From contig CAVUXE010000035.1 of NCBI GenBank assembly GCA_963745235.1, positions 192,001-256,000 of the forward strand: DNA of 64,000 bases. The letters run 5' to 3'. Position 1 is the first letter of the stretch. The number at the start of each line of letters is the position of its first letter. The translations under genes and the position numbers were made by a program. This document shows positions 1-64,000 of the stretch, piece by piece. The notes below the pieces were generated by a model. It worked only from the letters and a program-made list of their open reading frames with translations, made no database searches and was not told where the DNA came from. This stretch comes from an uncultured Spirochaetota bacterium. Its GTDB lineage: Bacteria > Spirochaetota > Spirochaetia > SZUA-6 > Fen-1364.

Positions 1-904
1 CATTGGGCAGGATCTCCGCGAGGGTCGGCGCGCCTTTCAGGACCTGGAAGACCCCGCTGAAGCTCTTGCCGATGATCTCGGCCCACGGATAGCCGTACAG
101 CTTCTCCGCGTAGTAGTTGCAATTGAGGATGGTTCCCAGGGGATCAACGATGATGACGGAGGAGAGGATCGTGTCGAAAAGGACGATGTAGTTGCGTTCC
201 GAGATCTTGAGCCTTGCCTCCAGGTTCTTGACGTGGGTCACATCCTTGAAGTGCGTGGTGTATCCCAGGGCCATGCCGCGGTCGTCCCGGAGGACCCAGG
301 AGGTGTCCAGCACGCGCAGCGATTTGCGGGACCGGGTCCGCAGGTGCGTTTCCAGGTTGGACACGCAGTCCGCTTCTGCCAGCCTCAGGATCTTGTCTTC
401 CAGCTCTGCCGCATGTGGATACAGTGATGCGACGTTGGGAAGCTTGTCCTCCGTCTTCCATTCGAGCATCCGGTAGAATGCCGGGTTCGCGCACGTGATG
501 GTGCCGCCGAGGTCAGCGGTAAAGAGCGGATCATGGATGTTGTGGAACATCTGGCGCAAAGCCAGGGAATCACGCCCCGGAGAGACGCGCGCCCCGTCCT
601 GGACTGCCCTGAGGCGCACCAGGGTGTAGTGACCGCGGGCGCTTTCAACGATGAGTGAAGAAACAACGAAGCGGTGCGGCGCGCCGTTCCGGTCCTCCAC
701 CATGGTTTCCCTTTCCCGCCCGGGTCCGGCGGATTCCAGGTGGAGACGCTGGAGAAAATCGTTCTCCCGCGCCAATATGTCGTTCGAGCGCAGCCCCGTG
801 GTCTTCAGGAATACTTCATTGAAGAAAACTATCTTCCCGTCTTCGTTGAGGATGAGAAAGCCGTCAGCGAACTCTTCGATTATCTTCAGAAGCAATTCCG
901 TCAC
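1..904 (-). CDS. Multi-PAS-domain sensory protein, runs off the left edge of the window
   Basis: Manual translation from GTG at 904 stays open to position 1: 'MTELLLKIIEEFADGFLILNEDGKIVFFNEVF...IHDPLFTADLGGTITCANPAFYRML...ILSSVIIVDPLGTILNCNYYAEKLYGY'. These are three PAS N-terminal signatures. Absent from the ORF track because there is no stop in the window. Confidence 0.85.
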   Translation of the reverse strand, partial: MTELLLKIIEEFADGFLILNEDGKIVFFNEVFLKTTGLRSNDILARENDFLQRLHLESAGPGRERETMVEDRNGAPHRFVVSSLIVESARGHYTLVRLRAVQDGARVSPGRDSLALRQMFHNIHDPLFTADLGGTITCANPAFYRMLEWKTEDKLPNVASLYPHAAELEDKILRLAEADCVSNLETHLRTRSRKSLRVLDTSWVLRDDRGMALGYTTHFKDVTHVKNLEARLKISERNYIVLFDTILSSVIIVDPLGTILNCNYYAEKLYGYPWAEIIGKSFSGVFQVLKGAPTLAEILPN

Positions 905-1044
905 TCGAAGACCCCTTCACCTCGTCGGACACCTATCAACGGTACCACCCCAACTTCGCGCTGTCAACGCGAGCCGTTATTGTACGACAATGCGATTTAC
1001 ACCGGCGGCAGTTTCTCTCTATACTACGCTCCCAGGAGTCGTGG

Positions 1045-2940
1045 ATGAAGAAACTCCCCTTGTACGTCCTGCTTCTTCTTGCTCCTATCCTGCCCCTCTT
1101 GGGTGAGGATCTCGGCACGACCTGGCTCAAGGGGCAGGATGACAGCGGCAACCCGTGGGTGGAAAGCGCCGGTGTGTTGCCGCCGCGGCCCAGCGGGATC
1201 ATCGTTGGTCCCGCGGCAGAGCCGGCGTCCATTCTCTTCGACGGGCAGATGGTGCAGTCGGGAGGCCCGCTGCTGCCTCGCGCGGCGCCTGGCGCGCTAC
1301 CATGGCTACGCCCTTCCTGAAGTCTCCGACGGCACGCATACCGTGAGGGTGATCTTGCGGCGTCCGGATGAGCCGTCCGTCCCGCCGCTTCTGGCCGTGG
1401 TTGCACAGGAAGGCCTCGCGGCTCGCGCGGCGCTCCTGAACCTGCCCCTGGAAGCCGCTCCCGATATTCGCGGGATTGCTTTCCGTCCTTCTTGCCGTCC
1501 AGTTCGCCATCCTGGGCCTGCGCCAGCGGTCCCGCGAAACCCTCTTCCTTGCCGCCGCGCTGCTGGCCAGCGCGGCAAGCTGCCTCGTCACCGGTTTCTT
1601 TGCCACCTTCATGGACCGGGCGATGGTGGGAAAGGCGGAGCTGATCTCCCTTTTCGTCATGTGCTGCTTCCTGACACTCGCGTTCCTGGAGCTGCTGAAA
1701 TCTTTCCGGCTCCGCCTGTTTTTTCCTTTCGTCATTCCGCCGTTCCTCGCGGTGTTCGTGGTCGGCGCGGCAGCCACGTCGTCCCTCGCTTTCTACGCCG
1801 GGTCTGGCCGAGCGCGCGCTCCTGTGCGCATCGTTCGTCGCCCTTGCGCTCCTGTGCCTGCGCAGCGTCCTGAGAGCCGGCTTTCGGAGGGCAATCCAGC
1901 CCATGGCTCTTTCCGCGGTCCTGGCGTTGTCCTTTGCCGGCAGCGCGCTGGTTGACTTCTTCTTCCCCGGCTGGGGAACCCTCGGGTTCCTGCCGGGGCT
2001 CGCGGTGGCGCTGTTCGAGGGCAACCTGCTCATCAGCGAGCTGTCCCGGACGCAGGAGATGTACGGCCAGGCGAGCACGGAGCTCATAGACCGCATCGAG
2101 AGCGACTGGGAGATGATCGAACGGATCCGCGAAGGGAAGGAGCTCCTGGAAAAGCGCAACATCGACATTACCCGGCTGTCGGTCAAGCTCCTGGAGAGCG
2201 CGCAGAAGCAATCCTTCACCATCGGCGGCCTGATCGTGTCCCTGGAGGACGCCGGCACGGGTGAGGCCCAGGTTGTCACCAAGGAGAAAGAGATCCTGGG
2301 CCATACGGAGCAGGTGGACGGGCTCATCACGAGCTTCAACGCCCAGATTCACGAGACGCTGGCGGAAATGGAGGCGCTGTCACAGAGGTCCAACGTCATC
2401 CGCAAGGCCGTCAGCCAGATCATTGGAATCGCGGAAAAGACCCACATGCTTTCCCTGAACGCTTCCATAGAGGCGGCAAAGGCCGGGGCAGCGGGAAAGG
2501 GCTTCTCCGTGGTCGCGCAGGAAATCCGCAAGCTCGCGGACCTCACCAGGACCGTCTCAGATCACGTCACTGCCGTCATCAAGGACACCAACCGCGGAGT
2601 GGAGTCCGGAGTCGTCAGGATCAAGGGGTTGGGAACCGGGTTCTCAGAGATCATGAAGCGAAGCGAAGAAATCCGCACCATGATAGCGCAGAACTCCAGC
2701 GCCCTGGAAGACGTCACCCGCGCCCACAAGGAGATCCAGGACGGGCTGGCCGGTGTGGACACCCTCATCAGGTCCATCCTGGAGGTGTCGCACGACCTGC
2801 GGATGATGACCGACCGCCTGGCAAGCGCGTTCTCCTGGTTCGGCCAGACCCTCAAGCTGCGGGAGGAGCCGGCCCCCGGGGGCGAACCGGCGCGGGCGCT
2901 CAGCCCCGCCGTCGTTCCGGACGTGGACCCTTCACCGTGA
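1045..2940 (+). CDS. Membrane-anchored methyl-accepting chemotaxis protein (several frameshifts)
   Basis: Signal-like N-terminus (1045 ORF), hydrophobic TM segments (1476 and 1903 ORFs) and MCP signalling hairpin '[37 protein letters not shown]'. The pieces lie in different frames. Confidence 0.8.
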
Positions 2941-3375
2941 CGGCACGCCGCCTGTCGGGGCCGGGCCTGCCAGGCAGAGCCACTCCGCTTCGACTGCAAG
3001 CTCATCTCCCACCCAGCTCTTGCCCGCCTGGCGGATCACGGACGTGCCCACCCGAAGGTTGGAGATGACCATGCGGACCTCGTCCCCCGGCCTGACCTGG
3101 CGGCGGAACTTCGCCTTTTCAACCGTGGCAAGCACGAAAAGAGACGAGCCGCTTGACGGGTTCGCCGCGCGAACGCCCGCTCCTCCGCACTGCGCCAGGG
3201 CCTCAATGAGGATGACACCGGGAACAACGGGGTACCCCGGGAAGTGTCCGGGGAAGAAGAACTCGGTTTCCAGGAAGCGCTTGTACCCCACAATCTCGTC
3301 CTTGTCGGACTTCTCGAGCCGATCGACGAACAGGAAAGGTTCCCGATGAGGGAGGAGTTGTTTCATGTCGGTCAT
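2932..3375 (-). CDS. fabZ: 3-hydroxyacyl-ACP dehydratase
   Basis: '[12 protein letters not shown]', '[23 protein letters not shown]', '[10 protein letters not shown]'. Confidence 0.95.
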
Positions 3376-3440
3376 GACGGGGACAGTAGCACGGACGGGA
3401 CCGCCTGGAAAGCTGGCTGAAGGGTATCCATGCCGCTGAA

Positions 3441-3470
3441 TTGACAGGGCAGGAGGGCTGATGGTAATTT
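3441..3470 (+). promoter_or_regulatory. Putative sigma70 promoter of the acc operon
   Basis: TTGACA (3441-3446), 18 bp, TAATTT (3465-3470) preceded by TG. Confidence 0.5.
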
Positions 3471-3524
3471 CCGACTAATTTTGTAATGGATCAGCGGCTA
3501 AACGTTTTCACGGGGGGATAATCA

Positions 3525-3971
3525 ATGGAATTGAATGAGCTGTACGCCCTGATGGAAAAATTCGAGAAGAGCGGGCTGTCGGAGCTCGTCTTCAAGCGCA
3601 ACGGAGACGAGATCTGCCTGAAAAAGAACCTGACGGCTCCCGCCCCGTCGGTCGTTCATGTTCCCGTGACCCCTGCCCCGCATGAAGTTCGCCCGCCCGC
3701 CCCGGAAACGGCGGCCCAGAAGGCGCCGGACACGGAGATCATCACCGCTCCCCTGGTCGGGACCTTCTACCGCGCGGCCGCGCCGGACGCACCCCCTTTC
3801 GTCGAGATCGGTGACACGGTGAAGAAGGGCAAGACACTCTGCATCCTGGAGGCAATGAAGCTGATGAACGAGTTCCAGGCGGAGTTCGACCTGGAGATCG
3901 TCAACATCATGGTGGAGAACGGACGCATGGTGGAATACGGCGCACCGCTGTTCGAGGTAAGGAGGGTATGA
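3525..3971 (+). CDS. accB: Acetyl-CoA carboxylase biotin carboxyl carrier protein
   Basis: Biotinylation motif 'EAMKLMNE', 'APLVGTFYRA', Pro/Ala linker. Confidence 0.95.
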   Translation: MELNELYALMEKFEKSGLSELVFKRNGDEICLKKNLTAPAPSVVHVPVTPAPHEVRPPAPETAAQKAPDTEIITAPLVGTFYRAAAPDAPPFVEIGDTVKKGKTLCILEAMKLMNEFQAEFDLEIVNIMVENGRMVEYGAPLFEVRRV

Positions 3972-5293
3972 TCCAGAGCCTCCTCATTGCCAACCGGGGG
4001 GAGATCGCCGTTCGTGTCATCAGGTGCTCCCGGCAGATGGGGGTGCGAAGCGTGATCGCCTATTCCCAGGCTGACCGGGATTCGCTTCCCGTGAGGATGG
4101 CTGATGACCGTGTCTGCATAGGCCCTCCGCCCGCCCGGGAGAGCTATCTCAACGTGCGCAATCTCGTGACGGCCGCCGTGCTCTCCCACTGTGACGCGGT
4201 CCATCCCGGCGTCGGGTTTCTCGCGGAGAACGCAGACTTCGCCCGGGAGGTTCGTGACGCCGGGCTCATCTTCGTGGGTCCTGACCCGGAGGTGATCGAG
4301 CTGCTCGGGGACAAGATCCGGGCCAAGCGCTCCGCTCGTGACGAGGGGATCCCCGTGATCCCCGGCAGCGACGGCTCGGTGGAGAACGCCGCGGAAGCCC
4401 TTTCCGCTGCGAACGCAATCGGCTATCCGGTGATCGTGAAGGCGGCCGCCGGCGGTGGAGGGAAGGGGATGCGCATTGTGCGCTCCGGTGGCGAGCTGGG
4501 TGAAATCCTGGCGATTGCATCCCATGAGGCGGAAAAGGCGTTCTCCGACGGGACCATGTACCTGGAGAAGTACCTCGAGAACCCCCGTCACGTCGAGATC
4601 CAGATCATCGCGGACCGCAAGGGGAACGTGGTCCACCTGGGAGAGAGGGACTGCACGGTCCAGCAGAACCACCAGAAGCTCGTGGAGGAGAGCCCGTCCA
4701 TGGCGGTTGACCCGGCCCTGCGGACCCGCATGGGAAACGATGCGGTTCGGCTGTTGTCGACCGTCGGATACACGGGGGCGGGGACGGTGGAGTTCCTTGT
4801 CCAGGATGGCAAGCACTACTTCATGGAAGTCAACGCGCGGGTCCAGGTGGAGCACCCGGTTTCGGAGACCGTGACGGGAGTCGACATCATCCGCCAGCAG
4901 ATCCTCGCGGCGAGCGACCAGCCCCTGGAGGTCACCCAGGAGGACGTGCACCTGTCCGGGTACGCCATGGAGTGCCGCATAAACGCGCGCTCCGCCGGGA
5001 AAGTCACCCGCCTGCACCTGCCGGGCGGCTTCGGCGTGCGAATTGACACGTTCCTCTTTGCCGGCTACACCGTCCCCCCCTGGTATGACCACCTGGTCGC
5101 GAAGCTCATCGTGTCGGGACACAACCGTCGGGAGGGAATCAAGGGGATGGAGAGCGCCCTGGCGGAGCTTGTCATCGAAGGGATTGCAACCAACATCGAA
5201 GCGCAGAAGAAAATCATTGCCCACCCGGCCTTCCGAAAGGGCGACTATGGAACGGGATTTCTCGCGGAGGTGCAGAAGGAGGGCATTCTGTGA
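3968..5293 (+). CDS. accC: Acetyl-CoA carboxylase biotin carboxylase
   Basis: 'LIANRGEIAVR', 'KAAAGGGGKGMR', 'FMEVNARVQVEHPVSE'; ATGA overlap with accB. Confidence 0.95.
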   Translation: MIQSLLIANRGEIAVRVIRCSRQMGVRSVIAYSQADRDSLPVRMADDRVCIGPPPARESYLNVRNLVTAAVLSHCDAVHPGVGFLAENADFAREVRDAGLIFVGPDPEVIELLGDKIRAKRSARDEGIPVIPGSDGSVENAAEALSAANAIGYPVIVKAAAGGGGKGMRIVRSGGELGEILAIASHEAEKAFSDGTMYLEKYLENPRHVEIQIIADRKGNVVHLGERDCTVQQNHQKLVEESPSMAVDPALRTRMGNDAVRLLSTVGYTGAGTVEFLVQDGKHYFMEVNARVQVEHPVSETVTGVDIIRQQILAASDQPLEVTQEDVHLSGYAMECRINARSAGKVTRLHLPGGFGVRIDTFLFAGYTVPPWYDHLVAKLIVSGHNRREGIKGMESALAELVIEGIATNIEAQKKIIAHPAFRKGDYGTGFLAEVQKEGIL

Positions 5294-6162
5294 TCAGATT
5301 CAACAGGATAGAGGAGTGGATCCGCGGGCGCACGGAGCACACCGTGCAGAAAAAGCGCGACGAACGGCAGTTCATCGACGCGAAGAACTCGTGCCCGTCC
5401 TGCCAGCACCCCCTCAACCCCGCGGAATTGGAAGCAACCCTGTACGTCTGCCCGCACTGTGGTCATCATTTCCGCCTCACCGCGTGGGAGCGCATCCGTC
5501 ACACCGCGGACGAGGGCGTGTTCCAGGAGTTTTCTTCTGACCTCGAGTCCACCAACCCGCTGCAGTTCCCCGAATACGAGGAGAAGCTGGCCGCGGCATC
5601 GCGGAAGACAGGGGTGAAGGAAGCGGTGGTCACCGGGTTGTGCAAGGTGGGGGGCCGGGAGGTCGTGCTCGCGGTGATGGACTTCCGCTTCATTGGAGGC
5701 AGCATGGGCTCCGTGGTCGGGGAGAAGATCATGCGGGCCATGCTGGTGGGCGCGGAAAAGAGAGTCCCCGTCATCGCTTTCACGGCGTCCGGTGGCGCCC
5801 GCATGCAGGAGGGGATCCTTTCCCTCATGCAAATGGCCAAGACCGCCGTGGCCACGCAGGCCCTGGAGAAGAGCCGGTGCCCCTACTTCGTCGTTCTCAC
5901 GGATCCCACCACGGCAGGGGTGCTCGCCTCCTTCGCCATGCTGGGGGACGTCATCATGGCGGAGCCGGGCGCGCTCATGCGGTTTGCCGGCGCGCGGGTC
6001 GTGGCGGGGACCATCCGGGAGAAAGTGCCGGAGAACTTTCCCCTTTCCCAGTATCACTTCGAAAAAGGATTCATTGACCGCATCGTGCCCCGCGGGGAGC
6101 TGAAGAAGACACTTGGCTTCCTGCTTGCCACCCATGCGGTCCCGCAGGGAGGAAGGGGATGA
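5290..6162 (+). CDS. accD: Acetyl-CoA carboxylase carboxyltransferase beta
   Basis: Zn finger CxxC...CxxC, 'GGSMGSVVGEKI', 'SGGARMQEG'. Confidence 0.95.
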   Translation: MIRFNRIEEWIRGRTEHTVQKKRDERQFIDAKNSCPSCQHPLNPAELEATLYVCPHCGHHFRLTAWERIRHTADEGVFQEFSSDLESTNPLQFPEYEEKLAAASRKTGVKEAVVTGLCKVGGREVVLAVMDFRFIGGSMGSVVGEKIMRAMLVGAEKRVPVIAFTASGGARMQEGILSLMQMAKTAVATQALEKSRCPYFVVLTDPTTAGVLASFAMLGDVIMAEPGALMRFAGARVVAGTIREKVPENFPLSQYHFEKGFIDRIVPRGELKKTLGFLLATHAVPQGGRG

Positions 6163-7136
6163 TCGACAACCAGATCCGTGAGAAGCTCGCGGAGATCAGG
6201 GCGCTGGCGGACAAGTCGAACCTGGACATCTCTCGGGAGCTGGGTGTCCTGGAAGCAAAGCTGCGCGTCCCCGCTGCCCCCGCGGCGGCTCCCAACGAAG
6301 CGTGGAAGCGGGTGGAGCTGGCGCGGCACCCCGAGAGGCCGACGACGCTCCAGTACGCTGAAAAGATCTTCGATGAGTTCCTGGAGCTGCATGGAGACCG
6401 CACATTCGGAGACGATCCCGCCATGGTGGGCGGCATCGCCATCCTGTCCGGCCGGCCGGTGACGTTCTTCGGCCACCAGAAGGGCCGCAACATGAAGGAC
6501 AACATCAAGCGGAACTTCGGGATGGCCCACCCCGAGGGGTACCGGAAGGCGCTGCGGCTGGCAAAGCAGGCCGCGAAGTTCGACAGGCCCATCATCACGT
6601 TCATCGACACCCCGGGAGCCTATCCCGGGGTCTCCGGCGAGGACCGGGGGATCAGCCAGGCCATTGCGACCAACATGAAGGAGTTCGCCGAGCTGCCCGT
6701 TCCCATAATAGCAACGGTGCTGGGGGAGGGCGGGTCCGGCGGGGCAATCGGAATTGGCCTGGCGGACATCGTGCTCATGATGGAGAACGCCTACTATTCC
6801 GTCATCACACCCGAAGGGTGCGCCTCCATACTGCTCCGTGATTCCAGCAAGGCGCCGCTCTCCGCGCAGCTTTTGCGCCTGACGCCGAAGGACCTCCTGG
6901 ATTTCCGGGTCATAGACCGAATCGTCAAGGAGCCGCCCGGGGGCGCGCACAAGGACCTCGACTCGGCCGCCGCCACCCTGAAGTCCGACATCCTCAAGGC
7001 GCTCGGGGTCGTCTCTCGACGGAGCGTCGAGTCCATGCTCTCCCAGCGGCACGAACGGTTTCTCAGCCTGGGGGTTTTCCAGGAGCAGGAGGCGCGGAGG
7101 AAGGGGTTCCTCCAGCGTCTGAGGGAGTTCTTCTAA
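6159..7136 (+). CDS. accA: Acetyl-CoA carboxylase carboxyltransferase alpha
   Basis: 'ELHGDR', 'PEGYRKALR', 'FIDTPGAYPG', 'GEGGSGGA', 'YSVITPEGCASIL'. Confidence 0.95.
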   Translation: MIDNQIREKLAEIRALADKSNLDISRELGVLEAKLRVPAAPAAAPNEAWKRVELARHPERPTTLQYAEKIFDEFLELHGDRTFGDDPAMVGGIAILSGRPVTFFGHQKGRNMKDNIKRNFGMAHPEGYRKALRLAKQAAKFDRPIITFIDTPGAYPGVSGEDRGISQAIATNMKEFAELPVPIIATVLGEGGSGGAIGIGLADIVLMMENAYYSVITPEGCASILLRDSSKAPLSAQLLRLTPKDLLDFRVIDRIVKEPPGGAHKDLDSAAATLKSDILKALGVVSRRSVESMLSQRHERFLSLGVFQEQEARRKGFLQRLREFF

Positions 7137-7162
7137 AGGTTTCCCGCGTCGGCGGGCCTCTC

Positions 7163-8362
7163 CTAGTTGATGATTCCGAGCTTCCTGCCCGCATCTGCGG
7201 CCACGGCAAGGATCCTGTCCAGCTCATCATCCGTGTGGATGGCCATGTAGGAAGTGCGGATCAGCGAGCTGTCAGGCGGAACAGCGGGAGGCAGCACCGG
7301 GTTGGTGAACACTCCGCCGTCGAACAAAGCGCGCCAGAAAAGCAGCGTCTTTTCAAACTCCCCGATGAGGAGGGGCACAATCGGGGTCTCCGCGGTCCCG
7401 ACGTTGAAACCCAGGGCCTTGAACCCATTCACCATCTTGTGCCCGATTGTCTGCAGGCGCCGTACCCTCTCCGGCTCCTTCTCCATGATGTCCAGGCATG
7501 CGCTTACCGAGGCGATCGTGGCGGGGGGCATGCTGGCGCTGAAGATCAGTGGCCGGGCAAAATGCTTGATGTAGTCTATCACCTCGTCATCCCCGGCGAC
7601 GAAGCCTCCCAGGGATCCGAATGACTTTGAGAACGTGCACATGACCACGTCGGCGTGGCCCGTGACGCCGTAATGCTCCTCCGTGCCCCGCCCGGTCTGT
7701 CCCAGGACGCCAATTGCATGCGCTTCGTCCAGGTACAGGCGCGCGCCGTATTTCTTGCAGAGCTCCCGCATGGCCGGAAGCTTTACGATGTCACCTTCCA
7801 TGCTGAAGACGCCGTCCGTGACGACAAGCTTGGGGGCGTCCAGCGCCTCCTGGGACAGGAACTTCTCCAGGCTCGTCATGTCGTTGTGCGAGTATCTGTG
7901 CACCCGCACTTTGCCTCGCATCCCCGAGGAAAGGAATATGCCGTCCATGATGGAGGCGTGGTTCACCTTGTCGGAAAATACGTGCTCGTCTCTCGCCAGG
8001 AGGGCAGAGATGGCCCCCAGGTTGGTCTGGTAGCCCGTGGTGAAGCACAGGGCCCGCTGCCTGCCCACGAACCTGGCCAGGTGGTCCTCCAGCTCTTCGT
8101 GCAGCGCGAGGGTGCCGTTGAGAAACCTCGATCCCGAGCAGCTCGTTCCCCACTTTTTTGTTGCCGCGATGGCGGCTTCTTTCACGCGCCCGTCCCACGA
8201 GAGGCCCAGGTAATTGTTGGAACCCGCCATGATGAGCTCTTTGCCCTCCATGATCACCCGCGTTCCCCGACTTTCCTGAATTGGCTTGAAGTATGGGTAA
8301 ATGCCCTTTTCCTGTGCCTCCCGCGCCTCACCCCACGAGTAGCATTTCTCAAATATGTCCAA
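7163..8362 (-). CDS. PLP-dependent alpha-oxoamine synthase, serine palmitoyltransferase-like (Bacteroides SPT type)
   Basis: 'GIYPYFKPI', 'GSNNYLGL', 'GSRFLNGT', 'HASIMDG', 'DGVFSMEGD', 'DEAHAIG', PLP lysine in 'TFSKS', 'IFSAS'. Confidence 0.75.
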   Translation of the reverse strand: MDIFEKCYSWGEAREAQEKGIYPYFKPIQESRGTRVIMEGKELIMAGSNNYLGLSWDGRVKEAAIAATKKWGTSCSGSRFLNGTLALHEELEDHLARFVGRQRALCFTTGYQTNLGAISALLARDEHVFSDKVNHASIMDGIFLSSGMRGKVRVHRYSHNDMTSLEKFLSQEALDAPKLVVTDGVFSMEGDIVKLPAMRELCKKYGARLYLDEAHAIGVLGQTGRGTEEHYGVTGHADVVMCTFSKSFGSLGGFVAGDDEVIDYIKHFARPLIFSASMPPATIASVSACLDIMEKEPERVRRLQTIGHKMVNGFKALGFNVGTAETPIVPLLIGEFEKTLLFWRALFDGGVFTNPVLPPAVPPDSSLIRTSYMAIHTDDELDRILAVAADAGRKLGIIN

Positions 8363-8478
8363 GGTGGCCTCCCTTTGGGCGGATTTTGGCTACAGTGATA
8401 CAACGCGAGCGCCCGGCGTGTAAAGGCGTTTTGAGCAGTGTTACTAGCTCTCAGCCGGCGCTTCGGAAGGGCTTGTCT

Positions 8479-9078
8479 TTACATCCTGAGAATTTTGTCA
8501 AAAAGGTCCAGCCTCTCGGCGCTCGTCCAGTCAGTGCCATCGAATCCAACGATCCGCGCGATGAGCCTTCCGGATCGGTCGAGAAGATAGTTCGTTGGAA
8601 TACTGCTGGCGCCGTAGGCGGAGCCGACCGCGACGTCTCCGTCAAGAAGAACGGGGAAGGTCAGGCTGTAGTCTTTTACAAACTGCGCGACAACTGGCTT
8701 TTGCTCCCCCATGTCGACGGCAACGACCGCCAGCCCCTTGCTTTCCAGCTTGTTGTAGAGGGCCTGGATGGAGGGGAGCTCGGCTTTGCACGGCCCGCAC
8801 CACGTGGCCCAGAAGCTGAGAAACACGACCTTGCCCTTGAACGAGCTGAGGCTCCGGCGCGATCCGTCAAGGGATCCCAGCGTGAAATCTTCCGCGGCAG
8901 CGGGTTTTGCAGCAACGGCGAAGCCTGATTTCTTCAGCAGATCCGCAAGGTCTCCGGGCAGCTGAGCCGGCACCGGCCGTGAAGAAGCGCTGTCCTTTCG
9001 GCTGCACGAGAGAAGCACGACAGCTGCAAGCAGGCAGCCCGCGGCCAGCAGGAAAGCCTTCCCCGGTATATGTCTCAT
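8479..9078 (-). CDS. TlpA/ResA-family thiol-disulfide oxidoreductase lipoprotein
   Basis: Lipobox 'VLLSC', 'FWATWCGPCKAELP'; start re-assigned to ATG 9078. Confidence 0.9.
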   Translation of the reverse strand: MRHIPGKAFLLAAGCLLAAVVLLSCSRKDSASSRPVPAQLPGDLADLLKKSGFAVAAKPAAAEDFTLGSLDGSRRSLSSFKGKVVFLSFWATWCGPCKAELPSIQALYNKLESKGLAVVAVDMGEQKPVVAQFVKDYSLTFPVLLDGDVAVGSAYGASSIPTNYLLDRSGRLIARIVGFDGTDWTSAERLDLFDKILRM

Positions 9079-9095
9079 GTCTTGAACGTACCGAT

Positions 9096-9785
9096 TCAGG
9101 CCCCGCTGGACAACCGCGAGGCGTGAAGGAGGCTCAGGCAAAGCACGGTCGCGTTGTAGAGACCATGTGCCACGGCTATTACATGCAGGCTGCCTCGTCT
9201 GAGGTACACCCCCGCAAAGAGCACGCCCAAGGCGGCCGAGGTGGCAAGCCCCAGCGGCCCCTGGTAGGCATGCCCCGCGCAGAACAGCAGCGTCGAGAGC
9301 GCGACGGAGAGCGGTACGGGGACGCCCATCTGATCCTGCCGCTTCAACAGGTACGAGCGAAAGAAGAACTCCTCCCTGTAGCCTGCCACGAGCCCGAAAG
9401 CGACGGCCAGCGGAATCTGCGACGGGCCCCCCAGTCGAAAGCGGAACCCGGTGGCGAGGTACCTGGACACGTTGGGCGGGAGGGTCAGCACGAGGGCGGC
9501 AAGCGGAGCGAAAATTGCAAAGCATCCCAGGAGAACAAGAACTATGCGCAGCCCATCAGCTGCCCGGAACGGCGCGAAGCCCCATGATTCCATGGTCGTA
9601 TCCCGGGAAAGGCTTGCTATGTAGACCATGAGACAGAATTGGGGAACGCCCACCACGATGGATTGGACCATGGCGGTGCTGCTGATGGGGCCGCTGGGAG
9701 GAACGACGCCCTGCGACAAATACCCGGGAAGAAAAAAAGCGAGGAAACAGAGAATCATTTCCAGGAGAGACCGCGTCTGCTTCAC
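9096..9785 (-). CDS. CPBP (Abi/CAAX) intramembrane metalloprotease
   Basis: 'REEFFFRSYL', 'FCAGHAYQG', 'AHGLYN'. Confidence 0.9.
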   Translation of the reverse strand: MKQTRSLLEMILCFLAFFLPGYLSQGVVPPSGPISSTAMVQSIVVGVPQFCLMVYIASLSRDTTMESWGFAPFRAADGLRIVLVLLGCFAIFAPLAALVLTLPPNVSRYLATGFRFRLGGPSQIPLAVAFGLVAGYREEFFFRSYLLKRQDQMGVPVPLSVALSTLLFCAGHAYQGPLGLATSAALGVLFAGVYLRRGSLHVIAVAHGLYNATVLCLSLLHASRLSSGA

Positions 9786-9850
9786 GATGGTGGCATCCTA
9801 GATTGGTATGGAAATATATGCCCTTTTTCACGATAATAGTAGCTGGAAAT

Positions 9851-10963
9851 ATGGTATTCTCGGTTGTCCTCCTTGCCATTGCATTTCTCGTCGTTCTCAC
9901 ATTGATACTTCTCCGCCGCGCCGGCGGCGGAAAGTTTCCGTGGCTGCAATTCTATCTCAAGGGCAGGGAATCCGGCTTCGAGTTTCGAGAGATCAACCTC
10001 CTGCGCCGGGTAGCGGTGGAGTCGAAGCTCGAAAATCCCACCTCACTTTTCTGGTCAATGAAGCAGCTGGACCGTTCCATGAAGGGAATCATCCTGCGCT
10101 ACCGGTCCCGGTCGCAGGAGCAGGACCCGGAATACAACAGGCTGCTCCAGAAGCTGTTCGAGCTTCGAAAGCGGGTGGAGTTCGATCTGCCCAAGTACAA
10201 GATCGGCATCAAGAGCACCAGGAAGCTCTCGCCAAACCAGTCCCTTCGGATCATGCTCCCCGGGCTTGGTCCCTTCACCTCGGTGGTCGTGGAGAACCTC
10301 AACCGTTATCTCGCCGTTTCCTATCCCCAAGGTCCCAAGCTTCCCGAAGGCTTTTCGTGGAAGAACCAGAAGATCAACGTGTACTTCTGGAGGGCGGAAG
10401 ACGCCGGATATTACTTCCAGACAAAGGTGCTGGAGGACTACCTGGACAGGAAATACCCCATCCTGCACATCCTTCAATCCGACAACCTCGTTCGGACGCA
10501 GAAGCGCAATTCGGTGCGAGTGGAAGCAGACCTGCCGGCCGAGCTCTTCCCCATGAAAACAATTGAGCTTGCCAACGAGACCCTCGAGGAGGGGAAGGGG
10601 CTGCGGTGCAGGATCGTCGACCTTTCCGAGGGCGGCTGCGCGGTGCTCATCGGCGGGAAGGCAAAGGTGGGGCTGCCCTTGAAGCTGCAGTTCGCCCTTG
10701 GAGAAAACTCGCTGGCGATGAACGGCGTGGTCAAAGGGATCAATTTCGACGAGAAGAAAGGCCGCTCGGTCCTCCACGTGCAGGCGGTGCCCCCCAGCCC
10801 GTCAATGAGAAACAGGCTTCTGACCTACGTGTACAATCTCTTCGGAGAACGGGCGGTAGCCGGCCCTCCCCGCAAGGCGGATGCAGGCAACCGTGACGGA
10901 AAACCCGAGGGGATCATGATCAAGGCGACGCCCCCGAACCCCAACCAGTCTCCGGGAAGCTGA
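9851..10963 (+). CDS. PilZ-domain c-di-GMP-binding protein (flagellar-brake-like) with N-terminal TM
   Basis: PilZ motifs 'QKRNSVR' (RxxxR) and 'DLSEGG' (DxSxxG). Confidence 0.85.
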   Translation: MVFSVVLLAIAFLVVLTLILLRRAGGGKFPWLQFYLKGRESGFEFREINLLRRVAVESKLENPTSLFWSMKQLDRSMKGIILRYRSRSQEQDPEYNRLLQKLFELRKRVEFDLPKYKIGIKSTRKLSPNQSLRIMLPGLGPFTSVVVENLNRYLAVSYPQGPKLPEGFSWKNQKINVYFWRAEDAGYYFQTKVLEDYLDRKYPILHILQSDNLVRTQKRNSVRVEADLPAELFPMKTIELANETLEEGKGLRCRIVDLSEGGCAVLIGGKAKVGLPLKLQFALGENSLAMNGVVKGINFDEKKGRSVLHVQAVPPSPSMRNRLLTYVYNLFGERAVAGPPRKADAGNRDGKPEGIMIKATPPNPNQSPGS

Positions 10964-11036
10964 AACGCTCCGCGGCTCGATTGCCATTCGCGTCGAGTCC
11001 ATGTACTATCGGCGAATTACGTGGAGGAATGCGGAT

Positions 11037-12226
11037 ATGAAACGTGCCCTCTGGATCCTGGTCGTGCTTTCCATTCCGTTTTTTTCAGCACAGGCCCAGG
11101 AGGCGAGCAAGATACTGGACACCTATCGCCGCAATTTCACCATTGCCAGCCTGGACGTGAAAATCCAGATCCTCCAGGATGCGGCCAGCGGCAGGAACGC
11201 TGCCGACATGGGCCCCCTGTATCGAGCAGGCCCTCGAGTTCGTGACCGACAACGGCAGCCTCATGGCGAGCGATGCGCGCTTCAACCAGCTGGCGGCAAT
11301 TGCCGCCGAGCAGATAGGGGTCGTCAAGTACACCGCTTCCAAGGGCGGCCTCTGGAAGCTCTTCCAGATCGACTCCGACACGCAGACCCTGCAGAACGCC
11401 GCCGTTGCGCTGGGCGTGGTCGGCGCGGGTGATGCTGACACCATCGCCAACCTCAACCACTACGTGGACACTCAGAACAATCTCTTTCGCCGGCGGCAAG
11501 CAACCGGACATGATCGTCCTGGCCGCCTGCATGCAGGCGCTGGGGCACTGGGAGACCCCTCGTCATTCCCGATCCTTTTCAGCGCAATGAACGTCGGGTA
11601 CCCCGACAAGATCACGGCCGTTGCGAAGGACGCTCTGCTTTCCATCAAGGGTGATTTCCAGGCGCTGCTCACGGGCGTGATCAAGGAACGGCCGCTCTCG
11701 GAAAAGAGGCTCGCCCTCCAGATGGCGCTGGACAGCGACAAGCTCACGAGCGACCAGAAAGCTCAGGTCTCGCAGTTCGCCCTGGACATCAGCCTCCACT
11801 CGAGCGCGGCGGACGCGGCGGCCAAGGACGGCTTTCGCGACATGAGGTTCACGGCCGCGCGGGCCCTCGGTGACCGCGCGTGGGCCCCGGCAGCCTCGCT
11901 TCTTGTCGAGCACCTGGACACGACCATCGGTGAGTTCGACAAGGGGCTCGTGGATACGCAACCACCTGCTGGACGCCATCAGCGAGCTGGGCGCCACGGG
12001 AACGCATGATGCCGCCGTCCGGCTGACCCAGTATCTGGTGCTGATCAATTCCTACACGGAAAAGGGGAAGGCCTACGACGAGAAGGTCGTTACCTCGATC
12101 CTCAACGCCCTCGGGGCCCTCGGGGACAAGGTGGCCTTCGACGACCTGATGTACACCCAGTACTTGAACTACCCCACCGGAGTGAAGAAGGCAGCGCGCG
12201 CGGCGCTCGACAAGCTGAAGTGGTAG
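11037..12226 (+). CDS. Exported HEAT/ARM-repeat protein (frameshifted)
   Basis: RBS GGAGG, signal peptide 'MKRALWILVVLSIPFFSAQA', helical repeats ending 'ALGALGDKVAFDDLMYTQYLNYP...ALDKLKW'; indels near 11220, 11490-11550 and 11958. Confidence 0.75.
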
Positions 12227-12245
12227 GAGCGCGGCGCGGGCCCGC

Positions 12246-13724
12246 ATGCTGAGACGGCACGTCACACCCGCCGTCCTCGCCTTCTGCCTCATGCTGACGT
12301 GCTGCCTGCTTCATAACCTCCTGGCACACCGGGGAACGCTGATCGTCTGCCTCGCGGCGGCCTGTTCCGCGCCGGGGATTGTCCTGCTGCGGACGTCGGC
12401 CCCGGGCACGCGGCGCGCGGGCATTCTCTTCCTTTCGGCCGGCGCGGGTTGCATCCTCGGGCTGTGGTCGGTACAGCGCATGGCTCAGGAGCCGTCCCGT
12501 GCGTACCTTCCGTTCCCGGAAACCGAGGTGTCCTCGTTCACGGGTTTCCTGGTGCGGGACAGCGTTCTTTCAACCCGGGGGGACACGATCCTCCGGCTTT
12601 CCCTGAAGGACGCGGCTTCGCGGACTCGGGGAGTCACGGCGGGGGCCCGGGGGAAAGTGCTGGTCAGGGTACGGGGCGACTATCGTTTTTCCCTTGGGCA
12701 GGAGCTGACTCTCAACGCCGGGCTCGCGCGCCTTGACGCCTCAACGGGTGAAACCTGGACGGCCGTGGGAGACAGAAAAGACCTGCTGCGTCGCGGCTTC
12801 TCTTTCCCACTGTGGTCCCTGAGGGCGGAGGCGAGGGACTGGCTTCACCGGGCCGTCTCCCGCGCCGGCTACCCGGCATCTGCTCTCATGGAAGCGCTCC
12901 TGATCGGCAGCAGGGAGGACGTTCCTCCCGACCTCCATGACGGCTTCAAGCGGACTGGAAGCCTGCACATCCTTGCCCTCTCGGGACTGCACGTCAGCGT
13001 GCTGTACGCGTTGCTGCTGGGGATCCTCGGCTTTCTGCGCGGCAAGGCTTTGAAGCTCCTCATCGCCACCCTGGTTCTCGTGTTCTACCAGGTCCTGGCG
13101 GGGTTCATGCCATCACTCCTGCGGGCCACTATCATGATCATCCTTGCGGGGATCGGCATGCTGCTGGACAGGGACGGAGAACCGCTCAATCTGCTCGCCC
13201 TTTCAGGGATCGCTGTCCTTTTTGCAAGCCCCGGGGAATCCTTCTCTCTTTCGTTTCAGCTTTCCTATCTCGCGCTTTTCGGCATTCTCGCGGTGGGACC
13301 GGTCATCCAGAGACTCCTGCAGGCGCGGATCCCGAAAATCATCCTTGCGCCGCTGGCCATGTCCGTTGGAGCGCAGATTGCCACTTTTCCCCTCGTGGTC
13401 GGCCAATTCGGCGTCTACTATCCTTCGGGGCTCCTGGCGGGGCTCCTCCTTGTTCCGCTCACAACCGCAGTGCTCTGGGGCGCCCTGGGATGGCTCGTGG
13501 TCTTTGTCGTTCCGTGGCCGTTGCTTCACGACCTGGGAGCGCAGGGATTTTCCCTTCTCTACGGGGCGATTGAGAAAGTCGCCGCAACTTTCGGTCAGCT
13601 GCCGGCAATGACGTTGAGCGCTCAGGCCTTGCCATGGTCCATCGCGCTTTCAATAGTATTCATGGGGGCCCTGGCAATCCTGGTGCCGGGCCGCAGAAGG
13701 GCAGAGAAAGCGCGGTTTCCGTGA
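12246..13724 (+). CDS. comEC: ComEC/Rec2 competence membrane protein
   Basis: 'GSLHILALSGLHV', 'PSLLRATIM', 'SLSFQLSY'. Confidence 0.9.
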   Translation: MLRRHVTPAVLAFCLMLTCCLLHNLLAHRGTLIVCLAAACSAPGIVLLRTSAPGTRRAGILFLSAGAGCILGLWSVQRMAQEPSRAYLPFPETEVSSFTGFLVRDSVLSTRGDTILRLSLKDAASRTRGVTAGARGKVLVRVRGDYRFSLGQELTLNAGLARLDASTGETWTAVGDRKDLLRRGFSFPLWSLRAEARDWLHRAVSRAGYPASALMEALLIGSREDVPPDLHDGFKRTGSLHILALSGLHVSVLYALLLGILGFLRGKALKLLIATLVLVFYQVLAGFMPSLLRATIMIILAGIGMLLDRDGEPLNLLALSGIAVLFASPGESFSLSFQLSYLALFGILAVGPVIQRLLQARIPKIILAPLAMSVGAQIATFPLVVGQFGVYYPSGLLAGLLLVPLTTAVLWGALGWLVVFVVPWPLLHDLGAQGFSLLYGAIEKVAATFGQLPAMTLSAQALPWSIALSIVFMGALAILVPGRRRAEKARFP

Positions 13725-14605
13725 ACCACGATTCGCCCTCCGAGATACGAGCCGAGCTGCAACGGCGCGGCTTGACCCTCAAGAAGCGCTGGGGCCAGAA
13801 CTTCCTCATCAACCGCGGAGCACGGGAATCCCTGATGGGATGGCTTTCGCCGGCGGAAGGAGATCTCGTCTGGGAGATCGGCCCCGGTCTCGGCGCAATG
13901 ACCGAGCTCCTGTTGAAGAAAGGCGCGCGGGCGGTCGTCTTCGAGGTGGACCGCGGATTGTGCAGATACCTGGAGGAGGTCTTCGGCGGGCAAAGCGGGT
14001 TTTCTCTCGTCCCGGGAGATTTCGTAAAGACATGGCGGGAAGCGCTCCACGCGCACGGCGCTCCCGGGCTCCTCCTGGGCAACCTTCCGTATCGCTCAGC
14101 CTCCCTCATGGTGGCTGACATCATCCAGGGCGGATTGCGCCCACGGCGCGTGGTGGTGACGCTGCAGCGAGAGGCCGCGGAGCGGATGTGCTCTCCGCCT
14201 GCCCGCAAGTCCTACTCGTCATTTTCGGTCCTTTGCCAGGCGGTGTTCAAGGTGCGCGCCCTCGGTGATCTCAAGCCGGGGAGCTTCTATCCGGCGCCCG
14301 AGGTCGTTTCCACGGCAGTCGAGCTGACCCCGCGGGAAGACGCTCCGGACGGGACTTCGCTCACGGTCCTGAGCGCCATCACGCGCAGCCTGTTCGCGGC
14401 GCGAAGAAAGACGATCCGCAACAACATGGCTGCCGCATTGCTGCCGGCGGGAATAAGACCTGAGGACGCGTTGAAAGCCTTCGAGAGGGAAGGGGTTGAC
14501 CCGGGGGCCCGCGCGGAGGAGCTTCCTCCTGACACCTTCCTGCGGACGGCGAAGGCGCTCGCGGCCCGCATGTCTCAGGATCTCAGAGAACCTTCAAGTC
14601 CTTGA
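13721..14605 (+). CDS. rsmA: 16S rRNA m6,2A dimethyltransferase
   Basis: 'KKRWGQNFL', 'WEIGPGLGAMT', 'GNLPY', 'FYPAPEVVS'; GTG start overlaps comEC stop. Confidence 0.95.
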   Translation: MNHDSPSEIRAELQRRGLTLKKRWGQNFLINRGARESLMGWLSPAEGDLVWEIGPGLGAMTELLLKKGARAVVFEVDRGLCRYLEEVFGGQSGFSLVPGDFVKTWREALHAHGAPGLLLGNLPYRSASLMVADIIQGGLRPRRVVVTLQREAAERMCSPPARKSYSSFSVLCQAVFKVRALGDLKPGSFYPAPEVVSTAVELTPREDAPDGTSLTVLSAITRSLFAARRKTIRNNMAAALLPAGIRPEDALKAFEREGVDPGARAEELPPDTFLRTAKALAARMSQDLREPSSP

Positions 14606-15461
14606 GTGTCGCGGCGAGAGCTTCCCGGTTTTTCGGCGTCATCCGGCACATGGGCAGGCGATAGACTTCCGGCATCATCCCCTTCATGGCAAGGGCCGCT
14701 TTGACCGGGATGGGATTCGTCTCGATGAACATGGCCTTGAACAACGGCAGAAGCTCGTAATGCATCCTGCGGGCAGCGTCCCAGTCACCTTTCAGGGCCG
14801 CGCCGACGAACTTCGCCATCCGCTCGGGGACGATGTTGCTGACAACGGAGACCACGCCCTTGCCGCCGAGGGCCATCAGGGGGAAGACCAGGTTGTCGTC
14901 CCCCGACAGCACGGTGAAGTCCGCCGGCTTGCGGGAGATCAGGTCCATCATCTGCGAGATGTCGCCGCTCGCTTCCTTGACCGCGACGATGTTGCGGTGC
15001 TTTGCCAGGTCCAGCATGGTCGGGGTGTCGATGTTCCTCGCCGTGCGGCCCGCGATGTTGTAGACCACCAGCGGGAGGTCCACCGCGTCCGCCACGGCGC
15101 GGAAGTGCAGAAGGATGCCATCGTTTGTCGGCTTGTTGTAATACGGCGTCACCTGCAGCGTGCCATCCGCCCCGGCTTCCTTCGCTTCCCGTGCGTAGTG
15201 AATGGCTTCCTTCGTGTTGTTGGAGCCGGCACCGCCGATGACGGGGACGCGGCCCCGCGCCTGCTCCACGACAACCTGGATGACGCGCCGGCATTCTTCC
15301 CCATCCAGGGTGGGGCTCTCCCCGGTGGTGCCCACGGGCACCAGGCCCTGCACGCCGCCCTCTATCTGGAAGTCAACGAGCCTGCGCAGCGACTTCTCGT
15401 CCACTTTCCCGTCATCCGTCATGGGGGTGACGAGCGCGGTGAAAACGCCTTCCAGCTTCAT
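14583..15461 (-). CDS. dapA: 4-hydroxy-tetrahydrodipicolinate synthase
   Basis: 'GTTGESPTL', 'TPYYNKP', 'YNIAGRT', 'KEASGD', 'ETNPIPVK'. Confidence 0.95.
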   Translation of the reverse strand: MKLEGVFTALVTPMTDDGKVDEKSLRRLVDFQIEGGVQGLVPVGTTGESPTLDGEECRRVIQVVVEQARGRVPVIGGAGSNNTKEAIHYAREAKEAGADGTLQVTPYYNKPTNDGILLHFRAVADAVDLPLVVYNIAGRTARNIDTPTMLDLAKHRNIVAVKEASGDISQMMDLISRKPADFTVLSGDDNLVFPLMALGGKGVVSVVSNIVPERMAKFVGAALKGDWDAARRMHYELLPLFKAMFIETNPIPVKAALAMKGMMPEVYRLPMCRMTPKNREALAATLKDLKVL

Positions 15462-16216
15462 GGTGTCTTCCTCCCGAAAATGTCCTGGATGAAATCAGTG
15501 ACTTCGAAGAGGCCCGTCTTCCCCTGGATCCATTCAGCCGCGCGGACGGCCCCAACCGCCAACCCGACCCTGTTCCGCGCCGAATGAGTGAGCTCGATGG
15601 TGTCAAAGGGGGAGTCCAGGAGCACGGTGTGGATGCCCGGGACATCGCCTCCCCGCACGGAGGCAAAATGAAGCTCCTCCGGCCCGGGGGCCCGGTCCAG
15701 CTTGTCCGTGACCAGCCTCTTCTTGCGGGCGTGCGTGGACGTTATGATCTTTGCCAGGCTCAGCGCAGTGCCGGACGGAGAGTCCTTCTTTCTCCTGTGG
15801 TGCACTTCCCAGCCCAGGATGTCGTATTCAGGGAAAGGATTGGAAAGCTCCGTGGCGGCCGCCACGAGCGCGAAGAACAGGTGCGCCCCGATGGAAAAGT
15901 TGCTGCCGTAGACGAGCCCGGTCTTCCCGCCCGAGACGATGGACTTCAGCTCATCCAGCTTCCCGTACCACCCCGTGGTGCCGACCACGGCGCTCACGCC
16001 GAAGCGCGCATAGATGCGGGCGTTTTCCAGGACCGCCTCCGCATGGGAGAACTCGATTGCGGCGTCAACTCCTCGGGCCATTTCCTCCGTCAGAGACGGG
16101 GCATCCGCGGCGTCCTGCTTCGGATCGATTCGCGCCGCAATCTCGTGACCCCGGGAGCGCAGGACGCGCTCCACCTCCTGCCCCATGCTCCCATACCCGA
16201 TGATCGCGACTCTCAT
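15458..16216 (-). CDS. dapB: 4-hydroxy-tetrahydrodipicolinate reductase
   Basis: 'IIGYGSMG', 'VGTTGW', 'EVHHRRKKDSPSGTA'; start ATG 16216. Confidence 0.95.
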   Translation of the reverse strand: MRVAIIGYGSMGQEVERVLRSRGHEIAARIDPKQDAADAPSLTEEMARGVDAAIEFSHAEAVLENARIYARFGVSAVVGTTGWYGKLDELKSIVSGGKTGLVYGSNFSIGAHLFFALVAAATELSNPFPEYDILGWEVHHRRKKDSPSGTALSLAKIITSTHARKKRLVTDKLDRAPGPEELHFASVRGGDVPGIHTVLLDSPFDTIELTHSARNRVGLAVGAVRAAEWIQGKTGLFEVTDFIQDIFGRKTP

Positions 16217-16254
16217 GGTCCGGGCATGATAGTGCGGGGGGCTCGAGAGATCAA

Positions 16255-17259
16255 CTATCCTTTTTGCGATTGGACCAGGGTCACCACGGAGGTGTTGACC
16301 ACGTCGTCCACGGAGCACCCCCGCGAGAGATCGCTCACCGGCTTTGCGAACCCCTGGAGGAAGGGCCCATAGGCCTCCGCGCCGGCAAACCGCTGGACCA
16401 GCTTGTAGCCGATGTTGCCGCTCTGCAGGTCAGGGAAGATCAGCGTGTTGGCCTTGCCGGCAACGGGCGACCCGGGAGCCTTCTTTGCCGCCACCGAGGG
16501 CACCAGGGCCGCGTCTGCCTGCATCTCTCCGTCGACCATCAGGCGGGGATCCTTCTGGCGGACCAAGGCCAGGGCGGATGTCACCTTGTCCACGAGGGCG
16601 TGAGTTGCGCTCCCTTTGGTCGAGAATGAAAGCAGGGCCACCATGGGCTCCGCCTTGAGAAAGGTCCGGCAGGACAGCGCGGAGGACAGGGCGATGTCTG
16701 CAAGCTGCTCCGGCGTGGGGTCAGGCACAACGGCGCAGTCGGCAAAGATCATGTGGCCGTCGATTCCCCACTTCGAGCCGGGCAGGTACATCACGAAACA
16801 GGAGGAGGCGGTCTTGATCCCGGGGCTCGTCTTGACGATGGTGAGGGCCGCGCGGAGGACTTTTGCCGTCTCGCTGTCCGCGCCGGACACCATGGCGTCC
16901 GCTCTTCCCTTGCGCATCATCATGGCCCCCCAGTGTTGGGTGTCGCCCATGAAAACTCTCTCAGCCTCGTCCCGGCTGATCCCCTTGGCCTTGCGCAGCT
17001 CGAAATATTCGTCGACATACCCTGACCGCAGGGACGATGTAGCGGGCTCTTCCACGATCAACCCGGACAGGCTCACGCCCTGCTTCCGGGCCTCTGCTTC
17101 GATCTCCTTCACGGTCCCCAGAAGCGTGACTTCCTTTGCGAAGCCCCCGTCCATGATGAGCCGGGCCGCCTTCAGGGTGCGCGGCTCATAGCCCTCGGGC
17201 AGCACGAGCCTGCGCGGGTCGGATTTCGCCTTCGCGCGCATTTCTTCAATGAAGTTCAT
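16255..17259 (-). CDS. pta: Phosphate acetyltransferase (short type)
   Basis: 'LVLPEG', 'ADCAVVPDP', 'LSFSTKGSA', '[10 protein letters not shown]', '[12 protein letters not shown]', 'DLSRGCS'. Confidence 0.95.
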
Positions 17260-17329
17260 GGTGGGCTCCTTTATTTTCCGTGTGCCCGACAGTATAACTT
17301 TTTCCCGGAAAACTGCAATAATCGCGTGC

Positions 17330-18064
17330 ATGACCATCGGCGTGTATGGCTTGGGAAGGTTCGGGTATTTCTGGGCAGAGCAGCTGGCGGGCCACGCGTC
17401 CGTGTGCGCGTACTCGCGAGACCCCGCGCGCCTTGTCCCCAGGGGAGTCAGAAGAGTGGGGGAGGACGAGCTCCTCTCTCTCCCCGTGATATCCCTTTGC
17501 GTCGCCATATCTTCCCTGGAAGAGGTCCTGGAAAGGGCTCGGTTGCGCCTTTCACCCGGCGCCCTCGTCATGGACACCTGTTCCGTGAAGAGCTACCCCG
17601 TTGCGTTGATGCAGCGGCTGCTTCCTGACTCGGTATCGGTCCTGGGGACCCACCCGATGTTCGGACCGGATTCGGCAAGGAACGGGATGAACGGCCTTCC
17701 GCTCATCCTGTGTCCCGCGCGCCTGGCCATTTCGGAGACAGAGCGGTGGCGGGCGTTCTTCACGTCCATGGGGCTGGCAGTGTCGGTCATGTCTCCGGAC
17801 GAGCATGACCGGGAGGCTGCGTTCACGCAGGGAGTAGCGCATTACATCGGGCGCGTGCTCTCGGACTTCGGGATCCGCCGCTCTTCCATCGGGACCGTGG
17901 GATTCAACAAGCTCCTGGAGATAGTAGAGCAGACCTGCAACGATCCCTGGCAGCTTTTCCTGGACTTGCAGCGATACAACCCCTACACGAAGGAAATGCG
18001 CTCCCGGCTCTCGAAATCCCTGGCTTCCGTGATGGGGGCAATCGGCGATTCGCAATTGCCTTGA
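17330..18064 (+). CDS. tyrA: Prephenate/arogenate dehydrogenase
   Basis: 'GVYGLGRFG', 'DTCSVK', 'THPMFGP', 'EHDREAA'. Confidence 0.85.
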
Positions 18065-18089
18065 CATGTCAGGAGGCGGCAGATAGGCT
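18061..18089 (+). promoter_or_regulatory. Putative sigma70 promoter for the bactofilin-TPR-mtaB operon
   Basis: TTGACA, 17 bp, TAGGCT. Confidence 0.55.
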
Positions 18090-18112
18090 AGGAGACATGA
18101 ACGGAGACTTGC

Positions 18113-18826
18113 ATGGCTGAGGTCAGGATCAAGGACATTGACGAGCACGAGATAGACACGATCCTCGCGGAGGACATCGATTTCGAGGGGCACCTGACAT
18201 TCAAGAAGCCGCTGATGATAAAGGGAAAGTTCAAGGGGGAAATCAAGTCCACAAGCGCGCTGTACATCGGGGAGAAGGCGTACGTGGAGGCCACAACGGA
18301 GGCAGACGTTGTCTCCGCGAAGGGTAGGCACAAGGGCGACATCCGGGGCCACTCGCGCGTGGAGCTCTTTTCAACGTCGCAGGTGGATGGTGACATCACA
18401 ACTCCGGATTTTGTAGTTGAGAGCGGCTGCAAATTCAATGGAAACTGCAACATGAGCGGTGAGCCCGCCAGGAAAAACGGCGCAGCTGCGCCGGGCACTG
18501 AAGCGCCACGAGCAAACACTGAAGCGCCGAAGGGAAGTGCAGAGCCGCCAAGGGGAAACGCAGAGCCGCCAAGGGGAAGCGCAGAGCCGCCAAGGGGAAG
18601 CGCAGAGCCGCCAAGGGGAAGCGCAGAGCCGCCAAGGGCAGGCAACTCAGCCGCGCCCGGCGCCCAGCCAAGAACCGGCACGGACCCGTCACGCAGCGCT
18701 CCGGAGGCACCCCGAAACCCGGAGGTCCACCGAACGCCCGGAGGGCCGCAGCCTCAGCAACAGAAGCCGCCGTTTCCCCCGGGCGTTTCCGGCGGCCAGG
18801 GCGGCGCGGGGGGCGGACAGAAATGA
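18113..18826 (+). CDS. Bactofilin (polymer-forming cytoskeletal protein) with disordered repeat tail
   Basis: Beta-helix 'TILAEDIDFEGHLTF...IKGKFKGEI...GDITTPDFVVESGCKFNGNCNM'. Confidence 0.9.
   Translation: MAEVRIKDIDEHEIDTILAEDIDFEGHLTFKKPLMIKGKFKGEIKSTSALYIGEKAYVEATTEADVVSAKGRHKGDIRGHSRVELFSTSQVDGDITTPDFVVESGCKFNGNCNMSGEPARKNGAAAPGTEAPRANTEAPKGSAEPPRGNAEPPRGSAEPPRGSAEPPRGSAEPPRAGNSAAPGAQPRTGTDPSRSAPEAPRNPEVHRTPGGPQPQQQKPPFPPGVSGGQGGAGGGQK
18497..18640 (+). repeat. In-frame 21-bp tandem repeat (about 5 near-perfect plus 2 degenerate units) encoding (GSAEPPR)n
   Basis: GCAGAGCCGCCAAGGGGAA(G/A)C units at 18539, 18560, 18581, 18602 and 18623 (partial); degenerate ACTGAAGCGCC units at 18497 and 18518. 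Confidence 0.95.
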
Positions 18827-19459
18827 AGTGCCGCGGCATCGTTGTCTTTCTGCTTGCCCGGCCTGCTGTTTTCCGGTGCATCGGCCTTTGCCCAGGACAA
18901 GCCTGATGCGCTGGAGCTCTACAGGGCCAACCGGTACGAGGACGCCATCAAGGTCTGTCAGCAGGAGCTCGCCGAGTCGCCGAAAAGCATAGACTCCCAT
19001 GTCGTCATGGGGTGGTCGTACCTGCGCTTGAAGAGATACCAAGACGCCCTGGACATCGGCCAGAAGGCCCTCGACATCAATCCGAACGACCCGAGGGTCA
19101 TCGAGATCGTGGGGGAGGCGCAGGCGTTTCTTGGCAAGACAACGGACGCCCTCAAGAACCTGGAAGAGTATGTCGCGCTGCGGCCGGACGGTGACCGCAT
19201 TGCCAGAGTCTACTGGCTGATGGGGGAAGTCTACGTCAGCCTCAAGGAGTACCAGAACGCGGACATCGCAATCTCCACGGCGCTGTACTACGAGCAGAAC
19301 AACAGCCAGTGGTGGTCCCGCCTGGGCTGGGACCGCGAGCTGGCAGGGGACTGGAAGTGGGCATCTGATGCCTACGGACATGCCCTGAAGCTTGATCCAA
19401 ACCTCGTGGATGCCCAGAGGGGCAAGGACAGGGTCGACAAGAAGCTCAATGGCGGATGA
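18823..19459 (+). CDS. Exported tetratricopeptide-repeat protein (likely indel in the signal peptide)
   Basis: TPR helices 'YQDALDIGQKALDINPND', 'YGHALKLDPN'; ATG 18823 overlaps the bactofilin stop but is out of frame with the body. Confidence 0.8.
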
Positions 19460-20808
19460 GGATCGGCTTTTGCACCCTCGGGTGCAAGCTCAACCAATAC
19501 GAGACAGAGGCTCTTGCATCGTCCTTCCGCGGACAGGGACATGTCGTCGTATCAGCGGACGATGATGCCGAGGCGTATGTAGTCAACACGTGCACGGTGA
19601 CCGGGCGCGCGGATCACAAGTCCCGCGCGGCGGTGCGCAGTCTCTCACGAAGACATCCGCAATCGCTCCTCATTGTAACAGGCTGCTCTGCCCAACTGGA
19701 AGCGGAAGTCCTTTCCTCGCTGGCTGGGAACATCCTTGTCGTCCCGCAGTCGGCAAAGGGAGAGCTCCTGTCCCTGGCGGAACGCGTCGGGCGGGCGGAG
19801 GACATTCAGGCCGGTCTCTCCCGGCTTCGCGAGGGTTCCAGCCCTGCGCCGCAGGACCCCTTCGCTTTCCGCGTCAGCCGGCTCAGCTTCCATACCCGGG
19901 CCTACCTCAAGGTGCAGGACGGCTGCGACTCCTGGTGTGCGTATTGCCGCGTGCCGCAGGCGCGGGGGCCTTCACGGAGCCTGGACGTCGAAGAGGTGAT
20001 GCGCCGCGCTGCCGAGCTTGAATCCCAGGGGCATCGGGAAGTCGTGATTACGGGAGTCAACATCTCTTCCTACCGCTGCAGGGACGTCCTTCTCCCTCGG
20101 CTCATCCGGGAGCTCCTTGACTCGACGCACCGCTTACGGTTCCGCCTGTCCTCGCTGGAACCTGAGTCCCTCACGGATGAGCTCGCTCGAAGCCTGTCGA
20201 ATGCCAGGGTCTGCGCTCATTTCCATGTGCCTGTGCAGTCCGGATCGGACCGGGTCCTGGCGCGAATGAAGCGCCGCTACCAGGCGGCCCGTGTGCTGGA
20301 CGGTGTGCGGCTGCTTCGCGAGGCGCGAGGCAACCCGTTCATAGCAGCTGACTTCATCACGGGATTCCCTGGCGAGAGCGCGGAAGATCACCTCGAAAGC
20401 GTCCGGCTGATCGAGACTGTCGGGCTGGCGGCGCTGCACGTCTTTCCATTCTCCTCCCGTCCCGGCACGGCGGCGGCCGGGATCCGTCCCCCGGTGCCCC
20501 AGCGCCTCCGCGATGAGCGCGCCCGAGAGCTTGCCGGCATTTCTCGAAACCTTCTGGACAGCTACTCGCGGACATGGATGGGAAGGGAAGTGGAAGTGCT
20601 TGTTGAGGAGTGCGACGGGGAGGCGCCAGCGGGAGAAGGACAGGCCCAAGCCGCACAGGCCCGCTGCCCCGCCCGAGGGGTCTCAGGGAACTACCTCAAG
20701 GTCATGATTGATGACGCGCCGAGGGAGAACCTCAAGGGAAGCATCGTCCGCGCCCGGCTCACCGCTCCCGGGGAAGTCTGCAAAGCCTCGTTTGTCTCTC
20801 CGGCCTGA
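19456..20808 (+). CDS. mtaB: tRNA t6A37 methylthiotransferase (radical SAM)
   Basis: 'TLGCKLNQYE', 'VNTCTVT', 'KVQDGCDSWCAYC', 'HVFPFSSRPGT'. Confidence 0.9.
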   Translation: MRIGFCTLGCKLNQYETEALASSFRGQGHVVVSADDDAEAYVVNTCTVTGRADHKSRAAVRSLSRRHPQSLLIVTGCSAQLEAEVLSSLAGNILVVPQSAKGELLSLAERVGRAEDIQAGLSRLREGSSPAPQDPFAFRVSRLSFHTRAYLKVQDGCDSWCAYCRVPQARGPSRSLDVEEVMRRAAELESQGHREVVITGVNISSYRCRDVLLPRLIRELLDSTHRLRFRLSSLEPESLTDELARSLSNARVCAHFHVPVQSGSDRVLARMKRRYQAARVLDGVRLLREARGNPFIAADFITGFPGESAEDHLESVRLIETVGLAALHVFPFSSRPGTAAAGIRPPVPQRLRDERARELAGISRNLLDSYSRTWMGREVEVLVEECDGEAPAGEGQAQAAQARCPARGVSGNYLKVMIDDAPRENLKGSIVRARLTAPGEVCKASFVSPA

Positions 20809-20913
20809 TCCGGCCTGACCTTTTTTGGCAAATGATCCTGCCCTGAGCTATAATCAAATACGAACAATCATCAAGTGCGTCGGTGTTGTATTGAATGGGA
20901 CGGAGGTCATTGG

Positions 20914-21714
20914 ATGGGGTTCCGCGCGGTGAAAGCATGCACACTCGCTTCCTTTCTGCTCCTGGCGGGTTGCTCCGCGTTTTTCGGGGTCAATCTGCTG
21001 AAGGGCCTGGACAAGGTGCCTGCGCCCAATCCCGCCCAGTACGACTACTTCCAGAACGGCACCGCCGGCCTGATGAAGCTGGATGCGGATCTTTCCTCCC
21101 CGGCGGTCGTCAGCGCCCTGAAGGCTGACCCCGGCGCCACGAGCACCATTGAGAGCGACCTTCAGGCAACGTACACAAATCCCGCGGTGCCGCTTGCTGA
21201 CCAGCAGCTTGCTGCCGCCCTCTACAGCGATGTCAATCTCAAGACGACGTCGGGAGACACGTTCGTCAACAATGTGGTCAACGTTGTCGTCTCGGGAACC
21301 GGCAGCGGCCAGACAATCCAGCAACTCCTTCAGGGAATCGTCCCGCTTGATGTCGCATCTGATCCCGTGGCGTTTGCGGCCATGGTGAACGGCCTCCTCA
21401 ACGCGGCCTCTGCGTATCAGACCCTGGGGGCCACTCTTGTTCCCGCACCCGCCCCTGTGCCGCCGGGAGTGAACATGGGGGATGCGGCCCAGAAGGCCGC
21501 GGTCGCTTACATGATGCAATCCATGGTCTACGAGGTCGGCGGAGGGACCGCCAATGCAACACAACAGATGTACCTCCTGTTGAACAATCAGCCGAACTCG
21601 GTTCCCACCAGCACAATTGATCCGTTCTCGACGCCCATAGCGCCGTACAACGCGACCAACCTTCAGAACATCAAGAACATCTTTTCCTCTGCCGGCGCGA
21701 CAATGCCATCCTGA
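20914..21714 (+). CDS. Hypothetical lipoprotein
   Basis: RBS GGAGG, lipobox 'LLAGC', Ala/Pro/Asn-rich body. Confidence 0.75.
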   Translation: MGFRAVKACTLASFLLLAGCSAFFGVNLLKGLDKVPAPNPAQYDYFQNGTAGLMKLDADLSSPAVVSALKADPGATSTIESDLQATYTNPAVPLADQQLAAALYSDVNLKTTSGDTFVNNVVNVVVSGTGSGQTIQQLLQGIVPLDVASDPVAFAAMVNGLLNAASAYQTLGATLVPAPAPVPPGVNMGDAAQKAAVAYMMQSMVYEVGGGTANATQQMYLLLNNQPNSVPTSTIDPFSTPIAPYNATNLQNIKNIFSSAGATMPS

Positions 21715-21743
21715 AAGCAAGGGAGCCCACCACGACGTACCGA

Positions 21744-22925
21744 ATGAGGAGCGCAGCGCTTTCCGGGATCATGATCATTCTGTTTGGCTCCGTATCTGCG
21801 TTTGCGGTCCAGATCAACGAGGAGCCCTTTGTTCCTCAGTCCCCTGTGGCGCTGGCCCAGGGAGGCTCCGCCATAGCGAACACCCAGGGATTCAACTCCT
21901 TCTTCTACAACCCTGCAGGTTTCTCACGGGGGAGCGGGGGCTTCACCGTCCTGTCCAGCGACTCGTGGATCTATTCCCGGCCGGACCTCCTCATTTCGCA
22001 GATAGCCCAGAACCTGGCGGGCGCGCAGACACCGACGTCCCTCATCAACTTCATCAATTCGCAGGTCACAACGGGGGGTATCGGAGCAGGCTCCTCCCTG
22101 GGCGTTGGGTACGTGGGGGACGGCTTCGGGTTGGGGGCGGTGTTCATCCTTGACTCTTCGCTCTTCGGGCCGACCCTTCTGGGAGTCACGGGAGACCTCT
22201 CGGCAACCCTCGGGTTCATTGGGGGGCTCTCGATACCGTTCGACCTCGGCGGAGGCATGAAGGTCCACGTCGGAGCGGACATACGCCCCATGATCCGGAT
22301 CCACACCCCCATCGCCAACTCGAACGCACTTTCCATTCTCACCGCGCTGACCTCCGGGGGGGACGTGGGGGCCGCGCTCAGCTCCGCGGCAACCGTCTAC
22401 GGATCAGCCATCGGGCTGGACCTGGGAGCAATCGCTGAGCTGGGCTGGTTCTCAGTCGGGCTGTCCATCAGGGACCTCGGGGGGACGCAGTTCAACTACT
22501 CTTCGAACAGCTTCGGATCCGTCACGGGCAACCTCGCGTCCTTCGGCGGATTCCCGCCGGGAAGCTCCCCGGCCAATACCTACGTCATTCCGATGGATGT
22601 GGGAGTGGGGCTCAGCTTCCACCCTGACCTGGGGCGGACGAACTACTTCTTCGACCCCAGCATCAGCTTCGACATGAGAAACATCATCGGGGCAATCGAC
22701 GGGACCGCTGATTTCTGGACTCTTCTCCACGCGGGCACCGAGATTCGTCTCATGAACGTTTTCACCCTCCGTGGGGGGGTCAACCAGGGATACCTCACCA
22801 TCGGCGGGGGAGTGAAGCTGCTCATCTTCGACTGGAACATGGCAATCTTCACACAGGAGCTCGGCGCTCACCTGGGCGACAGGCCGGAGTCCGGAATGAC
22901 ATTCAGCCTGGACCTGCGGATCTGA
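21744..22925 (+). CDS. Outer-membrane beta-barrel protein (FadL/TraF-like)
   Basis: Signal peptide, FadL-type 'ALAQGGSAIA...FFYNPAG', amphipathic strands, 'LRGGVNQGYLTIGGG', C-terminal 'FSLDLRI'. Confidence 0.7.
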   Translation: MRSAALSGIMIILFGSVSAFAVQINEEPFVPQSPVALAQGGSAIANTQGFNSFFYNPAGFSRGSGGFTVLSSDSWIYSRPDLLISQIAQNLAGAQTPTSLINFINSQVTTGGIGAGSSLGVGYVGDGFGLGAVFILDSSLFGPTLLGVTGDLSATLGFIGGLSIPFDLGGGMKVHVGADIRPMIRIHTPIANSNALSILTALTSGGDVGAALSSAATVYGSAIGLDLGAIAELGWFSVGLSIRDLGGTQFNYSSNSFGSVTGNLASFGGFPPGSSPANTYVIPMDVGVGLSFHPDLGRTNYFFDPSISFDMRNIIGAIDGTADFWTLLHAGTEIRLMNVFTLRGGVNQGYLTIGGGVKLLIFDWNMAIFTQELGAHLGDRPESGMTFSLDLRI

Positions 22926-22973
22926 AGCAAGTCGAGCGGGAAGCGCGCACGGAGTCCGCGCTCGGAGAACGAA

Positions 22974-23002
22974 TTGACAAAGAAAAACCATCCGCGTACA
23001 TT
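22974..23002 (+). promoter_or_regulatory. sigma70 promoter of tRNA-Lys
   Basis: TTGACA (22974-22979), 17 bp, TACATT (22997-23002), 13 nt upstream of the tRNA. Confidence 0.8.
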
Positions 23003-23015
23003 ACAACCGCCCCAC

Positions 23016-23088
23016 GGGCCGCTAGCTCAGCTGGTAGAGCAACAGCCTTTTAAGCTGTGGGTCGCCAGTTCGACTCTGGCGCGGCTCA
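23016..23088 (+). tRNA. tRNA-Lys (anticodon UUU), CCA not encoded
   Basis: Acceptor GGGCCGC/GCGGCTC+A, D-arm GCTCAGCTGGTAGAGC, anticodon arm ACAGC-CTTTTAA-GCTGT, T-arm GCCAG-TTCGACT-CTGGC. Confidence 0.97.
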
Positions 23089-23299
23089 CTTGTATTTAAT
23101 GTGCTTATATAGAATCGGAGTGCTGTTTACACAAGGGCGATGTCTGGTAGGTTCGTTTCTGGTCAGAAGCCGACCAGAGGTACGTGAAGACCGAGTCCTT
23201 GGATACATCGGATCATAGACTCGCGGTGAGAGAGCTCTGGCGAGACGGATCGCTTCATGCAAGGCACAAAGCTCTTCCTGGAAGACCGCTCGGCCCTGC

Positions 23300-25432
23300 T
23301 TAACGTTCCAACGTTGCTGACCGGCGCGGGGCCTTCAACCTTGCGCTGATTGTGGCAGCGATTTGTGAAGCGCCAAGTCCGAACCGATCCAAAAGCTGCT
23401 GGTAGGTGGCCGAATGTATGAACAGGGGAGTCCTATCCTCGCTCAGCGTATTGGTGGGGACTATCTGCCGGGTGTCTATGCTGTCCCGGCAGGTCATCAG
23501 CAAGCGGCAAAGAGCCGACCAAAGGATGCCGTTGTTCTGCTCCGCTACGACGAGCAGTCTGCCCGACGAGTAAAGCGTCATCAGCTTTTCACGATCTACA
23601 GACGGCATGTCGATCACCCCAACGCAGATCCCTTCGTCTTCGAGAATCTGTGATGCTGCCATGGCCTCATATACTCCACGTCCGCTGGAAATGATAACGG
23701 CCTGGTCTTTTGCGTTCTCCTTCAGGGCATAAGCTTTTCCGTATTCGAAATGAAAATCGTTTGGATATAAAACACAAGACGGCGAGCGCGGAATGCGCAC
23801 GTAATTCAGGCCTCTATTGCCTTCCATGACCCATCTCATCAATCCGAGCAGCATGTTAGGGCAGCTTACGTCGATGACCTTGAGATGAGCGAGCTCCCCG
23901 AAAACCAGGGCATCATCGTTGCCCATATGGGTGGCTCCATTCGTCTTGGTTTCGAAGTTTGGCGCTGTTGCCAGGAAAGTCAAGTCGATGCCGTGGCCCA
24001 TGCTGAGCCACCCCTCGTTTTTGGCGATCGTTTCCTGCCGCTCCTGATAGCCGATGGCAATCCTTCTCATCACTTTCCAATCGAAGAAAGGGCAGAAAGT
24101 GCTGACCCAAACATTGCAGCCTAAAGCTGCGAACGCTTCGCCTATGCTCATCATGTTGGCTTCCGCAATCCCGACGTTGAGCGCCCTCTCCGTGTCGACC
24201 CAGCCGACGCCGGCCTCCAGACCACTGGTAGATGAAAGGTCTGCGTCTATTGAAACCACTCGCGGGTCTCGGGCAAAAGCCTTCATCGCCTGAGTCACGA
24301 TGGTGCTCGCGCTGTATTCCTTCTTGGCATCCAGCACAGGGAGAAGCGAGGGGTCGTACGCGATCCTTTTGTCCCGAGGCGCAGCCTTTCGCGTTCGGAC
24401 CTGGGCAGTGCCAGCCCGAACTACCGGATGCCCATCATGGGTTGCAGAAAGGTCCAGGTTCATTCGTTTTGCCAAGGCCGATATCTCGAGCCGGAGCTCC
24501 TCAGATTCTGGCACTTCGCCTAAGGAAGACCAGAAGCGGACGAACCGAGCCATTCGGTCTTCTCGTCGCAGCTTCTGCGCGGCAAGCTCTTGTTCGGCCA
24601 GTGCATCGGACACTTCCACCTTATGACCGACGAAGAAGCTTGAGAAACTTCCGTACCCCTTGCTGGTCCGGCTGATGATCGCGGTAGGACGGCCGTCACG
24701 CGGTCCGAACTTGAACTTCCGGAGTGCCTCAACTATGGGTGAATACTGGTTCCCGTCCACATCAATGACTCGCCATCCGAAAGAGCCCAACCACCGATCG
24801 ATGTTCCGCATAGGGATGATCAGTTGTCGTGGATTATCCAGCTGCCCTTCGTTGTTGTCGACCAGCACGCAAAGGTTGTCCAGGCGCTTGTGCGCCGAGA
24901 ACATTACTGCCTCCCACGTCAGGCCTTCCTGCAGCTCGCCGTCCCCGACCATGCAATAGACATCAAAGCATGTGCCGCGACGGCCCGCCAGGCTGAAGCC
25001 TTCCGCAACGGAGAGACCCTGGCCGAGAGGGCCTGTCGACACATGAACACCGGGAAGAAGGGGTCCGGGGTGGCCCTTGAGGATGCTTTCGGAAGATCGA
25101 GAGTTTTTCAGCACGGATCGATCGAAGTACCCTAGATCAGCGTAGACGCTGGCCATCGAGGCTACGGCATGACCCTTGCTAAGGACAAATAGATCCTGGT
25201 CGGGGCGGGTGGGGTTGCAGATGTCAACGTCTATGAACCCGCCGTAATACAAGGCTACAAGGGGAACCACTGCCGAAAAGGCTCCCCCCGCGTGAATCCC
25301 CTTGTCCACCGCATCACGCGCCTGTTCCACCATCATGACTCTGATATCGGAATCCTTGATTTCAAGGAGGCGGATGAGAGCTGTTCGGATAACTTCCTGC
25401 CGACTGACGCCGGCACTCATGACAGTGCTCAT
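23300..25432 (-). CDS. Single-chain transketolase-family ThDP enzyme
   Basis: 'FVLSKGHA', 'STGPLGQGLS', ThDP motif 'GDGELQEG...DNN', 'GIAEANMM', 'NGATHMG'; RBS GGAGGA before ATG 25432. Confidence 0.85.
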   Translation of the reverse strand: MSTVMSAGVSRQEVIRTALIRLLEIKDSDIRVMMVEQARDAVDKGIHAGGAFSAVVPLVALYYGGFIDVDICNPTRPDQDLFVLSKGHAVASMASVYADLGYFDRSVLKNSRSSESILKGHPGPLLPGVHVSTGPLGQGLSVAEGFSLAGRRGTCFDVYCMVGDGELQEGLTWEAVMFSAHKRLDNLCVLVDNNEGQLDNPRQLIIPMRNIDRWLGSFGWRVIDVDGNQYSPIVEALRKFKFGPRDGRPTAIISRTSKGYGSFSSFFVGHKVEVSDALAEQELAAQKLRREDRMARFVRFWSSLGEVPESEELRLEISALAKRMNLDLSATHDGHPVVRAGTAQVRTRKAAPRDKRIAYDPSLLPVLDAKKEYSASTIVTQAMKAFARDPRVVSIDADLSSTSGLEAGVGWVDTERALNVGIAEANMMSIGEAFAALGCNVWVSTFCPFFDWKVMRRIAIGYQERQETIAKNEGWLSMGHGIDLTFLATAPNFETKTNGATHMGNDDALVFGELAHLKVIDVSCPNMLLGLMRWVMEGNRGLNYVRIPRSPSCVLYPNDFHFEYGKAYALKENAKDQAVIISSGRGVYEAMAASQILEDEGICVGVIDMPSVDREKLMTLYSSGRLLVVAEQNNGILWSALCRLLMTCRDSIDTRQIVPTNTLSEDRTPLFIHSATYQQLLDRFGLGASQIAATISARLKAPRRSATLER

Positions 25433-25579
25433 GCCTGTTTCCTCCAGAGCTCCCATGGATCAGAATCTTGAGTCAGTGGCAACGACATGAGAGACATGCC
25501 GAATTGACCGCTTCAAATGGCTTCGACCCATCCTCTTCATCTATGAGGGGTGTCGTCGCTGAATATTGCTCATCTCCCT

Positions 25580-27466
25580 TTAGAGCCCCAGGAAATGCTT
25601 TTCGCGTTGAACTTGCTCACACCAAGGTCCGACGTTCCACGCGCCGTAAACACCAAGGCCCGCAAGCTCATCTGGACCGGCATACACCGGAACATGCACG
25701 AGCGAAAGACCCGGGTACGCAAAGCCTTCACTGAGGGCGGCTTCAAGCGCTTGACGCGTATATCCACCAAATATGCCTTTTATCCCATCAATTGAGCGAG
25801 CCAAGGATACGTAGTCAACTGCGACCGAGTCGTCCGTGCGGAACTCTTGGCCATATTGGGCCAGCTGCAGTCCAGAAATTGCGGCCATCCTGCGATTGTC
25901 AAACAACACTATCATTCCCCTCAACTTATGCTCTACCGCATCGATGAGAATCTGCGGGCTCATCATGAAGCTACCGTCTCCGGAGAATGCAATTGGATAG
26001 TGCGGGGAGTCTGCAAACGCCGATGCGAGGATCCCGCTCACAGCGAAACCCATGTAGGACGCGCCTGTATCGGTAATTGTTTTGCCCGGGGTCTCATCCT
26101 CGACAATCTGAAAGCCATTTGCTTGAACGTCGCCGGCATCGAAGTATTTTACCGCGTCGTGTTCTTGGGCAAACGCGACAACAGTTTCAATGGCAACAGG
26201 CTGGGTAAGAGTTCTTGTATTCCATTTCGGATCGTGCAGGCCCTGGACCTGATAGCAGCGCTCGCGAAATGAATCCCACTTCTTGCGTTGCGCCGTGCAT
26301 TCCGACAACCAAGAAGAATCGCGACCCGACTTGCTGATTTTGGCTTCCCTCAGAATCTCAAGGAGAGCGGCCAGCACGGATCCCGCGTCGCCGATCAGGG
26401 GTAGGCTCTTGTTGTAATGAGTGGCGTCTTCAAGACGGGTATTAATGGCTATAAAAGCCTTTGCATTCTTCCATGCTGTTCCTGAAGAATCCCACTGACA
26501 GACGGCGCGCGCTCCGATCACTATCACAAGCTCTGCTTTTTCCATTGCCCAGTTGCCAGAAATGGATCCTTTTGCTCCTCCGACTGTCATGTTCCGAATA
26601 TTCGATCCCGGCAAGACTCCGACCACGGACGGTCCATGAACGAAGACCGCGTCTGTTCGCTCGAGGAATTCCTCGAGGAGCTTCGGATCTACGCTATGCG
26701 CGCCATTCCCCGCTTTGACGAGAATGCGATTGTACTTCGTTATCAGTTCAGTGGCTTGCCAATATGAGGATTTGTCGGCTGGGACGAGCTTCGGGGCATG
26801 CGGCGTGTGCGGCAACTCCAGCAGGTTGAACTGCGGTATGATTTGCCCCTGGACGTTCATGGGAAGCAAGAAATAACAGGGACTCGGCTGTTCCGGACTG
26901 AATACCGCATTCGCTCCCCTCCGCAAGGCGGCTGGAAGCGCTTCACCCGTGTGCAAAGAATAGGCGGTGCCCATGACTGACGTCAGCTTTAGAAAAGATA
27001 ACTGTTCATGGCGGGGGATTTGTTGCATGTTAAACCCCTCGTCGTGCGTGGTTTCATCGCCAAAAATGTAGTAGACGCCTAGCCCGTTTGAAAGGGGGAC
27101 CAGGGAACCTGCGAGAGCCTGGAGCGCTCCAGGTCCAATCGATGTGAAAACTGCTGCAGTTTCGCCGTAATCCCAACGCAGGGCAGTGGCTGCATGTGAC
27201 GCCTCCACTTCGCTTCTCACGTTAAACACCTTGACGACTCCCGCCATCTCGTATATTCGAAGCGCTTCGCCAAAATCGGTCGTGCCGTGTCCAAATACAC
27301 CGATATATTTGCTTACATGTTGCACCAGGAGTCCAAGAACAAGGGCCTCGCTAAGGGAAATATCCTGAAATTGCGATAGAGTGCCGAGCTCCAGCGCCTC
27401 TTCAACGCCGCCAGCAGCGGCCACCGCTTCCGCCCGCGCCTTGCGGGCCATGAGCATACTGTTCAT
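25580..27466 (-). CDS. IolD-like ThDP-dependent acylhydrolase (ring-cleaving)
   Basis: 'GVFGHG', 'TSIGPGA', 'GDVQANG...SYMGF', 'GDGSFMM...FDN'; alternative TTG start at 27478. Confidence 0.75.
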   Translation of the reverse strand: MNSMLMARKARAEAVAAAGGVEEALELGTLSQFQDISLSEALVLGLLVQHVSKYIGVFGHGTTDFGEALRIYEMAGVVKVFNVRSEVEASHAATALRWDYGETAAVFTSIGPGALQALAGSLVPLSNGLGVYYIFGDETTHDEGFNMQQIPRHEQLSFLKLTSVMGTAYSLHTGEALPAALRRGANAVFSPEQPSPCYFLLPMNVQGQIIPQFNLLELPHTPHAPKLVPADKSSYWQATELITKYNRILVKAGNGAHSVDPKLLEEFLERTDAVFVHGPSVVGVLPGSNIRNMTVGGAKGSISGNWAMEKAELVIVIGARAVCQWDSSGTAWKNAKAFIAINTRLEDATHYNKSLPLIGDAGSVLAALLEILREAKISKSGRDSSWLSECTAQRKKWDSFRERCYQVQGLHDPKWNTRTLTQPVAIETVVAFAQEHDAVKYFDAGDVQANGFQIVEDETPGKTITDTGASYMGFAVSGILASAFADSPHYPIAFSGDGSFMMSPQILIDAVEHKLRGMIVLFDNRRMAAISGLQLAQYGQEFRTDDSVAVDYVSLARSIDGIKGIFGGYTRQALEAALSEGFAYPGLSLVHVPVYAGPDELAGLGVYGAWNVGPWCEQVQREKHFLGL

Positions 27467-27470
27467 CTCT

Positions 27471-28121
27471 TTAGTCAAGTTTCCCCGCAGTCGACGCCAG
27501 TCGCGACTTGATTGCCATTACAAGATCCAGGCTCTCGGGAGGTGCGGCTTCGATTATTTCCATGATGCCGGGGAAGCTCAGTGAGGGGTCTACAACTTCG
27601 GCGGGAAGGCTACCGATTATTCTCGCCATTCCAGGGTGGGTGGCTTCGGTAACTCTTTTCAAACGTTCAACAGACTGTTGCTGCGATTCTTTCCTGTTAG
27701 CAGGGTAGCCGTCCCCCCGGTGACCTGAAAACAGCTCTTCAAAGATGAGCTCAAGATTCACGATGCTGCCCCATGAATAGCCTTGATTGAGTGCGAGACT
27801 AATACAGTTGCCAGCGTTGATCCGATTAAAAAGCCACGCATCGAGAGGAGTCGTCATGTGACCGCAAACAACATTGGGATATTGGAGAACAGAGTTCAGA
27901 AAACCCTGGCCAGTTCCGCAGCCGCCGATGACAAAGTCCACATACCGCAAATTCAGAAGAAGTGCACTGAGAAAGCCGGTATGGACGTATGTGAGCTCCG
28001 GGGGCTGGCCATTCCGTCTCATTCCGCAGTTGACTATCTCAAGATTTCGATCAGCGAGAGCCGCCAGTATGTCACTGTTACGGTCGGCAGAGCTCGTTTC
28101 GTTGACGACGGCAACTCTCAT
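27471..28121 (-). CDS. RpiB/LacAB-family isomerase, DhuI-like subtype
   Basis: 'VVNETSSADRN', 'ELTYVHTG', 'GCGTGQG', 'INAGNCISL..QGYSWG', 'GDGYP..RKESQ'. Confidence 0.85.
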   Translation of the reverse strand: MRVAVVNETSSADRNSDILAALADRNLEIVNCGMRRNGQPPELTYVHTGFLSALLLNLRYVDFVIGGCGTGQGFLNSVLQYPNVVCGHMTTPLDAWLFNRINAGNCISLALNQGYSWGSIVNLELIFEELFSGHRGDGYPANRKESQQQSVERLKRVTEATHPGMARIIGSLPAEVVDPSLSFPGIMEIIEAAPPESLDLVMAIKSRLASTAGKLD

Positions 28122-28165
28122 TGGCAAATCCCTCCAGAATCCCCGGCAGAAATCTGATATTGAGC

Positions 28166-28194
28166 ATGATACAATAGCTTTGTTTTAAAGTCAA
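28166..28194 (-). promoter_or_regulatory. sigma70 promoter of the isomerase-iolD-transketolase unit
   Basis: Minus strand TTGACT, 17 bp, TATCAT. Confidence 0.65.
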
Positions 28195-28338
28195 TAGATA
28201 GCAGGCCAATTCCAGACGGGCGGCCTTTGGCGGAACGGATGGCGAATGGATTGCCCCGATCTCCAACAACGGCCTTGATCGGGAAGAGAAGTCTTGCTAC
28301 CATTCCCCGCGGGCGTTTGCAAAGGAGCAGCACAAGAG

Positions 28339-29148
28339 ATGCGCGCGGCCAAAAGGGCGGGGGTATCACCGAGAGACACCCACATCATTCAATCGCTGGA
28401 TAAGGGGCTGTTCGTGCTCGAGCTCGTAGAGCAGGCAACTCAACCTGTCGGCCTGAATGACCTCAAGCTCAGCCTTGGATGGGACAAGGCTACGATTCAT
28501 CGCATTTTGACAACCCTCGAACGACGCGGGTTCCTGTTGCGGAATCCTGTGACCAAGAAGTACACCCTCGGGTTGAAAGTATATGGACTGTATGACTCGC
28601 TGCTGCGGACCTTCGACATCCACGAAACGACACACGCGTTTCTGATGAAGGTAGCGGAGCACACGGGGGAGGCAACGCACCTCGCCGTCGCGGTTGGAAA
28701 AGAAATTGTGTTCATTGACCGGATTGCAAGCACCGAGGTGCTTTCCGTGAATACCCAGATTGGGGCTCGAGAACCCATGTTTTGTACTGCTCTTGGAAGA
28801 GCTTTGCTGGCCTTCGTTCCTCAAGCGGAGACTGAAAGCTTCCTGCCACGGCCGATCGTGAAATACACCAGCCATACGATAACGAGCGCCGCGGCTTTGA
28901 AGGCGGAGCTCGCGGCGGTGAGAGAAGCCGGGTTCGCAATCGAGAGCGAGGAATATGTTGACGGGATCCGCTGCGTCGCTTCTCCAATTCTCAATCACGA
29001 GCGTATGCCTATTGGCGCAGTCGGGGTTTCGGGGCCCGTGAACCGAATAACGACACAGCGGGCCGCGCGGTTCGGGTCATTTATCCGAAAGGTAGCATTC
29101 CAGATCTCCGAACTTGCGGGATGGGATGGCAGCAACGGCAAGGAATGA
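28339..29148 (+). CDS. IclR-family transcriptional regulator
   Basis: 'IQSLDKGLFVLE', HTH 'KATIHRILTTL', 'CTALGRALLAF', 'GIRCVASPI'. Confidence 0.93.
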   Translation: MRAAKRAGVSPRDTHIIQSLDKGLFVLELVEQATQPVGLNDLKLSLGWDKATIHRILTTLERRGFLLRNPVTKKYTLGLKVYGLYDSLLRTFDIHETTHAFLMKVAEHTGEATHLAVAVGKEIVFIDRIASTEVLSVNTQIGAREPMFCTALGRALLAFVPQAETESFLPRPIVKYTSHTITSAAALKAELAAVREAGFAIESEEYVDGIRCVASPILNHERMPIGAVGVSGPVNRITTQRAARFGSFIRKVAFQISELAGWDGSNGKE

Positions 29149-29465
29149 CTCGTCGGTGAGTGACTTGTAGAATCCCGGTTCCCAAAGAAACTTTATGGCC
29201 CAATTCCAGGGTCGATCTGCTGAAGAGCCGTGACGATTGGAATGGGGGACCGATTTTTGGCTTCGCTCTCATCCAGACAATCCGATAACGCCGTGGCCTG
29301 ATTTCACGTGTCTCATGCCGGTGACAAGGCGCAAACGAGATTGGCCCCGATAATTTCTCAAGAGGATGCTTGCAATTCATGCTGATCGAGGGAACACGCG
29401 GCGATAAAGGAGAGCTCCTGAGGTTTCATGCAACGTCCTTACGGGAGAGTGCAGCAAAGAAAAGG

Positions 29466-29494
29466 TTGACATAAACACAATACGGATGTAGTAT
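29466..29494 (+). promoter_or_regulatory. Putative sigma70 promoter
   Basis: TTGACA, 17 bp, TAGTAT upstream of the Gfo/Idh/MocA gene. Confidence 0.55.
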
Positions 29495-29592
29495 GATCAA
29501 CGCCACTGGGGTAAACTTTTTCGGAGGGAAGCCATGAAAGTCCTTGCAACGCCCCTGATCGTGAAAGGCCGCCGGTGACGGAGTGCAAAGAC

Positions 29593-30672
29593 GTGGATAG
29601 CGTGAGGATTGGCATCATCGGCTGCGGGCGCATCTCCGACCTTCACGCTGCGGGCTACCGCGCCGACCCGCGTGCGATCATAGCGGCGGTCTGTGATGCA
29701 GACGCGGCCAAGGCAAAGTCAAAGGCATGCGAGTGGGGGGCGGCGAAGTGGCACAGTGATTATCGCGCACTTCTCGCGGACCCGCACGTGGACGCAGTGG
29801 ATATCGTCACGCCCCAGCGCTGCCATGAGGCGATGGCCCTCGAAACCCTCGCGGCGGGCAAACATGTTTGCGTTCAGAAGCCCATGACGGTGGACATGGA
29901 CAGCGCGGACCGCATGGTGGCTGCCGCCGCGGCGGCAGGCGGAAAGATATTCAAGCTCTCCGAGAATTACGTATTCTACCCGCCCCTCGTTCTCGCAAAG
30001 CGCATGATCGATGACGGAAAAATCGGCGAACCGACGAGCATGCGGATCAAATTCATCTCCGGCTCGAGCGGCGGATGGGACGTACCCGACTCGGCCTGGG
30101 ACTGGCGAAAGGACGAGCACCGGCGGGGCTACGGAATGCAGACCTTCGACCATGGCCACCACATGTGGTCCGTGGCCTGGTACCTCATGGGGGAAATCGA
30201 ACGGGTCTTCGCGTGGATCGACTCAGTGGATGGCTTTCTCGATTGCCCCGCCGAGATCATGTGGAAGTACGCGGGGGCGCCGAAGTATGGCTCCTGCGAT
30301 TACTCGCATGGAACCGCCCTTCACATCCCATCGCGCTACTACGCGAACGACGAGTGGTTCGAGGTCACCGGAAGCGAGGGCATCCTCATGGTGATGCGCT
30401 GTACGGGAAACGTGCACGGCGGGGCGCCTGTACGCCTCTTCCGGGACGACAGGTGGACCGAGTACACCGACGTGGACTCGGACTGGGCGGCTGGGTTCCG
30501 GGGTTCGACGGCCAATTTCATCTCTGCGATCCTGGGGTCTGAGGCGCCGTCGCTCACCGCAGAGCGCGGCCGCGAAGTACTCAGGATGGACCTCGCGATC
30601 CAGGAATCCGCCCGCGCGCGGAGGGAGGTCGAGCTGGCGGGCTTTCGCGGCGGACCCGCGGCGGCCGTGTAA
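29593..30672 (+). CDS. Gfo/Idh/MocA-family oxidoreductase
   Basis: 'IGIIGCGRI', 'GKHVCVQKPM', 'FDHGHH'. Confidence 0.9.
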   Translation: MDSVRIGIIGCGRISDLHAAGYRADPRAIIAAVCDADAAKAKSKACEWGAAKWHSDYRALLADPHVDAVDIVTPQRCHEAMALETLAAGKHVCVQKPMTVDMDSADRMVAAAAAAGGKIFKLSENYVFYPPLVLAKRMIDDGKIGEPTSMRIKFISGSSGGWDVPDSAWDWRKDEHRRGYGMQTFDHGHHMWSVAWYLMGEIERVFAWIDSVDGFLDCPAEIMWKYAGAPKYGSCDYSHGTALHIPSRYYANDEWFEVTGSEGILMVMRCTGNVHGGAPVRLFRDDRWTEYTDVDSDWAAGFRGSTANFISAILGSEAPSLTAERGREVLRMDLAIQESARARREVELAGFRGGPAAAV

Positions 30673-30724
30673 GCCACCGTGGGAATTGTATTGGGGCCAC
30701 GGTTTCTGTTTTTGAAGTTTTGAG

Positions 30725-30781
30725 TTGACTGGAGGCAGCAACCGTGTTAAGTTCCAAAGTGGTAAGATAAGTTGACCAATT
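30725..30781 (+). promoter_or_regulatory. Promoter (TTGACT-17-TAAGTT) followed by a FadR-type operator-like palindrome
   Basis: AAGTGGTAAGATAAGTTGACCAATT at 30757-30781 has TGGT...ACCA arms. Confidence 0.55.
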
Positions 30782-31042
30782 GGGGCCGCAAGGATCTGGA
30801 CCAAAGGCCGGGCAAGCACTGCGAAAGCGGGCGTCCAACGGGGTGTACCCCCGATATTTCGAAGGCCATCGTTCTGGGGAAATCGAAGGAGCTTGTTTTC
30901 TGGTCTTGGTGGAGAAATGGAGAGAAAACCAGGGGATGGCAAAGGTTTAAGCGGAAAGGAGGTGACGAGTACCCGTTGAATGCGCAGTGTTACTGCGCGA
31001 CAGGAAAACAGGGTCAGGGAGCATTGGTCAAGGAGGCTACTA

Positions 31043-32461
31043 ATGAAAGCGAGGAAACTAATCCCGCTTCTCAGTCTTTTCGTTCTCTTGGTCTGCGCCG
31101 GAGGCCAGATATGGGCGGGAGGCCAGAATGAAAACGCCCCGGGAGCGGCCGCGAAGCCGGTCACGATCAACGTCGCAACCAGCCTCGGCTGGATCACGAC
31201 GGACGGTTTGATGCCCTTCTTGAAGGAGTACCTTGCCAAACAAGGCATCAACGTCGTGGCGGTTCCTGGGCAGGGCGTCGCGTTGCGTGACAAGCAAATG
31301 CTTGCGGCAAGCTCCGGGGACGCGACATACGATGTCTACCTCGCGTGGGACGCCCTCATGCCTCTCCTGCAGAAATACGGCGAACCCCTGGACACGTACC
31401 TCCAGAGCGCTGGCGTGGACGTATCGGGCTTTGAAGCCAAGTTCTATCCGAACGTCGTGGCCAACGCCTCAGCGGACGGCAAATTGTACTGGATTCCCAT
31501 TCACATCAACGCTCAAATCGGCTACGCCCGAAGAGATCTTTTCATGGATCCCAATGAGCAAGCGGCATTCAAGGCCAAGTACGGATACGACCTGCCGCAG
31601 CCGGACAGCACCGGGGTCCTCAACTTCCCGACCAAGAAGGTATTTGTTGATGTGGCTCAGTTCTTCACCCGTGCGGGCAGCGACGGCCAGACTAACCTCT
31701 GGGGTTACGTGATGGCCGGCAAGTGGGACCAGGGCAACACCGTCTTCGAAGAGGAAATGTTCCGAGCGGGACTCGGCTATTTCGACCAGAAGGGGCACTC
31801 GGACTGGGGTCCGGCGGAACCCCAGAATCAGCCGATCGTGAAGGATATTGCAACCTTCGATTACAACTTGATCAACACGTGGAAGGTATGCTCGCCGGGT
31901 GTCCTGGGAATGGAGCTCACCGAGATCGGGCAACTGTTCGCAACGGGCAAGGCGGCCATGTCGTTCACCTGGAACGTCGACAACTGGCCTCTGTACAAGG
32001 GAACCGATTTCGAAAAGAAATATGGGCTGCCGCTCTCCTGGATTCCCTCGTTCATGGATCGATCCCCGAACGACAAGGGGCTGATGTCCGTCTGGGCATG
32101 GGAATTGAACAAGAACAGCAAGAACAAGGCCGCAGCTGTGAAGTTCCTCCTTGCCGCTGCCGATGAGAACTTGCGGATCCAGGCTACCCAGCAGGCGAAA
32201 CTGCCCGTCGGAAACGGAATGCTCGACGTTAGCCAGTGGCTCGTAAGCCACAGCGTGGTCCCGGGCGCCTACATACCGGCGGTTCAGACCATTGGGACGT
32301 TCTGGCCGACGAGTCCTGCTTTCCCGCAGACCGATCCGGCGCGTGACGTGCTTCGAAAGGCTCACGAGCAGCTTCTCAGTGGCCAGATCACTCCCGACCA
32401 GTTTGTGAAACAGACCGGCGACGGAGTGGAGGCGCTGATGCACCAGGCAGGCTACTTCTAA
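31043..32461 (+). CDS. Carbohydrate ABC transporter substrate-binding protein
   Basis: RBS AGGAGG, spirochaete-type signal 'IWAGGQNE', 'DGKLYWIP', 'YARRDLF', 'FATGKAAM'. Confidence 0.9.
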   Translation: MKARKLIPLLSLFVLLVCAGGQIWAGGQNENAPGAAAKPVTINVATSLGWITTDGLMPFLKEYLAKQGINVVAVPGQGVALRDKQMLAASSGDATYDVYLAWDALMPLLQKYGEPLDTYLQSAGVDVSGFEAKFYPNVVANASADGKLYWIPIHINAQIGYARRDLFMDPNEQAAFKAKYGYDLPQPDSTGVLNFPTKKVFVDVAQFFTRAGSDGQTNLWGYVMAGKWDQGNTVFEEEMFRAGLGYFDQKGHSDWGPAEPQNQPIVKDIATFDYNLINTWKVCSPGVLGMELTEIGQLFATGKAAMSFTWNVDNWPLYKGTDFEKKYGLPLSWIPSFMDRSPNDKGLMSVWAWELNKNSKNKAAAVKFLLAAADENLRIQATQQAKLPVGNGMLDVSQWLVSHSVVPGAYIPAVQTIGTFWPTSPAFPQTDPARDVLRKAHEQLLSGQITPDQFVKQTGDGVEALMHQAGYF

Positions 32462-32476
32462 TCGACTCGACAGACA

Positions 32477-32508
32477 GTCAAGGCGGAGCGACACGTCTCC
32501 GCCTTGAC
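32477..32508 (+). other. Perfect 12-bp stem-loop between the SBP and permease genes (mRNA stabiliser or partial terminator)
   Basis: GTCAAGGCGGAG-8 nt-CTCCGCCTTGAC, no U-tract. Confidence 0.7.
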
Positions 32509-32530
32509 CTCATCATAGAGGAGACCGAAT

Positions 32531-33406
32531 GTGATACTGCAGCGGCAGCGCAGAACGTACTGGCTCCTGACATTTCCCGCAATTTTCATAACGCTGGTCG
32601 GGTTGGTATGGCCGATTTCGCGAGGCGTTCAGATCAGCTTCACGAATATGAACCTGCTGGCCGACACGAATCGCTATGTGGGGCTGGCCAACTACGGGAA
32701 GGTCCTCAGCGATCCTGATTTTTATTTTTCACTCTTGCGGAACGTTGAATACGTCGTCGTCGTCGTTTTCTTCAATTTCGTCATCGGCTTCGCCATGGCG
32801 CTCGTGTGCAACGGGAAATTTGCCGGCAATCGAGTTCTCCGCGCGGTCATCATCCTTCCCATGGTGGTCATACCGACCGCCGCAGCTATTTTGTGGCGAT
32901 TCATGTACAACTACGACATTGGGGTCATCAACAACGTCGCCAACAGTTTGCACCTCCTCAGAGTCGACTGGTTGGGAGATCCCAAGATGGCGCTGATCTC
33001 GGTGCTTATCACCGATATTTGGGCGTGGACACCGTGGATGTTTTTAATCCTGCTTGCCGGACTCGAGGGGCTTCCGGCCGAGACCATCGAAGCGGCGAGA
33101 ATCGACGGCGCTTCGGGTCTTCGCCTCATCTGGATGATTATGCTTCCCATGATGAGGCCGATCTATCAGGTCGCGATATCGCTGAAAGCAATTGACACCT
33201 TCCGTACGTTCGACTATGTCTGGGTCATGACCGGCGGCGGGCCAGGGTCCTCCAGCGACATCCTGAGCACGTACATCTACAAGTCGGCTTTCAAGAACCT
33301 CGCGTACGGATACAGCGCAGCAATCAGCCTCGTCGTTCTTGTCTTCACTGTCGCCCTCTCGTTTTCTGTGCTGCGTGGATTGATCGTCAAGCAGGAAAAC
33401 CTATGA
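32531..33406 (+). CDS. Carbohydrate ABC transporter permease (MalF-like)
   Basis: 'VGLANY', EAA loop 'EAARIDGAS', 'MTGGGP'. Confidence 0.93.
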   Translation: MILQRQRRTYWLLTFPAIFITLVGLVWPISRGVQISFTNMNLLADTNRYVGLANYGKVLSDPDFYFSLLRNVEYVVVVVFFNFVIGFAMALVCNGKFAGNRVLRAVIILPMVVIPTAAAILWRFMYNYDIGVINNVANSLHLLRVDWLGDPKMALISVLITDIWAWTPWMFLILLAGLEGLPAETIEAARIDGASGLRLIWMIMLPMMRPIYQVAISLKAIDTFRTFDYVWVMTGGGPGSSSDILSTYIYKSAFKNLAYGYSAAISLVVLVFTVALSFSVLRGLIVKQENL

Positions 33407-34215
33407 ACAAATACTTGAGATCATTCCTTATTCTTCTCATCGTGGTATGGACGGTCGGTCCGCTGTACGAGTTGATTGTGATGTCAACCGCGGCGTCGGG
33501 GAGTTTCAGCACGCTGCTACCCACGAAGATCACACTCAGCTACTACGGGGAAATCCTCTTCGGAGCTCGTTTCGGAGCCCAATCAATTTGGCCATTCATG
33601 GGCCACAGCCTCATTGTGTGCACCGTGGCGTCGCTTGCCGTGATCCTCTTCAGCCTGCCGTGCGCGTACGGTTTTTCCCGGCTCAAGTCCAAGGCGAGCC
33701 AAGGGGTGTACCTTGGCTATTTCGTTCTGCGAATGCTGCCTTCGATCGCGCTGCTCGTCCCGTGGTATTTCATCCTCAGATCGCTGCGCTTGATTGACAC
33801 ATATGGCGGCCTATCGCTCATCTACCTGCTTTTCCAGCTTCCCGTCGGTATCTGGCTCATGAAGGGATTCTTCGACACCATTCCTGTCGAGCTTGAGGAA
33901 TCCGCGTGGATCGAGGGTGCAAGCGTCTTGACGGCATTTCGAGAGATCATCATTCCCCTCGCCGGAAATGGAATCTCTGTGACGGGAGTTTTCGTCTTCC
34001 TGTACAGCTACATTGAGCTCATGTACGCATCCGTTCTAACCAGGCAAAAAATAACACTACCACCGTACCTCGCAGGATTTGTCAGCCAATATGAGCCTCA
34101 CTGGCAACTGACGCTCGCGGCGTCTCTTATCAGCACCGTCCCGATGATCCTGCTGTTCATGTTCGCGCAAAGGTATATGACGCGGGGCATCACCGGAGGC
34201 GCCCTGAAATACTGA
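33403..34215 (+). CDS. Carbohydrate ABC transporter permease (MalG-like)
   Basis: 'FFDTIPVELEESAWIEGAS', 'GITGGALK'. Confidence 0.93.
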   Translation: MNKYLRSFLILLIVVWTVGPLYELIVMSTAASGSFSTLLPTKITLSYYGEILFGARFGAQSIWPFMGHSLIVCTVASLAVILFSLPCAYGFSRLKSKASQGVYLGYFVLRMLPSIALLVPWYFILRSLRLIDTYGGLSLIYLLFQLPVGIWLMKGFFDTIPVELEESAWIEGASVLTAFREIIIPLAGNGISVTGVFVFLYSYIELMYASVLTRQKITLPPYLAGFVSQYEPHWQLTLAASLISTVPMILLFMFAQRYMTRGITGGALKY

Positions 34216-34232
34216 AGATAAGAGGAAAAGAA

Positions 34233-34490
34233 ATGGGCAAGGTCAGAATAGGAATGATCGGAGCGGGCGTCCATGCCACGAACATGCTGTACCCGAGTTG
34301 CGAGCATATCGCGGCCCCTGTGGAGAGGGTCGCCGTCTGCGACCTGATCGAGCAGAAGGCGAAGAGCGCGATCGATTTCAAGAAAATGCTGAGAGGTTCC
34401 GGGGTGGTCCTGGAGAAGATGGATGAGCCGACCTCGGCTTTGAGCGACACGGAGATACGGCGTCTCTTGAATACCGTGTCCGCGCTGTGA
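34233..34490 (+). pseudogene. Truncated chimeric remnant: Gfo/Idh/MocA N-terminus joined to an unrelated C-terminus
   Basis: Rossmann start 'VRIGMIGAG...VAVCDL' with RBS, but only 85 aa and no 'EKP' motif. Confidence 0.7.
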
Positions 34491-34552
34491 AGGCCCCGGG
34501 ATTGCCCGGTCGTCGACACGTTGACAAGTGCGGAAAGAAGGAGGGATCGGGA

Positions 34553-35014
34553 ATGCGTCTGCTCGCGGACCATACTGCCGAACTTGGAGATGGTTTCGTT
34601 CGCTCCGTCGCCGCGAAGGCGCGGGACGCGAAACTGACAAGGGGAGACCTGGAAGATTGCATTCGGCTGTTTTGCATGGTGTGCAATCACGTTGACGAGC
34701 TCCAGTTCGAGCTCAAGGATTTCACGCATTCCTTCCAATTGCAGATCGGCGAGGAGCGCTTCGCCGTGACGTTCAACAAGGGCGCGTGCGCCGTGTACGC
34801 GGGCACCATCGATTCCCCCGACATCACGATCCAGATGGGTCTCGTGACTGCGCGGGACCTGGTGATGGGGAAGGTCAATTCCGGCGCGGCCCACATGGAC
34901 GGTGACATCACGTACAAGGGAACCAAGAATGGTGCCGTCAAGCTGCAGTCAGTGTTCGAACTCTTCCTGGACGAGCTCGACGAACGTGCGCGATCCGAAC
35001 GGGGAGAATCATGA
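34553..35014 (+). CDS. SCP2 sterol/lipid-binding domain protein
   Basis: 'PDITIQM..TARDLVMGKVNSGAAHMDGDITYKG'. Confidence 0.8.
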   Translation: MRLLADHTAELGDGFVRSVAAKARDAKLTRGDLEDCIRLFCMVCNHVDELQFELKDFTHSFQLQIGEERFAVTFNKGACAVYAGTIDSPDITIQMGLVTARDLVMGKVNSGAAHMDGDITYKGTKNGAVKLQSVFELFLDELDERARSERGES

Positions 35015-37284
35015 AGCAGTTGAAACTCGGGGTCGTAGGCGGCGGCAGCGCCTTCACCTTTCACGCGAGCGGTGTGAAGGATTCGAAGCTCCTGCGCTTC
35101 ACGGCGATTTTCGACTCGAACATCGACAACGCCAGGAAGATCGCCCGGCGATTCAAGGAAGGCCATCTCGAGGTCTACGAGACCCTTGATGCGATGCTCG
35201 AATCGGACATCGACGCGGTTCTCGTGATGGTGCCCCATGCATACCACGAGAGGATCGTCGTGCGGTGCGCGGAGAAAGGCAAGCACGTGCTGTGCGAGAA
35301 GCCCATGGCCACCACGGTGGAAGCGTGCAGGAACATGATCGAGGCCGCGGAGAGGAACAAGGTCAAGCTCATGATCGCGGAGAATCACCGGTTTCTCCCG
35401 GCGCACACCTATATCCATGACGCCGTCCAGAAGGGTCTGATTGGCGACGTCCTCGTGGTCAGGGCATACGAGGGCGTCAACGAGATCCCCGGGTTGAGCA
35501 TGAGCGGCTTCTGGAAGGGGGATCCGATCAAGGCGGGCGGCGGCGCGCTCATGGACATGGGCGCGCACAAGTTTGCGGCCCTCGAGTACATCCTCGGAAG
35601 CAGGTGCACGAAGATTACCGCGGTGCTCGCGAAGCAGGCGATCAACCTGCCGGAAAAGGCGGAAGACAACGCGTTCACGATCGTGCATTTCGACAACGGC
35701 GCGGTCGGCGAGATCGCGGTGAGCTTCACGCAGATGACGCCCCCTTTCAACAGCCTCGAGATCTTCGGAACGTCGGGGAGCATCTTCGAGAACCATGCAT
35801 GGGAGAAGCCGGTTCGGATCTACTCCTTTTCGAAGGACATGGGCGAGCATCAGCAGGTCATGTACGAGCCCGACATCGAGCACAAGCCCTTCCCCGGCTA
35901 CTATCCCATTTCGGTGCGACACGAGGACGAGTACTTCGCGAAATGCGTCCTCGAAGATACACAACCCGAGTTCACTCCCATCGATTCGATGAGCGCCATC
36001 GAGTGCATACTGGCGGGCTATCTCTCGGCCATTGAACACAGGCCTGTTGAACGGAGAGAGATCGTGGAGCTCGCGGACAAGGGCCTCACATTCGGCATAC
36101 TGGAACGGCTTGCCGAGCAGATACCAATCAACCCGAAGCTGCCCGAGGTGAAGAAGATGAAACCCGTCGGATATGACCGCAGCAGGAGCGCCGGGATCAT
36201 GGAAAAATATGACCTGGACCTCCTCATCGCGAGCTCTCCCGAGAATGTCTATTACCTGAGCGGATTGCCCGTCCTCCACAGCGCGCCCAATCCCATACTG
36301 GAGGCCTTGAGCAACCAGTACCCCAACATTGCGATGATCCGGCGCGAGGGGGAAGGCACGGTAATCAACTGGGACGTGTTCAAGAGCGTCCCCGCGCTGT
36401 GCTGGGTCGCGGACAGCGTCGGGATCAGCAGCCCGAAGGACGTCCAGAGCGCCCTCCTTCTGAAGATCAAGAAGTGGGGGCTCATCGACAAGCGCGTCGG
36501 CGTGGAATCCACCGCTCCGAAGTTTCTCCTCGATGTCCTCGCACAAAACAAGGCGAACGCGAAATTGGTCGAAGCGGATGCCGCTTTCCAGGACATGCGG
36601 ATCGTCAAGACCGACCAGGAGATCGAGTACATCACGAAAGCAACGGAAATCACGGAGAAGGCGATCATGCGCTGCGTGAAGGCCCTGAGGGAAGGCATGA
36701 CCGACAACGACCTCCTGAACCTCGGCAAGAGGGCGATGCTCGAGGAAGGAGCCGACGGGTGGAACCACATGACCCTGTCCATCGGCGGCTCCGATCCGGA
36801 AGCGCCCGGTATCGGCACAGTCGTGCGAAAGGGAGACATTGTCCGCCTGGACTTCGGCGCTGTGTGCAAAGGCTACGTCGCTGACGTGAACGCGCACGTC
36901 GTCGTAGGGAAGGTTCCGGAGAAGGCCGCGGCTCTCATTGAAGGCCTGCTCGAGTTCCAGGGCTACTTCGAGGCCCGCATCACGCCGGGCGTCTCGATGA
37001 GGCAGCTCGGCGAGGAAGCCGTGCACTGGTACAAGGGGAAATATCCCGAGGGGATGGCATTCTGCATCGGCCACAGCATCGGCCTGGAGTGCGAGGACCT
37101 GCACCTGTTTGGCGCGATGGGTTCGCAGGACCGCGACTTCGAGAAGAACATGGTTTTCGAGATCGAGGCGTGGGAAAGCTTCGAAGGCTTCCTCATCGGC
37201 GTCGAGGATTGCTATGTCGTGACCGACTCAGGCTGCCGCAAACTGACTCGCCTCGACAAGCGAATCATGACAGTGAAGGAGTGA
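35011..37284 (+). CDS. Gfo/Idh/MocA oxidoreductase fused to a creatinase-N/M24 (pita-bread) hydrolase
   Basis: N-terminal 'GKHVLCEKPMA', 'GGGALMDMGAH'; C-terminal 'ENVYYLSG', 'RIVKTDQEI', 'LDFGA', 'YVAD', 'GHSIGL', 'FEIE', 'GVED'. Confidence 0.85.
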   Translation: MKQLKLGVVGGGSAFTFHASGVKDSKLLRFTAIFDSNIDNARKIARRFKEGHLEVYETLDAMLESDIDAVLVMVPHAYHERIVVRCAEKGKHVLCEKPMATTVEACRNMIEAAERNKVKLMIAENHRFLPAHTYIHDAVQKGLIGDVLVVRAYEGVNEIPGLSMSGFWKGDPIKAGGGALMDMGAHKFAALEYILGSRCTKITAVLAKQAINLPEKAEDNAFTIVHFDNGAVGEIAVSFTQMTPPFNSLEIFGTSGSIFENHAWEKPVRIYSFSKDMGEHQQVMYEPDIEHKPFPGYYPISVRHEDEYFAKCVLEDTQPEFTPIDSMSAIECILAGYLSAIEHRPVERREIVELADKGLTFGILERLAEQIPINPKLPEVKKMKPVGYDRSRSAGIMEKYDLDLLIASSPENVYYLSGLPVLHSAPNPILEALSNQYPNIAMIRREGEGTVINWDVFKSVPALCWVADSVGISSPKDVQSALLLKIKKWGLIDKRVGVESTAPKFLLDVLAQNKANAKLVEADAAFQDMRIVKTDQEIEYITKATEITEKAIMRCVKALREGMTDNDLLNLGKRAMLEEGADGWNHMTLSIGGSDPEAPGIGTVVRKGDIVRLDFGAVCKGYVADVNAHVVVGKVPEKAAALIEGLLEFQGYFEARITPGVSMRQLGEEAVHWYKGKYPEGMAFCIGHSIGLECEDLHLFGAMGSQDRDFEKNMVFEIEAWESFEGFLIGVEDCYVVTDSGCRKLTRLDKRIMTVKE

Positions 37285-37288
37285 GCAA

Positions 37289-38078
37289 ATGAAACCATTG
37301 ATCATCATAGCCACGCCGAATATCTGCTGGCTCACGCCAAGCGTGCCGTACCCCCGGACAGCGACGGAAATCGCGCAGGAAGCAAAGCTGTGCCGTGAGA
37401 ACGGGGCGTCGGTTCTCCATGCTCATGGCGAAGGGCAGTGGGTCGGGATGATGGCGGAGGTCCGCAAGCGGAGCGATATCCTGATCCAATGCGGCATGTC
37501 GAGCATCCCTCTGCGGGACCGGATGGACGTCATGAATCAGAAGGCAGACATGATATCCATCATACTCAATCACCACGACGAGGCGTTTGCCGAGGTGGAT
37601 TGCAACATGCTGCATACGAAGCCGGAGCTCGAAGAATATGCAGCCGCTTGCCGTACCTACGGCGTCAAGCCGGAATTTCGAGGTCTGGCATTCGGGCTCC
37701 ATCTGGAACTTGAACCGCCTGATCGAAAAGAGCCTGCTGGATCCGCCGTATGTGACCACGATGTTCTTCGGATGGCCTGGCGGCACGTGGTCCCCTCCCA
37801 CTGTGGAGGAGTATCTTTATAGAAGGAAACAGATGCCGGAGAACTGTGCAGTTGCCGTCAGCATCATGGACGCCAGGCAGATGGACATTCTGGTCGCGGC
37901 GATAATGAACGGAGATAACGTCAGGGTTGGCACGGAGGATTATCCCTACAGCCGCCATGGCGCTCTTTCTACGACGCATGATCTGGTGAAGGAAATTGCA
38001 GATATCTCGCAGCTGCTGGGAAGGCAAATTGCAACGCCCATTGAAGCTCGTGAAATTCTCGGAACCAGGGGGCGATGA
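37289..38078 (+). CDS. BKACE/DUF849 beta-keto acid cleavage enzyme (frameshift near 37676)
   Basis: 'GASVLHAH', 'GVKPEFEVW', 'NVRVGTED', 'GRQIATPIEAREILG'. Confidence 0.85.
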
Positions 38079-38851
38079 GGATGGTCGACAAAAAGGTGGC
38101 AGTCATTACCGGCGCGGCCAGCGGCATAGGAAAGGCCACGGCGTTGAAATTCGCGAAAGAGAACTATGCGGTTGCTCTCTTCGACAAAAGCGGCGCGATA
38201 GTGGAAGTTGGCCAGTCGCTTCGCGAAAACGGATCCGAGTGCCTCGATTTCTGTGGAGACGTTGCCCGCGCAACGGACGTAGAAAGGTTCATCGACCAGG
38301 TCGCAGGGAAGTTCGGCAGGATTGACGTGCTCAATTGTAACGCGGGCATCGTGGTTGTAAAACCCCTGGAGGATACCTCCTTCGATGAGTTCGTCATGGT
38401 ATCCAATGTGAACATCGGAGGAACGTTCCTTTTCTGCAAACATGTACTGCCAATCATGAAGAGCCAGCGGCGCGGGGCGATCGTGAATCTCGGCTCAGTT
38501 TCCGGGCACGTCGGGCAGACCGAGCATGCCATTTACGGAGCGACGAAAGGCGCGGTGATCGCGTTTACCCGCGCGGTTGCCTGGGAAGTTGCGGATTACA
38601 ATATCCGGGTGAACTCCGTAAGTCCCGGCTCTGTTGACACCCCGATGCTTCGTTCGGACATACAGCTCGAATCGGCGCGAACCGGACTGGCGTTCGGGAA
38701 GGTAAAGAAGAACAGGGAGGCGGAACAGGCGTTCAAGCGCTGGGCGGAGCCGGAAGAGATCGCCGAGGCGATCTACTTTTTGGGCAGTGACGCGGCCTCG
38801 TTTATTACAGGCACCGACTTGCTGGTGGATTGCGGCTGGGTGGCGAAATAA
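38075..38851 (+). CDS. Short-chain dehydrogenase/reductase
   Basis: 'TGAASGIG', 'YGATKG', 'IRVNSVSPG'. Confidence 0.93.
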   Translation: MRMVDKKVAVITGAASGIGKATALKFAKENYAVALFDKSGAIVEVGQSLRENGSECLDFCGDVARATDVERFIDQVAGKFGRIDVLNCNAGIVVVKPLEDTSFDEFVMVSNVNIGGTFLFCKHVLPIMKSQRRGAIVNLGSVSGHVGQTEHAIYGATKGAVIAFTRAVAWEVADYNIRVNSVSPGSVDTPMLRSDIQLESARTGLAFGKVKKNREAEQAFKRWAEPEEIAEAIYFLGSDAASFITGTDLLVDCGWVAK

Positions 38852-39579
38852 TGCCGGGTGCAGTCATCGACTACGAAATAGAGAAGAAGAAGAGTACGAC
38901 GGGAATAATCGTTCAGAAGCTCCTGGAACTGATCCGCGTTCGCAGTCTGAAGCCGGGGGATAAGCTTCCAACCGAGAGGGAGCTTTCGAAACTGATGAAA
39001 GTAAGCAGGCCGTCCTTGAGGGAGGCGCTGAAATCACTGGAAATGATGAGTATCATCAGAATTCGACAGGGCTCGGGCGCTTTCGTGAACAAACTGGAGC
39101 CCGAAAGCGTCGTCGAACATCTCGACATAGTTTTCACCCTGGATGAGACGCTCTACCGCGATCTCTACAAGGCTCGAAGGGTTCTGGAGTCGGCGATTGC
39201 GGGGATGGCCGCCGAACTGATCACTGACGAGGAGCTCGTCGAAATCGAATCGAACATCACAAAAGCCGCGCGAGCCGTTAGAAAGACCCACGAGTTCTTC
39301 GAGCTCGATCTTCAGCTCCATAGTTTGATCCTGAAAGCGTCGAGAAACCGGATCCTTCCCGTATTCATCCAATCTATCAACAAGCTCAACTTGATGATGC
39401 GCGAAAAGACGAACAGGTATCTCAAAATCAGGCAGTCATCCATCCGAGATCATCAGAACATCCTGGAAACCTTGCGGGAGAGGAATCCGGAAAAGGCCGC
39501 GCGGGCAATGGAAGAACACCTGTTCAACGTCGAGAGGGGATATTATGGCCTCGTCAAGGAAGGAGCCAGGAAAAAGTGA
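38851..39579 (+). CDS. GntR/FadR-family regulator
   Basis: 'KLPTERELS...VSRPSLREALKSL', FCD 'DLQLH', 'MEEHL'. Confidence 0.93.
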   Translation: MPGAVIDYEIEKKKSTTGIIVQKLLELIRVRSLKPGDKLPTERELSKLMKVSRPSLREALKSLEMMSIIRIRQGSGAFVNKLEPESVVEHLDIVFTLDETLYRDLYKARRVLESAIAGMAAELITDEELVEIESNITKAARAVRKTHEFFELDLQLHSLILKASRNRILPVFIQSINKLNLMMREKTNRYLKIRQSSIRDHQNILETLRERNPEKAARAMEEHLFNVERGYYGLVKEGARKK

Positions 39580-40523
39580 ATGACACTTTCTTTGTAACTG
39601 GCGCGACGGGGTGCATCGGAGGCTGGGTTGTCAAGAACCTCGTCGAATCAGGAAGCGAGGTGTACGTGCTGGCACGGAGTGGAAGCCTGGAGAAACTGAA
39701 GCTTATCATGCCGGCAGACGAGATATCCAAGGTGCACGTCATACGCGGAGATATCGGCGATGCCGAGCTACTCAAGGAATGTGTCGCGAAAAACAAAATT
39801 GAACTCATAATCCACCTGGCGGCGATGCAGCTGCCTTTCTGCCGTGCAGAGCCGGGGCGCGGCGCTCGTGTGAACGTCGAAGGGACCATCAATGTCTTCG
39901 AGGCTGCAAAGAATGCCGGAATTCGATCGCTCGTCTATTCAAGCAGCACCGCAGTATACGGGAGAATGGACGAGTACGCGGAAATCTGCGTCGAGCATGG
40001 CGCGCGGCTGATTCCGCATTCCCTCTATGGTGTGTATAAGCAGGCGAACGAGTGGAGCGCAAGAGTCTATTTTGATTCGGACGGCATCTCCAGCATTGGC
40101 ATAAGGCCCTACGTCGTATACGGACCCTTGCGAGACAAAGGCATAACTTCCACGCCCACTCTCGCAATGAAGGCGGCTGTCGAGCATGAACGGTACGAGA
40201 TATCGTACGGTGGCGAGTTCAATTTTCAGTATGTGGACGACACGGCGAAAGCGTTCATTCGCGCTGCGCGCGCGGATCACGAGGGGGCGGATACCTATAA
40301 CCTGGGCGGAGCCGCCATCGATATGGGCGATGTGATACAAGCCATTGAGACCGCTGAGCCGCGGGCCAAAGACCTCATTACGTACGTCGATGCGCCACTT
40401 CCGTTCCCCAGGAGAGCGAGCAACGAAGAGCTTGAAAAAATCATTGGACCCGTTTGTCCGACGGCGCTTGTTGATGGTGTAAGAAAGAGTATGGAAATCT
40501 TCAGGCGAAACGCTGGCGTGTAG
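39576..40523 (+). CDS. NAD-dependent epimerase/dehydratase (extended SDR)
   Basis: 'TGATGCIG', 'IIHLAA', 'YGVYK', 'VYGP'. Confidence 0.9.
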   Translation: MNDTFFVTGATGCIGGWVVKNLVESGSEVYVLARSGSLEKLKLIMPADEISKVHVIRGDIGDAELLKECVAKNKIELIIHLAAMQLPFCRAEPGRGARVNVEGTINVFEAAKNAGIRSLVYSSSTAVYGRMDEYAEICVEHGARLIPHSLYGVYKQANEWSARVYFDSDGISSIGIRPYVVYGPLRDKGITSTPTLAMKAAVEHERYEISYGGEFNFQYVDDTAKAFIRAARADHEGADTYNLGGAAIDMGDVIQAIETAEPRAKDLITYVDAPLPFPRRASNEELEKIIGPVCPTALVDGVRKSMEIFRRNAGV

Positions 40524-41824
40524 AAGCAAAGCGGTCCTTCGGGTTCCGTGCGCTCAGTGGCGCAAACGGACCTTTCAGGGCAGCCCACCTCGGGTGATGA
40601 CGGCGCGGATCTCGTCGGAGATCTACGGCGTCACCCACCTGTTTCCCGCCTTTGGTTCTTCCCCGATGGTTCACGACCTCCTTGATGGCCTGATACATCA
40701 GAAAGAAGGGCCTGGTCTGAGAATCGGTCTGGTCGATCGTCCCTGCCAGATACAGGTCGGAGGCATCGCAGTAGAACAGGAAGGAACCCGTCGAACCTGA
40801 ATGGCCCCACAATGGCGGCATCCGCATCAATGTGCGCATGGGGCGCGGGAAGCTGAAGAGCATCGTGCCCAAGCCGTATTCGAGCGGAAAGCGCCATTTG
40901 CGCCAGGCGTGCATCTGCCCGAGGCTGTTTCGGCTGACGACTCGTCCCTCGTTCAGGGCCTTCAGGAAGACGATCATCTCTTCGGCCGTCGATACAATTC
41001 CTCCGTCGGCCCAGTATGATCCGTTGGAGCGAACCTTTGTGATGTTCGTGTTCTTGGAGAACACCTCCGCCGGGCAGCGCCGACGGCAGGACCTGATCTC
41101 CGCCGTAGCCGACGAGGTAGGTGTGCTTCAGACCAAGCGGTTGGAAGATGAGCTGCCCATACGCGGCCTGGACGGACGTGCCTGCAACTGCCTCGATAAT
41201 CTTCCCCAGAAGCTGGAAGTTGGTGTCCGAATAGAAAGTTCTCTCGCCAGGAGGGAACCTGGGCTTGAGGTCCTTTTTCGCTCGCTCGATCGTCTGATCA
41301 ACAGACCAGCGGCGGTCGGGGTTCTCCACGAAGATCTCGAACAGGCTCTTGCCGTCCGCGCCTTTCTGGTCGTAATAGTCCGCGATCCCCGACGAGTGCG
41401 ACAGGAGTTGCCTGATCGTGATCTGGGTCGAGTAGTCCTGACCCTTGTAGACGTGGATGCCCTGCACGAGCTCCTTCGGAAGATACTTTGCCATCGGATC
41501 GTCGAGTGCGAGCAGGCCCTGCTCACAAAGACGCATGACGATCGCGGCCGTGTACAGCTTGGTGATGCTCGCGATGTAGATGGGCGTGTCCTTCGTCATA
41601 GGCGCCTGGCCCGTCGCCATCCCCGACGCGCCTGACCACTCAAACGAGCCGTCGCCATTCGCAATCGTGAGAGCGCAGTTCTTTATTCCGCTGCCATCCT
41701 TGACCTGCCGCGCGACAAGCGATCGGAGTCCATCATCCAGGCTCGCGGACGCCTTGGAGCAGGCGGCCGTCATCGCGAGTGCCGCGGCGATCAGGATCAT
41801 CCCTGCGACTTTCCAGACTTTCAT
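40501..41824 (-). CDS. Serine hydrolase, beta-lactamase/D-alanyl peptidase fold, lipoprotein (frameshift near 41070; 3' end uncertain)
   Basis: Lipobox 'MTAAC', 'ASITK' (SxxK), 'LLSHSSG', 'YSDTN', 'YGLG', 'GHSG'. Confidence 0.85.
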
Positions 41825-41921
41825 TCCGCCACCCTCCAAAGCTTCCTTCCAAGACCTTTCGCATCGACAGGCCAAAGGCGAGAGCCAAGCTTTGCGCTTG
41901 GCCCTCCGTATTGCAGAGCGC

Positions 41922-42794
41922 CTAGTTCAGCCAGGTAATTTGAGGTTTTCTTCTCGGAAGCGTCCTGTGGTAAGTCACTTTCGGATAGCCTATTGCCAGG
42001 ACAGCCTGTGGGGCGCTCCCCTCTGGAACGCCAAGGCTGTCTCGCAACGACGTATTCCTGTCGAGCGCGAACTTCATGAAGCCCATCTGACAGGTGGCAA
42101 GACCGATTCGTCGGGCGGCGAGTTCTACGTTGTACAGGGCATGAATCGCGTTGTCTCGCGCCGAGCCATCGCTCTTCGGAGTGAGCGCGATCGCGACCGC
42201 AGGAGCTCGGAAGAAGATCGGTTCGTCCCCCGCGTCCTCGCGTGTCTTGAGCGTTGCAAGCTTCAGGGCGAATCCCTTCACCGCGGCGACATACTCCCGC
42301 CCTCTTGATGCGCGGAAGAACAGTTGAACCAGCGGGTTTCTCAGGAATCGCGACATCTTCGTGAGGAACAGCACCGTTCGCTTGCTCAGATCTTGAATCG
42401 TTTGCGGGTTGTCGACCACAAGCCAGTCGACGTTTTGGCTGTTGCTGCCAGTCGGGGCATACCTGCCGACTTCGAGAAGATCCCGTAAGGTCTCGCGCGG
42501 AATCGCGCTATTGCGAAAGGCGCGGGTAGATCGTCTTTCTTGAAACAATCCGACCAGGCTCTGGTAGCTCGGAAGAACTTCGAAGTCGATAGGCGGGCAA
42601 AGTGCAAGTGGATACTCGCTGTGGTTGATCGCGCCAACAGGGCACGCAGCAACGCAATGACCACACTTCCAACAGGAGTTGGACGCGGCCTGGGCGACGT
42701 TCTCTTCCGAGAGCTTGTACACGTGGGCGATGCACACGCGGCTGCATGCCCCGCACCCGTTGCAGATCTCCTTGTCGACGGCTATCTGAACCAT
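41922..42794 (-). CDS. Nitroreductase with N-terminal 2x[4Fe-4S] domain
   Basis: 'CNGCGACSRVC', 'CWKCGHCVAACP', 'RRSTRAF', 'APTGSNSQ'. Confidence 0.9.
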   Translation of the reverse strand: MVQIAVDKEICNGCGACSRVCIAHVYKLSEENVAQAASNSCWKCGHCVAACPVGAINHSEYPLALCPPIDFEVLPSYQSLVGLFQERRSTRAFRNSAIPRETLRDLLEVGRYAPTGSNSQNVDWLVVDNPQTIQDLSKRTVLFLTKMSRFLRNPLVQLFFRASRGREYVAAVKGFALKLATLKTREDAGDEPIFFRAPAVAIALTPKSDGSARDNAIHALYNVELAARRIGLATCQMGFMKFALDRNTSLRDSLGVPEGSAPQAVLAIGYPKVTYHRTLPRRKPQITWLN

Positions 42795-42889
42795 CACGTC
42801 CCTCCCGAATCGGTTCGCTTGTGAACACAACAGCCCGCGCAGCGACGTCAGGCGGTCCAAACGCGCCGCTGGGCAGGCTCCGTCAGACT

Positions 42890-43246
42890 CTACCTGACCT
42901 CGGCAAGGGCCTTCTGGTAGTCTCCCATTCTCCGCTGAAGTTCTTCTCCGACGAACGCGTCGATAACTCCAAAGTTGGGCACCAGCAGGGCGACACGGAT
43001 GTTTCGGCTCTCGAATTCCGGATCCATCTTTATCCTGGCCAGCTTGTCGCGGTCTCCGTGAACCAACAGGAAGCCACTCAAATCGCCGCCGATGTAGTCG
43101 AGGAATACGGCCTCGAAACTGTCGATCATTCGCTCTTGTTGTTTCCGCTTCCAGTACTCGGTGGCCTCGGCAAACGCCTTCACGGCCTTTTCTGCGAGGG
43201 CGGGCGTTGGGAAGCCCCAACGGATGAAAAGGGCACCTTTTGCCAT
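42890..43246 (-). CDS. Conserved-looking hypothetical protein (small alpha/beta)
   Basis: RBS GAGGAGG, normal coding composition, 'FLDYIGGDLSGFLLVHG'. Confidence 0.7.
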   Translation of the reverse strand: MAKGALFIRWGFPTPALAEKAVKAFAEATEYWKRKQQERMIDSFEAVFLDYIGGDLSGFLLVHGDRDKLARIKMDPEFESRNIRVALLVPNFGVIDAFVGEELQRRMGDYQKALAEVR

Positions 43247-43437
43247 AGCGTTCCTCCTCTGAAGGGTGACCGCCTGAGGTCAACTATCCGGCGTCTCGAA
43301 ACTGCTGTCAAGGAATTCCTGAAGGGGAGTCTCGCCCTCGCGAAGCTACCCACGATGCCGCGCGACGGATGCGACTATCCAGCAGATATGCGCGGCGAGA
43401 AGCGGCAGTAGGACTGAATGCGATCGTTGACCTGAAC

Positions 43438-44076
43438 ATGCCGCCTGTGCTACCCCAGCAGCAGATGCGAGACCTCAAGGCAAGATCCAGAGAGTTCTTC
43501 AACAGGCTTGCGCCCAGATACGATCGCCACTACTACGGAGCCCACGGGCGCCTCCAATACCAGCGAGTGATCGAAGTAGCTCAGACGTGGAAGTTCGCCT
43601 CGGTCCTGGATGTGGGCTGTGGAACAGGGGGACTTCTCGCCTCGCTACAGCGCCCGCGGCTGAAATTGGCTGGAGCCGACTTGTCGCCCGGTATGATAGC
43701 CGAGGCGAGGAAACGCCTTGGGAAGACCGCCGACTTGAAAGTCGCAGACTCCGCGCGACTCCCTTGGAAGGCTGGTACCTTCGATCTCGTCGTAACGACC
43801 GATTCGATCCATCACTGGACGGATCCGGCCCAGGCTTTCTCGGAAATCAGGCGAGTACTGAAGAAGGGCGGACACGCCGTGGTCGCCGATGTTTATGCTC
43901 CCGCGCCGTTGAGGCAGCTCGGGAACTGGATGGCCCGCTTCGGCAGGGAGGGGGACGTCAAAGTCTACTCGGAAGCCGAGCTCACTCGCATGTTACGGGA
44001 AGCGGGGTTCGCACGAATCGCGCGAGACCATCTCAGCTTCATGGCCATCGTGATGAGCGCGAAGGTCGGCAAGTAG
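43438..44076 (+). CDS. Class I SAM-dependent methyltransferase
   Basis: 'VLDVGCGTG', 'DLSPGM', 'FDLV', 'RVLKKGG'. Confidence 0.9.
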   Translation: MPPVLPQQQMRDLKARSREFFNRLAPRYDRHYYGAHGRLQYQRVIEVAQTWKFASVLDVGCGTGGLLASLQRPRLKLAGADLSPGMIAEARKRLGKTADLKVADSARLPWKAGTFDLVVTTDSIHHWTDPAQAFSEIRRVLKKGGHAVVADVYAPAPLRQLGNWMARFGREGDVKVYSEAELTRMLREAGFARIARDHLSFMAIVMSAKVGK

Positions 44077-44111
44077 CTCACCCTCGATTCGCGGTTGCGT
44101 TCCAGGACCCG

Positions 44112-44447
44112 TCAGCCCGCGCCCCCTGCTTGTCCCCGGGATTGCATTTCCATTTTGATCAGCTTGTCCAACTGCAGGGCTTTGAATATGCGGTAAACCC
44201 CTTCGCTGCATCCCTGGATCCGGAGAATCTTTCTGTTCTCAGCCAGTTTTCTGCTGAAGAAAATCAGCTTGCCTATTGCCGTTGAGTTGATTGTCGTGGT
44301 TCGCGAGAGATCAAGGGTTATTGTGAGAAAGCTCCCCGCGGCCAGCTCTACCATTCTTCGATGAAAATCCTCGACCGCTTCTCCGGCAAGTGGTCCGTCA
44401 ACCGCGAGGATGACTTCGACTCTTGAAACAGACTCCTGGCGAATCAT
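44112..44447 (-). CDS. STAS-domain (anti-sigma antagonist-like) protein
   Basis: 'LDLSRTTTINSTAIGKL', 'VYRIFKALQLDK'. Confidence 0.8.
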   Translation of the reverse strand: MIRQESVSRVEVILAVDGPLAGEAVEDFHRRMVELAAGSFLTITLDLSRTTTINSTAIGKLIFFSRKLAENRKILRIQGCSEGVYRIFKALQLDKLIKMEMQSRGQAGGAG

Positions 44448-44645
44448 CGCTGATCAAAGTATCGGCTTCATTTCAAGCAACCTGAATTCCGGGCCCGATT
44501 TGTCCCAACGGCCACATTTGCTTTCATCGAAAGGGCGGTGTCAGCCCTTTTAGCGTAAATAGGTATATTGACTTTTGTGGATAAAATGGAGCACAATCCC
44601 TCTCAAGCAAAGTAATCCGGCTCGCGCGAGCATTTGTGACGGCAA

Positions 44646-47600
44646 ATGACCGAACCTGATGGAACGGCTAGGATAATTCCTCACTGGCTCATTCCCGCCT
44701 CCCTGCTGTTTCTCGTTGCCGGTGGCGCCTGGTTCTACGTCACCCAAAAAGACGCTCTGGAGGCGACGGCGAGAGAGAATCTCAACACGATTGCAAATCT
44801 GAAAGTGAACCAGATTGAGCAGTGGCGCGCCGAAAGGCTCGGGGATGCCGCTGAGCTGGTAGAGAGCTCCTTCAATTCCGCGGCGTTGTCCCGTTGGATG
44901 GACGGCACGCCGAGCGAAGGTAGCGACCAGATTCTCACATTGTTTCGTTCCTACCAGGCGTATGGCGGCTACGCCGATATTCTCCTGGTCGATGGCGAAG
45001 GGAAAGTCCGCCTCAGCCTGAGCGGGCATCCATGGGCGTCGGGCGAACAAACCACTCACACCCTTGCCGACGCGTTGCGCGACCATCGGCCGAAGCTGAG
45101 CGATCTCCAGGAGAACGCTGGCAGCCCGGGGCCCTACCTCGATGTCATTGCGCCCCTGTTCGCTGGGAAGGGAGAAACCATCCGCGCTGTGGGCGCGGTC
45201 CTCTTGCGCTGCGAGGCCAGGGATTTCCTCTATCCTCTGATCCAGTCATGGCCACTGTCGAGCCGGACCGCGGAAACCTTGCTTGTGAGGCGGGACGGAG
45301 ACAGCGTGCTGTACTTGAACGAGCTGCGCCAACAGCAACACACCGCGCTCGCCCTTCGGCTCCCGGTGAGCCGCACGGATCTGCCGGCAGTCGCCGCGGT
45401 AGCGGGAGGGGAAGGCGCGTTTTACGGGAAGGACTATCGCGGCGTCCCTGTCGTGGCGATGTTGAAAGCCATCCCCGGCTCGTCGTGGTTCATTGTCGCC
45501 AAGGAAGATGCCGCGGAGGTGCTGGCGGCCTGGCGGTTCCGCTCGCTTCTCATCCTGGCGCTGATCCTGGTGCTCGTTGCCGGGGCCGCTTCGGCCGTGG
45601 TGGCCATCTGGCAGCGCAACGAGAAGAATCGATATCGATCCCGGTTCGAGTCCGAGGCAATGCGACGCGTGGCGGAGGAGCGCTACCGGATCACGCTCTT
45701 GAGCGTCGGGGACGGAGTCATTGCCACTGATGCGGAAGGAAAGGTGCAGTTCGTGAACCCGGTTGCCGAGTCCCTGACCGGATGGCCGCAGGAAGATGCC
45801 CGCGGCAGACCGCTGGAAGAAGTCTTCCACATTCTGAATGAAGAAACCAGGCTGCCGGTTGAAAACCCGGTGAGCAGAGTGATTCGAGAAGGCGTGGTGG
45901 TGGGTCTCGCAAATCACACGCTGCTGGTAGACCGGGCGGGCAGGGAGCGCGCAATTGCGGACAGCGGCGCTCCCATCAGGGACCAGGCTGGGGGGACTGT
46001 CGGCGTGGTCCTGGTCTTTCGCGACATCACCGCGGAGCTGCGCACCCGGCGCGAGCGGGAAACGACGGTTGATCTGCTGCGACTGCTCAACACGCAGAGC
46101 GTGACGCACGAGCTGATTCGAGAGATAACGGGATTGATGCAGAGGTGGACCGGCTGCGAGGCGGTCGGTGTACGACTGAAGGAAGGGGACGATTTCCCGT
46201 ACTTCGAGACCCGCGGGTTCCCGGCGGATTTTGTCGAAGCAGAGAGGTATCTCTGTGAGCGCGACATCGGCGGGGAGCTGGTCCGGGATGAATCATTCAG
46301 CCCGGTTCTCCAGTGCATGTGCGGCACCGTGCTGCGCGGTCGCGTCGATTCTGGGCTTCCGTTTTTCACCCCGAAAGGAAGCTTCTTCACGAACAGCACC
46401 ACCGAGCTGCTGGCCACGACGTCGGAGCAGGACCGACAGGGCCGGACCCGCAACCGGTGCAACCGGGAAGGCTATGAATCTGTCGCTTTGATACCTCTGC
46501 AGAGCAGTGATGAAACACTTGGACTGCTTCAGCTGAACGACCGGGGCCGCAACCGATTCACCCCAGAGCTCATTTCATTTCTTGAAAGCGCCGCGGATCA
46601 GATCGCCATAGCGCTCGCGCAAAGGAAGGCGCTGTCCGACCGGAAAGAGAGTGAACAACGCTATCGCTCACTTTTCCAGAACATGTTGAACGGGTTTGCT
46701 TATTGCAGGATGCTCTTCACGGACGGCAGAGCGCAGGATTTCATCTACCTCGAGGTAAACAGCGCTTTCGAAACGCTGACAGGGTTGAAGAACGTCACCG
46801 GCAAAAAGGTGTCCGAGGTCATCCCCGGAATCCGGGAATCGGATCCCCAGCTCCTGGAAGCGTACGGGCGGGTTGCGCTGACCGGCCGACCCGAGCGATT
46901 CGAAACCTATCTCGCGGCATTGGATATGTGGTTTTCCATCTCCGTGTACAGACCGGGCGAGGAACATTTCGTGGCCATCTTCGATGTCATCACGGAGCGC
47001 AAGAAGATGGAGGCCGCGCATCAGCTCCTGGTCTCGGCCGTGGAGCAGGCCGCGGAGATGATCGTCATCACCGACCCCGCCGGGATGATTCAATACGTCA
47101 ATCCCGCGTTCGAGACCGTCACCGGCTACTCTTTTGACGAGGTGATCGGGAGCAATTCGCGCATTCTGCAAAGCGGGGAGCACGACAAGGATTTCTACAG
47201 GAACCTCTGGGAGACGATCATCGGCGGGAATACCTGGAAGGGTCATTTTATCAACAAGAAGAAGGACGGCACTCGCTATTCGGAGGACGTGGTCATATCA
47301 CCGGTGCGCGGCCCTGAGGGTGGCATCGTCAACTTCGTGGCGGTCAAGCGCGACAGCACGCGCGAGCACCTTCTGGAGGACCAGCTTCGACAGGCACAGA
47401 AAATGGAGTCAATCGGCAGGCTTGCCGGCGGGGTGGCGCACGATTTCAACAACATGCTTCAGGTGATCAGCAGCTACGTGGAGATCTCACTGGGGCAGAC
47501 GGAAGAAGGGGACCCCCTTCACCGAAACCTGCTGCAGGTGGGCAAGGCGGCTCGGCGCTCAGCGGACCTCGTCGGACAGCTGCTGGCCTTCGCGCGCAAG

Positions 47601-48518
47601 CAGACGGTGAGCCCCCGGGTCGTGGACGTGAACGAGGCCGTCGGCGGCGCGTTGCGGATGCTCCAGCGGCTCATTGGTGAGGACATCGACATTGCATGGA
47701 TGCCGGGCCATGACGTGGGGAAGGTCAGGATCGATCCTTCCCAGCTCGACCAGGTCCTGGCCAACCTCGCCGTCAACGCGCGTGACGCGATCAGTGGCGT
47801 GGGGAAGCTCACCATTGAGACTGAAAATATGACGATCGACGAAGAGTATCGTTCCGCGCACCCGGGCTTTGTGGCCGGAAACTTCGCGATGCTGGCGGTC
47901 AGCGACAACGGGAGCGGGATGAACCGAGAGACGCTCTCCCACCTGTTCGAGCCGTTTTTCACGACAAAGGCAGTGGGAAAGGGAACGGGGCTTGGCCTGG
48001 CCACCGTGTACGGCATCGTCAAGCAGAACAACGGCTTTATCAACGTGTACAGCGAGCCAGGGCGGGGATCGACATTCAGGATCTACCTGCCCCGGGTCGC
48101 CGAGCAGCCCGAAGATGCTCCGGCCGGAGGAGGCGCCCGAGCGATGCCCAAGGGAACCGAGACAATACTGGTGGTTGAAGACGAAGAGGCAATCCTGGAG
48201 ATCAGCAGAACGCTGCTCGAGAGTCTGGGGTATACGGTTATCAGTGCCGGCACTCCGATTGAGGCGCTTCAACAGGTTGCCGAGCTGAAGAAGCCCGTCC
48301 AGCTTTTGATCACCGACGTCGTGATGCCGCAGATGAACGGGCTCGAGCTGGCAAGACGGCTCGCTGAGACGAATCCCGGATTGAAATGGATATTCATGTC
48401 AGGCTATACGGCGGATGTCATTGCCCATCAGGGCATACTGGACAAGGGAGTTCATTTCATCTCAAAACCGTTTTCGATGAGCGACCTCGCGGAAAAAGTC
48501 CGCGAGGTGCTAGGCTGA
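44646..48518 (+). CDS. Hybrid sensor histidine kinase: TM-Cache-TM-PAS-GAF-PAS-PAS-HisKA-HATPase-REC
   Basis: 'AGGVAHDFNN', 'NLAVNARDA', 'EPFFTTK..GKGTGLGL', receiver 'ITDVVMP...FISKPF'. Confidence 0.93.
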   Translation: MTEPDGTARIIPHWLIPASLLFLVAGGAWFYVTQKDALEATARENLNTIANLKVNQIEQWRAERLGDAAELVESSFNSAALSRWMDGTPSEGSDQILTLFRSYQAYGGYADILLVDGEGKVRLSLSGHPWASGEQTTHTLADALRDHRPKLSDLQENAGSPGPYLDVIAPLFAGKGETIRAVGAVLLRCEARDFLYPLIQSWPLSSRTAETLLVRRDGDSVLYLNELRQQQHTALALRLPVSRTDLPAVAAVAGGEGAFYGKDYRGVPVVAMLKAIPGSSWFIVAKEDAAEVLAAWRFRSLLILALILVLVAGAASAVVAIWQRNEKNRYRSRFESEAMRRVAEERYRITLLSVGDGVIATDAEGKVQFVNPVAESLTGWPQEDARGRPLEEVFHILNEETRLPVENPVSRVIREGVVVGLANHTLLVDRAGRERAIADSGAPIRDQAGGTVGVVLVFRDITAELRTRRERETTVDLLRLLNTQSVTHELIREITGLMQRWTGCEAVGVRLKEGDDFPYFETRGFPADFVEAERYLCERDIGGELVRDESFSPVLQCMCGTVLRGRVDSGLPFFTPKGSFFTNSTTELLATTSEQDRQGRTRNRCNREGYESVALIPLQSSDETLGLLQLNDRGRNRFTPELISFLESAADQIAIALAQRKALSDRKESEQRYRSLFQNMLNGFAYCRMLFTDGRAQDFIYLEVNSAFETLTGLKNVTGKKVSEVIPGIRESDPQLLEAYGRVALTGRPERFETYLAALDMWFSISVYRPGEEHFVAIFDVITERKKMEAAHQLLVSAVEQAAEMIVITDPAGMIQYVNPAFETVTGYSFDEVIGSNSRILQSGEHDKDFYRNLWETIIGGNTWKGHFINKKKDGTRYSEDVVISPVRGPEGGIVNFVAVKRDSTREHLLEDQLRQAQKMESIGRLAGGVAHDFNNMLQVISSYVEISLGQTEEGDPLHRNLLQVGKAARRSADLVGQLLAFARKQTVSPRVVDVNEAVGGALRMLQRLIGEDIDIAWMPGHDVGKVRIDPSQLDQVLANLAVNARDAISGVGKLTIETENMTIDEEYRSAHPGFVAGNFAMLAVSDNGSGMNRETLSHLFEPFFTTKAVGKGTGLGLATVYGIVKQNNGFINVYSEPGRGSTFRIYLPRVAEQPEDAPAGGGARAMPKGTETILVVEDEEAILEISRTLLESLGYTVISAGTPIEALQQVAELKKPVQLLITDVVMPQMNGLELARRLAETNPGLKWIFMSGYTADVIAHQGILDKGVHFISKPFSMSDLAEKVREVLG

Positions 48519-48932
48519 CGAAGGCAGGACTTTCTCGATCTTTTCCATGACAGGGGCGGGGAGCGCCGGCCTCCCGTTTTGCAGGGCCGTCGTGACGACT
48601 CGGGCCTGGGCAATCAGCTTCTGGTCGGACGTCCTGTATATGTCCTGGCTGCAGATCAGCTTGAGCCGGCCCTCCCGGTGGAAGGCGGAGCGCACGACGA
48701 ACCTGTCCCGGCTTTTCAGGGGATGCCTGTAGTCTATCTCGATCCGCACTGCTACGAGGTCGATTCCATCCTCATGGAGCGCGGCAAAGTCTATTCCAAG
48801 GGATTCGAGCCACTGGTGTCGGGCGTGCTCCATGTAGTGGAGAAAGTTGGCGTTGTTGACAACGCCTTGCAGGTCGCATTCGTAGTCCCTCACCACGAAC
48901 TCGAGCTCATTCTGGTATTTCATCTCTTCCAT
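48510..48932 (-). CDS. Acyl-CoA thioesterase (4HBT/YbgC hot-dog fold)
   Basis: 'VRDYECDLQGVVNNANFLHYMEHAR'. Confidence 0.9.
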   Translation of the reverse strand: MEEMKYQNELEFVVRDYECDLQGVVNNANFLHYMEHARHQWLESLGIDFAALHEDGIDLVAVRIEIDYRHPLKSRDRFVVRSAFHREGRLKLICSQDIYRTSDQKLIAQARVVTTALQNGRPALPAPVMEKIEKVLPSSA

Positions 48933-49008
48933 GTTTCCGCCTTCCCCAAGCCAAGATTGACTGTCTTCCAACATGCTGTCAATGTCATCTGCGCAGGAGA
49001 GGACTCCC

Positions 49009-49857
49009 ATGGTCGTCGTTGACAGGGAAAAGTGCACCGGCTGCGGCTCGTGCGTGCAGATTTGTCACCAGCATTGCGTGTCGCTCGTCGAACAGAAGGT
49101 CGCGATCGAGCGCGTCCTGTGCAGCACCTGCACACAATGCGTTGCCATGTGCGCTCAGAAAGCTCTGTCCTGGGACGGAGCTTCCCCTGTGAGCTTTGAG
49201 CCCGCTCTCCTGCCGTCTGCCGCACAACTGGACGAGCTTTTCCGGGAACGGCGGACAATCAGGGACTTCGCTGACCGACAGGTGGACCGCGCGGCGCTGG
49301 AGGAAATTGTTTCCTATGGAGCCTGCGCTCCGACCCACAACTTTGATTTCAGATCCGTTATCATCGATGATCCTGCGCTCATTTCGCTCTTCGGCGAGGC
49401 CGCGTTTCGGTTCTCAAGGCGGATATATCGACTGGTGTTTCGCCCGCGGCTCATCCGCCTCCTGGTTCTCCTGGCTCCGCGCCCTGTGCGCGAAGAGTTC
49501 AGAAAGGCCGAGTCCAAGCTGCGCACAGTCATCGGCAGGGGGAAGGGCTTCGCTACCCTGCCGCCCGACATGGTCTGCATCGTGGGCGACAGGCGGATTC
49601 CCCTGTCCCTGGAAAGCGCGCAGTATGTCCTGTACACAATGGCCCTGTACGCGCAGGTGAAAGGGCTGGCATGCCGCAACCTCGTGGGGAACCAGATGAT
49701 TTTCAACGCGAACAGCAAGATACGTCGGGGACTGGGGCTGCAGAAACACGAGCGCATCTTCGCCGTCGCCGGCTTCGGTCATCCCGCGGTGAGGTTCAGG
49801 AACAAGGTCATGGGAAAGAAGATGCCGGTGCAGTGGAATGGGGCTTCGACCGGCTGA
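49009..49857 (+). CDS. Second nitroreductase with N-terminal 2x[4Fe-4S] domain
   Basis: 'CTGCGSCVQIC', 'CSTCTQCVAMC', 'RRTIRDF', 'APTHN'. Confidence 0.88.
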   Translation: MVVVDREKCTGCGSCVQICHQHCVSLVEQKVAIERVLCSTCTQCVAMCAQKALSWDGASPVSFEPALLPSAAQLDELFRERRTIRDFADRQVDRAALEEIVSYGACAPTHNFDFRSVIIDDPALISLFGEAAFRFSRRIYRLVFRPRLIRLLVLLAPRPVREEFRKAESKLRTVIGRGKGFATLPPDMVCIVGDRRIPLSLESAQYVLYTMALYAQVKGLACRNLVGNQMIFNANSKIRRGLGLQKHERIFAVAGFGHPAVRFRNKVMGKKMPVQWNGASTG

Positions 49858-49884
49858 GGCTCCCTTGGTGTCCCCGCGCGGGGC

Positions 49885-50274
49885 TCACCCGCGGTCATGG
49901 ATCTTGTATTCGAAATCGTAGGAATGCTTTCCGTCGATGATCGTGATGGTCATGGAACCCGTGAGGCCGACAAGCTCGCCGGCCCCGGAGTCCGGCACGA
50001 CGCTGATGGTCAGGTGCGGTTCGCCCCGATTCATGGTTCCGCTGTGCTGGAGCACGAAGGTGCCGCGGCGGCCATGCAGCGTCCCGCTCACGCGTTCCAT
50101 GGCCACGTAACCGACCGACCCCTCGATTTCCGTGCTCGCGCTCAGCATCTCGCCCTTGCTGACTGCTTCGAGGTCTCCCCGGAATTGTTTGTCGATTGAC
50201 ATCCTGCCGATGTACTCGTCTGAATCCTGGGGCACCAGCTTCACTTCAAACGAACCGCTCGCTCGATTTGCCAT
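49885..50274 (-). CDS. DUF3224-family protein
   Basis: 'GYVAMERVSGTLHGRRGTFVLQHSG...VVPDSGAGELVGLTG'. Confidence 0.85.
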   Translation of the reverse strand: MANRASGSFEVKLVPQDSDEYIGRMSIDKQFRGDLEAVSKGEMLSASTEIEGSVGYVAMERVSGTLHGRRGTFVLQHSGTMNRGEPHLTISVVPDSGAGELVGLTGSMTITIIDGKHSYDFEYKIHDRG

Positions 50275-51296
50275 ACAGTCAGGGATAATTTCGTCTGGCG
50301 ATCGATGAAAGTCAAACGCCTGTCGGCCGGAGGCCGCCGTGGTTCAGATGCGATCCGCCGGTACGGCCCGGCGCATGCAGGCCGGGGAAGGAGCCCCGCC
50401 TGGCTCACGATCTCCGGGACGCGATGCTCCCACTCGATGGCCATGATGTGGACGCCGGCCACCCCCTCGATGTCCTTCAGCTGCCGGATGATCTCGCAGC
50501 AGATCTTGATGCCCTCAGCCGCCCCTTTTTCCTTCGGGACCGCCTCCATCCGCTTCAGGATCGACTCGGGGATGATTATCCCGGGCACGTTCTCCACCAT
50601 GTATCGCGCCATGCGGAAGGACTTCAGGGGTATTACCCCGGCAAGGATCCGACACCTGGTGTGCACCCCGAGCGCCCTGACCTTTTCCATCCAGTCCGCG
50701 AAGAGGGCCACGTCGAACACGCATTGCGTCTGGGAGAAGTCCGCCCCCGCGTTGACTTTCTTTTCCAGGAGACGAGCCCGGAGCTCGTAGGGGAATGCAA
50801 ATGGATTTGCCGCCGTGCCGATGAACAGGGGAACTTTCCCGGACACCTCTTCGTCGTTCCCGAGCACGCGCTGCTCGTCCCGCAGCCTCTTTACGGCGGC
50901 GACGAGCTGGGTGGAATCTATGTCGTAGACCTTCTTGGCCCCCGGCTGGTCACCCAGGCTGTGGTGATCTCCGGAGATGCACAGGATGTTCTTCACGCCG
51001 AGCGCCGAGGCCCCGAGGATGTCGCTCTGGATTGCGATGCGGTTGCGGTCACGGCAGGTCATCTGCATGACAGGCTCGACGCCCTGCCTCACGAGGAGCG
51101 CCGCGCACGCGATGCTGGACATGTGGACCATTGCGCTCTGGTTGTCCGTGACGTTCACCGCGTCCACCGAGCCGCGAAGCTGGCCGGCTTTCTTCTCCAC
51201 AACGGCGGTGTCGGTGCCCCGGGGCGGTCCGAGCTCCGCTGTCACTGCAAAATGGCCCTCGGAAAGGACCTTCTCGAGGTTGCTTCCGGCTTTCAT
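50241..51296 (-). CDS. metF: Methylenetetrahydrofolate reductase, MetV-associated type (C-terminal tail possibly extended by an indel)
   Basis: 'VTAELGPPRG', 'NVTDNQ', 'MTCRDRNRIAIQSD', 'KKVNAGADFSQTQ', 'GVHIMA'; ATGA overlap with metV. Confidence 0.9.
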   Translation of the reverse strand: MKAGSNLEKVLSEGHFAVTAELGPPRGTDTAVVEKKAGQLRGSVDAVNVTDNQSAMVHMSSIACAALLVRQGVEPVMQMTCRDRNRIAIQSDILGASALGVKNILCISGDHHSLGDQPGAKKVYDIDSTQLVAAVKRLRDEQRVLGNDEEVSGKVPLFIGTAANPFAFPYELRARLLEKKVNAGADFSQTQCVFDVALFADWMEKVRALGVHTRCRILAGVIPLKSFRMARYMVENVPGIIIPESILKRMEAVPKEKGAAEGIKICCEIIRQLKDIEGVAGVHIMAIEWEHRVPEIVSQAGLLPRPACAGPYRRIASEPRRPPADRRLTFIDRQTKLSLTVWQIERAVRLK

Positions 51297-52015
51297 GCGC
51301 TGTCCTTGTCGAATCGCGGGTCGTAGCGCTCTTCGAATCCCCGCTGGACGAGCACTCCCTGTCCTCTTTCGAGCCATTCCTTCGGGGGCTGGATCTCCAT
51401 CATGTCGTCGACCCTTCCCTGGGCCAGCAGTCGGTCGTAGATTGCGTTCCACGCGCAGCGAAGGCCGCCGCCCAGCTCGCATTCGCCATCGGAGCGCGTG
51501 CCTCCGCACGGGCCGTTGAGGACTCCCTTCGAGCAGCGGGAGAGGGGGCAGATGCCTCCCGTGAGACCCAGGACGCACCTCTTGCAGGTGCGGCAGCGCT
51601 CTTCGTACAGCCCGACGTCGACGTCGACGCCGATGAACATTGTGTCAAGCGCCGGGAAAACGGGCTTGGTCGGGTACCTGTCTCCCAGGTTCTGCGTGCC
51701 CGCTCCACAGGCGCCGGAAAGGATGCAGTCCGCGTTCTGGACGAGGTCCGTGATGTCTTCCAGGAACTGCGCGTTGCATTGCCGCTCCACGGTGACGCAG
51801 GAGAACTGGAGGGGTACCTTCTCCCGGCGGGAAAGCTCCGTCAGCTCCTCGTTCAGGGCCAGGACTTCTCTCTGCCCTCCCGCCATGCAGACCGAGGTGC
51901 AGCCGCCGCAGCCGACTGTGAGCACCTGGAGGACGTCCCGCGGGCGCCGCTTCTCCTTGTAGCCCCGTATCAGCGCGAATATCTCTTCCAGGGGCTTTTG
52001 CTTTGCCTTTACCAT
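51293..52015 (-). CDS. metV: MTHFR small Zn/FeS subunit
   Basis: 'GCGGCTSVCMAGG', 'ERQC', 'ACGAG', 'CRTCKRCVLGLTGGICP', 'CSKGVLNGPCGG', 'CAW'. Confidence 0.88.
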   Translation of the reverse strand: MVKAKQKPLEEIFALIRGYKEKRRPRDVLQVLTVGCGGCTSVCMAGGQREVLALNEELTELSRREKVPLQFSCVTVERQCNAQFLEDITDLVQNADCILSGACGAGTQNLGDRYPTKPVFPALDTMFIGVDVDVGLYEERCRTCKRCVLGLTGGICPLSRCSKGVLNGPCGGTRSDGECELGGGLRCAWNAIYDRLLAQGRVDDMMEIQPPKEWLERGQGVLVQRGFEERYDPRFDKDSA

Positions 52016-52034
52016 TTCCGGTTCCTCCTCGGCG

Positions 52035-52427
52035 TCATGCGTTTCGCTCACCGTCGTACGTGCGGAAGACGCCTCTTTCTCTGCAGACGCTGCGGGCGCA
52101 GGCTATCAGTGACGGGATGCTGACCCCGACGGGGCAGTAGCAGCGCATGCACAGCACGCACCGGTCCCAGACCAGCTCATTGATCGCGCGATACTCCGCT
52201 TCGGACAACCTGCCTTTTTTCCGGTAGATCTTTCCGATCGAGTTGATGGCTTTGTACGAAGGGGTGTAGCCGGGGTCCCCGCCGCTTGACTGGAACTTGA
52301 AGCAGCTCTCAGCGCAAAGGGCGCAGTGCATGCACGCCTGGAGGGACAGCTGGATCATTTCCCTGTTCCTCGTGAGAACACGCGAGATGCGATGCGCCGT
52401 GATGGCGTCTTTCGTGGATTCGTTCAT
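52035..52427 (-). CDS. Stand-alone 4Fe-4S dicluster protein (TmcB/HmcF/DsrK N-terminal-like, no CCG domain)
   Basis: 'CMHCALCAESC', 'PSYK', 'CVLCMRCYCPVG'; ATGA overlap with the upstream gene. Confidence 0.85.
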   Translation of the reverse strand: MNESTKDAITAHRISRVLTRNREMIQLSLQACMHCALCAESCFKFQSSGGDPGYTPSYKAINSIGKIYRKKGRLSEAEYRAINELVWDRCVLCMRCYCPVGVSIPSLIACARSVCRERGVFRTYDGERNA

Positions 52428-53392
52428 GCGCCCCTTCCCCAGGCCCTTCTGGCCGGCTTCCATGCATACTCCCCCGAGGCGGAGAACCGGGAGAAAAGGA
52501 GGAACGGCATGTGGCCCAGCTTCGTGAAAGGGATTGCCAGGAGGACCGCATCTCCCGCGACGATGTGTCCAATCATCAGCCATCGTGAAGAGGAGACATG
52601 GTGGTAGAGCATCAGGCCCGTCACGAACGGGGCAAGGACCAGCACCAGGATCAGGTAGTCATACAAGGTTGAAAGCACGCGCACCCGCGGGACGGCGAGG
52701 CGGCGCACAAGGAAGAAGCCGCCGAGGAGGACAAGGATAATGGTAAGCCAGTCGGCGAGCTGCGCGGGGATGGCAGGCAGCCGCGCATGAATGCTGTGGT
52801 ACAGGATCATGTTGTGCGCGGGAAGGAGCAGGGGAACGAGAAACAGGAGGACGTGAAAGATGAGGCTGACCGTCCTCATTGTCGGGTGGGACAGGCTTTT
52901 CGGCCCGGCGGGTCCCACGAACAGGATTGACCGCAGGGATCGCCGCGCGGGAGGAGAAGCGGCCACGGCGGGTCGTGGGGAAAGGGGCCCACGCGCGGGC
53001 CGCCGTCTGGTGAGCCGTATGAACTGCCGCAGCCTGTACAGGATTCCCAGCGCAGCCGCCAGGAGGCAAAAGCGGAGAGCAGGCCCCGCCGCGAAGTTGT
53101 AGAGCGTGCCCGAAAGCTCCCGCTGCGTCCTGGGCGCTCGCGAGGCAGAGCCGGTGGCAGCCGTGCCGGCGCCGGGTGCCTCATGCTCTGCCCGTGAGGC
53201 CGACGTGGTTGCATCCACGGTGGCGCGGGAAGCGGAGGTCGGTCCTTCCTTCGGCGCTTCCGCGGTTGTCCTGGATGCCGAGGTCGTTGCGTCAGCCTGT
53301 TCCGCCCAGGAGAGGGCAGGGGTGATGCAGATCACGATTGCAAGAGCCCCCGGCAGCCAGAGCCCGCTCCGGGGGATGCGTTTGACGGGCAT
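52424..53392 (-). CDS. TmcC/HmcE/NarI-like di-haem cytochrome b membrane subunit with an N-terminal signal peptide and repeat arm
   Basis: 'LYNFAAGP', His pairs 'FHVLLFLVPLLLPAHN' and 'HIVAGDAVLLAIPFTKLGH', 'RRLAVPRVRVLSTLYDY'. Confidence 0.82.
   Translation of the reverse strand: MPVKRIPRSGLWLPGALAIVICITPALSWAEQADATTSASRTTAEAPKEGPTSASRATVDATTSASRAEHEAPGAGTAATGSASRAPRTQRELSGTLYNFAAGPALRFCLLAAALGILYRLRQFIRLTRRRPARGPLSPRPAVAASPPARRSLRSILFVGPAGPKSLSHPTMRTVSLIFHVLLFLVPLLLPAHNMILYHSIHARLPAIPAQLADWLTIILVLLGGFFLVRRLAVPRVRVLSTLYDYLILVLVLAPFVTGLMLYHHVSSSRWLMIGHIVAGDAVLLAIPFTKLGHMPFLLFSRFSASGEYAWKPARRAWGRGA
53138..53296 (-). repeat. Four peptide repeats ADATTSASR / EGPTSASR / VDATTSASR / AATGSASR
   Basis: Read directly in the translation, between the signal peptide and the first TM helix. 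Confidence 0.85.
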
Positions 53393-53399
53393 GCCTTGC

Positions 53400-54038
53400 C
53401 TACGCGCCGACGATGGCCTTGAGCTTCTCCGCCGCTGAGGCTGCATCTGCTGCATAGCCGTCAGCGCCGATCTCCCGGGCGTACTGGTCCGTGAGCGGCG
53501 CCCCGCCCACCAGGAACTGCACCTTGTCGCGAAGCCCTTCCTTCAGGAACCGGTCAATGACGTCTTTCATCCCCGTCATCGTCGTGGTGAGGAGGGCCGA
53601 CATCCCGATGGCTTTGGCGTCCGGGTTGTCCTTCAATCCCTGGAGAAACTTGTCCGCCGAGACATCGATCCCCAGGTCCACCACTTCCATTCCCGCTCCC
53701 TGCGCCATCATCTTCACGAGGTTCTTCCCGATGTCGTGCAGGTCTCCCTTCACCGTGCCGAGCAGCATCTTCCCGATTGGCTTTATGCCCGCTTTCACAA
53801 GCTCGGGGCGGAGGATCTCCATGCTCTGGTTCATGGCCCGGGCAGCGATGAGAACCTCGGGAATGTATACCTCATTTGCCTTGAACCGCCGGCCGATCTT
53901 CTCCATCCCGTCCAGGAGTCCCTGGTTCAGGATTTCCCCGGCGCTCTGCTTTGCCGCAAGAAGTGAGGATGTAAGCTCCTTCGCCGCGCTTGCGTTGCCC
54001 TTCTGGATTGCCTCAGAAAGCTCCTGATATGTCGCCAC
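53400..54038 (-). CDS. Methyltransferase-cognate corrinoid protein
   Basis: Four-helix cap 'YIPEVLIAARAM', B12 motif 'GDLHDIGKNLV', 'SALLTTT', 'VGGAP'; GTG start 54038. Confidence 0.92.
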   Translation of the reverse strand: MATYQELSEAIQKGNASAAKELTSSLLAAKQSAGEILNQGLLDGMEKIGRRFKANEVYIPEVLIAARAMNQSMEILRPELVKAGIKPIGKMLLGTVKGDLHDIGKNLVKMMAQGAGMEVVDLGIDVSADKFLQGLKDNPDAKAIGMSALLTTTMTGMKDVIDRFLKEGLRDKVQFLVGGAPLTDQYAREIGADGYAADAASAAEKLKAIVGA

Positions 54039-54188
54039 CGTCCACCTCTCTTTCGGGCGTTGTTCGTGTCCGTGTGGCTTCATCATGCATCCGGAATCAC
54101 CGGGCGTATTGTATGATTCGTGCCCGTTTTGTAAAATTCTGCTATTCGCCGGGTGAGGGATTTCCAGCGAGGCTCCTCAGCGTGAAGG

Positions 54189-54926
54189 CTATGCCTTTCG
54201 AGCCTTTGACCGCAGCCTCTTCTTGGGTGTCGCTGCCCTCTTTCGCGCGGCGGGGCGTACCGGCTTCGGAGACGCCAGCTTTTTCAGCTTCTTCTCGAGT
54301 GAACCCGAATATTCCTCCAGATGCAGGAGGACATTGAACACGTCCTCGAGCGCCCGGTCGTAGAGCTCGCGGGCGCGAGCGGGATTGGCTCTTGTCAGCT
54401 CCTTGACGTCGTGGAAGGCGACAACAGTGTTGTCCTCCGCGGCAACGATGTCCGCTGGCCTGCTTTTCTGGTGAAAAATGGCTGCCGAGCCGGCCATGGA
54501 TCCCTGCCGGTACTTGAGGCCGGGGAGTCCCGCGTTCTGGGCGGACCCGCGTACTATTTCGCAGGCCACCGCGATGCCCTCTCCCTTGTCGAGGATAACG
54601 TCTCCACGATTGAAAGTGCGTGTGTCGCCCGCGGCCTCCGCGCCCTCCACGGGCTGAGTGAACACCGAGCCGGATGTCAGGCCTCCGAGGCGCTCGTAGG
54701 ATCCTGAGACCTTGAAGATCTCCGGGTTCGCAAGCTGGTGCTTTCTGCCGTGCAGTGCGTCGTGCTTTATGAATGCCATGTTTTTGGCTATTTTCAAGGC
54801 TTCCGAGTCCACGTCCGCCTCGGTGACGCCCATGAAATTTTCCTTGACGATAAACTCCGACGCAAAGGTGCACCCGGGTTCCCGGCACCTGATCTTGTAT
54901 ACAGCTTCCTTGAGCCTGAAGGACAT
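54189..54926 (-). CDS. Cyclic-nucleotide-binding-like domain protein with putative N-terminal metal finger and basic tail
   Basis: 'FNRGDVILDKGE', 'IVRGSA', 'RPADIVAAED'; N-terminal CxxxxC...HxxxHxxxH. Confidence 0.65.
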   Translation of the reverse strand: MSFRLKEAVYKIRCREPGCTFASEFIVKENFMGVTEADVDSEALKIAKNMAFIKHDALHGRKHQLANPEIFKVSGSYERLGGLTSGSVFTQPVEGAEAAGDTRTFNRGDVILDKGEGIAVACEIVRGSAQNAGLPGLKYRQGSMAGSAAIFHQKSRPADIVAAEDNTVVAFHDVKELTRANPARARELYDRALEDVFNVLLHLEEYSGSLEKKLKKLASPKPVRPAARKRAATPKKRLRSKARKA

Positions 54927-55041
54927 GGTTGGCCTCCTGTCGATGCGACACTCAGAATTTCATATGAATACCGCGCCATTTTCCATCACATTTGAGGAAA
55001 AAGCAACGGTGAGCCGGGCTGACAAAAGACGGGATGCGCCG

Positions 55042-55987
55042 TTATCGCGCGCGGATGGCGTAGGGAAGCTGCCCGTGTATGGTGCCGGCAGAAGGATCCG
55101 CGCTGAACCGCCACAGTCGCACGGCCTCCACCACAGCTGCGTCGACCTCGTTGTATCCGGACGACGCTTCCACGTTGACGTCCCTGAGGAGCCCATCCGG
55201 GGTGAGCGTGAAAGTGACCAGGACGGTGAGACTGAGACCCTCCTTGCTCACCCACTGCGGGATCTTTGGCTGCGGAGACGCGAGGAGCTTGCGGGCCTTC
55301 GCTGCGCCCGGCTGGTCCCACTGGAAGCGCAGGTCACCCGTGCCGCCTCCACCCTGGCCCGCGTTTCCGCCTCCCCCGCCACCGCCTCCGGAGGCGGCTT
55401 CCTCCTGGCCTCCGGATCCCTGTGCCCCTGCCGCAAGAGACTTGTCCAGGGAGCCCAGGTCCAGCGCGCCCTTCGCGGGAGCCTGCCCTCCGCCTTCCAC
55501 CAGCACCCCGCGCGCGGGCGCGCCCGTCGGGGCTCCTCCGCCGGTTGCGGCGGCGCCCCCTTCCTGCGAGGCTTTCACGCGCGGAAACACAGGCTCCTGC
55601 ACGGGCGATGTCGCCGGCTGAGCGCCGCCGGCCTGGAAGTTGCTCGGTCCGGCCGCTCGAAAAGCGGGCCCGCTGGGTTGGGTCGGCCCCGTGCTCGTGC
55701 TCTGGCGAGGCGTCGGAATCACGAAACCCTGGCTGCTGCCGCCTCGGGACTGCGTCGTGGCGGTTGCCGCAACCTGGGGTTGTCCGGGCAGGAAGAGCGG
55801 GGCCGCTCAGCGTGCCCGGCACGAGGTCCACGCTCACCGGCGCGAGGTTCGACGGGCTCTGCAGGCGGACAATCGCAAACAATACGAAAACAAGAATGTG
55901 CAGGAGCACGGCGACGAGGAACGCCGCAAGGAGGCGTCTGGAATCGCTGTGCTGAGGGTCCATCATCTGCTGTGCTGCGCTGCTCAT
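55042..55987 (-). CDS. TonB-family energy transducer (frameshifted)
   Basis: TM 'AVLLHIL', Pro/Gly-rich linker, TonB_C 'VLVTFTLTPDG...VEASSGYNEVDAAVVEAVRLWRF'. Confidence 0.85.
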
Positions 55988-55998
55988 CTTCAGCTCTC

Positions 55999-57646
55999 TT
56001 AGAAGCTCAATCTCAGGCTCGCCACCACGCGGAACCCGGGCTCCGCGTAGGGGTACAGGCTCGGCCCAAAGCGATCACCGCCCAGCAACGGCCACAACAG
56101 GTCATACAAGTCCAGACGGAGCTGGGCGGGCTCCGACACTCGCACGAATCCTCCAACGTCCAGCTCAGGGAGCTGGGCGGACGGAGGCAGCCCGGTGAGC
56201 ATTGTCACGGCGACCTGTCCCCCGTACGCTCCCGTGGTCTCCATGGCAATCGCCTCCGCCGTTATCTCGTCCACCGCAACGAAGGACGGCCTGTCCATGA
56301 GCTCTCGATTCCAGCTGCCGCTCAACGTGACGCCCGGAGTGATTGTCCACCGAACACCTGCGTCGCCGGTGAGCCGGTTGGCGGCCCGCTGGTCGACCAG
56401 GAAGAGACCCGTGGTGGATCCGGATCCGCCAGGCACGGGATAGAAACTGCCTCCCGCAAAGGCATCCGATGTCAGCATGTTGGTGCTGCTCATGAACGAG
56501 AGCCCGGCCCTCACGCTGAACGATTCAGCGAGGGCAAGCTGGACACTCGCATCTGAGAACCATCCGCTGTCATCCACGAGGTTCACAGGAATAAGGTACG
56601 GGTTGAGGGCAAGAATGTCACCTGCATCATAGGTGACCACCTTGTAGCCAAAGGAGGCATCGATGGTGAGGGCCGAAAAGGGCGCCCCGGTCACATGGAT
56701 CGAAAAAGGAAGCAAGCTGTTGCCCTGGGAGCTCAGGAACCATGCGATGGAGCCCTCCAGGAGGAGCGACCCGGGGAAATCCAGGGCCATCGAAAGTCCC
56801 GTGTTCAGCCGCTGAACCTGGTCGTCACTGCCGGTGTACAGGTGCGCCAGGCGGTAACTGTAGTCGCCGGATATCCCGGCGGTGAATATCCCGGAGTGCG
56901 CGCTCGCCGACAGGTGCGATGCCCCCTTGTACTCGCTTGCCTGGCCCGGACCCGCTACGCGTGCCGGCGAGCGTCAAAGAGTCGGTGAGCCCCGTGACGG
57001 ATCCGTCCACGGTCAGCCAGTCCAGGGGCTGCACGCTCAGTGTGGCGGTGCCGTCAAGGTTGCGGCCCAGCCGATAGAAGTAGTCGGTGCTCTGGTTCTG
57101 CAGTCCCATCTCTTTTTCAGCGTAGCTTCCCTGGAAGCCTCCGTTGAAAGGCCCGAGTCGGCCGGACACATTTCCCGCTATCGAGTCGGTCCGCGTGTCA
57201 AAGCCAGATCCCTGTGCCTGCCCCGAGATGCCATCCGCCGTATCGTGGGCAAACGAAAGGCTGGCCTGGGCGTTCTGGCCGGTCGTGGTCACGTTGAGGT
57301 CACCGACCACCCGGTTCTGCGATCCGATTCCAAGGGTTGCCTGCGTTGCCAGCGGGCGGGGAGGGCTGGCAGGTCCTCCCAGGGGATCGGCGCCTTCCAC
57401 TGCCAGGCTTCGGACCGGCGGCTCCACGGCCAGCTCCGGCGCTGGCGGCAGAAGGACGTCCGTTTTCACGATGACCGGGGCCTCGGCTGGCGGCAGCATG
57501 GACTGGACGTTTTCCACGCTCAGGTCCTTGATGTCGAGGGTCACCTCCGGCAGGACAAGCTCGGGGGCCGAGGGCTGGTCCGCCGCCGCGGCGAAAGCGG
57601 GGAGGAGGACCATCATGACGAAGGAGAATCCGCTCAGTCTGCTCAT
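55999..57646 (-). CDS. Outer-membrane beta-barrel protein (frameshifts around 56800-56960)
   Basis: Signal peptide, N-terminal 'LPEVTL', amphipathic strands, terminal 'GFRVVASLRLSF'. Confidence 0.72.
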
Positions 57647-60553
57647 TTCCCCGCCTCCAGCAGCTTCCTGGCCTTGACCGTCCACGCCGACGAGGGGAAG
57701 CTGTCTGTCATCTTCTTCACCAGCGCCTGCACCTGATCCGGCCGCTCCCCAAGCTTCATCATTTCGGCAGCCCGGTAAAGGGCGGATGCCGAAAAATCCT
57801 GATCCCCTGCTCCCGTGGCAGCGGCCGCTACAAACCTCTTTGCCGCTTCCATCAGGTCACTCCTGCGATAGAAGTATTCACCTTCGAGGTACTGGGCGTT
57901 TGCCGCCATGGCCCCGCTTGCCTGCGCGGCAACCTGCTGGAGCATCTGATACCCCTCTTCGACTTTCTTGTCTCCGCTGTAGATGTACAGCCGTGCGAGG
58001 TCGACAGTTGCCTGCAGGCGGGCATCGCCGCTGGAATGCGCGATGCGCGTCTTGAGGTCAGCCTCCGTGGCGTCAAGGCCTTGGACCTGGTAGCGCAGCT
58101 TTTCCGCCGCGATGTCCGCCTTCGCGAGGCGGGCCTCGTTCGGGTAGTCGGAAATGAACCGGGTGTAGAGATCCAGGGCATGCTTGAGGTCATTGGCGGC
58201 CGCGTAGACCTCGGCAGCCTTCCGCAGCGAGGCGGCACGGAAGGGGCTCGTTCGATACGTGTTGGCAAGCTGCTCCCAGAGGAGCGCAGCGTCGAACTTC
58301 GCTCCGGTGTTGCTGGCCGCTTCGCCGCCCCAGTACAGGGCGGCATCATGCAACCGCCCGTTCGGGTACTTGCGCCGGTAATCCGTGAACGCGGTTGCCG
58401 CGGCCGCGTAGTCGTGCTGGTTGAACATCGTTTCCGCCAGTCGATACGTCGCTTCTTCCGCAAGGGGGCTTGCGGGGAACTGACTCACCAGGTCCCGGTA
58501 AGCACTCACAGCGCCTGAGGGTGACCCGGAAAGCGCCTGGACGCCCGCGTAGTCGAAGAGGGCGCTGTCCGCAAAGGAAGATCGCGGAGAGGAGTTGATG
58601 ATTCCCTGCAGGGCGTTGGAGGCTTCCGTGAGCCTTTTTGCATTCATCAGGCTCTTTGCGTAAAGGTAGAAATCCTTGTCCGCCGAGCTCTTGTCCCCTT
58701 CCGCCTGGGCAGCCCGGGAGAAATAGTCCGCTGCCTTGTCGAAGTCCCCGAGGTTGTAATGGCTCCACCCCGCCAGGAAGAGGATCTTCGGGGTGAGGGC
58801 ATGGAGCGGATATGCCGCGGCCAGGCCGTCAGCGGTTGCCGCGCTGTTTTTGAAATCTGCCGTTTTCGAATATGACCACGCCAGGTAGTACCCCAGGTAC
58901 GGCACGATCATTCCGAGCCCGTTCGCCTGGGCCGAGTTCGTGTCAATTTTTCCGAGAGTCTGGACGGCGCCGGCGTAATCCTTCACGGCTACCTGGCTGA
59001 GCCCGAGCAGATACGAGGCAAGGATGCCGTTCCGCGGGCTCCTGGACGCCGCGGGAGCAATGGCCGCCGGGGCTCCCTGCTGAACCGCCTGGTACTGCTT
59101 TGCCAGGAACTGCATCTCCAGAAGGTCCACGGTGGCGTCCACGTCCTGGGGATCAAGCCGGGCGTACTCCTGCAGCGCGCCGGCAGCCCCGGCGAAGTCC
59201 CCCTTCTTCCTGTCGATCTCCGCCTGCAGGCGAAGGAAATCCGGCCGGGTGCTCCCCGCCGTCGGGAGATACCTGGAGACCAGGGCCGCGCTCTGATCCA
59301 GCTTGCCTTCCTGAAGCTGCACATCGGCAAGAAGCGCCGCAGCGCGCGAGGTGTCGGGAGATTTCGGATGCTCACTCAGGAAACGCTGAAGGATGCTTTC
59401 TGCGAGCACAAGCTTACCGGAGTCACGCGCAAGGGCCGCCAATGCAAGCACCGCCGCCTCCGAGGCGGATCCTGGCTGGGTTATGTAATCCTGCAGGAGG
59501 GCCTTTGCCCCGGCGCTGTCCTTTCGGTCCTGCATGATCCTGGCGAGGTAGATCGGCACCGTGCTGTCAACCTTGTAGGAGGCGCGAAGGGCCCAGGCCC
59601 TCCGGAGGTAGAGGGACGCCGCGTCAAGGTTTCCCTTCTTGTAGTATTCGACGCCGATCCCGGCCCAGATGTCCATCATGACTTGCGGCGTCCCGGGCAA
59701 AGTGGCTTTCCATTTCCTGCCCGAGTGATTCCATCCGGGGCAGGTCCGTCTTCGACTCCGCCGCCGCGAACAGCCGGCGGTAGGCGGCCACCGATATGTC
59801 TGGTCGTGCGTTCCGCAGGTCCATGTAGATGGCAAGAGCGTCCGCCTGGCGGTTGTTCTCCCAAAGGCCCTCCGCCCGGTTCCAGAGAAACTCCTGGCTC
59901 AGATCTGCCGGAAGAGACGCAAGGTCAGCGCTTGCGGCGAGCTGCTCCAGGGCGTCCCAGGACTTCTCCTTTGCGAGCAGGGAGGACAGCAGGACGAGAG
60001 CCGGCCCCGCGGCTTCGGACCGCGGATAGGCTTTCAGGAGCTGGCGTGCGGCATCCTCCGCTTCGGGCAGTTTCTGCAACGCCTCCAGGTCCAGGGACTT
60101 GCAGAGAAGCGCCCGGGGGACCAGCTCTGGATCCTTGCCCGTGGTCAGGTATTCATTGAGGGAAACCAGGCTCGGTGTGTACCGGGAGAGCCGGTAAAGC
60201 GACAACCCCTGCCACAAGGGGACTGCGTCGAGGTAGCGCGTCCAGCGATAGCGCAGGGAAATCTCAGTCAACAGGTCTGTTGCCGCCTGGTAGTTGCCCA
60301 GCTGATAGAGGCATACCGCGCGGCGGTACTGCACGTCGGCCAGGAGGTCAGAGGAAGGATACTGTTGAAGGAACTCGTCGTACTGGACGAGTGCCGCCGT
60401 GTAGCTCTTGTTGAGAAAGCGGCTTTCTGCTTCGGTGAACAGCTCGCTGTCGGCCGGAATTGCCCACAGGGATGCTGGTCCCAGGAAAAGCACGAGAATT
60501 GCCGCGTACCGCAGACGCCCGGCAGCAGCCCTGGTCCGCACGTTGTTTTCCAT
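57643..60553 (-). CDS. Large exported TPR protein (BamD/CpoB-like repeats; frameshift near 59700)
   Basis: Repeated 'YPSS..ADVQY', 'FPASPLAEEATYRLAE', 'YPNGRLHDAALYWGGE'; two ORFs that join into about 970 aa. Confidence 0.85.
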
Positions 60554-60783
60554 ACTCCTGAAGGTATCACAGGCGTGCAAGCGCTCAAGTCATCCATGAA
60601 AGGAAAACGGGGTCGAATTTCCATGACAGTCCCTTCCTGGTGTCGTTGAGATTCGACATGCGAATCATCTTTCGCATTACTGACCGGAGTTGCCCGCAAT
60701 CCGTAGAGTTTGACACACGTGGCGTGGTGCGGCGTTGAAAATGCCATGACATCGCTATACAGTATTGCCGTCGGGAGGGCCCC

Positions 60784-63700
60784 ATGAGCAAGAAGTTCCA
60801 TCGCGTGATCATCGTCGCCCTGTTCGCCGTCGCAGCGGCGGCCGCCCACGCAGAGAGCGGCTTTCTTGATTTCTATTCTCCCCAGTTCCTCGCCGGCATG
60901 GGCGGGACGGCGAACCTCAATGCGCCGCAGGGAACGGTCCTCAATCCCGCGGTCAGCGCGGGAAAACAGAGGGTGACCCTGGACTTGAGCTATCTCGCAC
61001 TGACGGGGGTCAGCCCTCTCAACTGGAGCGGGAACTTCATCAACGCCGGGATCACAATCCCCTCCGCGGCCGGAGTCTTCTCCACCACGGGGCGGTTCAC
61101 CAATGCGAACTTTTCAGGATCGCCCGATTGGGGCCCCATGGGCGGAGTGACCCTGTCGTTCGCCAAGGATCTTTTCCCGGATTTCTATGTCGGTGCCGGG
61201 CTGGGTTTCGAGTTCGGCAGCGACTGGGGTCTTGGCCTTGACCTCGGCTTTCTCAATCTTGCGGGTGACATTGGCTTTCTCAGGGATTTCCGGTGGGGGA
61301 TCGCATTCCTGAACATCGGGAAAGGCTACAGCGACTCAAGCTCGCCGGGGTCGCTCAGCAACCCGCCGGCGTTCACGCCGGCCATCGGCGCCCATTTCTC
61401 CCTTGTGAAGACAGACCCCGTGGTGCTTTCTTTCAGTCCCGACCTCAGCTTCCCTTCGCTGGTCGACATGAGGGCCACTGTTGGCGGGGACATCCTGCTC
61501 TTCAAAGTCGTGACGCTGAGCGGGGCGTACAGCTACGACCTTCGCGAAGCGGCGGGAATTGAGCCGGCGCGCTCACTTCCGTTCAGCTTCGGCATCTCGT
61601 TCACTTTCTCCACCAACATCCAGCAGAACATCGGGGCGCTCAACGCCACGGAGCGGGGTTGGAACAGGAGCGATGTCAGCACGACCATCGCTGCTGTGCC
61701 CCTGCAAAACAGCGTGTGGGGGTTCGGCGCCGGAGTCAACGTTCCCCTTGGCTCCATCGTGAAGACTCCTCCCGCCATATCCCTGGAAACCTCGGGTGAG
61801 AAGTACATCTCCCCGACTCTCGTGGGTGGAAAAGTGGATCTTGTCCTTCCCCTTTCCATCACCTCAAAGCGATACGTGAAGGGGTTCCGGCTTGTCATCC
61901 AGGATTCCTCAGGGAACCCGGTTCGCACAATCCAGAACAAGGAGGACAGGCCTGAGAACAGGGACCTGGGGAACCTCCTGAAGCGCCTTGTCTATGTGAA
62001 GCAGGGAATCCCCATTCCTCCTTCCGTCAGGTGGGATGGGACCTCGGACAAGGGCACGGTGGTTCCTGACGGCACGTACCGCTATTACGTCGAGGCGTGG
62101 GACGACAACGGCAACATCGGCAAAACGCCGCTGGGGACGGCCATTGTGAAGACCGTGCCGCCCAGGATAACGGTGAGCGCGCCGTACGTGATTTTCTCCC
62201 CAACAGGGGAAGGGACAAAGGGGAATCTCCCCATCCATCAAACAGGCTCGAAGGAAGACATGTGGGCAGGGACAATCAGGGATGCGGCGGGAGCGACTGT
62301 CCGCACCCTCACCTGGAAGGATTCCGCGCCGCCTGACTTCACATGGGACGGCAAGAACGACAAGGGCATCCTGGCGCCAGACGGCGTGTACAGCTACCAC
62401 GTGACGGCCACGGACAGGGCGCTGAACGTGGGCTCGGCGGATCTGAACAACATCATCATCAACACCCAGCCGACACCCATCCAACTCTCCATCGACAACG
62501 CCTACTTCTCCCCGGGCACGGGCAGCCCCAAGAAGGATGTTACTTTCACTCTGGGCGTTCCCGTCACGACCGACATCGACCAGTGGAGCCTCGCAATCAC
62601 GGACGCCGGCGGGACCACGCAGAGGACCTTCTCAGAAAAGTCGAAAGTCCCCTCGACGGTCGTCTGGGACGGGCGTGATGACGGCGGCAAGCAGCTTCCT
62701 GACGGCGGTTACAAGGCCAGGCTCGCAGTCGTGTACCTGAACGGCCACAACCCGACGGCAGACTCCCCGCTCATCACCATCAAGACGACACCGCCCACCG
62801 CCGCCGCAACAGCGGAATACCAGGTCTTCTCCCCAACGGGCGACAGTGAGCGCAACACGGTCAAGATCCACCAGGACACCTCGGAAGAGACGTCCTGGAC
62901 AGGGACTTTCAAGGACGAAAAGGGCAAGGACGTGAGGATCCTCACGTGGCGCGGAACGGCTGACCCCGTCTTCCAGTGGGACGGCCGCACGGACGACGGC
63001 ACGCTCCTTCCTGACGGGGAGTACACCTACGCTCTTTCCGCCACCGACCGGGCGGGGAACACCGGGGCCTCCAAGCCGATCACCCTGAGAATCGACACCC
63101 AGAAAAAGCCGGTCCGAGTTTCCACGGATGTCGCATACTTCTCACCCTTCGGCGGCGGAACAAGGACAAGGATAAAGATAATCCCGTCCCTTGCCGTGAC
63201 AACGGGCATAGAGAGCTTCGTGGTTCGGGTGAAAAACTCCAAGGGTGATGTCGTGCGGACGTTCAAGGGCTCCAACCGGCCGCCGGAGGAGATTTCATGG
63301 GCGGGCATAGACGACGCAGGGGCCAGGGCGCCTGACGGACAGTATGGGGCGGAGCTGGAAGTCGCGTATTCCAACGGCACGCATCCCACGGCGCAAAGCA
63401 ATCCCTTCTTCATCGACAACCATTTCCCGCAGATCGACCTCAGCGCTGACGCCACTCTGTTCTCTCCGGACGGCACGAGCCGCCTGCAGTCAATCAGCAT
63501 CAAGCAGTCTTCCAGCAACGAAGACCTCTGGGAAGGGGAGATACGAAACGCCAAGAATGAGCGTGTCCGGGGATGGTTCTGGAAGGGCATGGCCGTTGAT
63601 TTTGCCTGGGACGGCAAGGACGACAACGGCAACATTGCCCTGACGGCACGTACACCTATATCGTCAAATCCCAGACAAAGGCCGGAAACTCGACCGTCAA

Positions 63701-64000
63701 GGAGTTGAAGGGGATTCAGATCGACACCCGGCCCACGCCCATCTTCATTACCGCGTCTGCCACAGGGTTCTCTCCAACGCCCGGCGGCACGCCGAGCTCC
63801 GTCAACTTCACGCCGATCGTTCAGCTGGCGGAAGGGATCAGGTCCTGGAAGCTTTCCATGGTGAGCTCCGCCGGTACATCGGTCAGGGATTTCACGGGAG
63901 CGGCGCCTGTGCCGCAGTCCGTTGCGTGGGACGGCAAGGACGCGGCCGGCGCCCTGGCGCCGGACGGCTCGTACGTTGCTGACTTCCAGGTGGACTACTT
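60784..64000 (+). CDS. Envelope protein: N-terminal beta-barrel-like domain plus at least 7 tandem FlgD-Ig-like repeats (frameshift near 63640; continues past the window)
   Basis: Signal peptide, 'LNPAVSA', beta strands, then repeats 'FSPxG...WDGxDDxG..PDGxYxY'. Confidence 0.82.

Follow-up and report, generated by a model that had tools for sequence, protein, structure and literature searches.

A Spirochaetota operon of a DhuI-type isomerase, a ThDP enzyme of an IolD sister family and a divergent transketolase that probably degrades a sugar-like compound

A three-gene operon from an uncultured Spirochaetota bacterium, lying within a 64,000-nucleotide stretch of DNA (the window), encodes a DhuI-type isomerase, a ThDP enzyme and a transketolase-like enzyme, and probably degrades a sugar-like compound by an undescribed route. 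Literature searches found no published description of this gene set or pathway, and no published reaction assigned to the ThDP enzyme family. The leading model, offered tentatively, is a catabolic operon under IclR control that acts on an imported carbohydrate-like compound in unphosphorylated form; C–C cleavage would be followed by isomerisation and removal of a C2 unit. The substrate would differ from the dione that IolE makes in standard inositol catabolism, and the model does not require a cyclitol.

The features of the region are collected in Table 1. Three co-directional genes divergent from an IclR gene had been described in the sequence-only reading of this DNA, and both the arrangement and the positions are confirmed. 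The isomerase probably starts at the ATG at 28121, because residue 3 is where it starts to align with solved homologues. The last 8 nt of the isomerase gene are shared with the ThDP gene, and between the ThDP and transketolase genes lie 123 nt where no terminator-like site was detected. The promoter-like site falls in the 166-nt spacer between the isomerase and IclR genes; its position fits, while the number of sigma-70-like sites in the region (5 versus 3.4 ± 1.9 in shuffled sequences) is not above chance.

Table 1. Genes and sites of the operon and its surroundings in the window.
Feature	Position	Strand	Size and basis
Divergent full-length transketolase-like enzyme	23300..25456	-	718 aa; Transketolase N, pyr, C domains
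ThDP enzyme, family sister to IolD	25580..27478	-	632 aa; TPP_enzyme N, M, C domains
DhuI-type (RpiB-fold) aldose-ketose isomerase	27471-28127 as called, 27471..28121 from ATG	-	216 aa from ATG; PF02502, NCBIfam PRK09273
Promoter-like site, sigma-70-like, upstream of isomerase gene	28194-28166	-	TTGACT-17-TATCAT, 10/12; consensus match only
IclR-family regulator, divergent	28294..29148	+	HTH_IclR + IclR_C
GFO/IDH/MocA NAD(P) dehydrogenase	29575..30672	+	Pfam
CUT1-type ABC importer	30980..34215	+	SBP_bac_1 + two BPD_transp_1 domains
ABC importer binding protein	30980-32461	+	SBP_bac_1
ABC importer permeases	32531-33406 and 33403-34215	+	BPD_transp_1 each
Conserved neighbouring module (six genes)	34487..40523	+	Pfam
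SCP2	34487-35014	+	Pfam
GFO-creatinase/M24 fusion	35011-37284	+	Pfam
BKACE, frameshifted near 37677-37679	37289-38078	+	Pfam
SDR	38075-38851	+	Pfam
GntR	38830-39579	+	Pfam
NAD epimerase	39576-40523	+	Pfam

The isomerase, previously called DhuI-like, is a true member of the DhuI family. It scores 180.2 bits against NCBIfam PRK09273 (cut-off 137) and aligns over residues 3–184 with gbs1892/DhuI of Streptococcus agalactiae (PDB 4u8e, E = 9.3e-38), which together with 2ppw and 3ono makes up its PDB matches at E about 1e-37; the CGTG cysteine motif is present in the alignment. The assumption that DhuI is a non-homologous equivalent of KduI agrees with PMC12838403, which describes KduI/IolB and DhuI as non-homologous isofunctional isomerases and reports dhuD–dhuI clusters only in Bacillota and Actinomycetota. 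The DhuI–DhuD step and the present operon have the isomerase family in common, whereas the operon lacks a DhuD/KduD reductase, KdgK and KdgA; no SDR lies within it, the nearest among the window ORFs being 10 kb off. A further difference concerns the uronate genes GH88/105, PL22 and PF07940 (Hepar_II_III), which gave no match in this genome; since the assembly is 86% complete, that negative is no proof of absence. PF07940, a lyase family, covers PL17 oligoalginate lyases.

Sequence comparison places the ThDP enzyme in a large family sister to IolD. It had been read as an IolD-like hydrolase; orthology with IolD is ruled out by a score of 144.5 bits against the IolD model TIGR04377 (THcHDO acylhydrolase, equivalog cut-off 715) and by 25% identity to the genome's own IolD, an identity at which function does not transfer. 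The enzyme does not cluster with the acetolactate synthases either. Its best curated NCBIfam family is IolD, ahead of ALS (144 versus 97 bits, the latter against a TIGR00118 cut-off of 538), and FastTree splits IolD plus the family from three ALS and a BFDC-like paralogue with an SH-like support of 99 on long branches. In addition, the alignment reveals FGHG, SIGPGA, QQ and W.VG motifs common to the ThDP enzyme and the genome's IolD and absent from the three ALS and the BFDC-like paralogue. All 30 family members compared share His64, the cofactor Glu and the GDG...DN motif. The family comprises more than 120 homologues or clusters at 56% identity or above and at least 559 confirmed metagenome stretches, with hosts in Spirochaetota, Pseudomonadota, Verrucomicrobiota, gut Firmicutes and others.

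Structural comparison is less specific. A fold search with the AlphaFold model (pLDDT 86) retrieves AHAS, glyoxylate carboligase, pyruvate oxidase, HACL and cyclohexane-1,2-dione hydrolase (CDH) at TM 0.72–0.79 and at most 20% identity, and because these are equally close in fold they provide no functional signal. The closest match in a PDB sequence search reaches 63 bits, and the ESM Atlas returns only generic 'thiamine pyrophosphate-binding' clusters. CDH of Azoarcus (PDB 4d5g, TM 0.77), a member of the same superfamily, breaks a C–C bond in a cyclic 1,2-diketone, and its His28 may be a counterpart of the invariant FGHG histidine of the family. CDH is absent from the sequence matches of the ThDP enzyme at E 1e-10 or better, and from the top PDB sequence matches of both this enzyme and the genome's real IolD. 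Two further candidates were set aside: an Xsc-like or glyoxylate-carboligase-like identity, neither model being among the best 25 NCBIfam matches, and 8RPH, which is JanthE, an unrelated carboligase.

The transketolase is of a rare, divergent type, scoring 127.7 bits against TIGR00232 (cut-off 682), a model to which the genome's housekeeping transketolase on contig C59 matches with 775 bits; its best solved match is a human-type enzyme at 159 bits. Alignment with the canonical enzyme matches the GHA, GHPG and GDG...N motifs as well as the GIAE glutamate and the ATH histidine. The basic residues that bind the substrate phosphate, which we take to be Arg358, His461 and Arg520 in E. coli numbering, are represented by Ser, Ala and a retained Arg, respectively, so that two of the three are gone while the catalytic residues are kept. 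The same Ser/Ala replacement occurs in the genome's paralogue and in seven aligning orthologues, with one Asn for Ser and with the last two positions unread in locus L013; split transketolases of other loci keep both arginines of the pocket. The Ser385 position is not reliably mapped, because human-type and split transketolases all show Asp in that column. Judged from these replacements, the pocket appears compatible with unphosphorylated substrates.

A precedent for such a pairing is the sulfo-TK pathway (SqvD, SqwGH, SqwI, SqwF; Clostridium sp. MSTE9), in which, as PMC9594981 and PMC12890257 describe, a PF02502 isomerase and a transketolase degrade an unphosphorylated anionic sugar; the same papers place the pathway in Spirochaetes and mention one variant with an ADP-forming CoA ligase. 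The window shares the isomerase–transketolase combination and, in the proposed model, the unphosphorylated anionic substrate. In contrast, SqwGH is split and a close homologue of the pentose-phosphate transketolase, whereas the window enzyme is fused and divergent and is accompanied by an extra ThDP enzyme of the ALS superfamily. Moreover, no SqvD/YihS SQ isomerase, sulfoquinovosidase or sulfonate exporter gene was found in the window.

This likeness raises the alternative that the isomerase and transketolase form a self-contained trimming module, removing two carbons per round in the manner of SqwI and SqwGH, with the ThDP enzyme using carboligation or lyase chemistry to clear a small final product, for instance glycolaldehyde, glyoxylate, tartronate semialdehyde or sulfoacetaldehyde. 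A second isomerase–transketolase pair on contig C54 (54% and 58% identity, respectively) argues for it, as it lacks a ThDP enzyme and is associated instead with a FucI-like isomerase, a PfkB kinase, a class II aldolase and a Zn-ADH; so do the PF02502 membership of SqwI and the reported occurrence of the sulfo-TK pathway in Spirochaetes, and the fold search, which ranks glyoxylate carboligase and HACL as high as any other enzyme. The few loci where the ThDP gene has TauE, TauD or a sulfatase as a neighbour can be read in the same way (TauE in L013 and L015, and in L114 by clustering with those), but such sulfonate-related neighbours are rare, at about 5 of 52 genome loci with Pfam-scanned neighbours. 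The alternative is rendered unlikely by this rarity, by the missing Xsc and glyoxylate carboligase matches and window SQ genes noted above, and by the phylum distribution. Among 151 sampled Spirochaetota genomes, 13 carry the ThDP enzyme and 11 a DhuI-type isomerase, and all 11 are among those 13; the isomerase adjoins the ThDP gene in 9 of the 10 genomes besides the source genome. It thus travels with the ThDP enzyme and not with the window-type transketolase, which also occurs in two genomes without isomerase and without ThDP enzyme.

Linkage across the wider family was counted by tblastn at 68 ThDP loci flanked on each side by 3 kb or more, a partner being scored within 8 kb of the ThDP gene; ORF-based counts had undercounted genes masked by antisense ORFs. 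An RpiB-fold isomerase is present at 38 of the 68 loci, a transketolase at 18, the full trio at 16, an IclR gene at 51 and a GFO gene at 42. The isomerase goes with C2-removing enzymes, occurring in 16/18 transketolase loci and 12/12 BKACE loci, and in 0/10 ILVD loci. The isomerase–ThDP pair is therefore tightly conserved and the transketolase is an optional module. Of the earlier expectation that the three genes are conserved together, the pair holds; the trio does not, given its 16 loci and the transketolases found apart from both other genes. Elsewhere, the transketolase slot holds BKACE with an acyl-CoA synthetase, a dehydratase with an aldehyde dehydrogenase (ALDH), or a molybdenum dehydrogenase. 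The ThDP family stands at the centre of at least four operon designs. On the ThDP tree the transketolase and BKACE contexts intermingle, and the two hence look like exchangeable downstream modules.

The chemistry that we infer from these gene identities and linkages would begin with the neighbouring GFO dehydrogenase, which may introduce a carbonyl beside which the ThDP enzyme would cleave a C–C bond, giving an IolD-type product, an aldehyde with vicinal hydroxyls and an acid tail. The DhuI-type isomerase would convert the aldehyde end into a CH2OH-CO- ketol, from which the atypical transketolase, its phosphate pocket largely dismantled, could take off the C2 ketol unit. The shortened aldehyde acid might then be oxidised at its aldehyde or enter the adjacent BKACE/SDR module. 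An aldehyde product is suggested by the nearby ALDH and molybdenum dehydrogenase genes (14/68 loci each) together with the GFO genes, a BKACE partner fits an IolD-type -CH2-COO- tail, and the sulfo-TK pathway offers a precedent by analogy. The outline of the earlier scheme, namely cleavage, isomerisation and C2 removal from an unphosphorylated acid, thus survives as the leading model; its cyclitol substrate has no support. Against this model stand the small share of loci with a transketolase (18/68), the window-type transketolase in two genomes that lack both partners, the C54 pair lacking a ThDP enzyme and a fold search that does not discriminate between enzyme types.

Other neighbours suit a keto-acid decarboxylase better. 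Family members at 51–57% identity adjoin carboxylate transporters, namely TctC (12/68 loci) and DASS, and also occur in tight ThDP–ALDH–ILVD operons, ILVD being found at 10/68 loci. In a serious rival, somewhat unlikely on present evidence, the ThDP enzyme would decarboxylate 2-keto-3-deoxy sugar acids (for example KDG, or 2,5-diketo-3-deoxygluconate, which DhuI makes from DHU), and the 2-deoxy aldehyde would become a 2-deoxy acid through GFO, ALDH or molybdenum dehydrogenase; a transketolase would follow where a ketol end is present, and otherwise BKACE, once a ketol shift or a dehydrogenation has taken place, on the pattern of the oxidative deoxyribose pathway. This reading is consistent with the ThDP–ALDH–ILVD operons, as ILVD-family dehydratases yield 2-keto-3-deoxy acids, with the adjoining TctC/TctA and DASS carboxylate importers, and with the sole characterised activity of the isomerase family, which is on a 2-keto-3-deoxy uronate. 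Gut-type loci also contain an isomerase–SDR pair resembling DhuI and DhuD, molybdenum dehydrogenase, SDR and BKACE recur beside the ThDP enzyme, and a BKACE–SDR pair lies 9–10 kb from the trio in the window and in loci L006 and L007. On the other hand, the nearest curated family is a C–C hydrolase, IolD, whose FGHG motif the ThDP enzyme shares and the BFDC-like paralogue lacks; isomerase and ILVD never coincide at the ILVD loci; and the lack of GH88/105, PL22 and PF07940 matches means that this genome, 86% complete as assembled, shows no source of unsaturated uronates. The BKACE operons also contain a small cupin, which was considered as KdgF and rejected: it gave no KdgF match, and its weak ones (E about 1e-4) are to sugar isomerases of the cupin type. 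This, too, weighs against decarboxylation.

The oxidative 2-deoxyribose pathway, which reportedly also uses a molybdenum dehydrogenase, resembles the ThDP loci in its recurring partner families and in the BKACE–SDR pair; it differs in having no ThDP enzyme, isomerase or transketolase, and the window BKACE is frameshifted. In Pseudomonas simiae and others, this pathway is reported to apply BKACE and an SDR to a 2-deoxy-3-keto acid (bioRxiv 10.1101/205583; PMC6365646).

A cyclitol substrate, proposed earlier for the operon, finds no support. The reported lack of iolB, iolC, iolE and iolJ is borne out, as no IolB-, IolC-, IolE- or IolJ-type gene occurs among the window ORFs scanned and whole-genome searches for IolE, IolB and IolC gave no match inside the window; an iolG is likewise absent from the window. 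A canonical iolG/D/E cluster lies elsewhere in the genome, no cyclitol-specific gene was found in any of 133 mapped loci, and IolE exceeds its cut-off in 1 of the 12 other genomes with the ThDP enzyme. Other partner sets (sugar-acid dehydratase, carboxylate transporters and BKACE) are no less indicative of sugar acids than of cyclitols. Compared with the Bacillus subtilis-type myo-inositol pathway (IolG, IolE, IolD, IolB, IolC, IolJ, IolA), the operon has a GFO dehydrogenase beside a ThDP enzyme nearest IolD, an aldose–ketose isomerase next to it and, as proposed, an aldehyde product with a deoxy-acid tail. It differs in the low score and identity of its ThDP enzyme to IolD, in the missing Iol genes set against a separate true cluster, in an isomerase that is RpiB-fold and not a cupin, and in a transketolase in place of kinase and aldolase.

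Taken literally, the earlier model would have an IolD isozyme hydrolyse IolE-made trihydroxycyclohexane-1,2-dione, with the isomerase and transketolase replacing IolB, IolC and IolJ. From established chemistry, 2-deoxy-5-keto-gluconate would have the shape of xylulose 5-phosphate, with a carboxylate for the phosphate ester and the D-threo configuration that transketolases prefer; moreover, the canonical cluster lacks an IolC over the cut-off, shows no IolJ-type aldolase among its scanned ORFs and has only a weak IolB-like gene. Nevertheless, the literal model is highly improbable, for a genuine IolD (914 bits against TIGR04377) already stands beside IolE and IolG in a cluster whose transaldolase-like gene is a candidate bypass of its own, and of the 13 Spirochaetota genomes that carry the ThDP enzyme, 11 have no canonical IolD, while 11 of the 12 besides the source genome have no IolE. 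The window importer is CUT1-type, whereas the inositol importers known to us are CUT2-type. A further reading, distinctly unlikely, would have the ThDP enzyme act on a GFO-made inosose in phosphoketolase- or Xsc-like fashion, with ring cleavage, beta-hydroxyl elimination and acyl-ThDP hydrolysis giving 5-deoxyuronate in one step and so merging the IolE and IolD reactions; the isomerase would then form 2-deoxy-5-keto-gluconate, from which a carboxylate-directed transketolase would move C2 and leave malate semialdehyde. If true, this would be a cyclitol pathway that needs no kinase, aldolase or dehydratase and in which transketolase and BKACE could replace each other at the back end.

Should the isomerase–transketolase back end indeed accept an unphosphorylated keto acid, as the leading model has it, this would be the first case of sulfo-TK logic applied to a carboxylate and would give biocatalysis a new transketolase type. 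The reaction of the ThDP family, once worked out, would annotate hundreds of operons, and with a regulator, a binding protein and three soluble enzymes the question is directly testable in vitro.

The best solved relatives of the GFO dehydrogenase include scyllo-inositol/L-glucose dehydrogenase (93 bits). The importer binding protein was rejected as a substrate clue, its sole solved relative being a distant trehalose/maltose-binding protein (E = 5e-14). The six-gene module downstream of the importer adjoins the ThDP operon in loci L006 and L007 as well, at 51–62% identity for SCP2 and 72–83% for its other products.

The isomerase, ThDP and transketolase-like genes form a real, regulated operon, laid out as the three co-directional genes proposed by the sequence-only reading, all on the minus strand. 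A promoter-like site lies before IclR, in a region where such sites show no excess over shuffled sequence (5 versus 3.4 ± 1.9), and no terminator-like site was detected in the gap that separates the ThDP gene from the transketolase gene. Judged from its genes, the operon is one of carbohydrate-type catabolism, with predicted chemistry, around an uncharacterised ThDP family. Beyond IclR, the plus strand carries a GFO/IDH/MocA dehydrogenase, a CUT1 ABC binding protein and two permeases. This importer is followed by a second module comprising SCP2, a GFO-creatinase/M24 fusion, BKACE, an SDR, GntR and an epimerase, and the remaining window genes are housekeeping. No IolB-, IolC-, IolE- or IolJ-type gene is found in the window, as had been claimed. 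The literature searched describes neither this gene set nor a reaction of the ThDP family.

Coordinates of the operon and neighbouring features in the window
Feature	Position	Strand	Remarks
RpiB-fold isomerase	27471-28121/28127	-	216/218 aa
ThDP enzyme	25580-27478	-	632 aa; 8-nt overlap with isomerase gene
Transketolase-like gene	23300-25456	-	718 aa; 123-nt gap from ThDP gene
IclR gene	28294-29148	divergent from trio	166-nt spacer between, at 28128-28293
Promoter-like site	28194-28166	-	inside the 166-nt spacer
CUT1 ABC binding protein	30980-32461	+	
GFO-like Rossmann fragment	34230-34490		short, apparently truncated; after second permease, just upstream of the M24 fusion
GFO/IDH/MocA-creatinase/prolidase (M24) fusion	35011-37284		757 aa
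BKACE gene	37289-38078		frameshifted near 37677-37679

The GC content is 0.54-0.60 over the catabolic island (22000-50000) against 0.61-0.65 in the housekeeping flanks, a contrast that may reflect horizontal acquisition. Two related loci carrying the ThDP operon with the same neighbouring module, L006 and L007, encode the M24 fusion at about 80% identity. Residues 19-149 and 149-281 of the L006 BKACE orthologue match two different window frames at 79% identity, and the frameshift is either a pseudogene or an error of the 86%-complete assembly.

The ThDP enzyme carries all three ALS-superfamily domains. Among curated models, IolD ranks first, with 144 bits where the cut-off is 715, and ALS follows with 97 bits. 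Its identity to the genome's own genuine IolD is 25%, a PDB sequence search found no solved structure above 63 bits, and in fold comparison its AlphaFold model (pLDDT 86) favours none of AHAS, glyoxylate carboligase, pyruvate oxidase, HACL and CDH over the others. The enzyme should be active, since the family retains the cofactor glutamate and the GDG...DN motif without variation. In a FastTree phylogeny with the genome's five paralogues, the family joins the real IolD and is separated from three ALS and the BFDC-like paralogue with SH-like support of 99, although the join links two long branches, a situation for which the tool issues a warning; the clustering with acetolactate synthases that would have spoken against the earlier proposal is not seen. 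Moreover, the motifs FGHG, SIGPGA, QQ and W.VG are common to the family and IolD and absent from the ALS and BFDC-like paralogues, the FGHG histidine being invariant across the family. The label of IolD-like hydrolase agrees with the nearest curated model and the shared motifs, but by score and identity the enzyme is no IolD orthologue; it is best described from its sequence as a member of a separate family sister to IolD, neither an IolD nor an ALS.

The isomerase scores 180 bits against NCBIfam PRK09273 (cut-off 137) and aligns with DhuI of Streptococcus agalactiae, whose structure is solved (4u8e; E = 9e-38), in agreement with its original DhuI-like label. The transketolase-like enzyme diverges strongly from the housekeeping type (128 bits, cut-off 682), a canonical copy of which is encoded on contig C59 of the genome, and it retains the catalytic histidines, GDG motif and cofactor Glu. 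Inspection of the phosphate-binding residues, suggested by the sequence-only reading, reveals that two of three basic residues are changed: at the positions that we take to be Arg358, His461 and Arg520 of the E. coli enzyme, the window protein has Ser, Ala and Arg. Its paralogue agrees, as do the seven orthologues, out of eight, that align at these positions, except that one of the seven has Asn at the first; split transketolases from other loci keep both arginines. The carboxylate of a ketol-acid substrate would sit where xylulose 5-phosphate has its phosphate, an idea with which the partly dismantled pocket is compatible without proving it.

The ThDP family is large: the matches listed at ≥56% identity make up more than 120 clusters, and the family was found at 52 genome loci and in at least 559 confirmed metagenome stretches, 80 of them retained for mapping. 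Cultured carriers include Oceanispirochaeta, Vineibacter and Mesorhizobium strains. Neighbours were mapped in 133 loci, including the window, by clustering, Pfam and tblastn with family queries, and were counted within 8 kb of the ThDP gene in the 68 loci with at least 3 kb on both sides; many of these are close kin, so that the counts are not independent events. Specifically, the neighbours are IclR (51 of 68), GFO dehydrogenase (42), RpiB-fold isomerase (38; 36 DhuI-type and 2 short RpiB), transketolase (18; 8 fused and 10 split), small cupin (15), aldehyde dehydrogenase and molybdenum dehydrogenase (14 each), ADP-forming acyl-CoA synthetase (13), BKACE, Zn-ADH and TctC (12 each) and ILVD-family dehydratase (10). 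The operon designs seen are of BKACE, transketolase, ILVD and molybdenum types, and the isomerase is present in 16/18 transketolase, 12/12 BKACE and 0/10 ILVD loci. In the ThDP tree, loci with a transketolase and loci with BKACE are intermingled, while those of the ILVD and molybdenum types mostly fall into a single large clade. Linkage counts and tree together establish the isomerase-ThDP pair as the conserved core and the transketolase as one of several exchangeable back ends; of the proposed trio, the pair is kept together, but the full set is a minority design (16/68 loci).

Among 151 sampled Spirochaetota genomes, the ThDP enzyme occurs in 13 and the DhuI-type isomerase in 11, all 11 being ThDP carriers, with the two genes adjacent in 9 of the 10 genomes other than that of the window. 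The window-type transketolase occurs in only three, namely the genome of the window (two copies) and two without isomerase or ThDP enzyme. In one of these two (L171, G120:C32, or L172, G127:C22), it neighbours Zn-ADH, a small cupin, a CUT2 importer and 2-keto-3-deoxy-galactonate kinase and aldolase-like genes; in the other, it adjoins a three-subunit molybdenum dehydrogenase.

These neighbourhoods constrain the ThDP product. It would be an aldehyde, because an aldehyde dehydrogenase, molybdenum dehydrogenase or GFO lies next door. The aldose-ketose isomerase that acts next calls for a 2-hydroxyl, the transketolase for a compound that can be its donor once isomerised, and the BKACE designs for one that can be converted to a -CO-CH2-COO- acid. 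All four constraints would be satisfied by an aldehyde that carries vicinal hydroxyls and ends in -CH2-COO-, the type of product made by IolD. Given this and the kinship to IolD, the earlier outline, in which an IolD-like cleavage is followed by a DhuI-like isomerase in place of IolB and by transketolase removal of a C2 unit from the unphosphorylated acid, is tentatively kept as the leading model, plausible in outline but with no support for its cyclitol substrate. A similar arrangement is the sulfo-TK pathway, where the PF02502 isomerase SqwI works with a transketolase to shorten a sulfonated sugar that carries no phosphate, in Spirochaetes too (PMC9594981, PMC12890257); the window likewise pairs a PF02502 isomerase with a transketolase for a putative unphosphorylated anionic sugar.

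Decarboxylation of 2-keto-3-deoxy sugar acids by the ThDP enzyme is a rather unlikely alternative that would build on the one known DhuI activity and account for the ThDP-ALDH-ILVD operons, the carboxylate transporters and a likeness to the oxidative 2-deoxyribose pathway; it is at odds with the lack of isomerase in every ILVD locus, with a small cupin that is not KdgF, and with the failure to find an unsaturated-uronate source in the 86%-complete genome. A second isomerase-transketolase pair without ThDP enzyme, on contig C54, permits a model in which the pair is an independent trimming module and the ThDP enzyme acts on some small end product, which we consider improbable.

Returning to the IolD-type model, the substrate can be set against ordinary inositol catabolism. 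A canonical iol cluster lies on contig C37 of the same genome at about 151.8-166 kb (L068, L069), with two IolG, IolD (914 bits), IolE (418 bits), IolA, a CUT2 transporter, LacI and a weak IolB-like gene (111 bits, cut-off 205). Canonical IolD occurs in 8 of the 151 genomes, only 2 of which carry the ThDP enzyme, and an IolE above the cut-off is present in just 1 of the remaining 12 carriers, 7 of which lack any match. This rarity shows that the family is independent of the IolE product. The proposed cyclitol substrate is unsupported, and it is very unlikely that the enzyme is an IolD isozyme acting on the IolE-made dione of myo-inositol. If its chemistry is IolD-like, its substrate must arise without a dehydratase. 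Within the C37 cluster, a 365-aa transaldolase-like gene adjoins IolA, and no IolC over its cut-off was found anywhere in the genome; the cluster may represent a transaldolase-based, kinase-free end of the ordinary pathway, of which no description was found in the literature searched.

The C54 pair (C54:124000-143999; L086:1694-12868) comprises a DhuI-type isomerase (54% identity) and an odd transketolase (58% identity), accompanied by DeoR, a FucI-like isomerase, a CUT1 ABC importer, a PfkB kinase, a class II aldolase and Zn-ADH, a set reminiscent of sulfo-EMP2 and sulfo-TK elements combined. In a few related loci (L013, L015, L114; L023, L027; L029; L032) the ThDP gene has sulfur-related or glycosidase neighbours (a TauE-type exporter; a sulfatase; TauD with a luciferase-like monooxygenase and Ldh_2; GH31); these loci are too few for conclusions, though of interest with regard to sulfosugars. 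In gut and fermentation metagenomes (L096-L100 and L104), the gene order is IclR, ThDP enzyme, Zn-ADH, molybdenum dehydrogenase, DASS anion symporter, DhuI-type isomerase and SDR, and the genes for a rhamnose isomerase and an FGGY kinase lie immediately upstream.

Follow-up and report, generated by a model that had tools for sequence, protein, structure and literature searches.

Five genes on the minus strand of the window (the whole 64-kb stretch of DNA that was analyzed) run from 54038 to 50241 and encode a corrinoid protein, a cytochrome b, an iron-sulphur (FeS) protein, MetV and MetF. The sequence-only reading had described five co-directional genes with ATGA overlaps or short gaps, and this layout was observed: a 7-nt gap separates the corrinoid and cytochrome b genes, the cytochrome b/FeS and MetV/MetF junctions are ATGA overlaps, and the 19-nt spacer between the FeS and MetV genes carries a GGAGG ribosome-binding site. 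When an HMM check was run on each gene, all five identities held.

The first gene (53400..54038, minus strand; GTG 54038 to TAG 53400) encodes a corrinoid (B12-binding) methyl carrier of 212 aa, a cap plus Rossmann B12-binding protein with a DxHxxG motif (B12-binding PF02310, 90.1 bits; B12-binding_2 PF02607, 74.9 bits). Its best NCBIfam matches were MtgC (202.9 bits; cut-off 370) and TIGR02370 (177.8 bits; cut-off 215.3). If translation began instead at the ATG at 54086, the protein would have 228 aa; in two of the three closest relatives (L001 and L003) the orthologues start at the site that corresponds to the GTG, and the dN/dS is 0.04. Contigs from RNA libraries (two runs of one study) span 53704-54119 with zero mismatches. 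A sigma-70-like promoter match (54108..54135, minus strand; TTTACA, 16-nt spacer, TACAAT; 10/12 positions) sits about 70 nt upstream of the GTG start. As one such match was found in 49700-55100 vs 0.9 expected by chance, only the position of this site is suggestive. Beyond it, and parted from the corrinoid gene by a gap of about 100-150 nt, a 245-aa protein is encoded (54189..54926, minus strand) that has a weak cNMP-binding-like domain (PF00027, 18.8 bits, below the cut-off of 27.5) and a Lys/Arg-rich tail. This protein is kept upstream in L001-L003 (68-75 % identity) and is a candidate regulator that may or may not be part of the operon.

The second gene (52424..53392, minus strand; ATG 53392 to TGA 52424) encodes a TmcC/HmcE/NarI-like membrane cytochrome b of 322 aa. 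Scores of 146.2 bits against TmcC (cut-off 240) and 137.7 bits against HmcE were both under the equivalog cut-offs, and the match to Nitrate_red_gam (PF02665, 24.7 bits; gathering cut-off 22.9) was weak with partial coverage of the model. Among solved structures compared by sequence, NarI was the only relative found (E. coli NarI chains, E-value 1e-6). Five hydrophobic helices with positive-inside loops and an N-out topology are predicted. In all 16 sequences compared, His180, His193, His276 and His294 are conserved; they are predicted to pair into two haem sites, one on the cytoplasmic and one on the periplasmic side. The N-terminal extension (53096..53392, minus strand) consists of a signal-peptide-like segment (residues 1-30) and an Ala/Ser/Thr-rich linker (residues 31-99) in which [T/G]SASR is repeated four times and CxxCH is absent.

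The third gene (52035..52427, minus strand) encodes a 2x[4Fe-4S] protein of 130 aa, homologous to the N-terminal ferredoxin-like part of TmcB/HmcF/DsrK (Fer4_8, 34.1 bits; Fer4_17, 27.8 bits). Its profile matches cover only model positions 16-137 of 430 in TmcB (74.6 bits) and 51-152 of 457 in HmcF, and the CCG domain is absent, in agreement with the earlier description of a TmcB/HmcF-like dicluster module lacking that part. Nine Cys (C32, C35, C38, C42, C90, C93, C96, C98 and C115) are invariant in 34 sequences. As 178 homologues of similar length (71-228 aa) were found, the protein represents a stable family of about 130 aa and not a local truncation. As it has clusters yet lacks the catalytic CCG part, a redox partner is required.

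The last two genes encode MetV (51293..52015, minus strand; PF12225, 107.4 bits), the 240-aa FeS/Zn small subunit of MetVF-type methylene-THF reductase (MTHFR), and MetF (50241..51296, minus strand; PF02219, 141.5 bits), its catalytic subunit of 351 aa. Both were compared in alignments of 34 sequences, in which 13 Cys of MetV are invariant. The C-terminal tail of MetF makes it about 40 residues longer than its relatives (307-310 aa) and is missing in L001; dN/dS for this gene was 0.08-0.10.

When one genome per species was scanned, 133 loci were confirmed, and the best 80 of these, from Spirochaetota and Desulfobacterales, were used for the synteny comparison. The cytochrome b gene lies directly upstream of the FeS gene in 79/80 loci, the exception (L024) being at a contig start. 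MetV was present in 75/80, and the other five (L026, L031, L034, L047 and L077) end at contig ends; MetV is thus the sole universal cytoplasmic neighbour of the FeS protein. MetF was found in 49/80 loci (48 on the same strand) and was not found inside the fetched flanks of the remaining 31. Three gene orders were observed, b-FeS-(c3)-MetV-MetF, c3-MetV-b-FeS-MetF and MetF-b-FeS-(c3)-MetV, so the b/FeS/MetV linkage survives rearrangement across Spirochaetota and Desulfobacterales, and the recurrence in 80 loci of other genomes shows that the arrangement is not a chance adjacency. The expected conservation of synteny therefore stood for the b/FeS/MetV core and in part for MetF, but not for the corrinoid gene. 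This gene, taken earlier as a member of the operon, is present in the window but lies outside the conserved module: of the 80 loci, 77 lack it, L002 retains only a degraded 73-aa ORF, and an intact copy remains in L001 and L003. As its adjacency is restricted to the window's own clade, a methyl-donor link is lineage-specific at best.

Because the FeS gene is consistently found beside the cytochrome b and MetV genes, it is reasonable to place MetVF where the CCG domain would otherwise stand. The genes could also be neighbours without forming a complex, with the cytochrome b and FeS protein serving another soluble acceptor (ferredoxin or a thiol/disulfide protein) and MetVF being soluble, ferredoxin-dependent and merely co-regulated. 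According to the available text of two reports, purified acetogen MetVF is soluble and uses reduced ferredoxin in vitro (PMC9430772; PMC8760232), and both the lack of an adjacent MetF in 31/80 loci and the resemblance of the FeS protein and cytochrome b to subunits that are known to work with partners other than folate enzymes point the same way. However, MetV accompanies the other two genes at every locus free of contig cuts whatever the gene order, the FeS protein has no catalytic domain of its own, and the overlapping codons and the FeS-MetV gap of only 19 nt bind the genes closely together. We consider such a mere neighbourhood unlikely.

In most relatives a TmcA-like tetrahaem cytochrome c3 is encoded as well, in some by a gene of its own and in others as a domain of the cytochrome b, and TmcA was the best match of both forms (77-84 bits; cut-off 114). 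The cytochromes b of L004, L011, L013, L026, L030 and L043 share the signal peptide and linker of the window's protein, after which come four CxxCH motifs and then the membrane domain; the fused domain of L004 and L013 matches TmcA. The N-terminal extension of the window's cytochrome b is read as the vestige of such a domain. The comparison shows a Tmc-like module family that normally includes a periplasmic TmcA-like tetrahaem c3, and a derived window form from which c3 has disappeared both as a separate gene and as a domain of the cytochrome b. On the FeS+MetV+MetF tree, the c3-less state required three changes, forced by well-supported branches, and this form was found in eight species-level genomes with at least three origins. 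Class III cytochrome c was detected in 0/3 genomes with a c3-less module vs 3/3 with a c3 module, and no c3 cytochrome was found in the window genome.

These losses bear on a possibility raised by the sequence-only reading, namely that the locus is a deletion remnant of a larger Tmc/ETF locus. The relatives are indeed larger and c3 was lost, but the reduced form is conserved. A decaying, non-functional locus would account for the loss of both c-haem modules, the abnormal C-terminal extension of MetF and the degraded corrinoid gene in L002. Against it, all five ORFs are intact, every haem-ligand His and cluster Cys is kept, and the c3-less form recurs in the species and origins given above. Pairwise dN/dS was 0.04-0.26 for all five genes vs the three closest relatives (L001-L003); the remaining genes of the c3-less form are under purifying selection. 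Together with the conservation of the reduced form, this makes a dead remnant extremely improbable.

The host of the window is a soil or peat spirochaete. Its genome is 85.7 % complete with 5.9 % contamination, so absences from it are provisional. A second MTHFR, fused to homocysteine S-methyltransferase, was found directly beside metE and can cover methionine synthesis. If the window module were instead the housekeeping assimilatory MTHFR for methionine, with incidental membrane and corrinoid genes, it would answer a need of every methionine-making cell, and MetF is a normal PF02219 protein. This is very unlikely given the enzyme beside metE and the distribution of the module, which was present in just 19/401 sampled Spirochaetota genomes, unlike a housekeeping gene.

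The window genome also contains three MttB-family genes (no corrinoid gene lies close to any of them), two corrinoid proteins only, a glyA-MT2-folD cluster in which MT2 (methyl-THF:corrinoid methyltransferase) scored 334 bits (cut-off 259), fhs and a RACo/RamA-type corrinoid activase. Acetyl-CoA synthase (CdhC/ACS) was not found in this 85.7 % complete genome. The presence of the MttB genes, of MT2 beside folD and glyA, of fhs and of the activase, together with the lack of acetyl-CoA synthase, favours the methyl-oxidation context proposed earlier. An MT2 domain was found in 6/6 module-bearing genomes (four above the cut-off, two slightly under with 252-256 bits). As a point against this context, MttB was not found in 2/5 relatives' genomes. 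The quinone link of the earlier reading fared less well: MenB was above its cut-off in 0/6 module-bearing genomes, MqnA was not found in the window genome, and the only MenA-like prenyltransferases were four, each under its cut-off. Cytochrome bd (CydA), found in 6/6 module-bearing spirochaete genomes, is the one feature that points to a quinol pool.

We propose that the four downstream genes encode a putative membrane-bound MetVF-type methylene-THF reductase. MetF would carry out the methylene-THF/methyl-THF reaction in the cytoplasm, and electrons would move, either way, between MetV and the small 2x[4Fe-4S] protein. The latter would be the counterpart of the cluster-carrying N-terminal part of TmcB/HmcF, with MetV in the position of the CCG domain, and would dock on the TmcC/HmcE/NarI-type membrane subunit with its five helices and two predicted b haems. 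In the window organism, a membrane quinone is the most likely electron partner of these haems, rather than periplasmic cytochromes. As no acetyl-CoA synthase was found, the oxidative direction is likely. We give somewhat better than an even chance to the reading that MetVF is membrane-bound and oxidises methyl-THF supplied by demethylation. Methyl groups of methylated amines would pass via MttB-family methyltransferases to the operon's corrinoid protein, and methyl-THF:corrinoid methyltransferase would transfer them to THF. Membrane-bound MetVF would then oxidise them at about -200 mV, which would be impossible with NAD+, while the carbon may continue via FolD and Fhs to formate and the electrons may enter the respiratory chain, e.g. 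through cytochrome bd.

In NarGHI, electron flow from the periplasmic to the cytoplasmic side of the NarI-type subunit builds membrane potential. With a NarI-like topology, electrons that leave the cytoplasm for a quinone site on the periplasmic side would oppose that potential, and the same complex working reductively would build it. A quinol or other membrane donor would in that case reduce methylene-THF, as an electron sink or energy-conserving step, and the c3-bearing relatives could take electrons from the periplasm. A reaction of this kind has likewise been proposed for Sporomusa ovata membranes, which show H2-dependent methylene-THF reduction and for which the available text identifies no membrane partner of MetVF (PMC9430772). 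However, the window genome lacks both a c3 cytochrome and an acetyl-CoA synthase to use methyl-THF, methionine synthesis is already served by the MTHFR beside metE, the operon begins with a methyl-carrier corrinoid gene, and demethylation genes are present. In the accessible parts of the sources, the methylene-THF/methyl-THF couple lies at -200 mV (PMC9430772; PMC6895022), NADH at -320 mV (PMC6895022) and menaquinone at -74 mV (PMC8578096). Electron transfer from menaquinol to methylene-THF is therefore uphill, and from methyl-THF to menaquinone it would yield about -24 kJ/mol as calculated from these potentials. The reductive direction is thus rather unlikely in the window organism. For the oxidation of methyl-THF, the available text on Thermacetogenium phaeum describes an NAD+-independent activity for which benzyl viologen in the membrane fraction gave the highest values and the quinone analogue AQDS lower ones, with no membrane subunit known (PMC6895022). 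Genome sequences had offered no evidence of membrane localisation of MTHFR, as far as the text available from PMC8578096 goes. We found no description of the module family in the literature searched, and the operon looks like an uncharacterised route wiring one-carbon metabolism straight to the cell membrane.

Among the closest known systems are TmcABCD of Desulfovibrio (type II cytochrome c3 transmembrane complex) and the related HmcABCDEF: the cytochrome b matches TmcC and HmcE best, the FeS protein the N-terminal cluster region of TmcB and HmcF, and a TmcA-like tetrahaem c3 is present in relatives. The genes for the cytochrome b and the FeS protein adjoin, like tmcC and tmcB. However, all scores of the window and its relatives are under the equivalog cut-offs (TmcC 240, TmcB 735 and TmcA 114), the FeS protein ends where the CCG domains of TmcB begin, with MetV and MetF encoded instead, and the window version is without any cytochrome c. 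NarI, which belongs to the same superfamily as DsrM and HdrE, likewise has five helices, with a pair of His on each of helices 2 and 5, and the helix-5 pair is 18 residues apart in both. In contrast to NarI, which has NarH/NarG, the cytoplasmic partner here is the MetVF-linked FeS protein, and the cytochrome b carries an N-terminal signal peptide and a low-complexity linker.

In the case of MtgB/MtgC/MtgA and MttB/MttC, the window's first gene matches MtgC and MtbC best, and the genome has the three MttB-family genes, MT2 and the RamA-like activase. However, the corrinoid protein scores under the family cut-offs, and its gene accompanies MetVF with no methyltransferase beside it. As in acetogens, the MetV gene (PF12225) immediately precedes that of MetF (PF02219), and the stop codon of the first overlaps the start codon of the second. 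Four classes of MetVF-type MTHFR are listed in the accessible text of PMC9430772, including MetVF alone, MetVF-RnfC2 and MetFV-HdrABC-MvhD. None of rnfC2, hdrABC and mvhD was found within the 64-kb window, and the partners encoded here are, in contrast, a small FeS protein and a cytochrome b that is integral to the membrane. The proposed physiology is the same as that described for T. phaeum and S. ovata in the available accounts, i.e. a methyl-THF/methylene-THF couple tied to membrane electron carriers. In those accounts the link is ascribed to Hdr-like proteins and, for S. ovata, the membrane-integral partner is left unnamed, whereas here a putative membrane subunit is encoded in the operon itself.

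Five minus-strand genes reading from 54038 to 50241 make up the operon that had been observed by the sequence-only reading, and the identity of each was supported by Pfam or NCBIfam models. The first encodes a corrinoid (B12-binding) protein (GTG 54038, or ATG 54086, to 53400). Its orthologues in two relatives' loci (L001 and L003) begin at the equivalent of GTG 54038, which is also where the sequence-only reading had ended the operon. After a 7-nt gap follows the membrane cytochrome b gene (53392-52424), which shares an ATGA overlap with the gene of a 130-aa FeS protein (52427-52035). A 19-nt gap with a GGAGG ribosome-binding site inside leads to metV (52015-51293), which again overlaps by ATGA with metF (51296-50241), the last of the five. 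A sigma-70-like promoter match was found just 5' of the corrinoid gene (54135-54108, minus strand), the sole match in 49700-55100 (0.9 expected by chance). When the whole window was scanned with Rfam, no cobalamin riboswitch or other known RNA was found 5' of the operon, and the lone match was a tRNA gene (23016-23088, plus strand; 67 bits).

MetF matched the methylene-THF reductase (MTHFR) TIM-barrel model PF02219 with 141.5 bits (cut-off 24) over model positions 2-287 of 287, and the product of the gene immediately 5' of it matched the MetV model PF12225 with 107.4 bits (cut-off 23). Thirteen Cys of MetV are invariant among 34 aligned sequences, and a sequence search found no solved relatives of this protein. 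The corrinoid protein consists of a B12-binding_2 cap (74.9 bits) and a B12-binding Rossmann domain (90.1 bits) in Pfam, with a DxHxxG motif visible in the translation. Its best NCBIfam matches were MtgC/MtbC-like models, with scores below the cut-offs (TIGR02370, 177.8 vs. 215.3; MtgC, 202.9 vs. 370; MtbC, 171.5 vs. 350). Neither a substrate methyltransferase (MT1, MttB family) nor a methyl-THF:corrinoid methyltransferase (MT2) was found in the 64-kb window, and the MT1 and MT2 genes are located on other contigs. Among the 55 window ORFs scanned, no HdrA, HdrB, HdrC, MvhD (FlpD), CCG or RnfC domain accompanies metVF.

MetF is 351 aa long vs. 307-310 aa in relatives, with about 40 extra C-terminal residues (window 50241-50375, minus strand). 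As it overruns the relatives' end and extends into the beginning of the gene that follows (49885-50274, minus strand; DUF3224, 139 bits), its stop codon looks to have been lost. No DUF3224 gene was among the matches listed for the relatives' loci L001-L003. Upstream lies the gene for a 245-aa protein (54189-54926, minus strand) whose C-terminal tail is rich in Lys, Arg and Pro and whose cNMP-binding-like domain scored below threshold (18.8 bits). This gene lies directly 5' of the operon in L001-L003 too (68-75 % identity), and its product could be a candidate lineage-specific regulator of the operon. Two proteins with ferredoxin-like 4Fe-4S motifs and a nitroreductase domain are encoded less than 10 kb from the operon (41922-43283, minus strand; 48973-49857, plus strand). 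Also encoded is a hybrid sensor kinase of 1290 aa (44646-48518, plus strand), whose domains are PAS, GAF, HATPase and receiver, and, on the other strand just upstream of it, a STAS-domain protein (44112-44447).

The best NCBIfam match of the cytochrome b was TmcC (NF045723 equivalog; 146.2 bits vs. cut-off 240), with HmcE at 138 bits, and the cytochrome b of relatives scored 159-180 bits against TmcC. PF02665 (Nitrate_red_gam) was passed marginally (24.7 bits vs. gathering score 22.9), and in a profile search the closest solved relatives by sequence were E. coli NarI chains only (E 1e-6). In a hydropathy scan, residues 6-30 resembled a signal peptide; the next 69 residues are rich in Ala, Ser and Thr and include four [T/G]SASR repeats, and five hydrophobic helices come after them. 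When 16 homologues were aligned, four His were invariant (His180, His193, His276 and His294, numbered from ATG 53392); these are carried by helices 2 and 5 and form two pairs, each close to one face of the membrane. Judging from the Lys/Arg-rich loops, the N-terminus is outside and the C-terminus inside, which would bring His180 and His294 close to the cytoplasmic side and His193 and His276 close to the periplasmic side. The predicted arrangement is that of a two-haem transmembrane wire, and haem b binding is predicted. A second, weak TmcC-like match (34 bits) was observed elsewhere in the window's genome (contig C52, 173389-173853, plus strand), about 14 kb from one cytochrome bd gene.

The Tmc complex consists of TmcABCD, in which TmcA is a periplasmic tetrahaem cytochrome c3, TmcB (about 430 aa) has two [4Fe-4S] motifs followed by CCG domains, and TmcD is a small Trp-rich subunit. 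The small FeS protein of the window (Pfam domains Fer4_8 and Fer4_17) aligned only to positions 16-137 of the 430-position TmcB model (74.6 bits vs. cut-off 735) and only to positions 51-152 of the 457-position HmcF model. It is not a local truncation, because 178 homologues of 71-228 aa were found; the best 120 of these 178 share 58-97 % identity, Spirochaetota MAGs predominating. Nine Cys are invariant across 34 FeS sequences. When 1.84 billion cluster representatives were searched, only 11 matched at E ≤ 1e-30 and 97 at E ≤ 1e-10, and full-length TmcB/HmcF-sized matches (434-464 aa) started only at about E 1e-23. In two cluster representatives, P0128 (375 aa) and P0127 (220 aa), the FeS module is C-terminal in a longer protein (residues 254-372 and 95-216, respectively); these may be fusions of the FeS protein with cytochrome b or another domain.

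The AlphaFold2 model of the FeS protein had a mean pLDDT of 73. Foldseek found nothing in the PDB at E ≤ 0.001, HdrC chains (5odc_C and others) being among the non-significant top rows, and an FeS profile search of PDB sequences gave a weak HdrC match (E 0.007) and a spurious repeat-protein match. Complex prediction on MetF and MetV with the FeS protein as partner (34-row alignments of these three) gave scores of 0.15 and 0.09, the mark being 0.32, which speaks neither for binding nor against it. Judged by its sequence, the module is not a Tmc complex, because no Tmc equivalog cut-off was reached and it has neither the CCG domain nor TmcA; it would work like Tmc joined to MetVF.

A scan of one genome per species gave 133 confirmed loci, and the best 80 of the 133 were examined by tblastn with the window's proteins. 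Going by their labels, the hosts of these 80 were about 28 Spirochaetota-type organisms and, for the rest, mostly Desulfobacterales, including Desulforapulum autotrophicum, Desulfobacula, Desulfotignum and Desulfococcus. The cytochrome b gene is directly 5' of the FeS gene in 79 of the 80 loci (the exception, L024, is cut by the contig start), and MetV is present in 75, the remaining five being cut by contig ends. MetF was found in 49 loci, on the same strand in 48. Three gene orders of the module were observed, and the linkage has therefore survived rearrangements; the locus of D. autotrophicum (L062) has the order c3-MetV-cytochrome b-FeS-MetF, its cytochrome b being of 25 kDa and its FeS protein of 14 kDa. 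These synteny counts make cytochrome b, FeS and MetV the conserved core, to which MetF is usually added. The corrinoid gene was rejected as a core subunit, as it was found, together with the upstream 245-aa gene, only in L001-L003. Thus, the synteny looked for on the strength of the window held for cytochrome b, FeS and MetV over the 80 loci but not for the corrinoid gene. In Spirochaetota, an FeS match at E ≤ 1e-25 was obtained in 19 of 401 sampled genomes (17 of 335 high-quality genomes; 13 of 153 genera).

Several single loci deviate in other ways. In L002 (5876-6097), the corrinoid gene has shrunk to a 73-aa ORF with an internal deletion, and the four downstream genes are intact. In a Myxococcota-labelled MAG (L052, 8019-9695), a MetF-cytochrome b-FeS-MetV module is followed by a 558-aa ORF with 16 CxxCH, an HmcA-sized multihaem cytochrome replacing the small c3. 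Two Desulfobacula-labelled MAGs (L045, 26-1519; L080, 731-1609, minus strand) encode a second, divergent MetF with 25-26 % identity to that of the window. Its gene lies on the other strand, several kb 5' of the module, and in L045 it is accompanied by a divergent MetV (36 %).

In most relatives, the space of about 400 nt between the FeS and MetV genes is occupied by a gene for a tetrahaem class III cytochrome c, whose best NCBIfam match was TmcA in the three tested (77-84 bits vs. cut-off 114). An ORF with at least three CxxCH was found within 1.5 kb on the module strand in 55 of the 80 loci. The 25 loci without one comprise 8 spirochaetal and 17 Desulfobacterota-labelled loci, several of these being truncated by a contig end. 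In six loci (L004, L011, L013, L026, L030 and L043) the haem protein is fused, and the cytochrome b ORF has four parts: signal peptide, Asp-Ala-Thr-Ser-rich linker, four-CxxCH domain and membrane domain. The fused haem domain matched TmcA in L004 and L013, the two tested. In the window, L001, L005, L007 and L010, the signal peptide and linker are retained, and both the haem domain and the separate c3 gene are gone. A TmcA-type c3 is absent from the window's operon and from its genome.

In a 34-row ML tree of concatenated FeS, MetV and MetF, the eight rows without c3 fell in three places within the fused-c3 clade, and well-supported branches forced three changes of c3 state. Class III cytochrome c was found in none of three genomes with a c3-less module (the window's own, G001 and G002) and in all three genomes with a c3 module, which have 2-3 each. 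By these comparisons, the module is Tmc-like and the window's form reduced. The sequence-only reading had named a deletion remnant of a larger Tmc/ETF locus as one alternative. Relatives do carry a larger Tmc-like locus with c3, but the reduced form is maintained rather than decaying, because dN/dS is 0.04-0.26 across the five genes. In pairwise comparisons of the window with L001-L003, dN/dS was 0.04 for intact copies of the corrinoid protein, 0.19-0.26 for cytochrome b, 0.12-0.20 for FeS, 0.13-0.23 for MetV and 0.08-0.10 for MetF, values that are rough at a dS of about 0.6-1.3.

The window's genome (5.85 Mb in 104 contigs, 85.7 % complete, 5.9 % contamination) was searched for C1, corrinoid and quinone genes, and no CdhC/ACS (acetyl-CoA synthase), class III cytochrome c or MqnA was found. 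It has three MTHFR matches: that of the operon, a homocysteine S-methyltransferase fusion adjoining metE, and a weak third. There are three MttB-family methyltransferase genes, with no corrinoid gene in their annotated flanks, and only two B12-binding_2 proteins, that of the operon and an MtgC-like one whose gene precedes the window start by about 95 kb. A glyA, MT2 and folD cluster lies on contig C9 (90277-96993, also L092:4277-10993; MT2 334 bits vs. cut-off 259), a contig on which fhs (at 179953) and one MttB gene are found as well. Two ORFs (431 and 729 aa) that match no NCBIfam model come after the cluster, and the MttB gene is about 9 kb further. A RACo/RamA-type corrinoid activase match was found on contig C15 (59778-60519); because it is divided between two neighbouring frames (model positions 2-173 in one and 170-249 in the other), a frameshift or assembly error is suggested. 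Two cytochrome bd CydA genes are present (C52:158214 and C84:81223), and the four MenA-like UbiA prenyltransferases (C99:198307, C9:8091, C8:1916 and C89:6056) all scored below cut-off.

Six module-bearing spirochaete genomes were compared, the window's own and those of L001, L007, L012, L018 and L011. CydA, Fhs and a cytochrome c assembly protein were found in all six, as was an MT2 domain (four above cut-off and two just below, within 798-aa ORFs). MenB was above cut-off in none of the six. Among the five relatives, MttB was found in three and ACS convincingly in none, with one 35-bit match. The module was rejected as a marker of Wood-Ljungdahl acetogenesis in spirochaetes, as CdhC/ACS is absent from the window's genome and from four of the five relatives' genomes. 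No genes of that pathway were found within about 5 kb of the module in six annotated loci. Of what the sequence-only reading had proposed to look for in the genome, methyltransferases, folD and fhs were found, but MenB, MqnA and MenA were not above cut-off.

The simplest reading of the module would be a four-subunit membrane-bound MTHFR with MetVF in place of the TmcB CCG domain, because the FeS protein has clusters without a catalytic domain and is always encoded between the di-haem protein and MetV. This substitution is what the sequence-only reading had proposed for a membrane-coupled operon, and it gains partial support, all of it from comparative genomics. MetV, which bears clusters, is the input subunit of MetF. 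Where relatives have a c3, this periplasmic cytochrome would form the outer end of the wire. In the window's form, a quinone is the likeliest partner at this end, because the c3 end is gone and the genome contains cytochrome bd.

The direction is probably methyl-THF oxidation fed by corrinoid-dependent demethylation. The reasons are that the organism is without ACS, has a separate assimilatory MTHFR, has the genes for demethylation and C1 oxidation in full, and belongs to a lineage that put a corrinoid carrier gene at the operon head. As the methylene-THF/methyl-THF couple is at -200 mV (PMC9430772; PMC6895022) and NADH at -320 mV (PMC6895022), methyl-THF oxidation cannot use NAD+. With menaquinone at -74 mV (PMC8578096), we calculated from the cited potentials a yield of about -24 kJ/mol for electron transfer from methyl-THF to menaquinone.

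It is possible, though on balance we doubt it, that peat and soil spirochaetes have in this module a stripped-down, cytochrome-c-free methyl-THF:quinone oxidoreductase, a fifth and membrane-integral MTHFR class by which they respire methyl groups without the Wood-Ljungdahl pathway. Methyl groups would then come from quaternary amines or other methylated compounds via corrinoid proteins, and electrons would pass to cytochrome bd or another quinol oxidase. On this reading, the c3-containing parent family, found in Desulfobacterales and in other spirochaetes, would supply the genetically encoded link between MTHFR and the membrane that has long been sought.

Metagenome runs from 12 studies of soil, peat and wetland contained near-identical DNA, and in four of the runs at least half of the sampled words were present; in the DNA runs X1 and X3, 13 of 16 and 6 of 12 pieces, respectively, matched at ≥99 % likeness. 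In two peat metatranscriptome libraries of one study, contigs span 53704-54119 (corrinoid gene) with zero mismatches, which indicates presence in an RNA library with possible DNA carry-over. The other four genes had no cover in those runs, which gives no indication on their expression.

The coupling of the methylene-THF/methyl-THF step to energy conservation, or its oxidative feasibility, has been debated for decades. The comparative review of sulfate reducers by Pereira et al. 2011 may, reportedly, mention loci that join MetVF to a TmcC/HmcE-like subunit. The available text of one study describes four acetogen MTHFR classes (MetF, MetVF, MetVF-RnfC2 and MetFV-HdrABC-MvhD), all with soluble partners; the MetVF type contains flavin and FeS and reduces methylene-THF with reduced ferredoxin or viologen (PMC9430772). 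According to the same text, a membrane-integral partner of the Sporomusa ovata MTHFR could not be identified (PMC9430772), and in the available text of a review, genome sequences gave no sign of a membrane-located MTHFR (PMC8578096). In Thermacetogenium phaeum, NAD+-independent methyl-THF oxidation was reported, which peaked in the membrane fraction with benzyl viologen and was lower with the quinone analogue AQDS; the available text names no known dedicated membrane subunit (PMC6895022). In the accessible part of the D. autotrophicum HRM2 genome paper, 'two TmcBCA clusters' are named and a figure legend has 'MetF-ABC', both without explanation. A full-text literature search, within the text available, returned no account of MetVF with a TmcC/HmcE-like subunit, and the figures and supplements of the HRM2 paper may bear on priority.

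New in the window, as far as sequence comparison goes, are the cytochrome-c-free variant with its repeated-loss origin and vestigial signal peptide and linker, and also the corrinoid gene heading the operon and the genome context without ACS. MetVF encoded with a predicted membrane di-haem subunit makes an old bioenergetic question directly testable, cultured Desulfobacterales included. In the window, the family comes in a naturally minimal form that is free of cytochrome c and coupled to a methyl-carrier gene, and its host lacks ACS; this would point to methyl-group respiration in peat and soil spirochaetes. With its four subunits, the form is also a simple target for expression and structural studies.

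When compared with known systems, the module differs from Hdr-type and RnfC2-type MTHFR, as the window is without hdrABC, mvhD and rnfC2. Its cytochrome b resembles NarI in the PF02665 match and the four His on two helices. The corrinoid protein has the cap and Rossmann domains of methyltransferase-cognate corrinoid proteins (MtgC, MtbC and MtaC) but no adjacent methyltransferase. Like Tmc, the window has a cytochrome b and an FeS protein that match TmcC and TmcB; unlike Tmc, the FeS protein stops short of CCG and there is no TmcA. The module is best described as a new combination of two kinds already known, MetVF and a Tmc-type membrane wire.

Follow-up and report, generated by a model that had tools for sequence, protein, structure and literature searches.

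We analysed a cytochrome b, P0001, that combines an exported, fold-less N-terminal arm carrying ApbE-type heptads with a haem-binding membrane core, and whose gene precedes those of a small iron–sulfur protein and of the methylene-tetrahydrofolate (methylene-THF) reductase subunits MetV and MetF. The best reading of this arrangement, which we hold with moderate confidence, is that the arm is the FMN-tethered periplasmic outlet of a membrane-bound MetVF complex that oxidises methyl-THF.

Anatomy and gene context of the cytochrome b

The window, meaning the whole 64,000-nucleotide stretch of uncultured Spirochaetota DNA that was analysed, holds on its minus strand an open reading frame (52424..53455) whose ATG at 53392 gives the 322-residue P0001 (Table 1). 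This start lies 8 nt past the stop codon of the corrinoid-protein gene, and homologues share the same start position. A sequence-only reading of residues 1–85 (53138..53392) had described a signal-like N terminus followed by DATTSAS twice, EGPTSAS, and AATGSAS, all ahead of the cytochrome b core, and that anatomy holds on the P0001 sequence. In the predicted signal, the basic residues K4, R5, and R8 precede a hydrophobic stretch of 17 residues that leads up to the junction SWA/EQ; an AF2 model places a helix at residues 12–38, and in homologues the first motif begins 3 to 5 residues past the same W-[AS]/Q junction. Across most of residues 43 to 79 the pLDDT is below 50, and no Pfam family matches the arm.

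The ApbE/Ftp heptad has Asp at –6, Ser/Thr at –3, Ala at –1, and the acceptor Ser/Thr at 0, and P0001 carries two exact copies of this pattern and one Glu variant. In all copies Ser rather than Gly stands at –2 and Ser rather than Thr is the acceptor; the Gly of the canonical D-x-x-[S/T]-G-A-[S/T] form is not found in P0001. The earlier count of "up to four" putative sites is thus fair but graded, covering two full matches, one Glu-for-Asp match, and one degenerate copy. At the place aligned with this last copy, most close homologues have a full motif.

Table 1 Coordinates of the arm, its motifs, and the surrounding operon within the window
Feature	Coordinates	Strand	Basis
Predicted signal peptide or signal anchor, residues 1–30, ...SWA/EQ	53303..53392	-	3 K/R, hydrophobic run, small residues at -3/-1
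Predicted disordered periplasmic arm, residues 31–95 (65 residues)	53108..53302	-	pLDDT, absence of a Pfam match, charge counts, c3-domain homologues
Motif copy 1, DATTSAS, residues 34–40, followed by R	53273..53293	-	full match
Motif copy 2, EGPTSAS, residues 49–55, Glu for Asp	53228..53248	-	match with Glu for Asp
Motif copy 3, DATTSAS, residues 60–66	53195..53215	-	full match
Degenerate motif copy 4, AATGSAS, residues 78–84	53141..53161	-	no Asp, Gly at -3
Corrinoid (B12-binding) protein, first gene of translationally tight operon	53400..54086	-	PF02310 and PF02607
P0001, TmcC/HmcE-like dihaem cytochrome b including the predicted signal peptide and arm, 322 aa	52424..53392	-	PF02665
Small 2x[4Fe-4S] protein, 130 aa	52035..52427	-	PF13183 and PF13534
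MetV, methylene-THF reductase small subunit	51293..52051	-	PF12225, E 3e-31; synteny
MetF, methylene-THF reductase	50241..51296	-	PF02219, E 4.5e-41; synteny

P0001 matches PF02665 with 24.9 bits against a cut-off of 22.9. Among NCBIfam models, the core (residues 96–309) best matches TmcC (146 bits) and HmcE (138 bits), missing both equivalog cut-offs of 240 and 275, and the top eight Foldseek matches are NarI chains with E values of only about 0.09 to 0.3. Four histidines, H180 and H193 on helix 2 and H276 and H294 on helix 5, are present in all 38 aligned sequences and, judging from this pattern, can bind two haems b. The 18-residue spacing of H276 and H294 on the last helix is the same as in NarI.

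The corrinoid protein that opens the operon has the glycine-betaine corrinoid protein MtgC as its best NCBIfam match (203 bits, below the cut-off of 370), and its gene lies 5' of the cytochrome b only in the loci of the three closest relatives, L029–L031. On the other side, the start of the iron–sulfur gene overlaps the cytochrome b stop (ATGA). The product, encoded with 61 to 86% identity in 11 of 11 syntenic loci, covers positions 23–137 of 430 in the NCBIfam TmcB model and 52–152 of 457 in HmcF, which is the N-terminal ferredoxin part only; Pfam and NCBIfam profile searches found no CCG domain in its 130 residues, and a CCG-bearing partner of the TmcB/HmcF/DsrK/HdrD kind is accordingly missing. 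The metF start is likely M95 of a long open reading frame, where an ATGA overlaps the metV stop; contig C37 holds another, distant metF. All 11 loci that hold a gene of the P0001 family (family 1) keep the order cytochrome b, iron–sulfur protein, MetV, MetF, and with it the metF/metV adjacency of MetVF-type methylene-THF reductases, and Pfam found no HdrA, MvhD, or RnfC2 in the operon. The link to cytoplasmic C1/folate redox that had been proposed from the window therefore reflects conserved synteny, not chance adjacency.

Recurrence of the motif and placement of the arm

To define the motif we used a strict form, D..[ST][SG]A[ST], and a relaxed form, [DE][AG]x[ST][SGA]A[ST]. In 100,000 composition-preserving shuffles of residues 31–95, at least one strict motif appeared with P = 0.010, and two never appeared together (0 of 100,000). 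Read in all six frames, the complete 5.85-Mb assembly yields 6.49 M residues in segments of at least 80 aa that run from stop to stop. The strict motif occurs in 52 of these segments, with two copies in the P0001 gene only; the relaxed motif occurs in 32 segments, just two of which, the P0001 gene and a second NarI-like gene, have at least two copies. Chance thus does not explain the motif copies. The two DATTSAS copies differ in five of seven codons, which rules out a recent tandem duplication of the DNA.

Among 50 N-extended homologues, the strict motif is present in 42 and the relaxed motif in 45, and the spacers vary, as had been anticipated if the motif were the conserved element. The copy number varies too: 17 members have one copy, 19 two, five three, one four, and eight none. 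The five that lack even the relaxed motif are one 5'-truncated record and four proteins that truly start at helix 1. The family arms hold 107 instances of the tetrad [ST][SGA]A[ST], in which, counted from the tetrad, position –3 is Asp in 83 and Glu in 13, position –2 is Ala in 97, and position +4 is R/K in 70, with variable flanks. Across 12 loci the motif codons are synonymously diverse, and the motif is kept down to about 36% protein identity.

These counts bear on the possibility that the arm has no function, being either drifting low-complexity sequence or a region outside the mature or translated protein. Low complexity, the degenerate fourth copy in P0001, and the existence of short family forms that work without an arm would all fit such a view. 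Retention of the motif under synonymous codon turnover and its recurrence in homologues, together with the shuffle result, make it very improbable in our judgment. A downstream start that skips the arm is ruled out, since the next in-frame Met is M172, past the conserved helix 1, which initiation there would delete.

The arm lies between an N-in signal or anchor and helix 1, and the loop after helix 1 contains 11 K/R and no D/E. Of 79 family members, eight have a tetrahaem c3 domain (cytochrome c3, PF02085, four CxxCH) lying between the motif and helix 1, and seven of these eight keep one motif ahead of it; N-terminal multihaem domains also occur in the more distant representatives P0202, P0240, P0272, and P0341. 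Because a c3 domain at this same place can mature only outside the cytoplasm, the arm should be periplasmic as well. The positive-inside charge pattern and the c3-fused homologues thus support the predicted location, and the arm is probably exposed on the side of the membrane where lipoprotein ApbE acts.

The second NarI-like gene of the same genome has a similar arm and belongs to a family of 542 matches, whose acidic, K/R-poor N-terminal tails carry D-A-[VT]-[ST]-[AGS]-A-[ST], usually twice. This second family spans phyla, and its gene partners differ from those of family 1.

Short conserved motifs that vary in copy number within disorder are typical of docking sites, and the heptads might accordingly recruit a periplasmic partner, for instance a hydrogenase or formate dehydrogenase or else an assembly factor, with added copies raising avidity and electrons passing from the partner to haem b directly, or from scavenged quinone as in NarI. 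Seven NiFe-hydrogenase matches in the genome fit this idea; the NarI family normally uses quinol, and an 85.7%-complete assembly could miss a quinone pathway. Nevertheless, the genes beside the module include no conserved candidate for such a partner, the same motif recurs on the second cytochrome b family, which spans phyla and has other gene partners, and the motif is found also in c3-fused forms, whose redox domain already fills the role of a partner. The agreement with an enzyme recognition site at each position would in addition have to be coincidence, and we regard docking as improbable.

Candidate flavinylation and direction of electron flow

The genome encodes two ApbE proteins (PF02424, 289 and 269 bits), each with a lipoprotein-type signal ending in Cys, which supplies the enzyme whose gene had been noted as absent from the window. 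With this, each refuting condition of the earlier reading that sequence analysis can address has gone in favour of its interpretation. ApbE is found in 58 of 61 genomes of the order, and this near universality makes its co-occurrence with the arm uninformative; in other lineages all five arm-bearing genomes have it, but so do 8 of 14 control genomes. The 13 family-1 loci and the 80 family-2 loci all lack an apbE within roughly 9 to 10 kb of the cytochrome b gene. With apbE beside none of these 93 loci, the neighborhood argument that stands behind other ApbE substrates is missing here. A modelled complex of ApbE (P0080, residues 22–340) with FAD, Mg, and the arm (residues 30–96) scored 0.00 and counts neither way.

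Other likely ApbE substrates of the same genome use Gly (DAVSGAT, DAVTGAT, and DFVSGAT), and the earlier reading had raised the Ser in its place as a caveat. Several observations weaken this caveat. Orthologues of P0001 have arms with the canonical Gly, namely P0037 (DATSGAT and DAVSGAS), P0028 (DAQSGAS), P0047 (DAASGAS), and P0054/55 (DLLSGAT). In relatives, all eight Pfam-verified RnfD/NqrB-family reading frames have Ala or Ser in place of that Gly (DAVSSAS, DAVSAAS, DATSAAS, DVITSAT, and others), at sites that we assume to be flavinylated, and three of the 28 RnfG/FMN_bind sites have the sequence DAISAAT or DAITAAT; for the RnfD of T. pallidum, Deka et al. found no recognisable motif (PMC4436053). 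According to a review that covers the flavin-tag (PMC12052999), the seven-residue motif suffices as a tag, performs best at a terminus, and accepts Ser; changing Gly to Ala leaves about 50% flavinylation, and Ser acceptors lower it by 10 to 55%. What stands of the caveat is that the P0001 copies themselves all lack Gly at –2. No folded flavin-binding domain (FMN_bind PF04205, DUF2271, or DUF3570) was matched by Pfam around the P0001 sites.

To our knowledge, none of the natural ApbE substrates established by experiment has its sites as a bare array along a disordered arm. In some bacteria, low-complexity Ala/Ser/Pro regions of periplasmic proteins, some respiratory ones among them, are O-glycosylated. 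The arm could similarly be a periplasmic linker, rich in Ser, Thr, and Ala, in which the heptad receives some other modification such as O-glycosylation, with a structural or protective role in place of a redox one. Its disordered, low-complexity, Ser/Thr-rich composition suits this explanation, as do the lack of a neighboring apbE and the departure of every P0001 copy from Gly. However, Asp at –6, Ala at –5, a small residue at –2, Ala at –1, and Ser/Thr at 0 coincide position by position with the ApbE motif, and position –2 switches among Gly, Ser, and Ala just as it does in the RnfD and RnfG sites of relatives. Glycosylation sequons of the D-[ST]-x type need Ser/Thr straight after Asp, which the P0001 motif does not have, and no glycosyltransferase was found by Pfam linked to the operon. 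We consider a glycosylated linker unlikely.

The wider gene content bears on what such an arm might do. No open reading frame in the 85.7%-complete assembly, on which the absences of both cytochrome c and menaquinone synthesis were judged, has two or more CxxCH motifs, so that the lack of a periplasmic multihaem cytochrome c pointed out for the window extends to the whole assembly; a partner of the TmcA/HmcA type is not present, fused c3 domains being confined to the eight homologues from other genomes. A menaquinone pathway was not detected, as searches gave no MqnA and, for MenA and MenB, only matches below cut-off, and a quinol-oxidase, NarI-like mode is disfavoured on these grounds. Acetyl-CoA synthase (PF03598) is absent from the genome itself and present in 1 of 21 genomes of the genus, G011, which has no match to the P0001 cytochrome b; an acetogenic role of the MetVF module is thereby ruled out. 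FTHFS is present, and genes for corrinoid-dependent methyltransferases are plentiful (3 MttB and 27 URO-D family matches). In the neighborhood of a second corrinoid-protein gene (L135) no methyltransferase was found.

We envisage the following route. The signal peptide would export the N terminus, leaving a flexible, fold-less periplasmic arm tethered to helix 1 and bearing two to four ApbE/Ftp recognition sites of the form [DE]-A-x-[ST]-[SGA]-A-[ST], to the last Ser of each of which one or both periplasmic lipoprotein ApbEs would attach FMN through a phosphoester bond. The tethered flavins may then take the place of a multihaem cytochrome c, be it TmcA or a fused c3 domain, in exchanging electrons between the haem b nearest the periplasm and redox partners that are soluble or extracellular. 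At its cytoplasmic face, the cytochrome would dock the small TmcB-like di-cluster protein, which passes electrons to or from MetV-MetF. With outward flow, MetVF would oxidise methyl-THF (about –200 mV) and electrons would run through the iron–sulfur protein, two haems b, and the FMN arm to a presumably external acceptor, and this export could relieve the thermodynamically difficult step of methyl-group oxidation. Outward flow appears the most likely direction, given the scarcity of acetyl-CoA synthase in the genus, the many corrinoid methyltransferase genes, and the missing menaquinone pathway; it is gene content that points this way.

The same anatomy could also serve flow in the other direction, with H2 or formate as a periplasmic donor feeding the arm and methylene-THF being reduced in an energy-conserving redox loop, as in Desulfovibrio Tmc/Hmc. 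The Tmc/Hmc complexes are thought to work inwards, and the parallel favours this direction, as do the hydrogenase genes of the genome. Membranes of Sporomusa ovata catalyse H2-dependent methylene-THF reduction, with no membrane subunit of its MetVF known (PMC9430772). Against inward flow, the only genus genome with acetyl-CoA synthase is without the P0001-type cytochrome b, and the rarity of that enzyme leaves no sink for a high methyl-THF flux. The operon moreover opens with a methyltransferase-type corrinoid protein, and the MttB and URO-D matches fit a supply of methyl-THF. Inward flow therefore seems to us a small chance.

Beyond this locus, we tentatively propose that fold-less ApbE-site arrays on exported N termini of TmcC/DsrM-type cytochromes b may be a general, undescribed device of cytochrome-c-poor spirochaetes and clostridia, one that wires haem-b conduits to the outside through FMN and here would make MetVF an electron-exporting membrane methyl-THF oxidase; this wider claim is possible rather than probable. 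If it is true, the module would be a fifth methylene-THF reductase architecture and a direct link from C1/folate metabolism to extracytoplasmic electron transfer.

Should the arm prove to be flavinylated, it would define a new class of natural ApbE substrate, in which a bare array of motifs is joined to a cytochrome b with no flavin-binding fold around it, and predictions of the "flavinylome" from motifs alone would need to accept Ser or Ala in place of Gly. Transmembrane electron transfer of the Tmc/Hmc kind would then be possible without multihaem cytochromes c or quinones. MetVF would gain a dedicated membrane partner, and the question of how it is coupled, as posed in PMC9430772, could be tested through the four-gene module. 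The module is hosted by spirochaetes of peat, fen, and sediment. In such settings methylated compounds and humic acceptors are plentiful, and the system may matter for carbon turnover.

Comparison with known systems

The closest architectural parallels are Desulfovibrio TmcABCD and HmcABCDEF, which consist of a cytochrome b (TmcC/HmcE), an iron–sulfur protein (TmcB/HmcF), and a periplasmic multihaem cytochrome c (TmcA/HmcA), among other subunits. P0001 shares with them a core nearest to the TmcC/HmcE models, four His for two haems b, and a next gene resembling the ferredoxin part of TmcB/HmcF, and its sister proteins fuse a tetrahaem c3 domain, reminiscent of TmcA, ahead of helix 1. It differs in scoring below the equivalog cut-offs, in having an iron–sulfur partner without the CCG (disulfide-reductase) part, and in an iron–sulfur gene that leads on to MetV-MetF rather than serving DsrC. 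Where Tmc and Hmc have a cytochrome c, this genome has none, and its place is taken by a disordered arm bearing the motif.

Flavin-based extracellular electron transfer in Listeria uses Ndh2, EetA/B, PplA with its two FMN_bind domains, and FmnB, which is an ApbE. Both systems would employ membrane-tethered, covalently flavinylated extracytoplasmic carriers (putative here) to pass electrons to acceptors outside the membrane, and both belong to organisms with few cytochromes c. Unlike PplA, a folded lipoprotein fed by quinone, the putative sites here lie on a disordered arm of a transmembrane cytochrome and would be fed from folate-bound C1.

Known ApbE/Ftp substrates comprise the FMN_bind proteins NqrC/RnfG, NqrB/RnfD, DUF2271, DUF3570, and multi-flavinylated "beads on a string" (Meheust 2021, PMC8238504; Huang 2024, PMC11334425). 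P0001 resembles them in the logic of its heptad, in the predicted extracytoplasmic location, in having several sites per protein, and in a proposed relay role like that of a cytochrome c; as in the engineered seven-residue flavin-tag (PMC12052999), its first site falls at the very N terminus of the predicted mature protein, where tags work best. In contrast to those substrates, it has no FMN_bind, DUF2271, or DUF3570 fold and no repeated folded FMN_bind (PF04205) domains with a single site apiece, of the kind seen in multi-flavinylated proteins, its arm being predicted as disordered; it carries Ser for Gly, lacks a nearby apbE, and fuses the array straight to a NarI-type cytochrome b. Neither "NarI" nor "cytochrome b" occurs in the main text of PMC8238504 or PMC11334425, and in the accessible parts of the literature on flavinylation, ApbE, DsrM/NarI, and MetV/MTHFR we found no published description of such an arm or module.

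The MetVF enzymes of acetogens come as MetVF, as RnfC2-MetVF, and as HdrCBA-MvhD-MetVF (Moorella, Sporomusa). The carrier that brings electrons to or from MetVF, and its tie to the membrane, are described as an open question in PMC9430772. As in acetogens, MetF and MetV are here encoded together. Unlike the acetogen systems, the present one occurs in a genus in which 20 of 21 genomes are missing acetyl-CoA synthase, and its operon adds to MetVF an integral-membrane dihaem cytochrome b and a di-cluster connector.

A motif-bearing arm ahead of a NarI-like core

The cytochrome b gene (P0001; ORF at window 52424..53455, minus strand) encodes 322 residues when read from the ATG at 53392, which lies 8 nt past the stop of the upstream gene and is the same start as in homologues. 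Residues 1–30 look like a signal peptide, and the low-complexity arm that follows carries, as the sequence-only reading had claimed, two DATTSAS copies together with EGPTSAS and AATGSAS ahead of the cytochrome b core. The remainder matches PF02665 (NarI-like) with a score over the cut-off, its best NCBIfam matches being TmcC and HmcE, both under their equivalog cut-offs. In an AlphaFold2 model (38-sequence alignment; mean pLDDT 68.9), the core of five helices is confident and the arm is disordered, and the best eight Foldseek matches to it are all NarI chains, each weak (E 0.09–0.3). Residues H180, H193, H276, and H294 are invariant in the alignment, as would be expected of a protein that binds two haems b.

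Coordinates of the arm, the operon and its surroundings, and candidate ApbE substrates (G000, own assembly; other G numbers, related genomes; C, contigs; L, extracted loci)
Feature	Location	Strand	Remark
Signal peptide-like N terminus	P0001 residues 1-30		three positive charges, hydrophobic run, SWA|EQ
Low-complexity arm	P0001 residues 31-95
DATTSAS copies	P0001 residues 34-40 and 60-66
EGPTSAS copy	P0001 residues 49-55
AATGSAS copy	P0001 residues 78-84
ATGA start/stop overlap, cytochrome b/FeS gene	window 52424-52427
ATGA start/stop overlap, metV/metF	window 51293-51296
Ferredoxin-nitroreductase fusion protein	window 41922-43283	-	flanks operon
Ferredoxin-nitroreductase fusion protein	window 48973-49857	+	flanks operon
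Cache/PAS/GAF hybrid histidine kinase	window 44646-48518	+	1290 aa; flanks operon
Weak cNMP-binding-like gene	window 54189-54926		ahead of corrinoid gene; conserved in three closest relatives
Second NarI-like cytochrome b, P0082	G000 C52:173209-174090 = L025:5219-6094	+
P0082 neighbours	L025:4357-4932 and L025:6098-7015
RnfD-like gene	G000 C52:41582-42595	-
RnfC-like ORF near RnfD-like gene	G000 C52:42685-44181	-
DUF2271-like lipoprotein	G000 C3:12247-13146	-	likely ApbE substrate
DUF2271-like lipoprotein	G000 C83:15412-16143	-	likely ApbE substrate
FMN_bind protein	G000 C29:113037-113615	-	likely ApbE substrate; DFVSGAT
RnfD/NqrB-family ORFs	rnfD-rnfG regions L136, L138, L139, L141, L145, L147, L149, L150		relatives; Ala/Ser for Gly, often Ser acceptor
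FMN_bind gene with two-piece ApbE match	G017:C5:176210-177159		matching places in G003, G004, G005, G006, G009, G016

In 100,000 shuffles of the arm, at least one strict motif (D..[ST][SG]A[ST]) arose in 1.0% and two motifs in none. Across the six-frame translation of the entire assembly (6.49 M residues), the strict motif occurs in 52 segments, with two copies only in the P0001 gene; a relaxed pattern ([DE][AG]x[ST][SGA]A[ST]) occurs in 32 segments, of which only the P0001 gene and one further NarI-like gene, encoded on a different contig, have several copies. Between the two DATTSAS copies, 5 of 7 codons are different, and across 12 compared loci the motif residues are retained while synonymous change is free.

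A search of 5.8 billion proteins identified 78 relatives (79 sequences with P0001; family 1), whose source names, where given, are Spirochaetia, Spirochaetota, or Rectinemataceae, plus one Deltaproteobacteria record. The strict motif is present in 43 of the 79 sequences, including 42 of the 50 N-extended members, and the relaxed form in 45 of the 50; the five motif-less records comprise one 5'-truncated sequence and four that actually start at helix 1. These arms hold one to four copies separated by unconserved spacers, the behavior that the flavinylation proposal had called for. Across 107 motif instances, the residue at -3 from the first Ser/Thr is Asp (83) or Glu (13), that at -2 is Ala in 97, and Arg/Lys follows the last Ser/Thr in 70. 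The textbook form with Gly is found in some orthologous arms, as DATSGAT, DAVSGAS, DAQSGAS, DAASGAS, and DLLSGAT. The first motif in homologues always lies three to five residues past the predicted signal cleavage site; a 7-residue ApbE tag performs best at a terminus, according to a review of ApbE (PMC12052999).

Location of the arm and its recurrence on a second family

The loop past helix 1 of P0001 contains 11 Arg/Lys and zero acidic residues, and the alternation of subsequent loops is that of NarI. When 1.84 billion representatives were searched with a profile, 594 matched, most of them ≈220–240 residues long and beginning at helix 1; in N-extended members the extension is either a multihaem c domain or an arm with the motif. 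In eight homologues, a four-CxxCH cytochrome c3 domain (PF02085) is found between motif and helix 1, and seven of these retain one motif ahead of it. Because c-type haem domains mature exclusively outside the cytoplasm, the position ahead of helix 1 should be periplasmic, and because the c3 domain and the arm are found at one position, the arm would stand where a cytochrome c sits elsewhere, as had been proposed. Loop charges and homologue domains thus both place the motif arm, by prediction, in the periplasm rather than the cytoplasm.

The second NarI-like protein, P0082, has no signal peptide but an acidic N-terminal tail with DAVSAAS and DAVTSAS, and its gene is flanked on one side by a DsrE2-like gene and on the other by one for a DsrK-like FeS protein. 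Its family, independent of the first (family 2; 542 matches), has tails of ≈48 residues, typically with two D-A-[VT]-[ST]-[AGS]-A-[ST] heptads and 0.95 Lys/Arg per tail versus 3.5 within 25 residues past helix 1. Among 80 loci, the tail occurs on Spirochaetota and Bacillota members only, some having DATSGAT twice, and Desulfobacterota members begin at helix 1; the DsrE2–cytochrome b–FeS triad spans all three phyla (DsrE2 in 72 and FeS in 78 of the 80). Occurring on two cytochrome b families, the motif arm is, on this sequence survey, a recurrent feature in lineages poor in cytochromes c.

Operon context and direction of electron flow

Ahead of the cytochrome b gene lies a gene for a methyltransferase-type corrinoid protein; after it come genes for a 130-residue di-cluster protein, which matches just the ferredoxin part of TmcB/HmcF, then metV and metF. 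The ATGA overlaps suggest translational coupling of the four-gene module from cytochrome b to metF. Of 13 loci examined for family 1, the cytochrome b–FeS–metV–metF row is retained in 11 of the 11 relatives' loci with a family 1 gene, bearing out the proposed tie to C1/folate redox; the other two, from the weakest search matches, gave no match. According to a study of Sporomusa ovata (PMC9430772), none of the subunits of its MetVF complex has a transmembrane helix.

In the own assembly, which is 85.7% complete, neither acetyl-CoA synthase nor a menaquinone pathway was detected, and no ORF has at least two CxxCH, which agrees with the claimed absence of a multihaem cytochrome c. The genome nonetheless contains a gene for cytochrome c assembly (PF01578; G000 C15:49520-50116). 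Within the genus, 1 of 21 genomes has acetyl-CoA synthase, and that genome has no match to the P0001 cytochrome b. FTHFS, 3 MttB-family and 27 URO-D-family matches, and a second, ordinary metF elsewhere are present in the own genome. The URO-D and MttB matches without acetyl-CoA synthase point to a demethylating, non-acetogenic lifestyle. From this gene content as a whole, we infer that the module would oxidise methyl-THF from methylated substrates and send the electrons outward; an inward, Tmc-like direction is possible.

ApbE enzymes and variant flavinylation sites

The assembly encodes two ApbE proteins, answering whether apbE exists in the genome. It counts against the flavin reading that no apbE lies within ≈10 kb of the cytochrome b gene in any of 13 family 1 or 80 family 2 loci. 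ApbE is present in all five arm-bearing genomes of other lineages; within the order, co-occurrence is uninformative because ApbE is nearly universal (58 of 61 genomes).

The sequence-only reading had cautioned that the arm has Ser where the consensus has Gly. As given in the review PMC12052999, the motif is D-x-x-[S/T]-G-A-[S/T], a Gly-to-Ala change retains about half of flavinylation, an Asp-to-Ala change has a minor effect, and Ser acceptors lower the yield by 10–55%. Among 30 FMN_bind loci out of 41 genomes of relatives, 28 have the RnfG/NqrC site heptad, with Gly in 25 and Ala in 3 (DAISAAT, DAITAAT). A second heptad ≈1 kb upstream in 12 loci has Ala (9), Ser (2), or Gly (1), and in all eight checked it lies inside RnfD/NqrB-family ORFs (DAVSSAS, DAVSAAS, DATSAAS, DVITSAT, and similar). 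Motif-based searches requiring Gly would overlook such RnfD and RnfG sites. Given these residues, natural sites of classical ApbE substrates in the order would already use the arm's variants, their flavinylation being assumed by homology. The caution is eased to that extent. Against the flavin reading, however, the other likely substrates in the own genome have Gly; among them are lipoproteins resembling DUF2271, with DAVSGAT in one and DAVTGAT in another (one of the two reaches 27.1 bits where the cut-off is 27.3, and its counterpart has no Pfam match). Nor are the arm sites enclosed by a folded flavin pocket. Overall, within the reach of sequence analysis, the evidence supports the interpretation of a putative multi-FMN arm.

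In related genomes, small FMN_bind genes directly adjoin two-piece ApbE-family matches (model positions 1–75 and 125–266), which may represent a substrate together with its ApbE, the latter divergent or shortened.

The terms "NarI" and "cytochrome b" are absent from the main text of two flavinylation surveys (PMC8238504, PMC11334425), and no prior description of such a candidate flavin-site cytochrome b arm was found in the literature covered, which excludes most subscription journals. No flavinylation heptad is recognisable at the corresponding alignment position of the own RnfD-like protein, and no RnfG-type FMN_bind ORF was seen in the C52 RnfC/RnfD-like cluster. This heptad-less protein is reminiscent of the "noncanonical Rnf" of T. 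pallidum, in which Deka et al. describe an RnfD with no recognisable flavinylation motif (PMC4436053). Both cases are a caveat to the assumed flavinylation of the RnfD sites in relatives. The signals of both ApbE proteins end in Cys, a likeness to the lipoprotein Ftp of Treponema.
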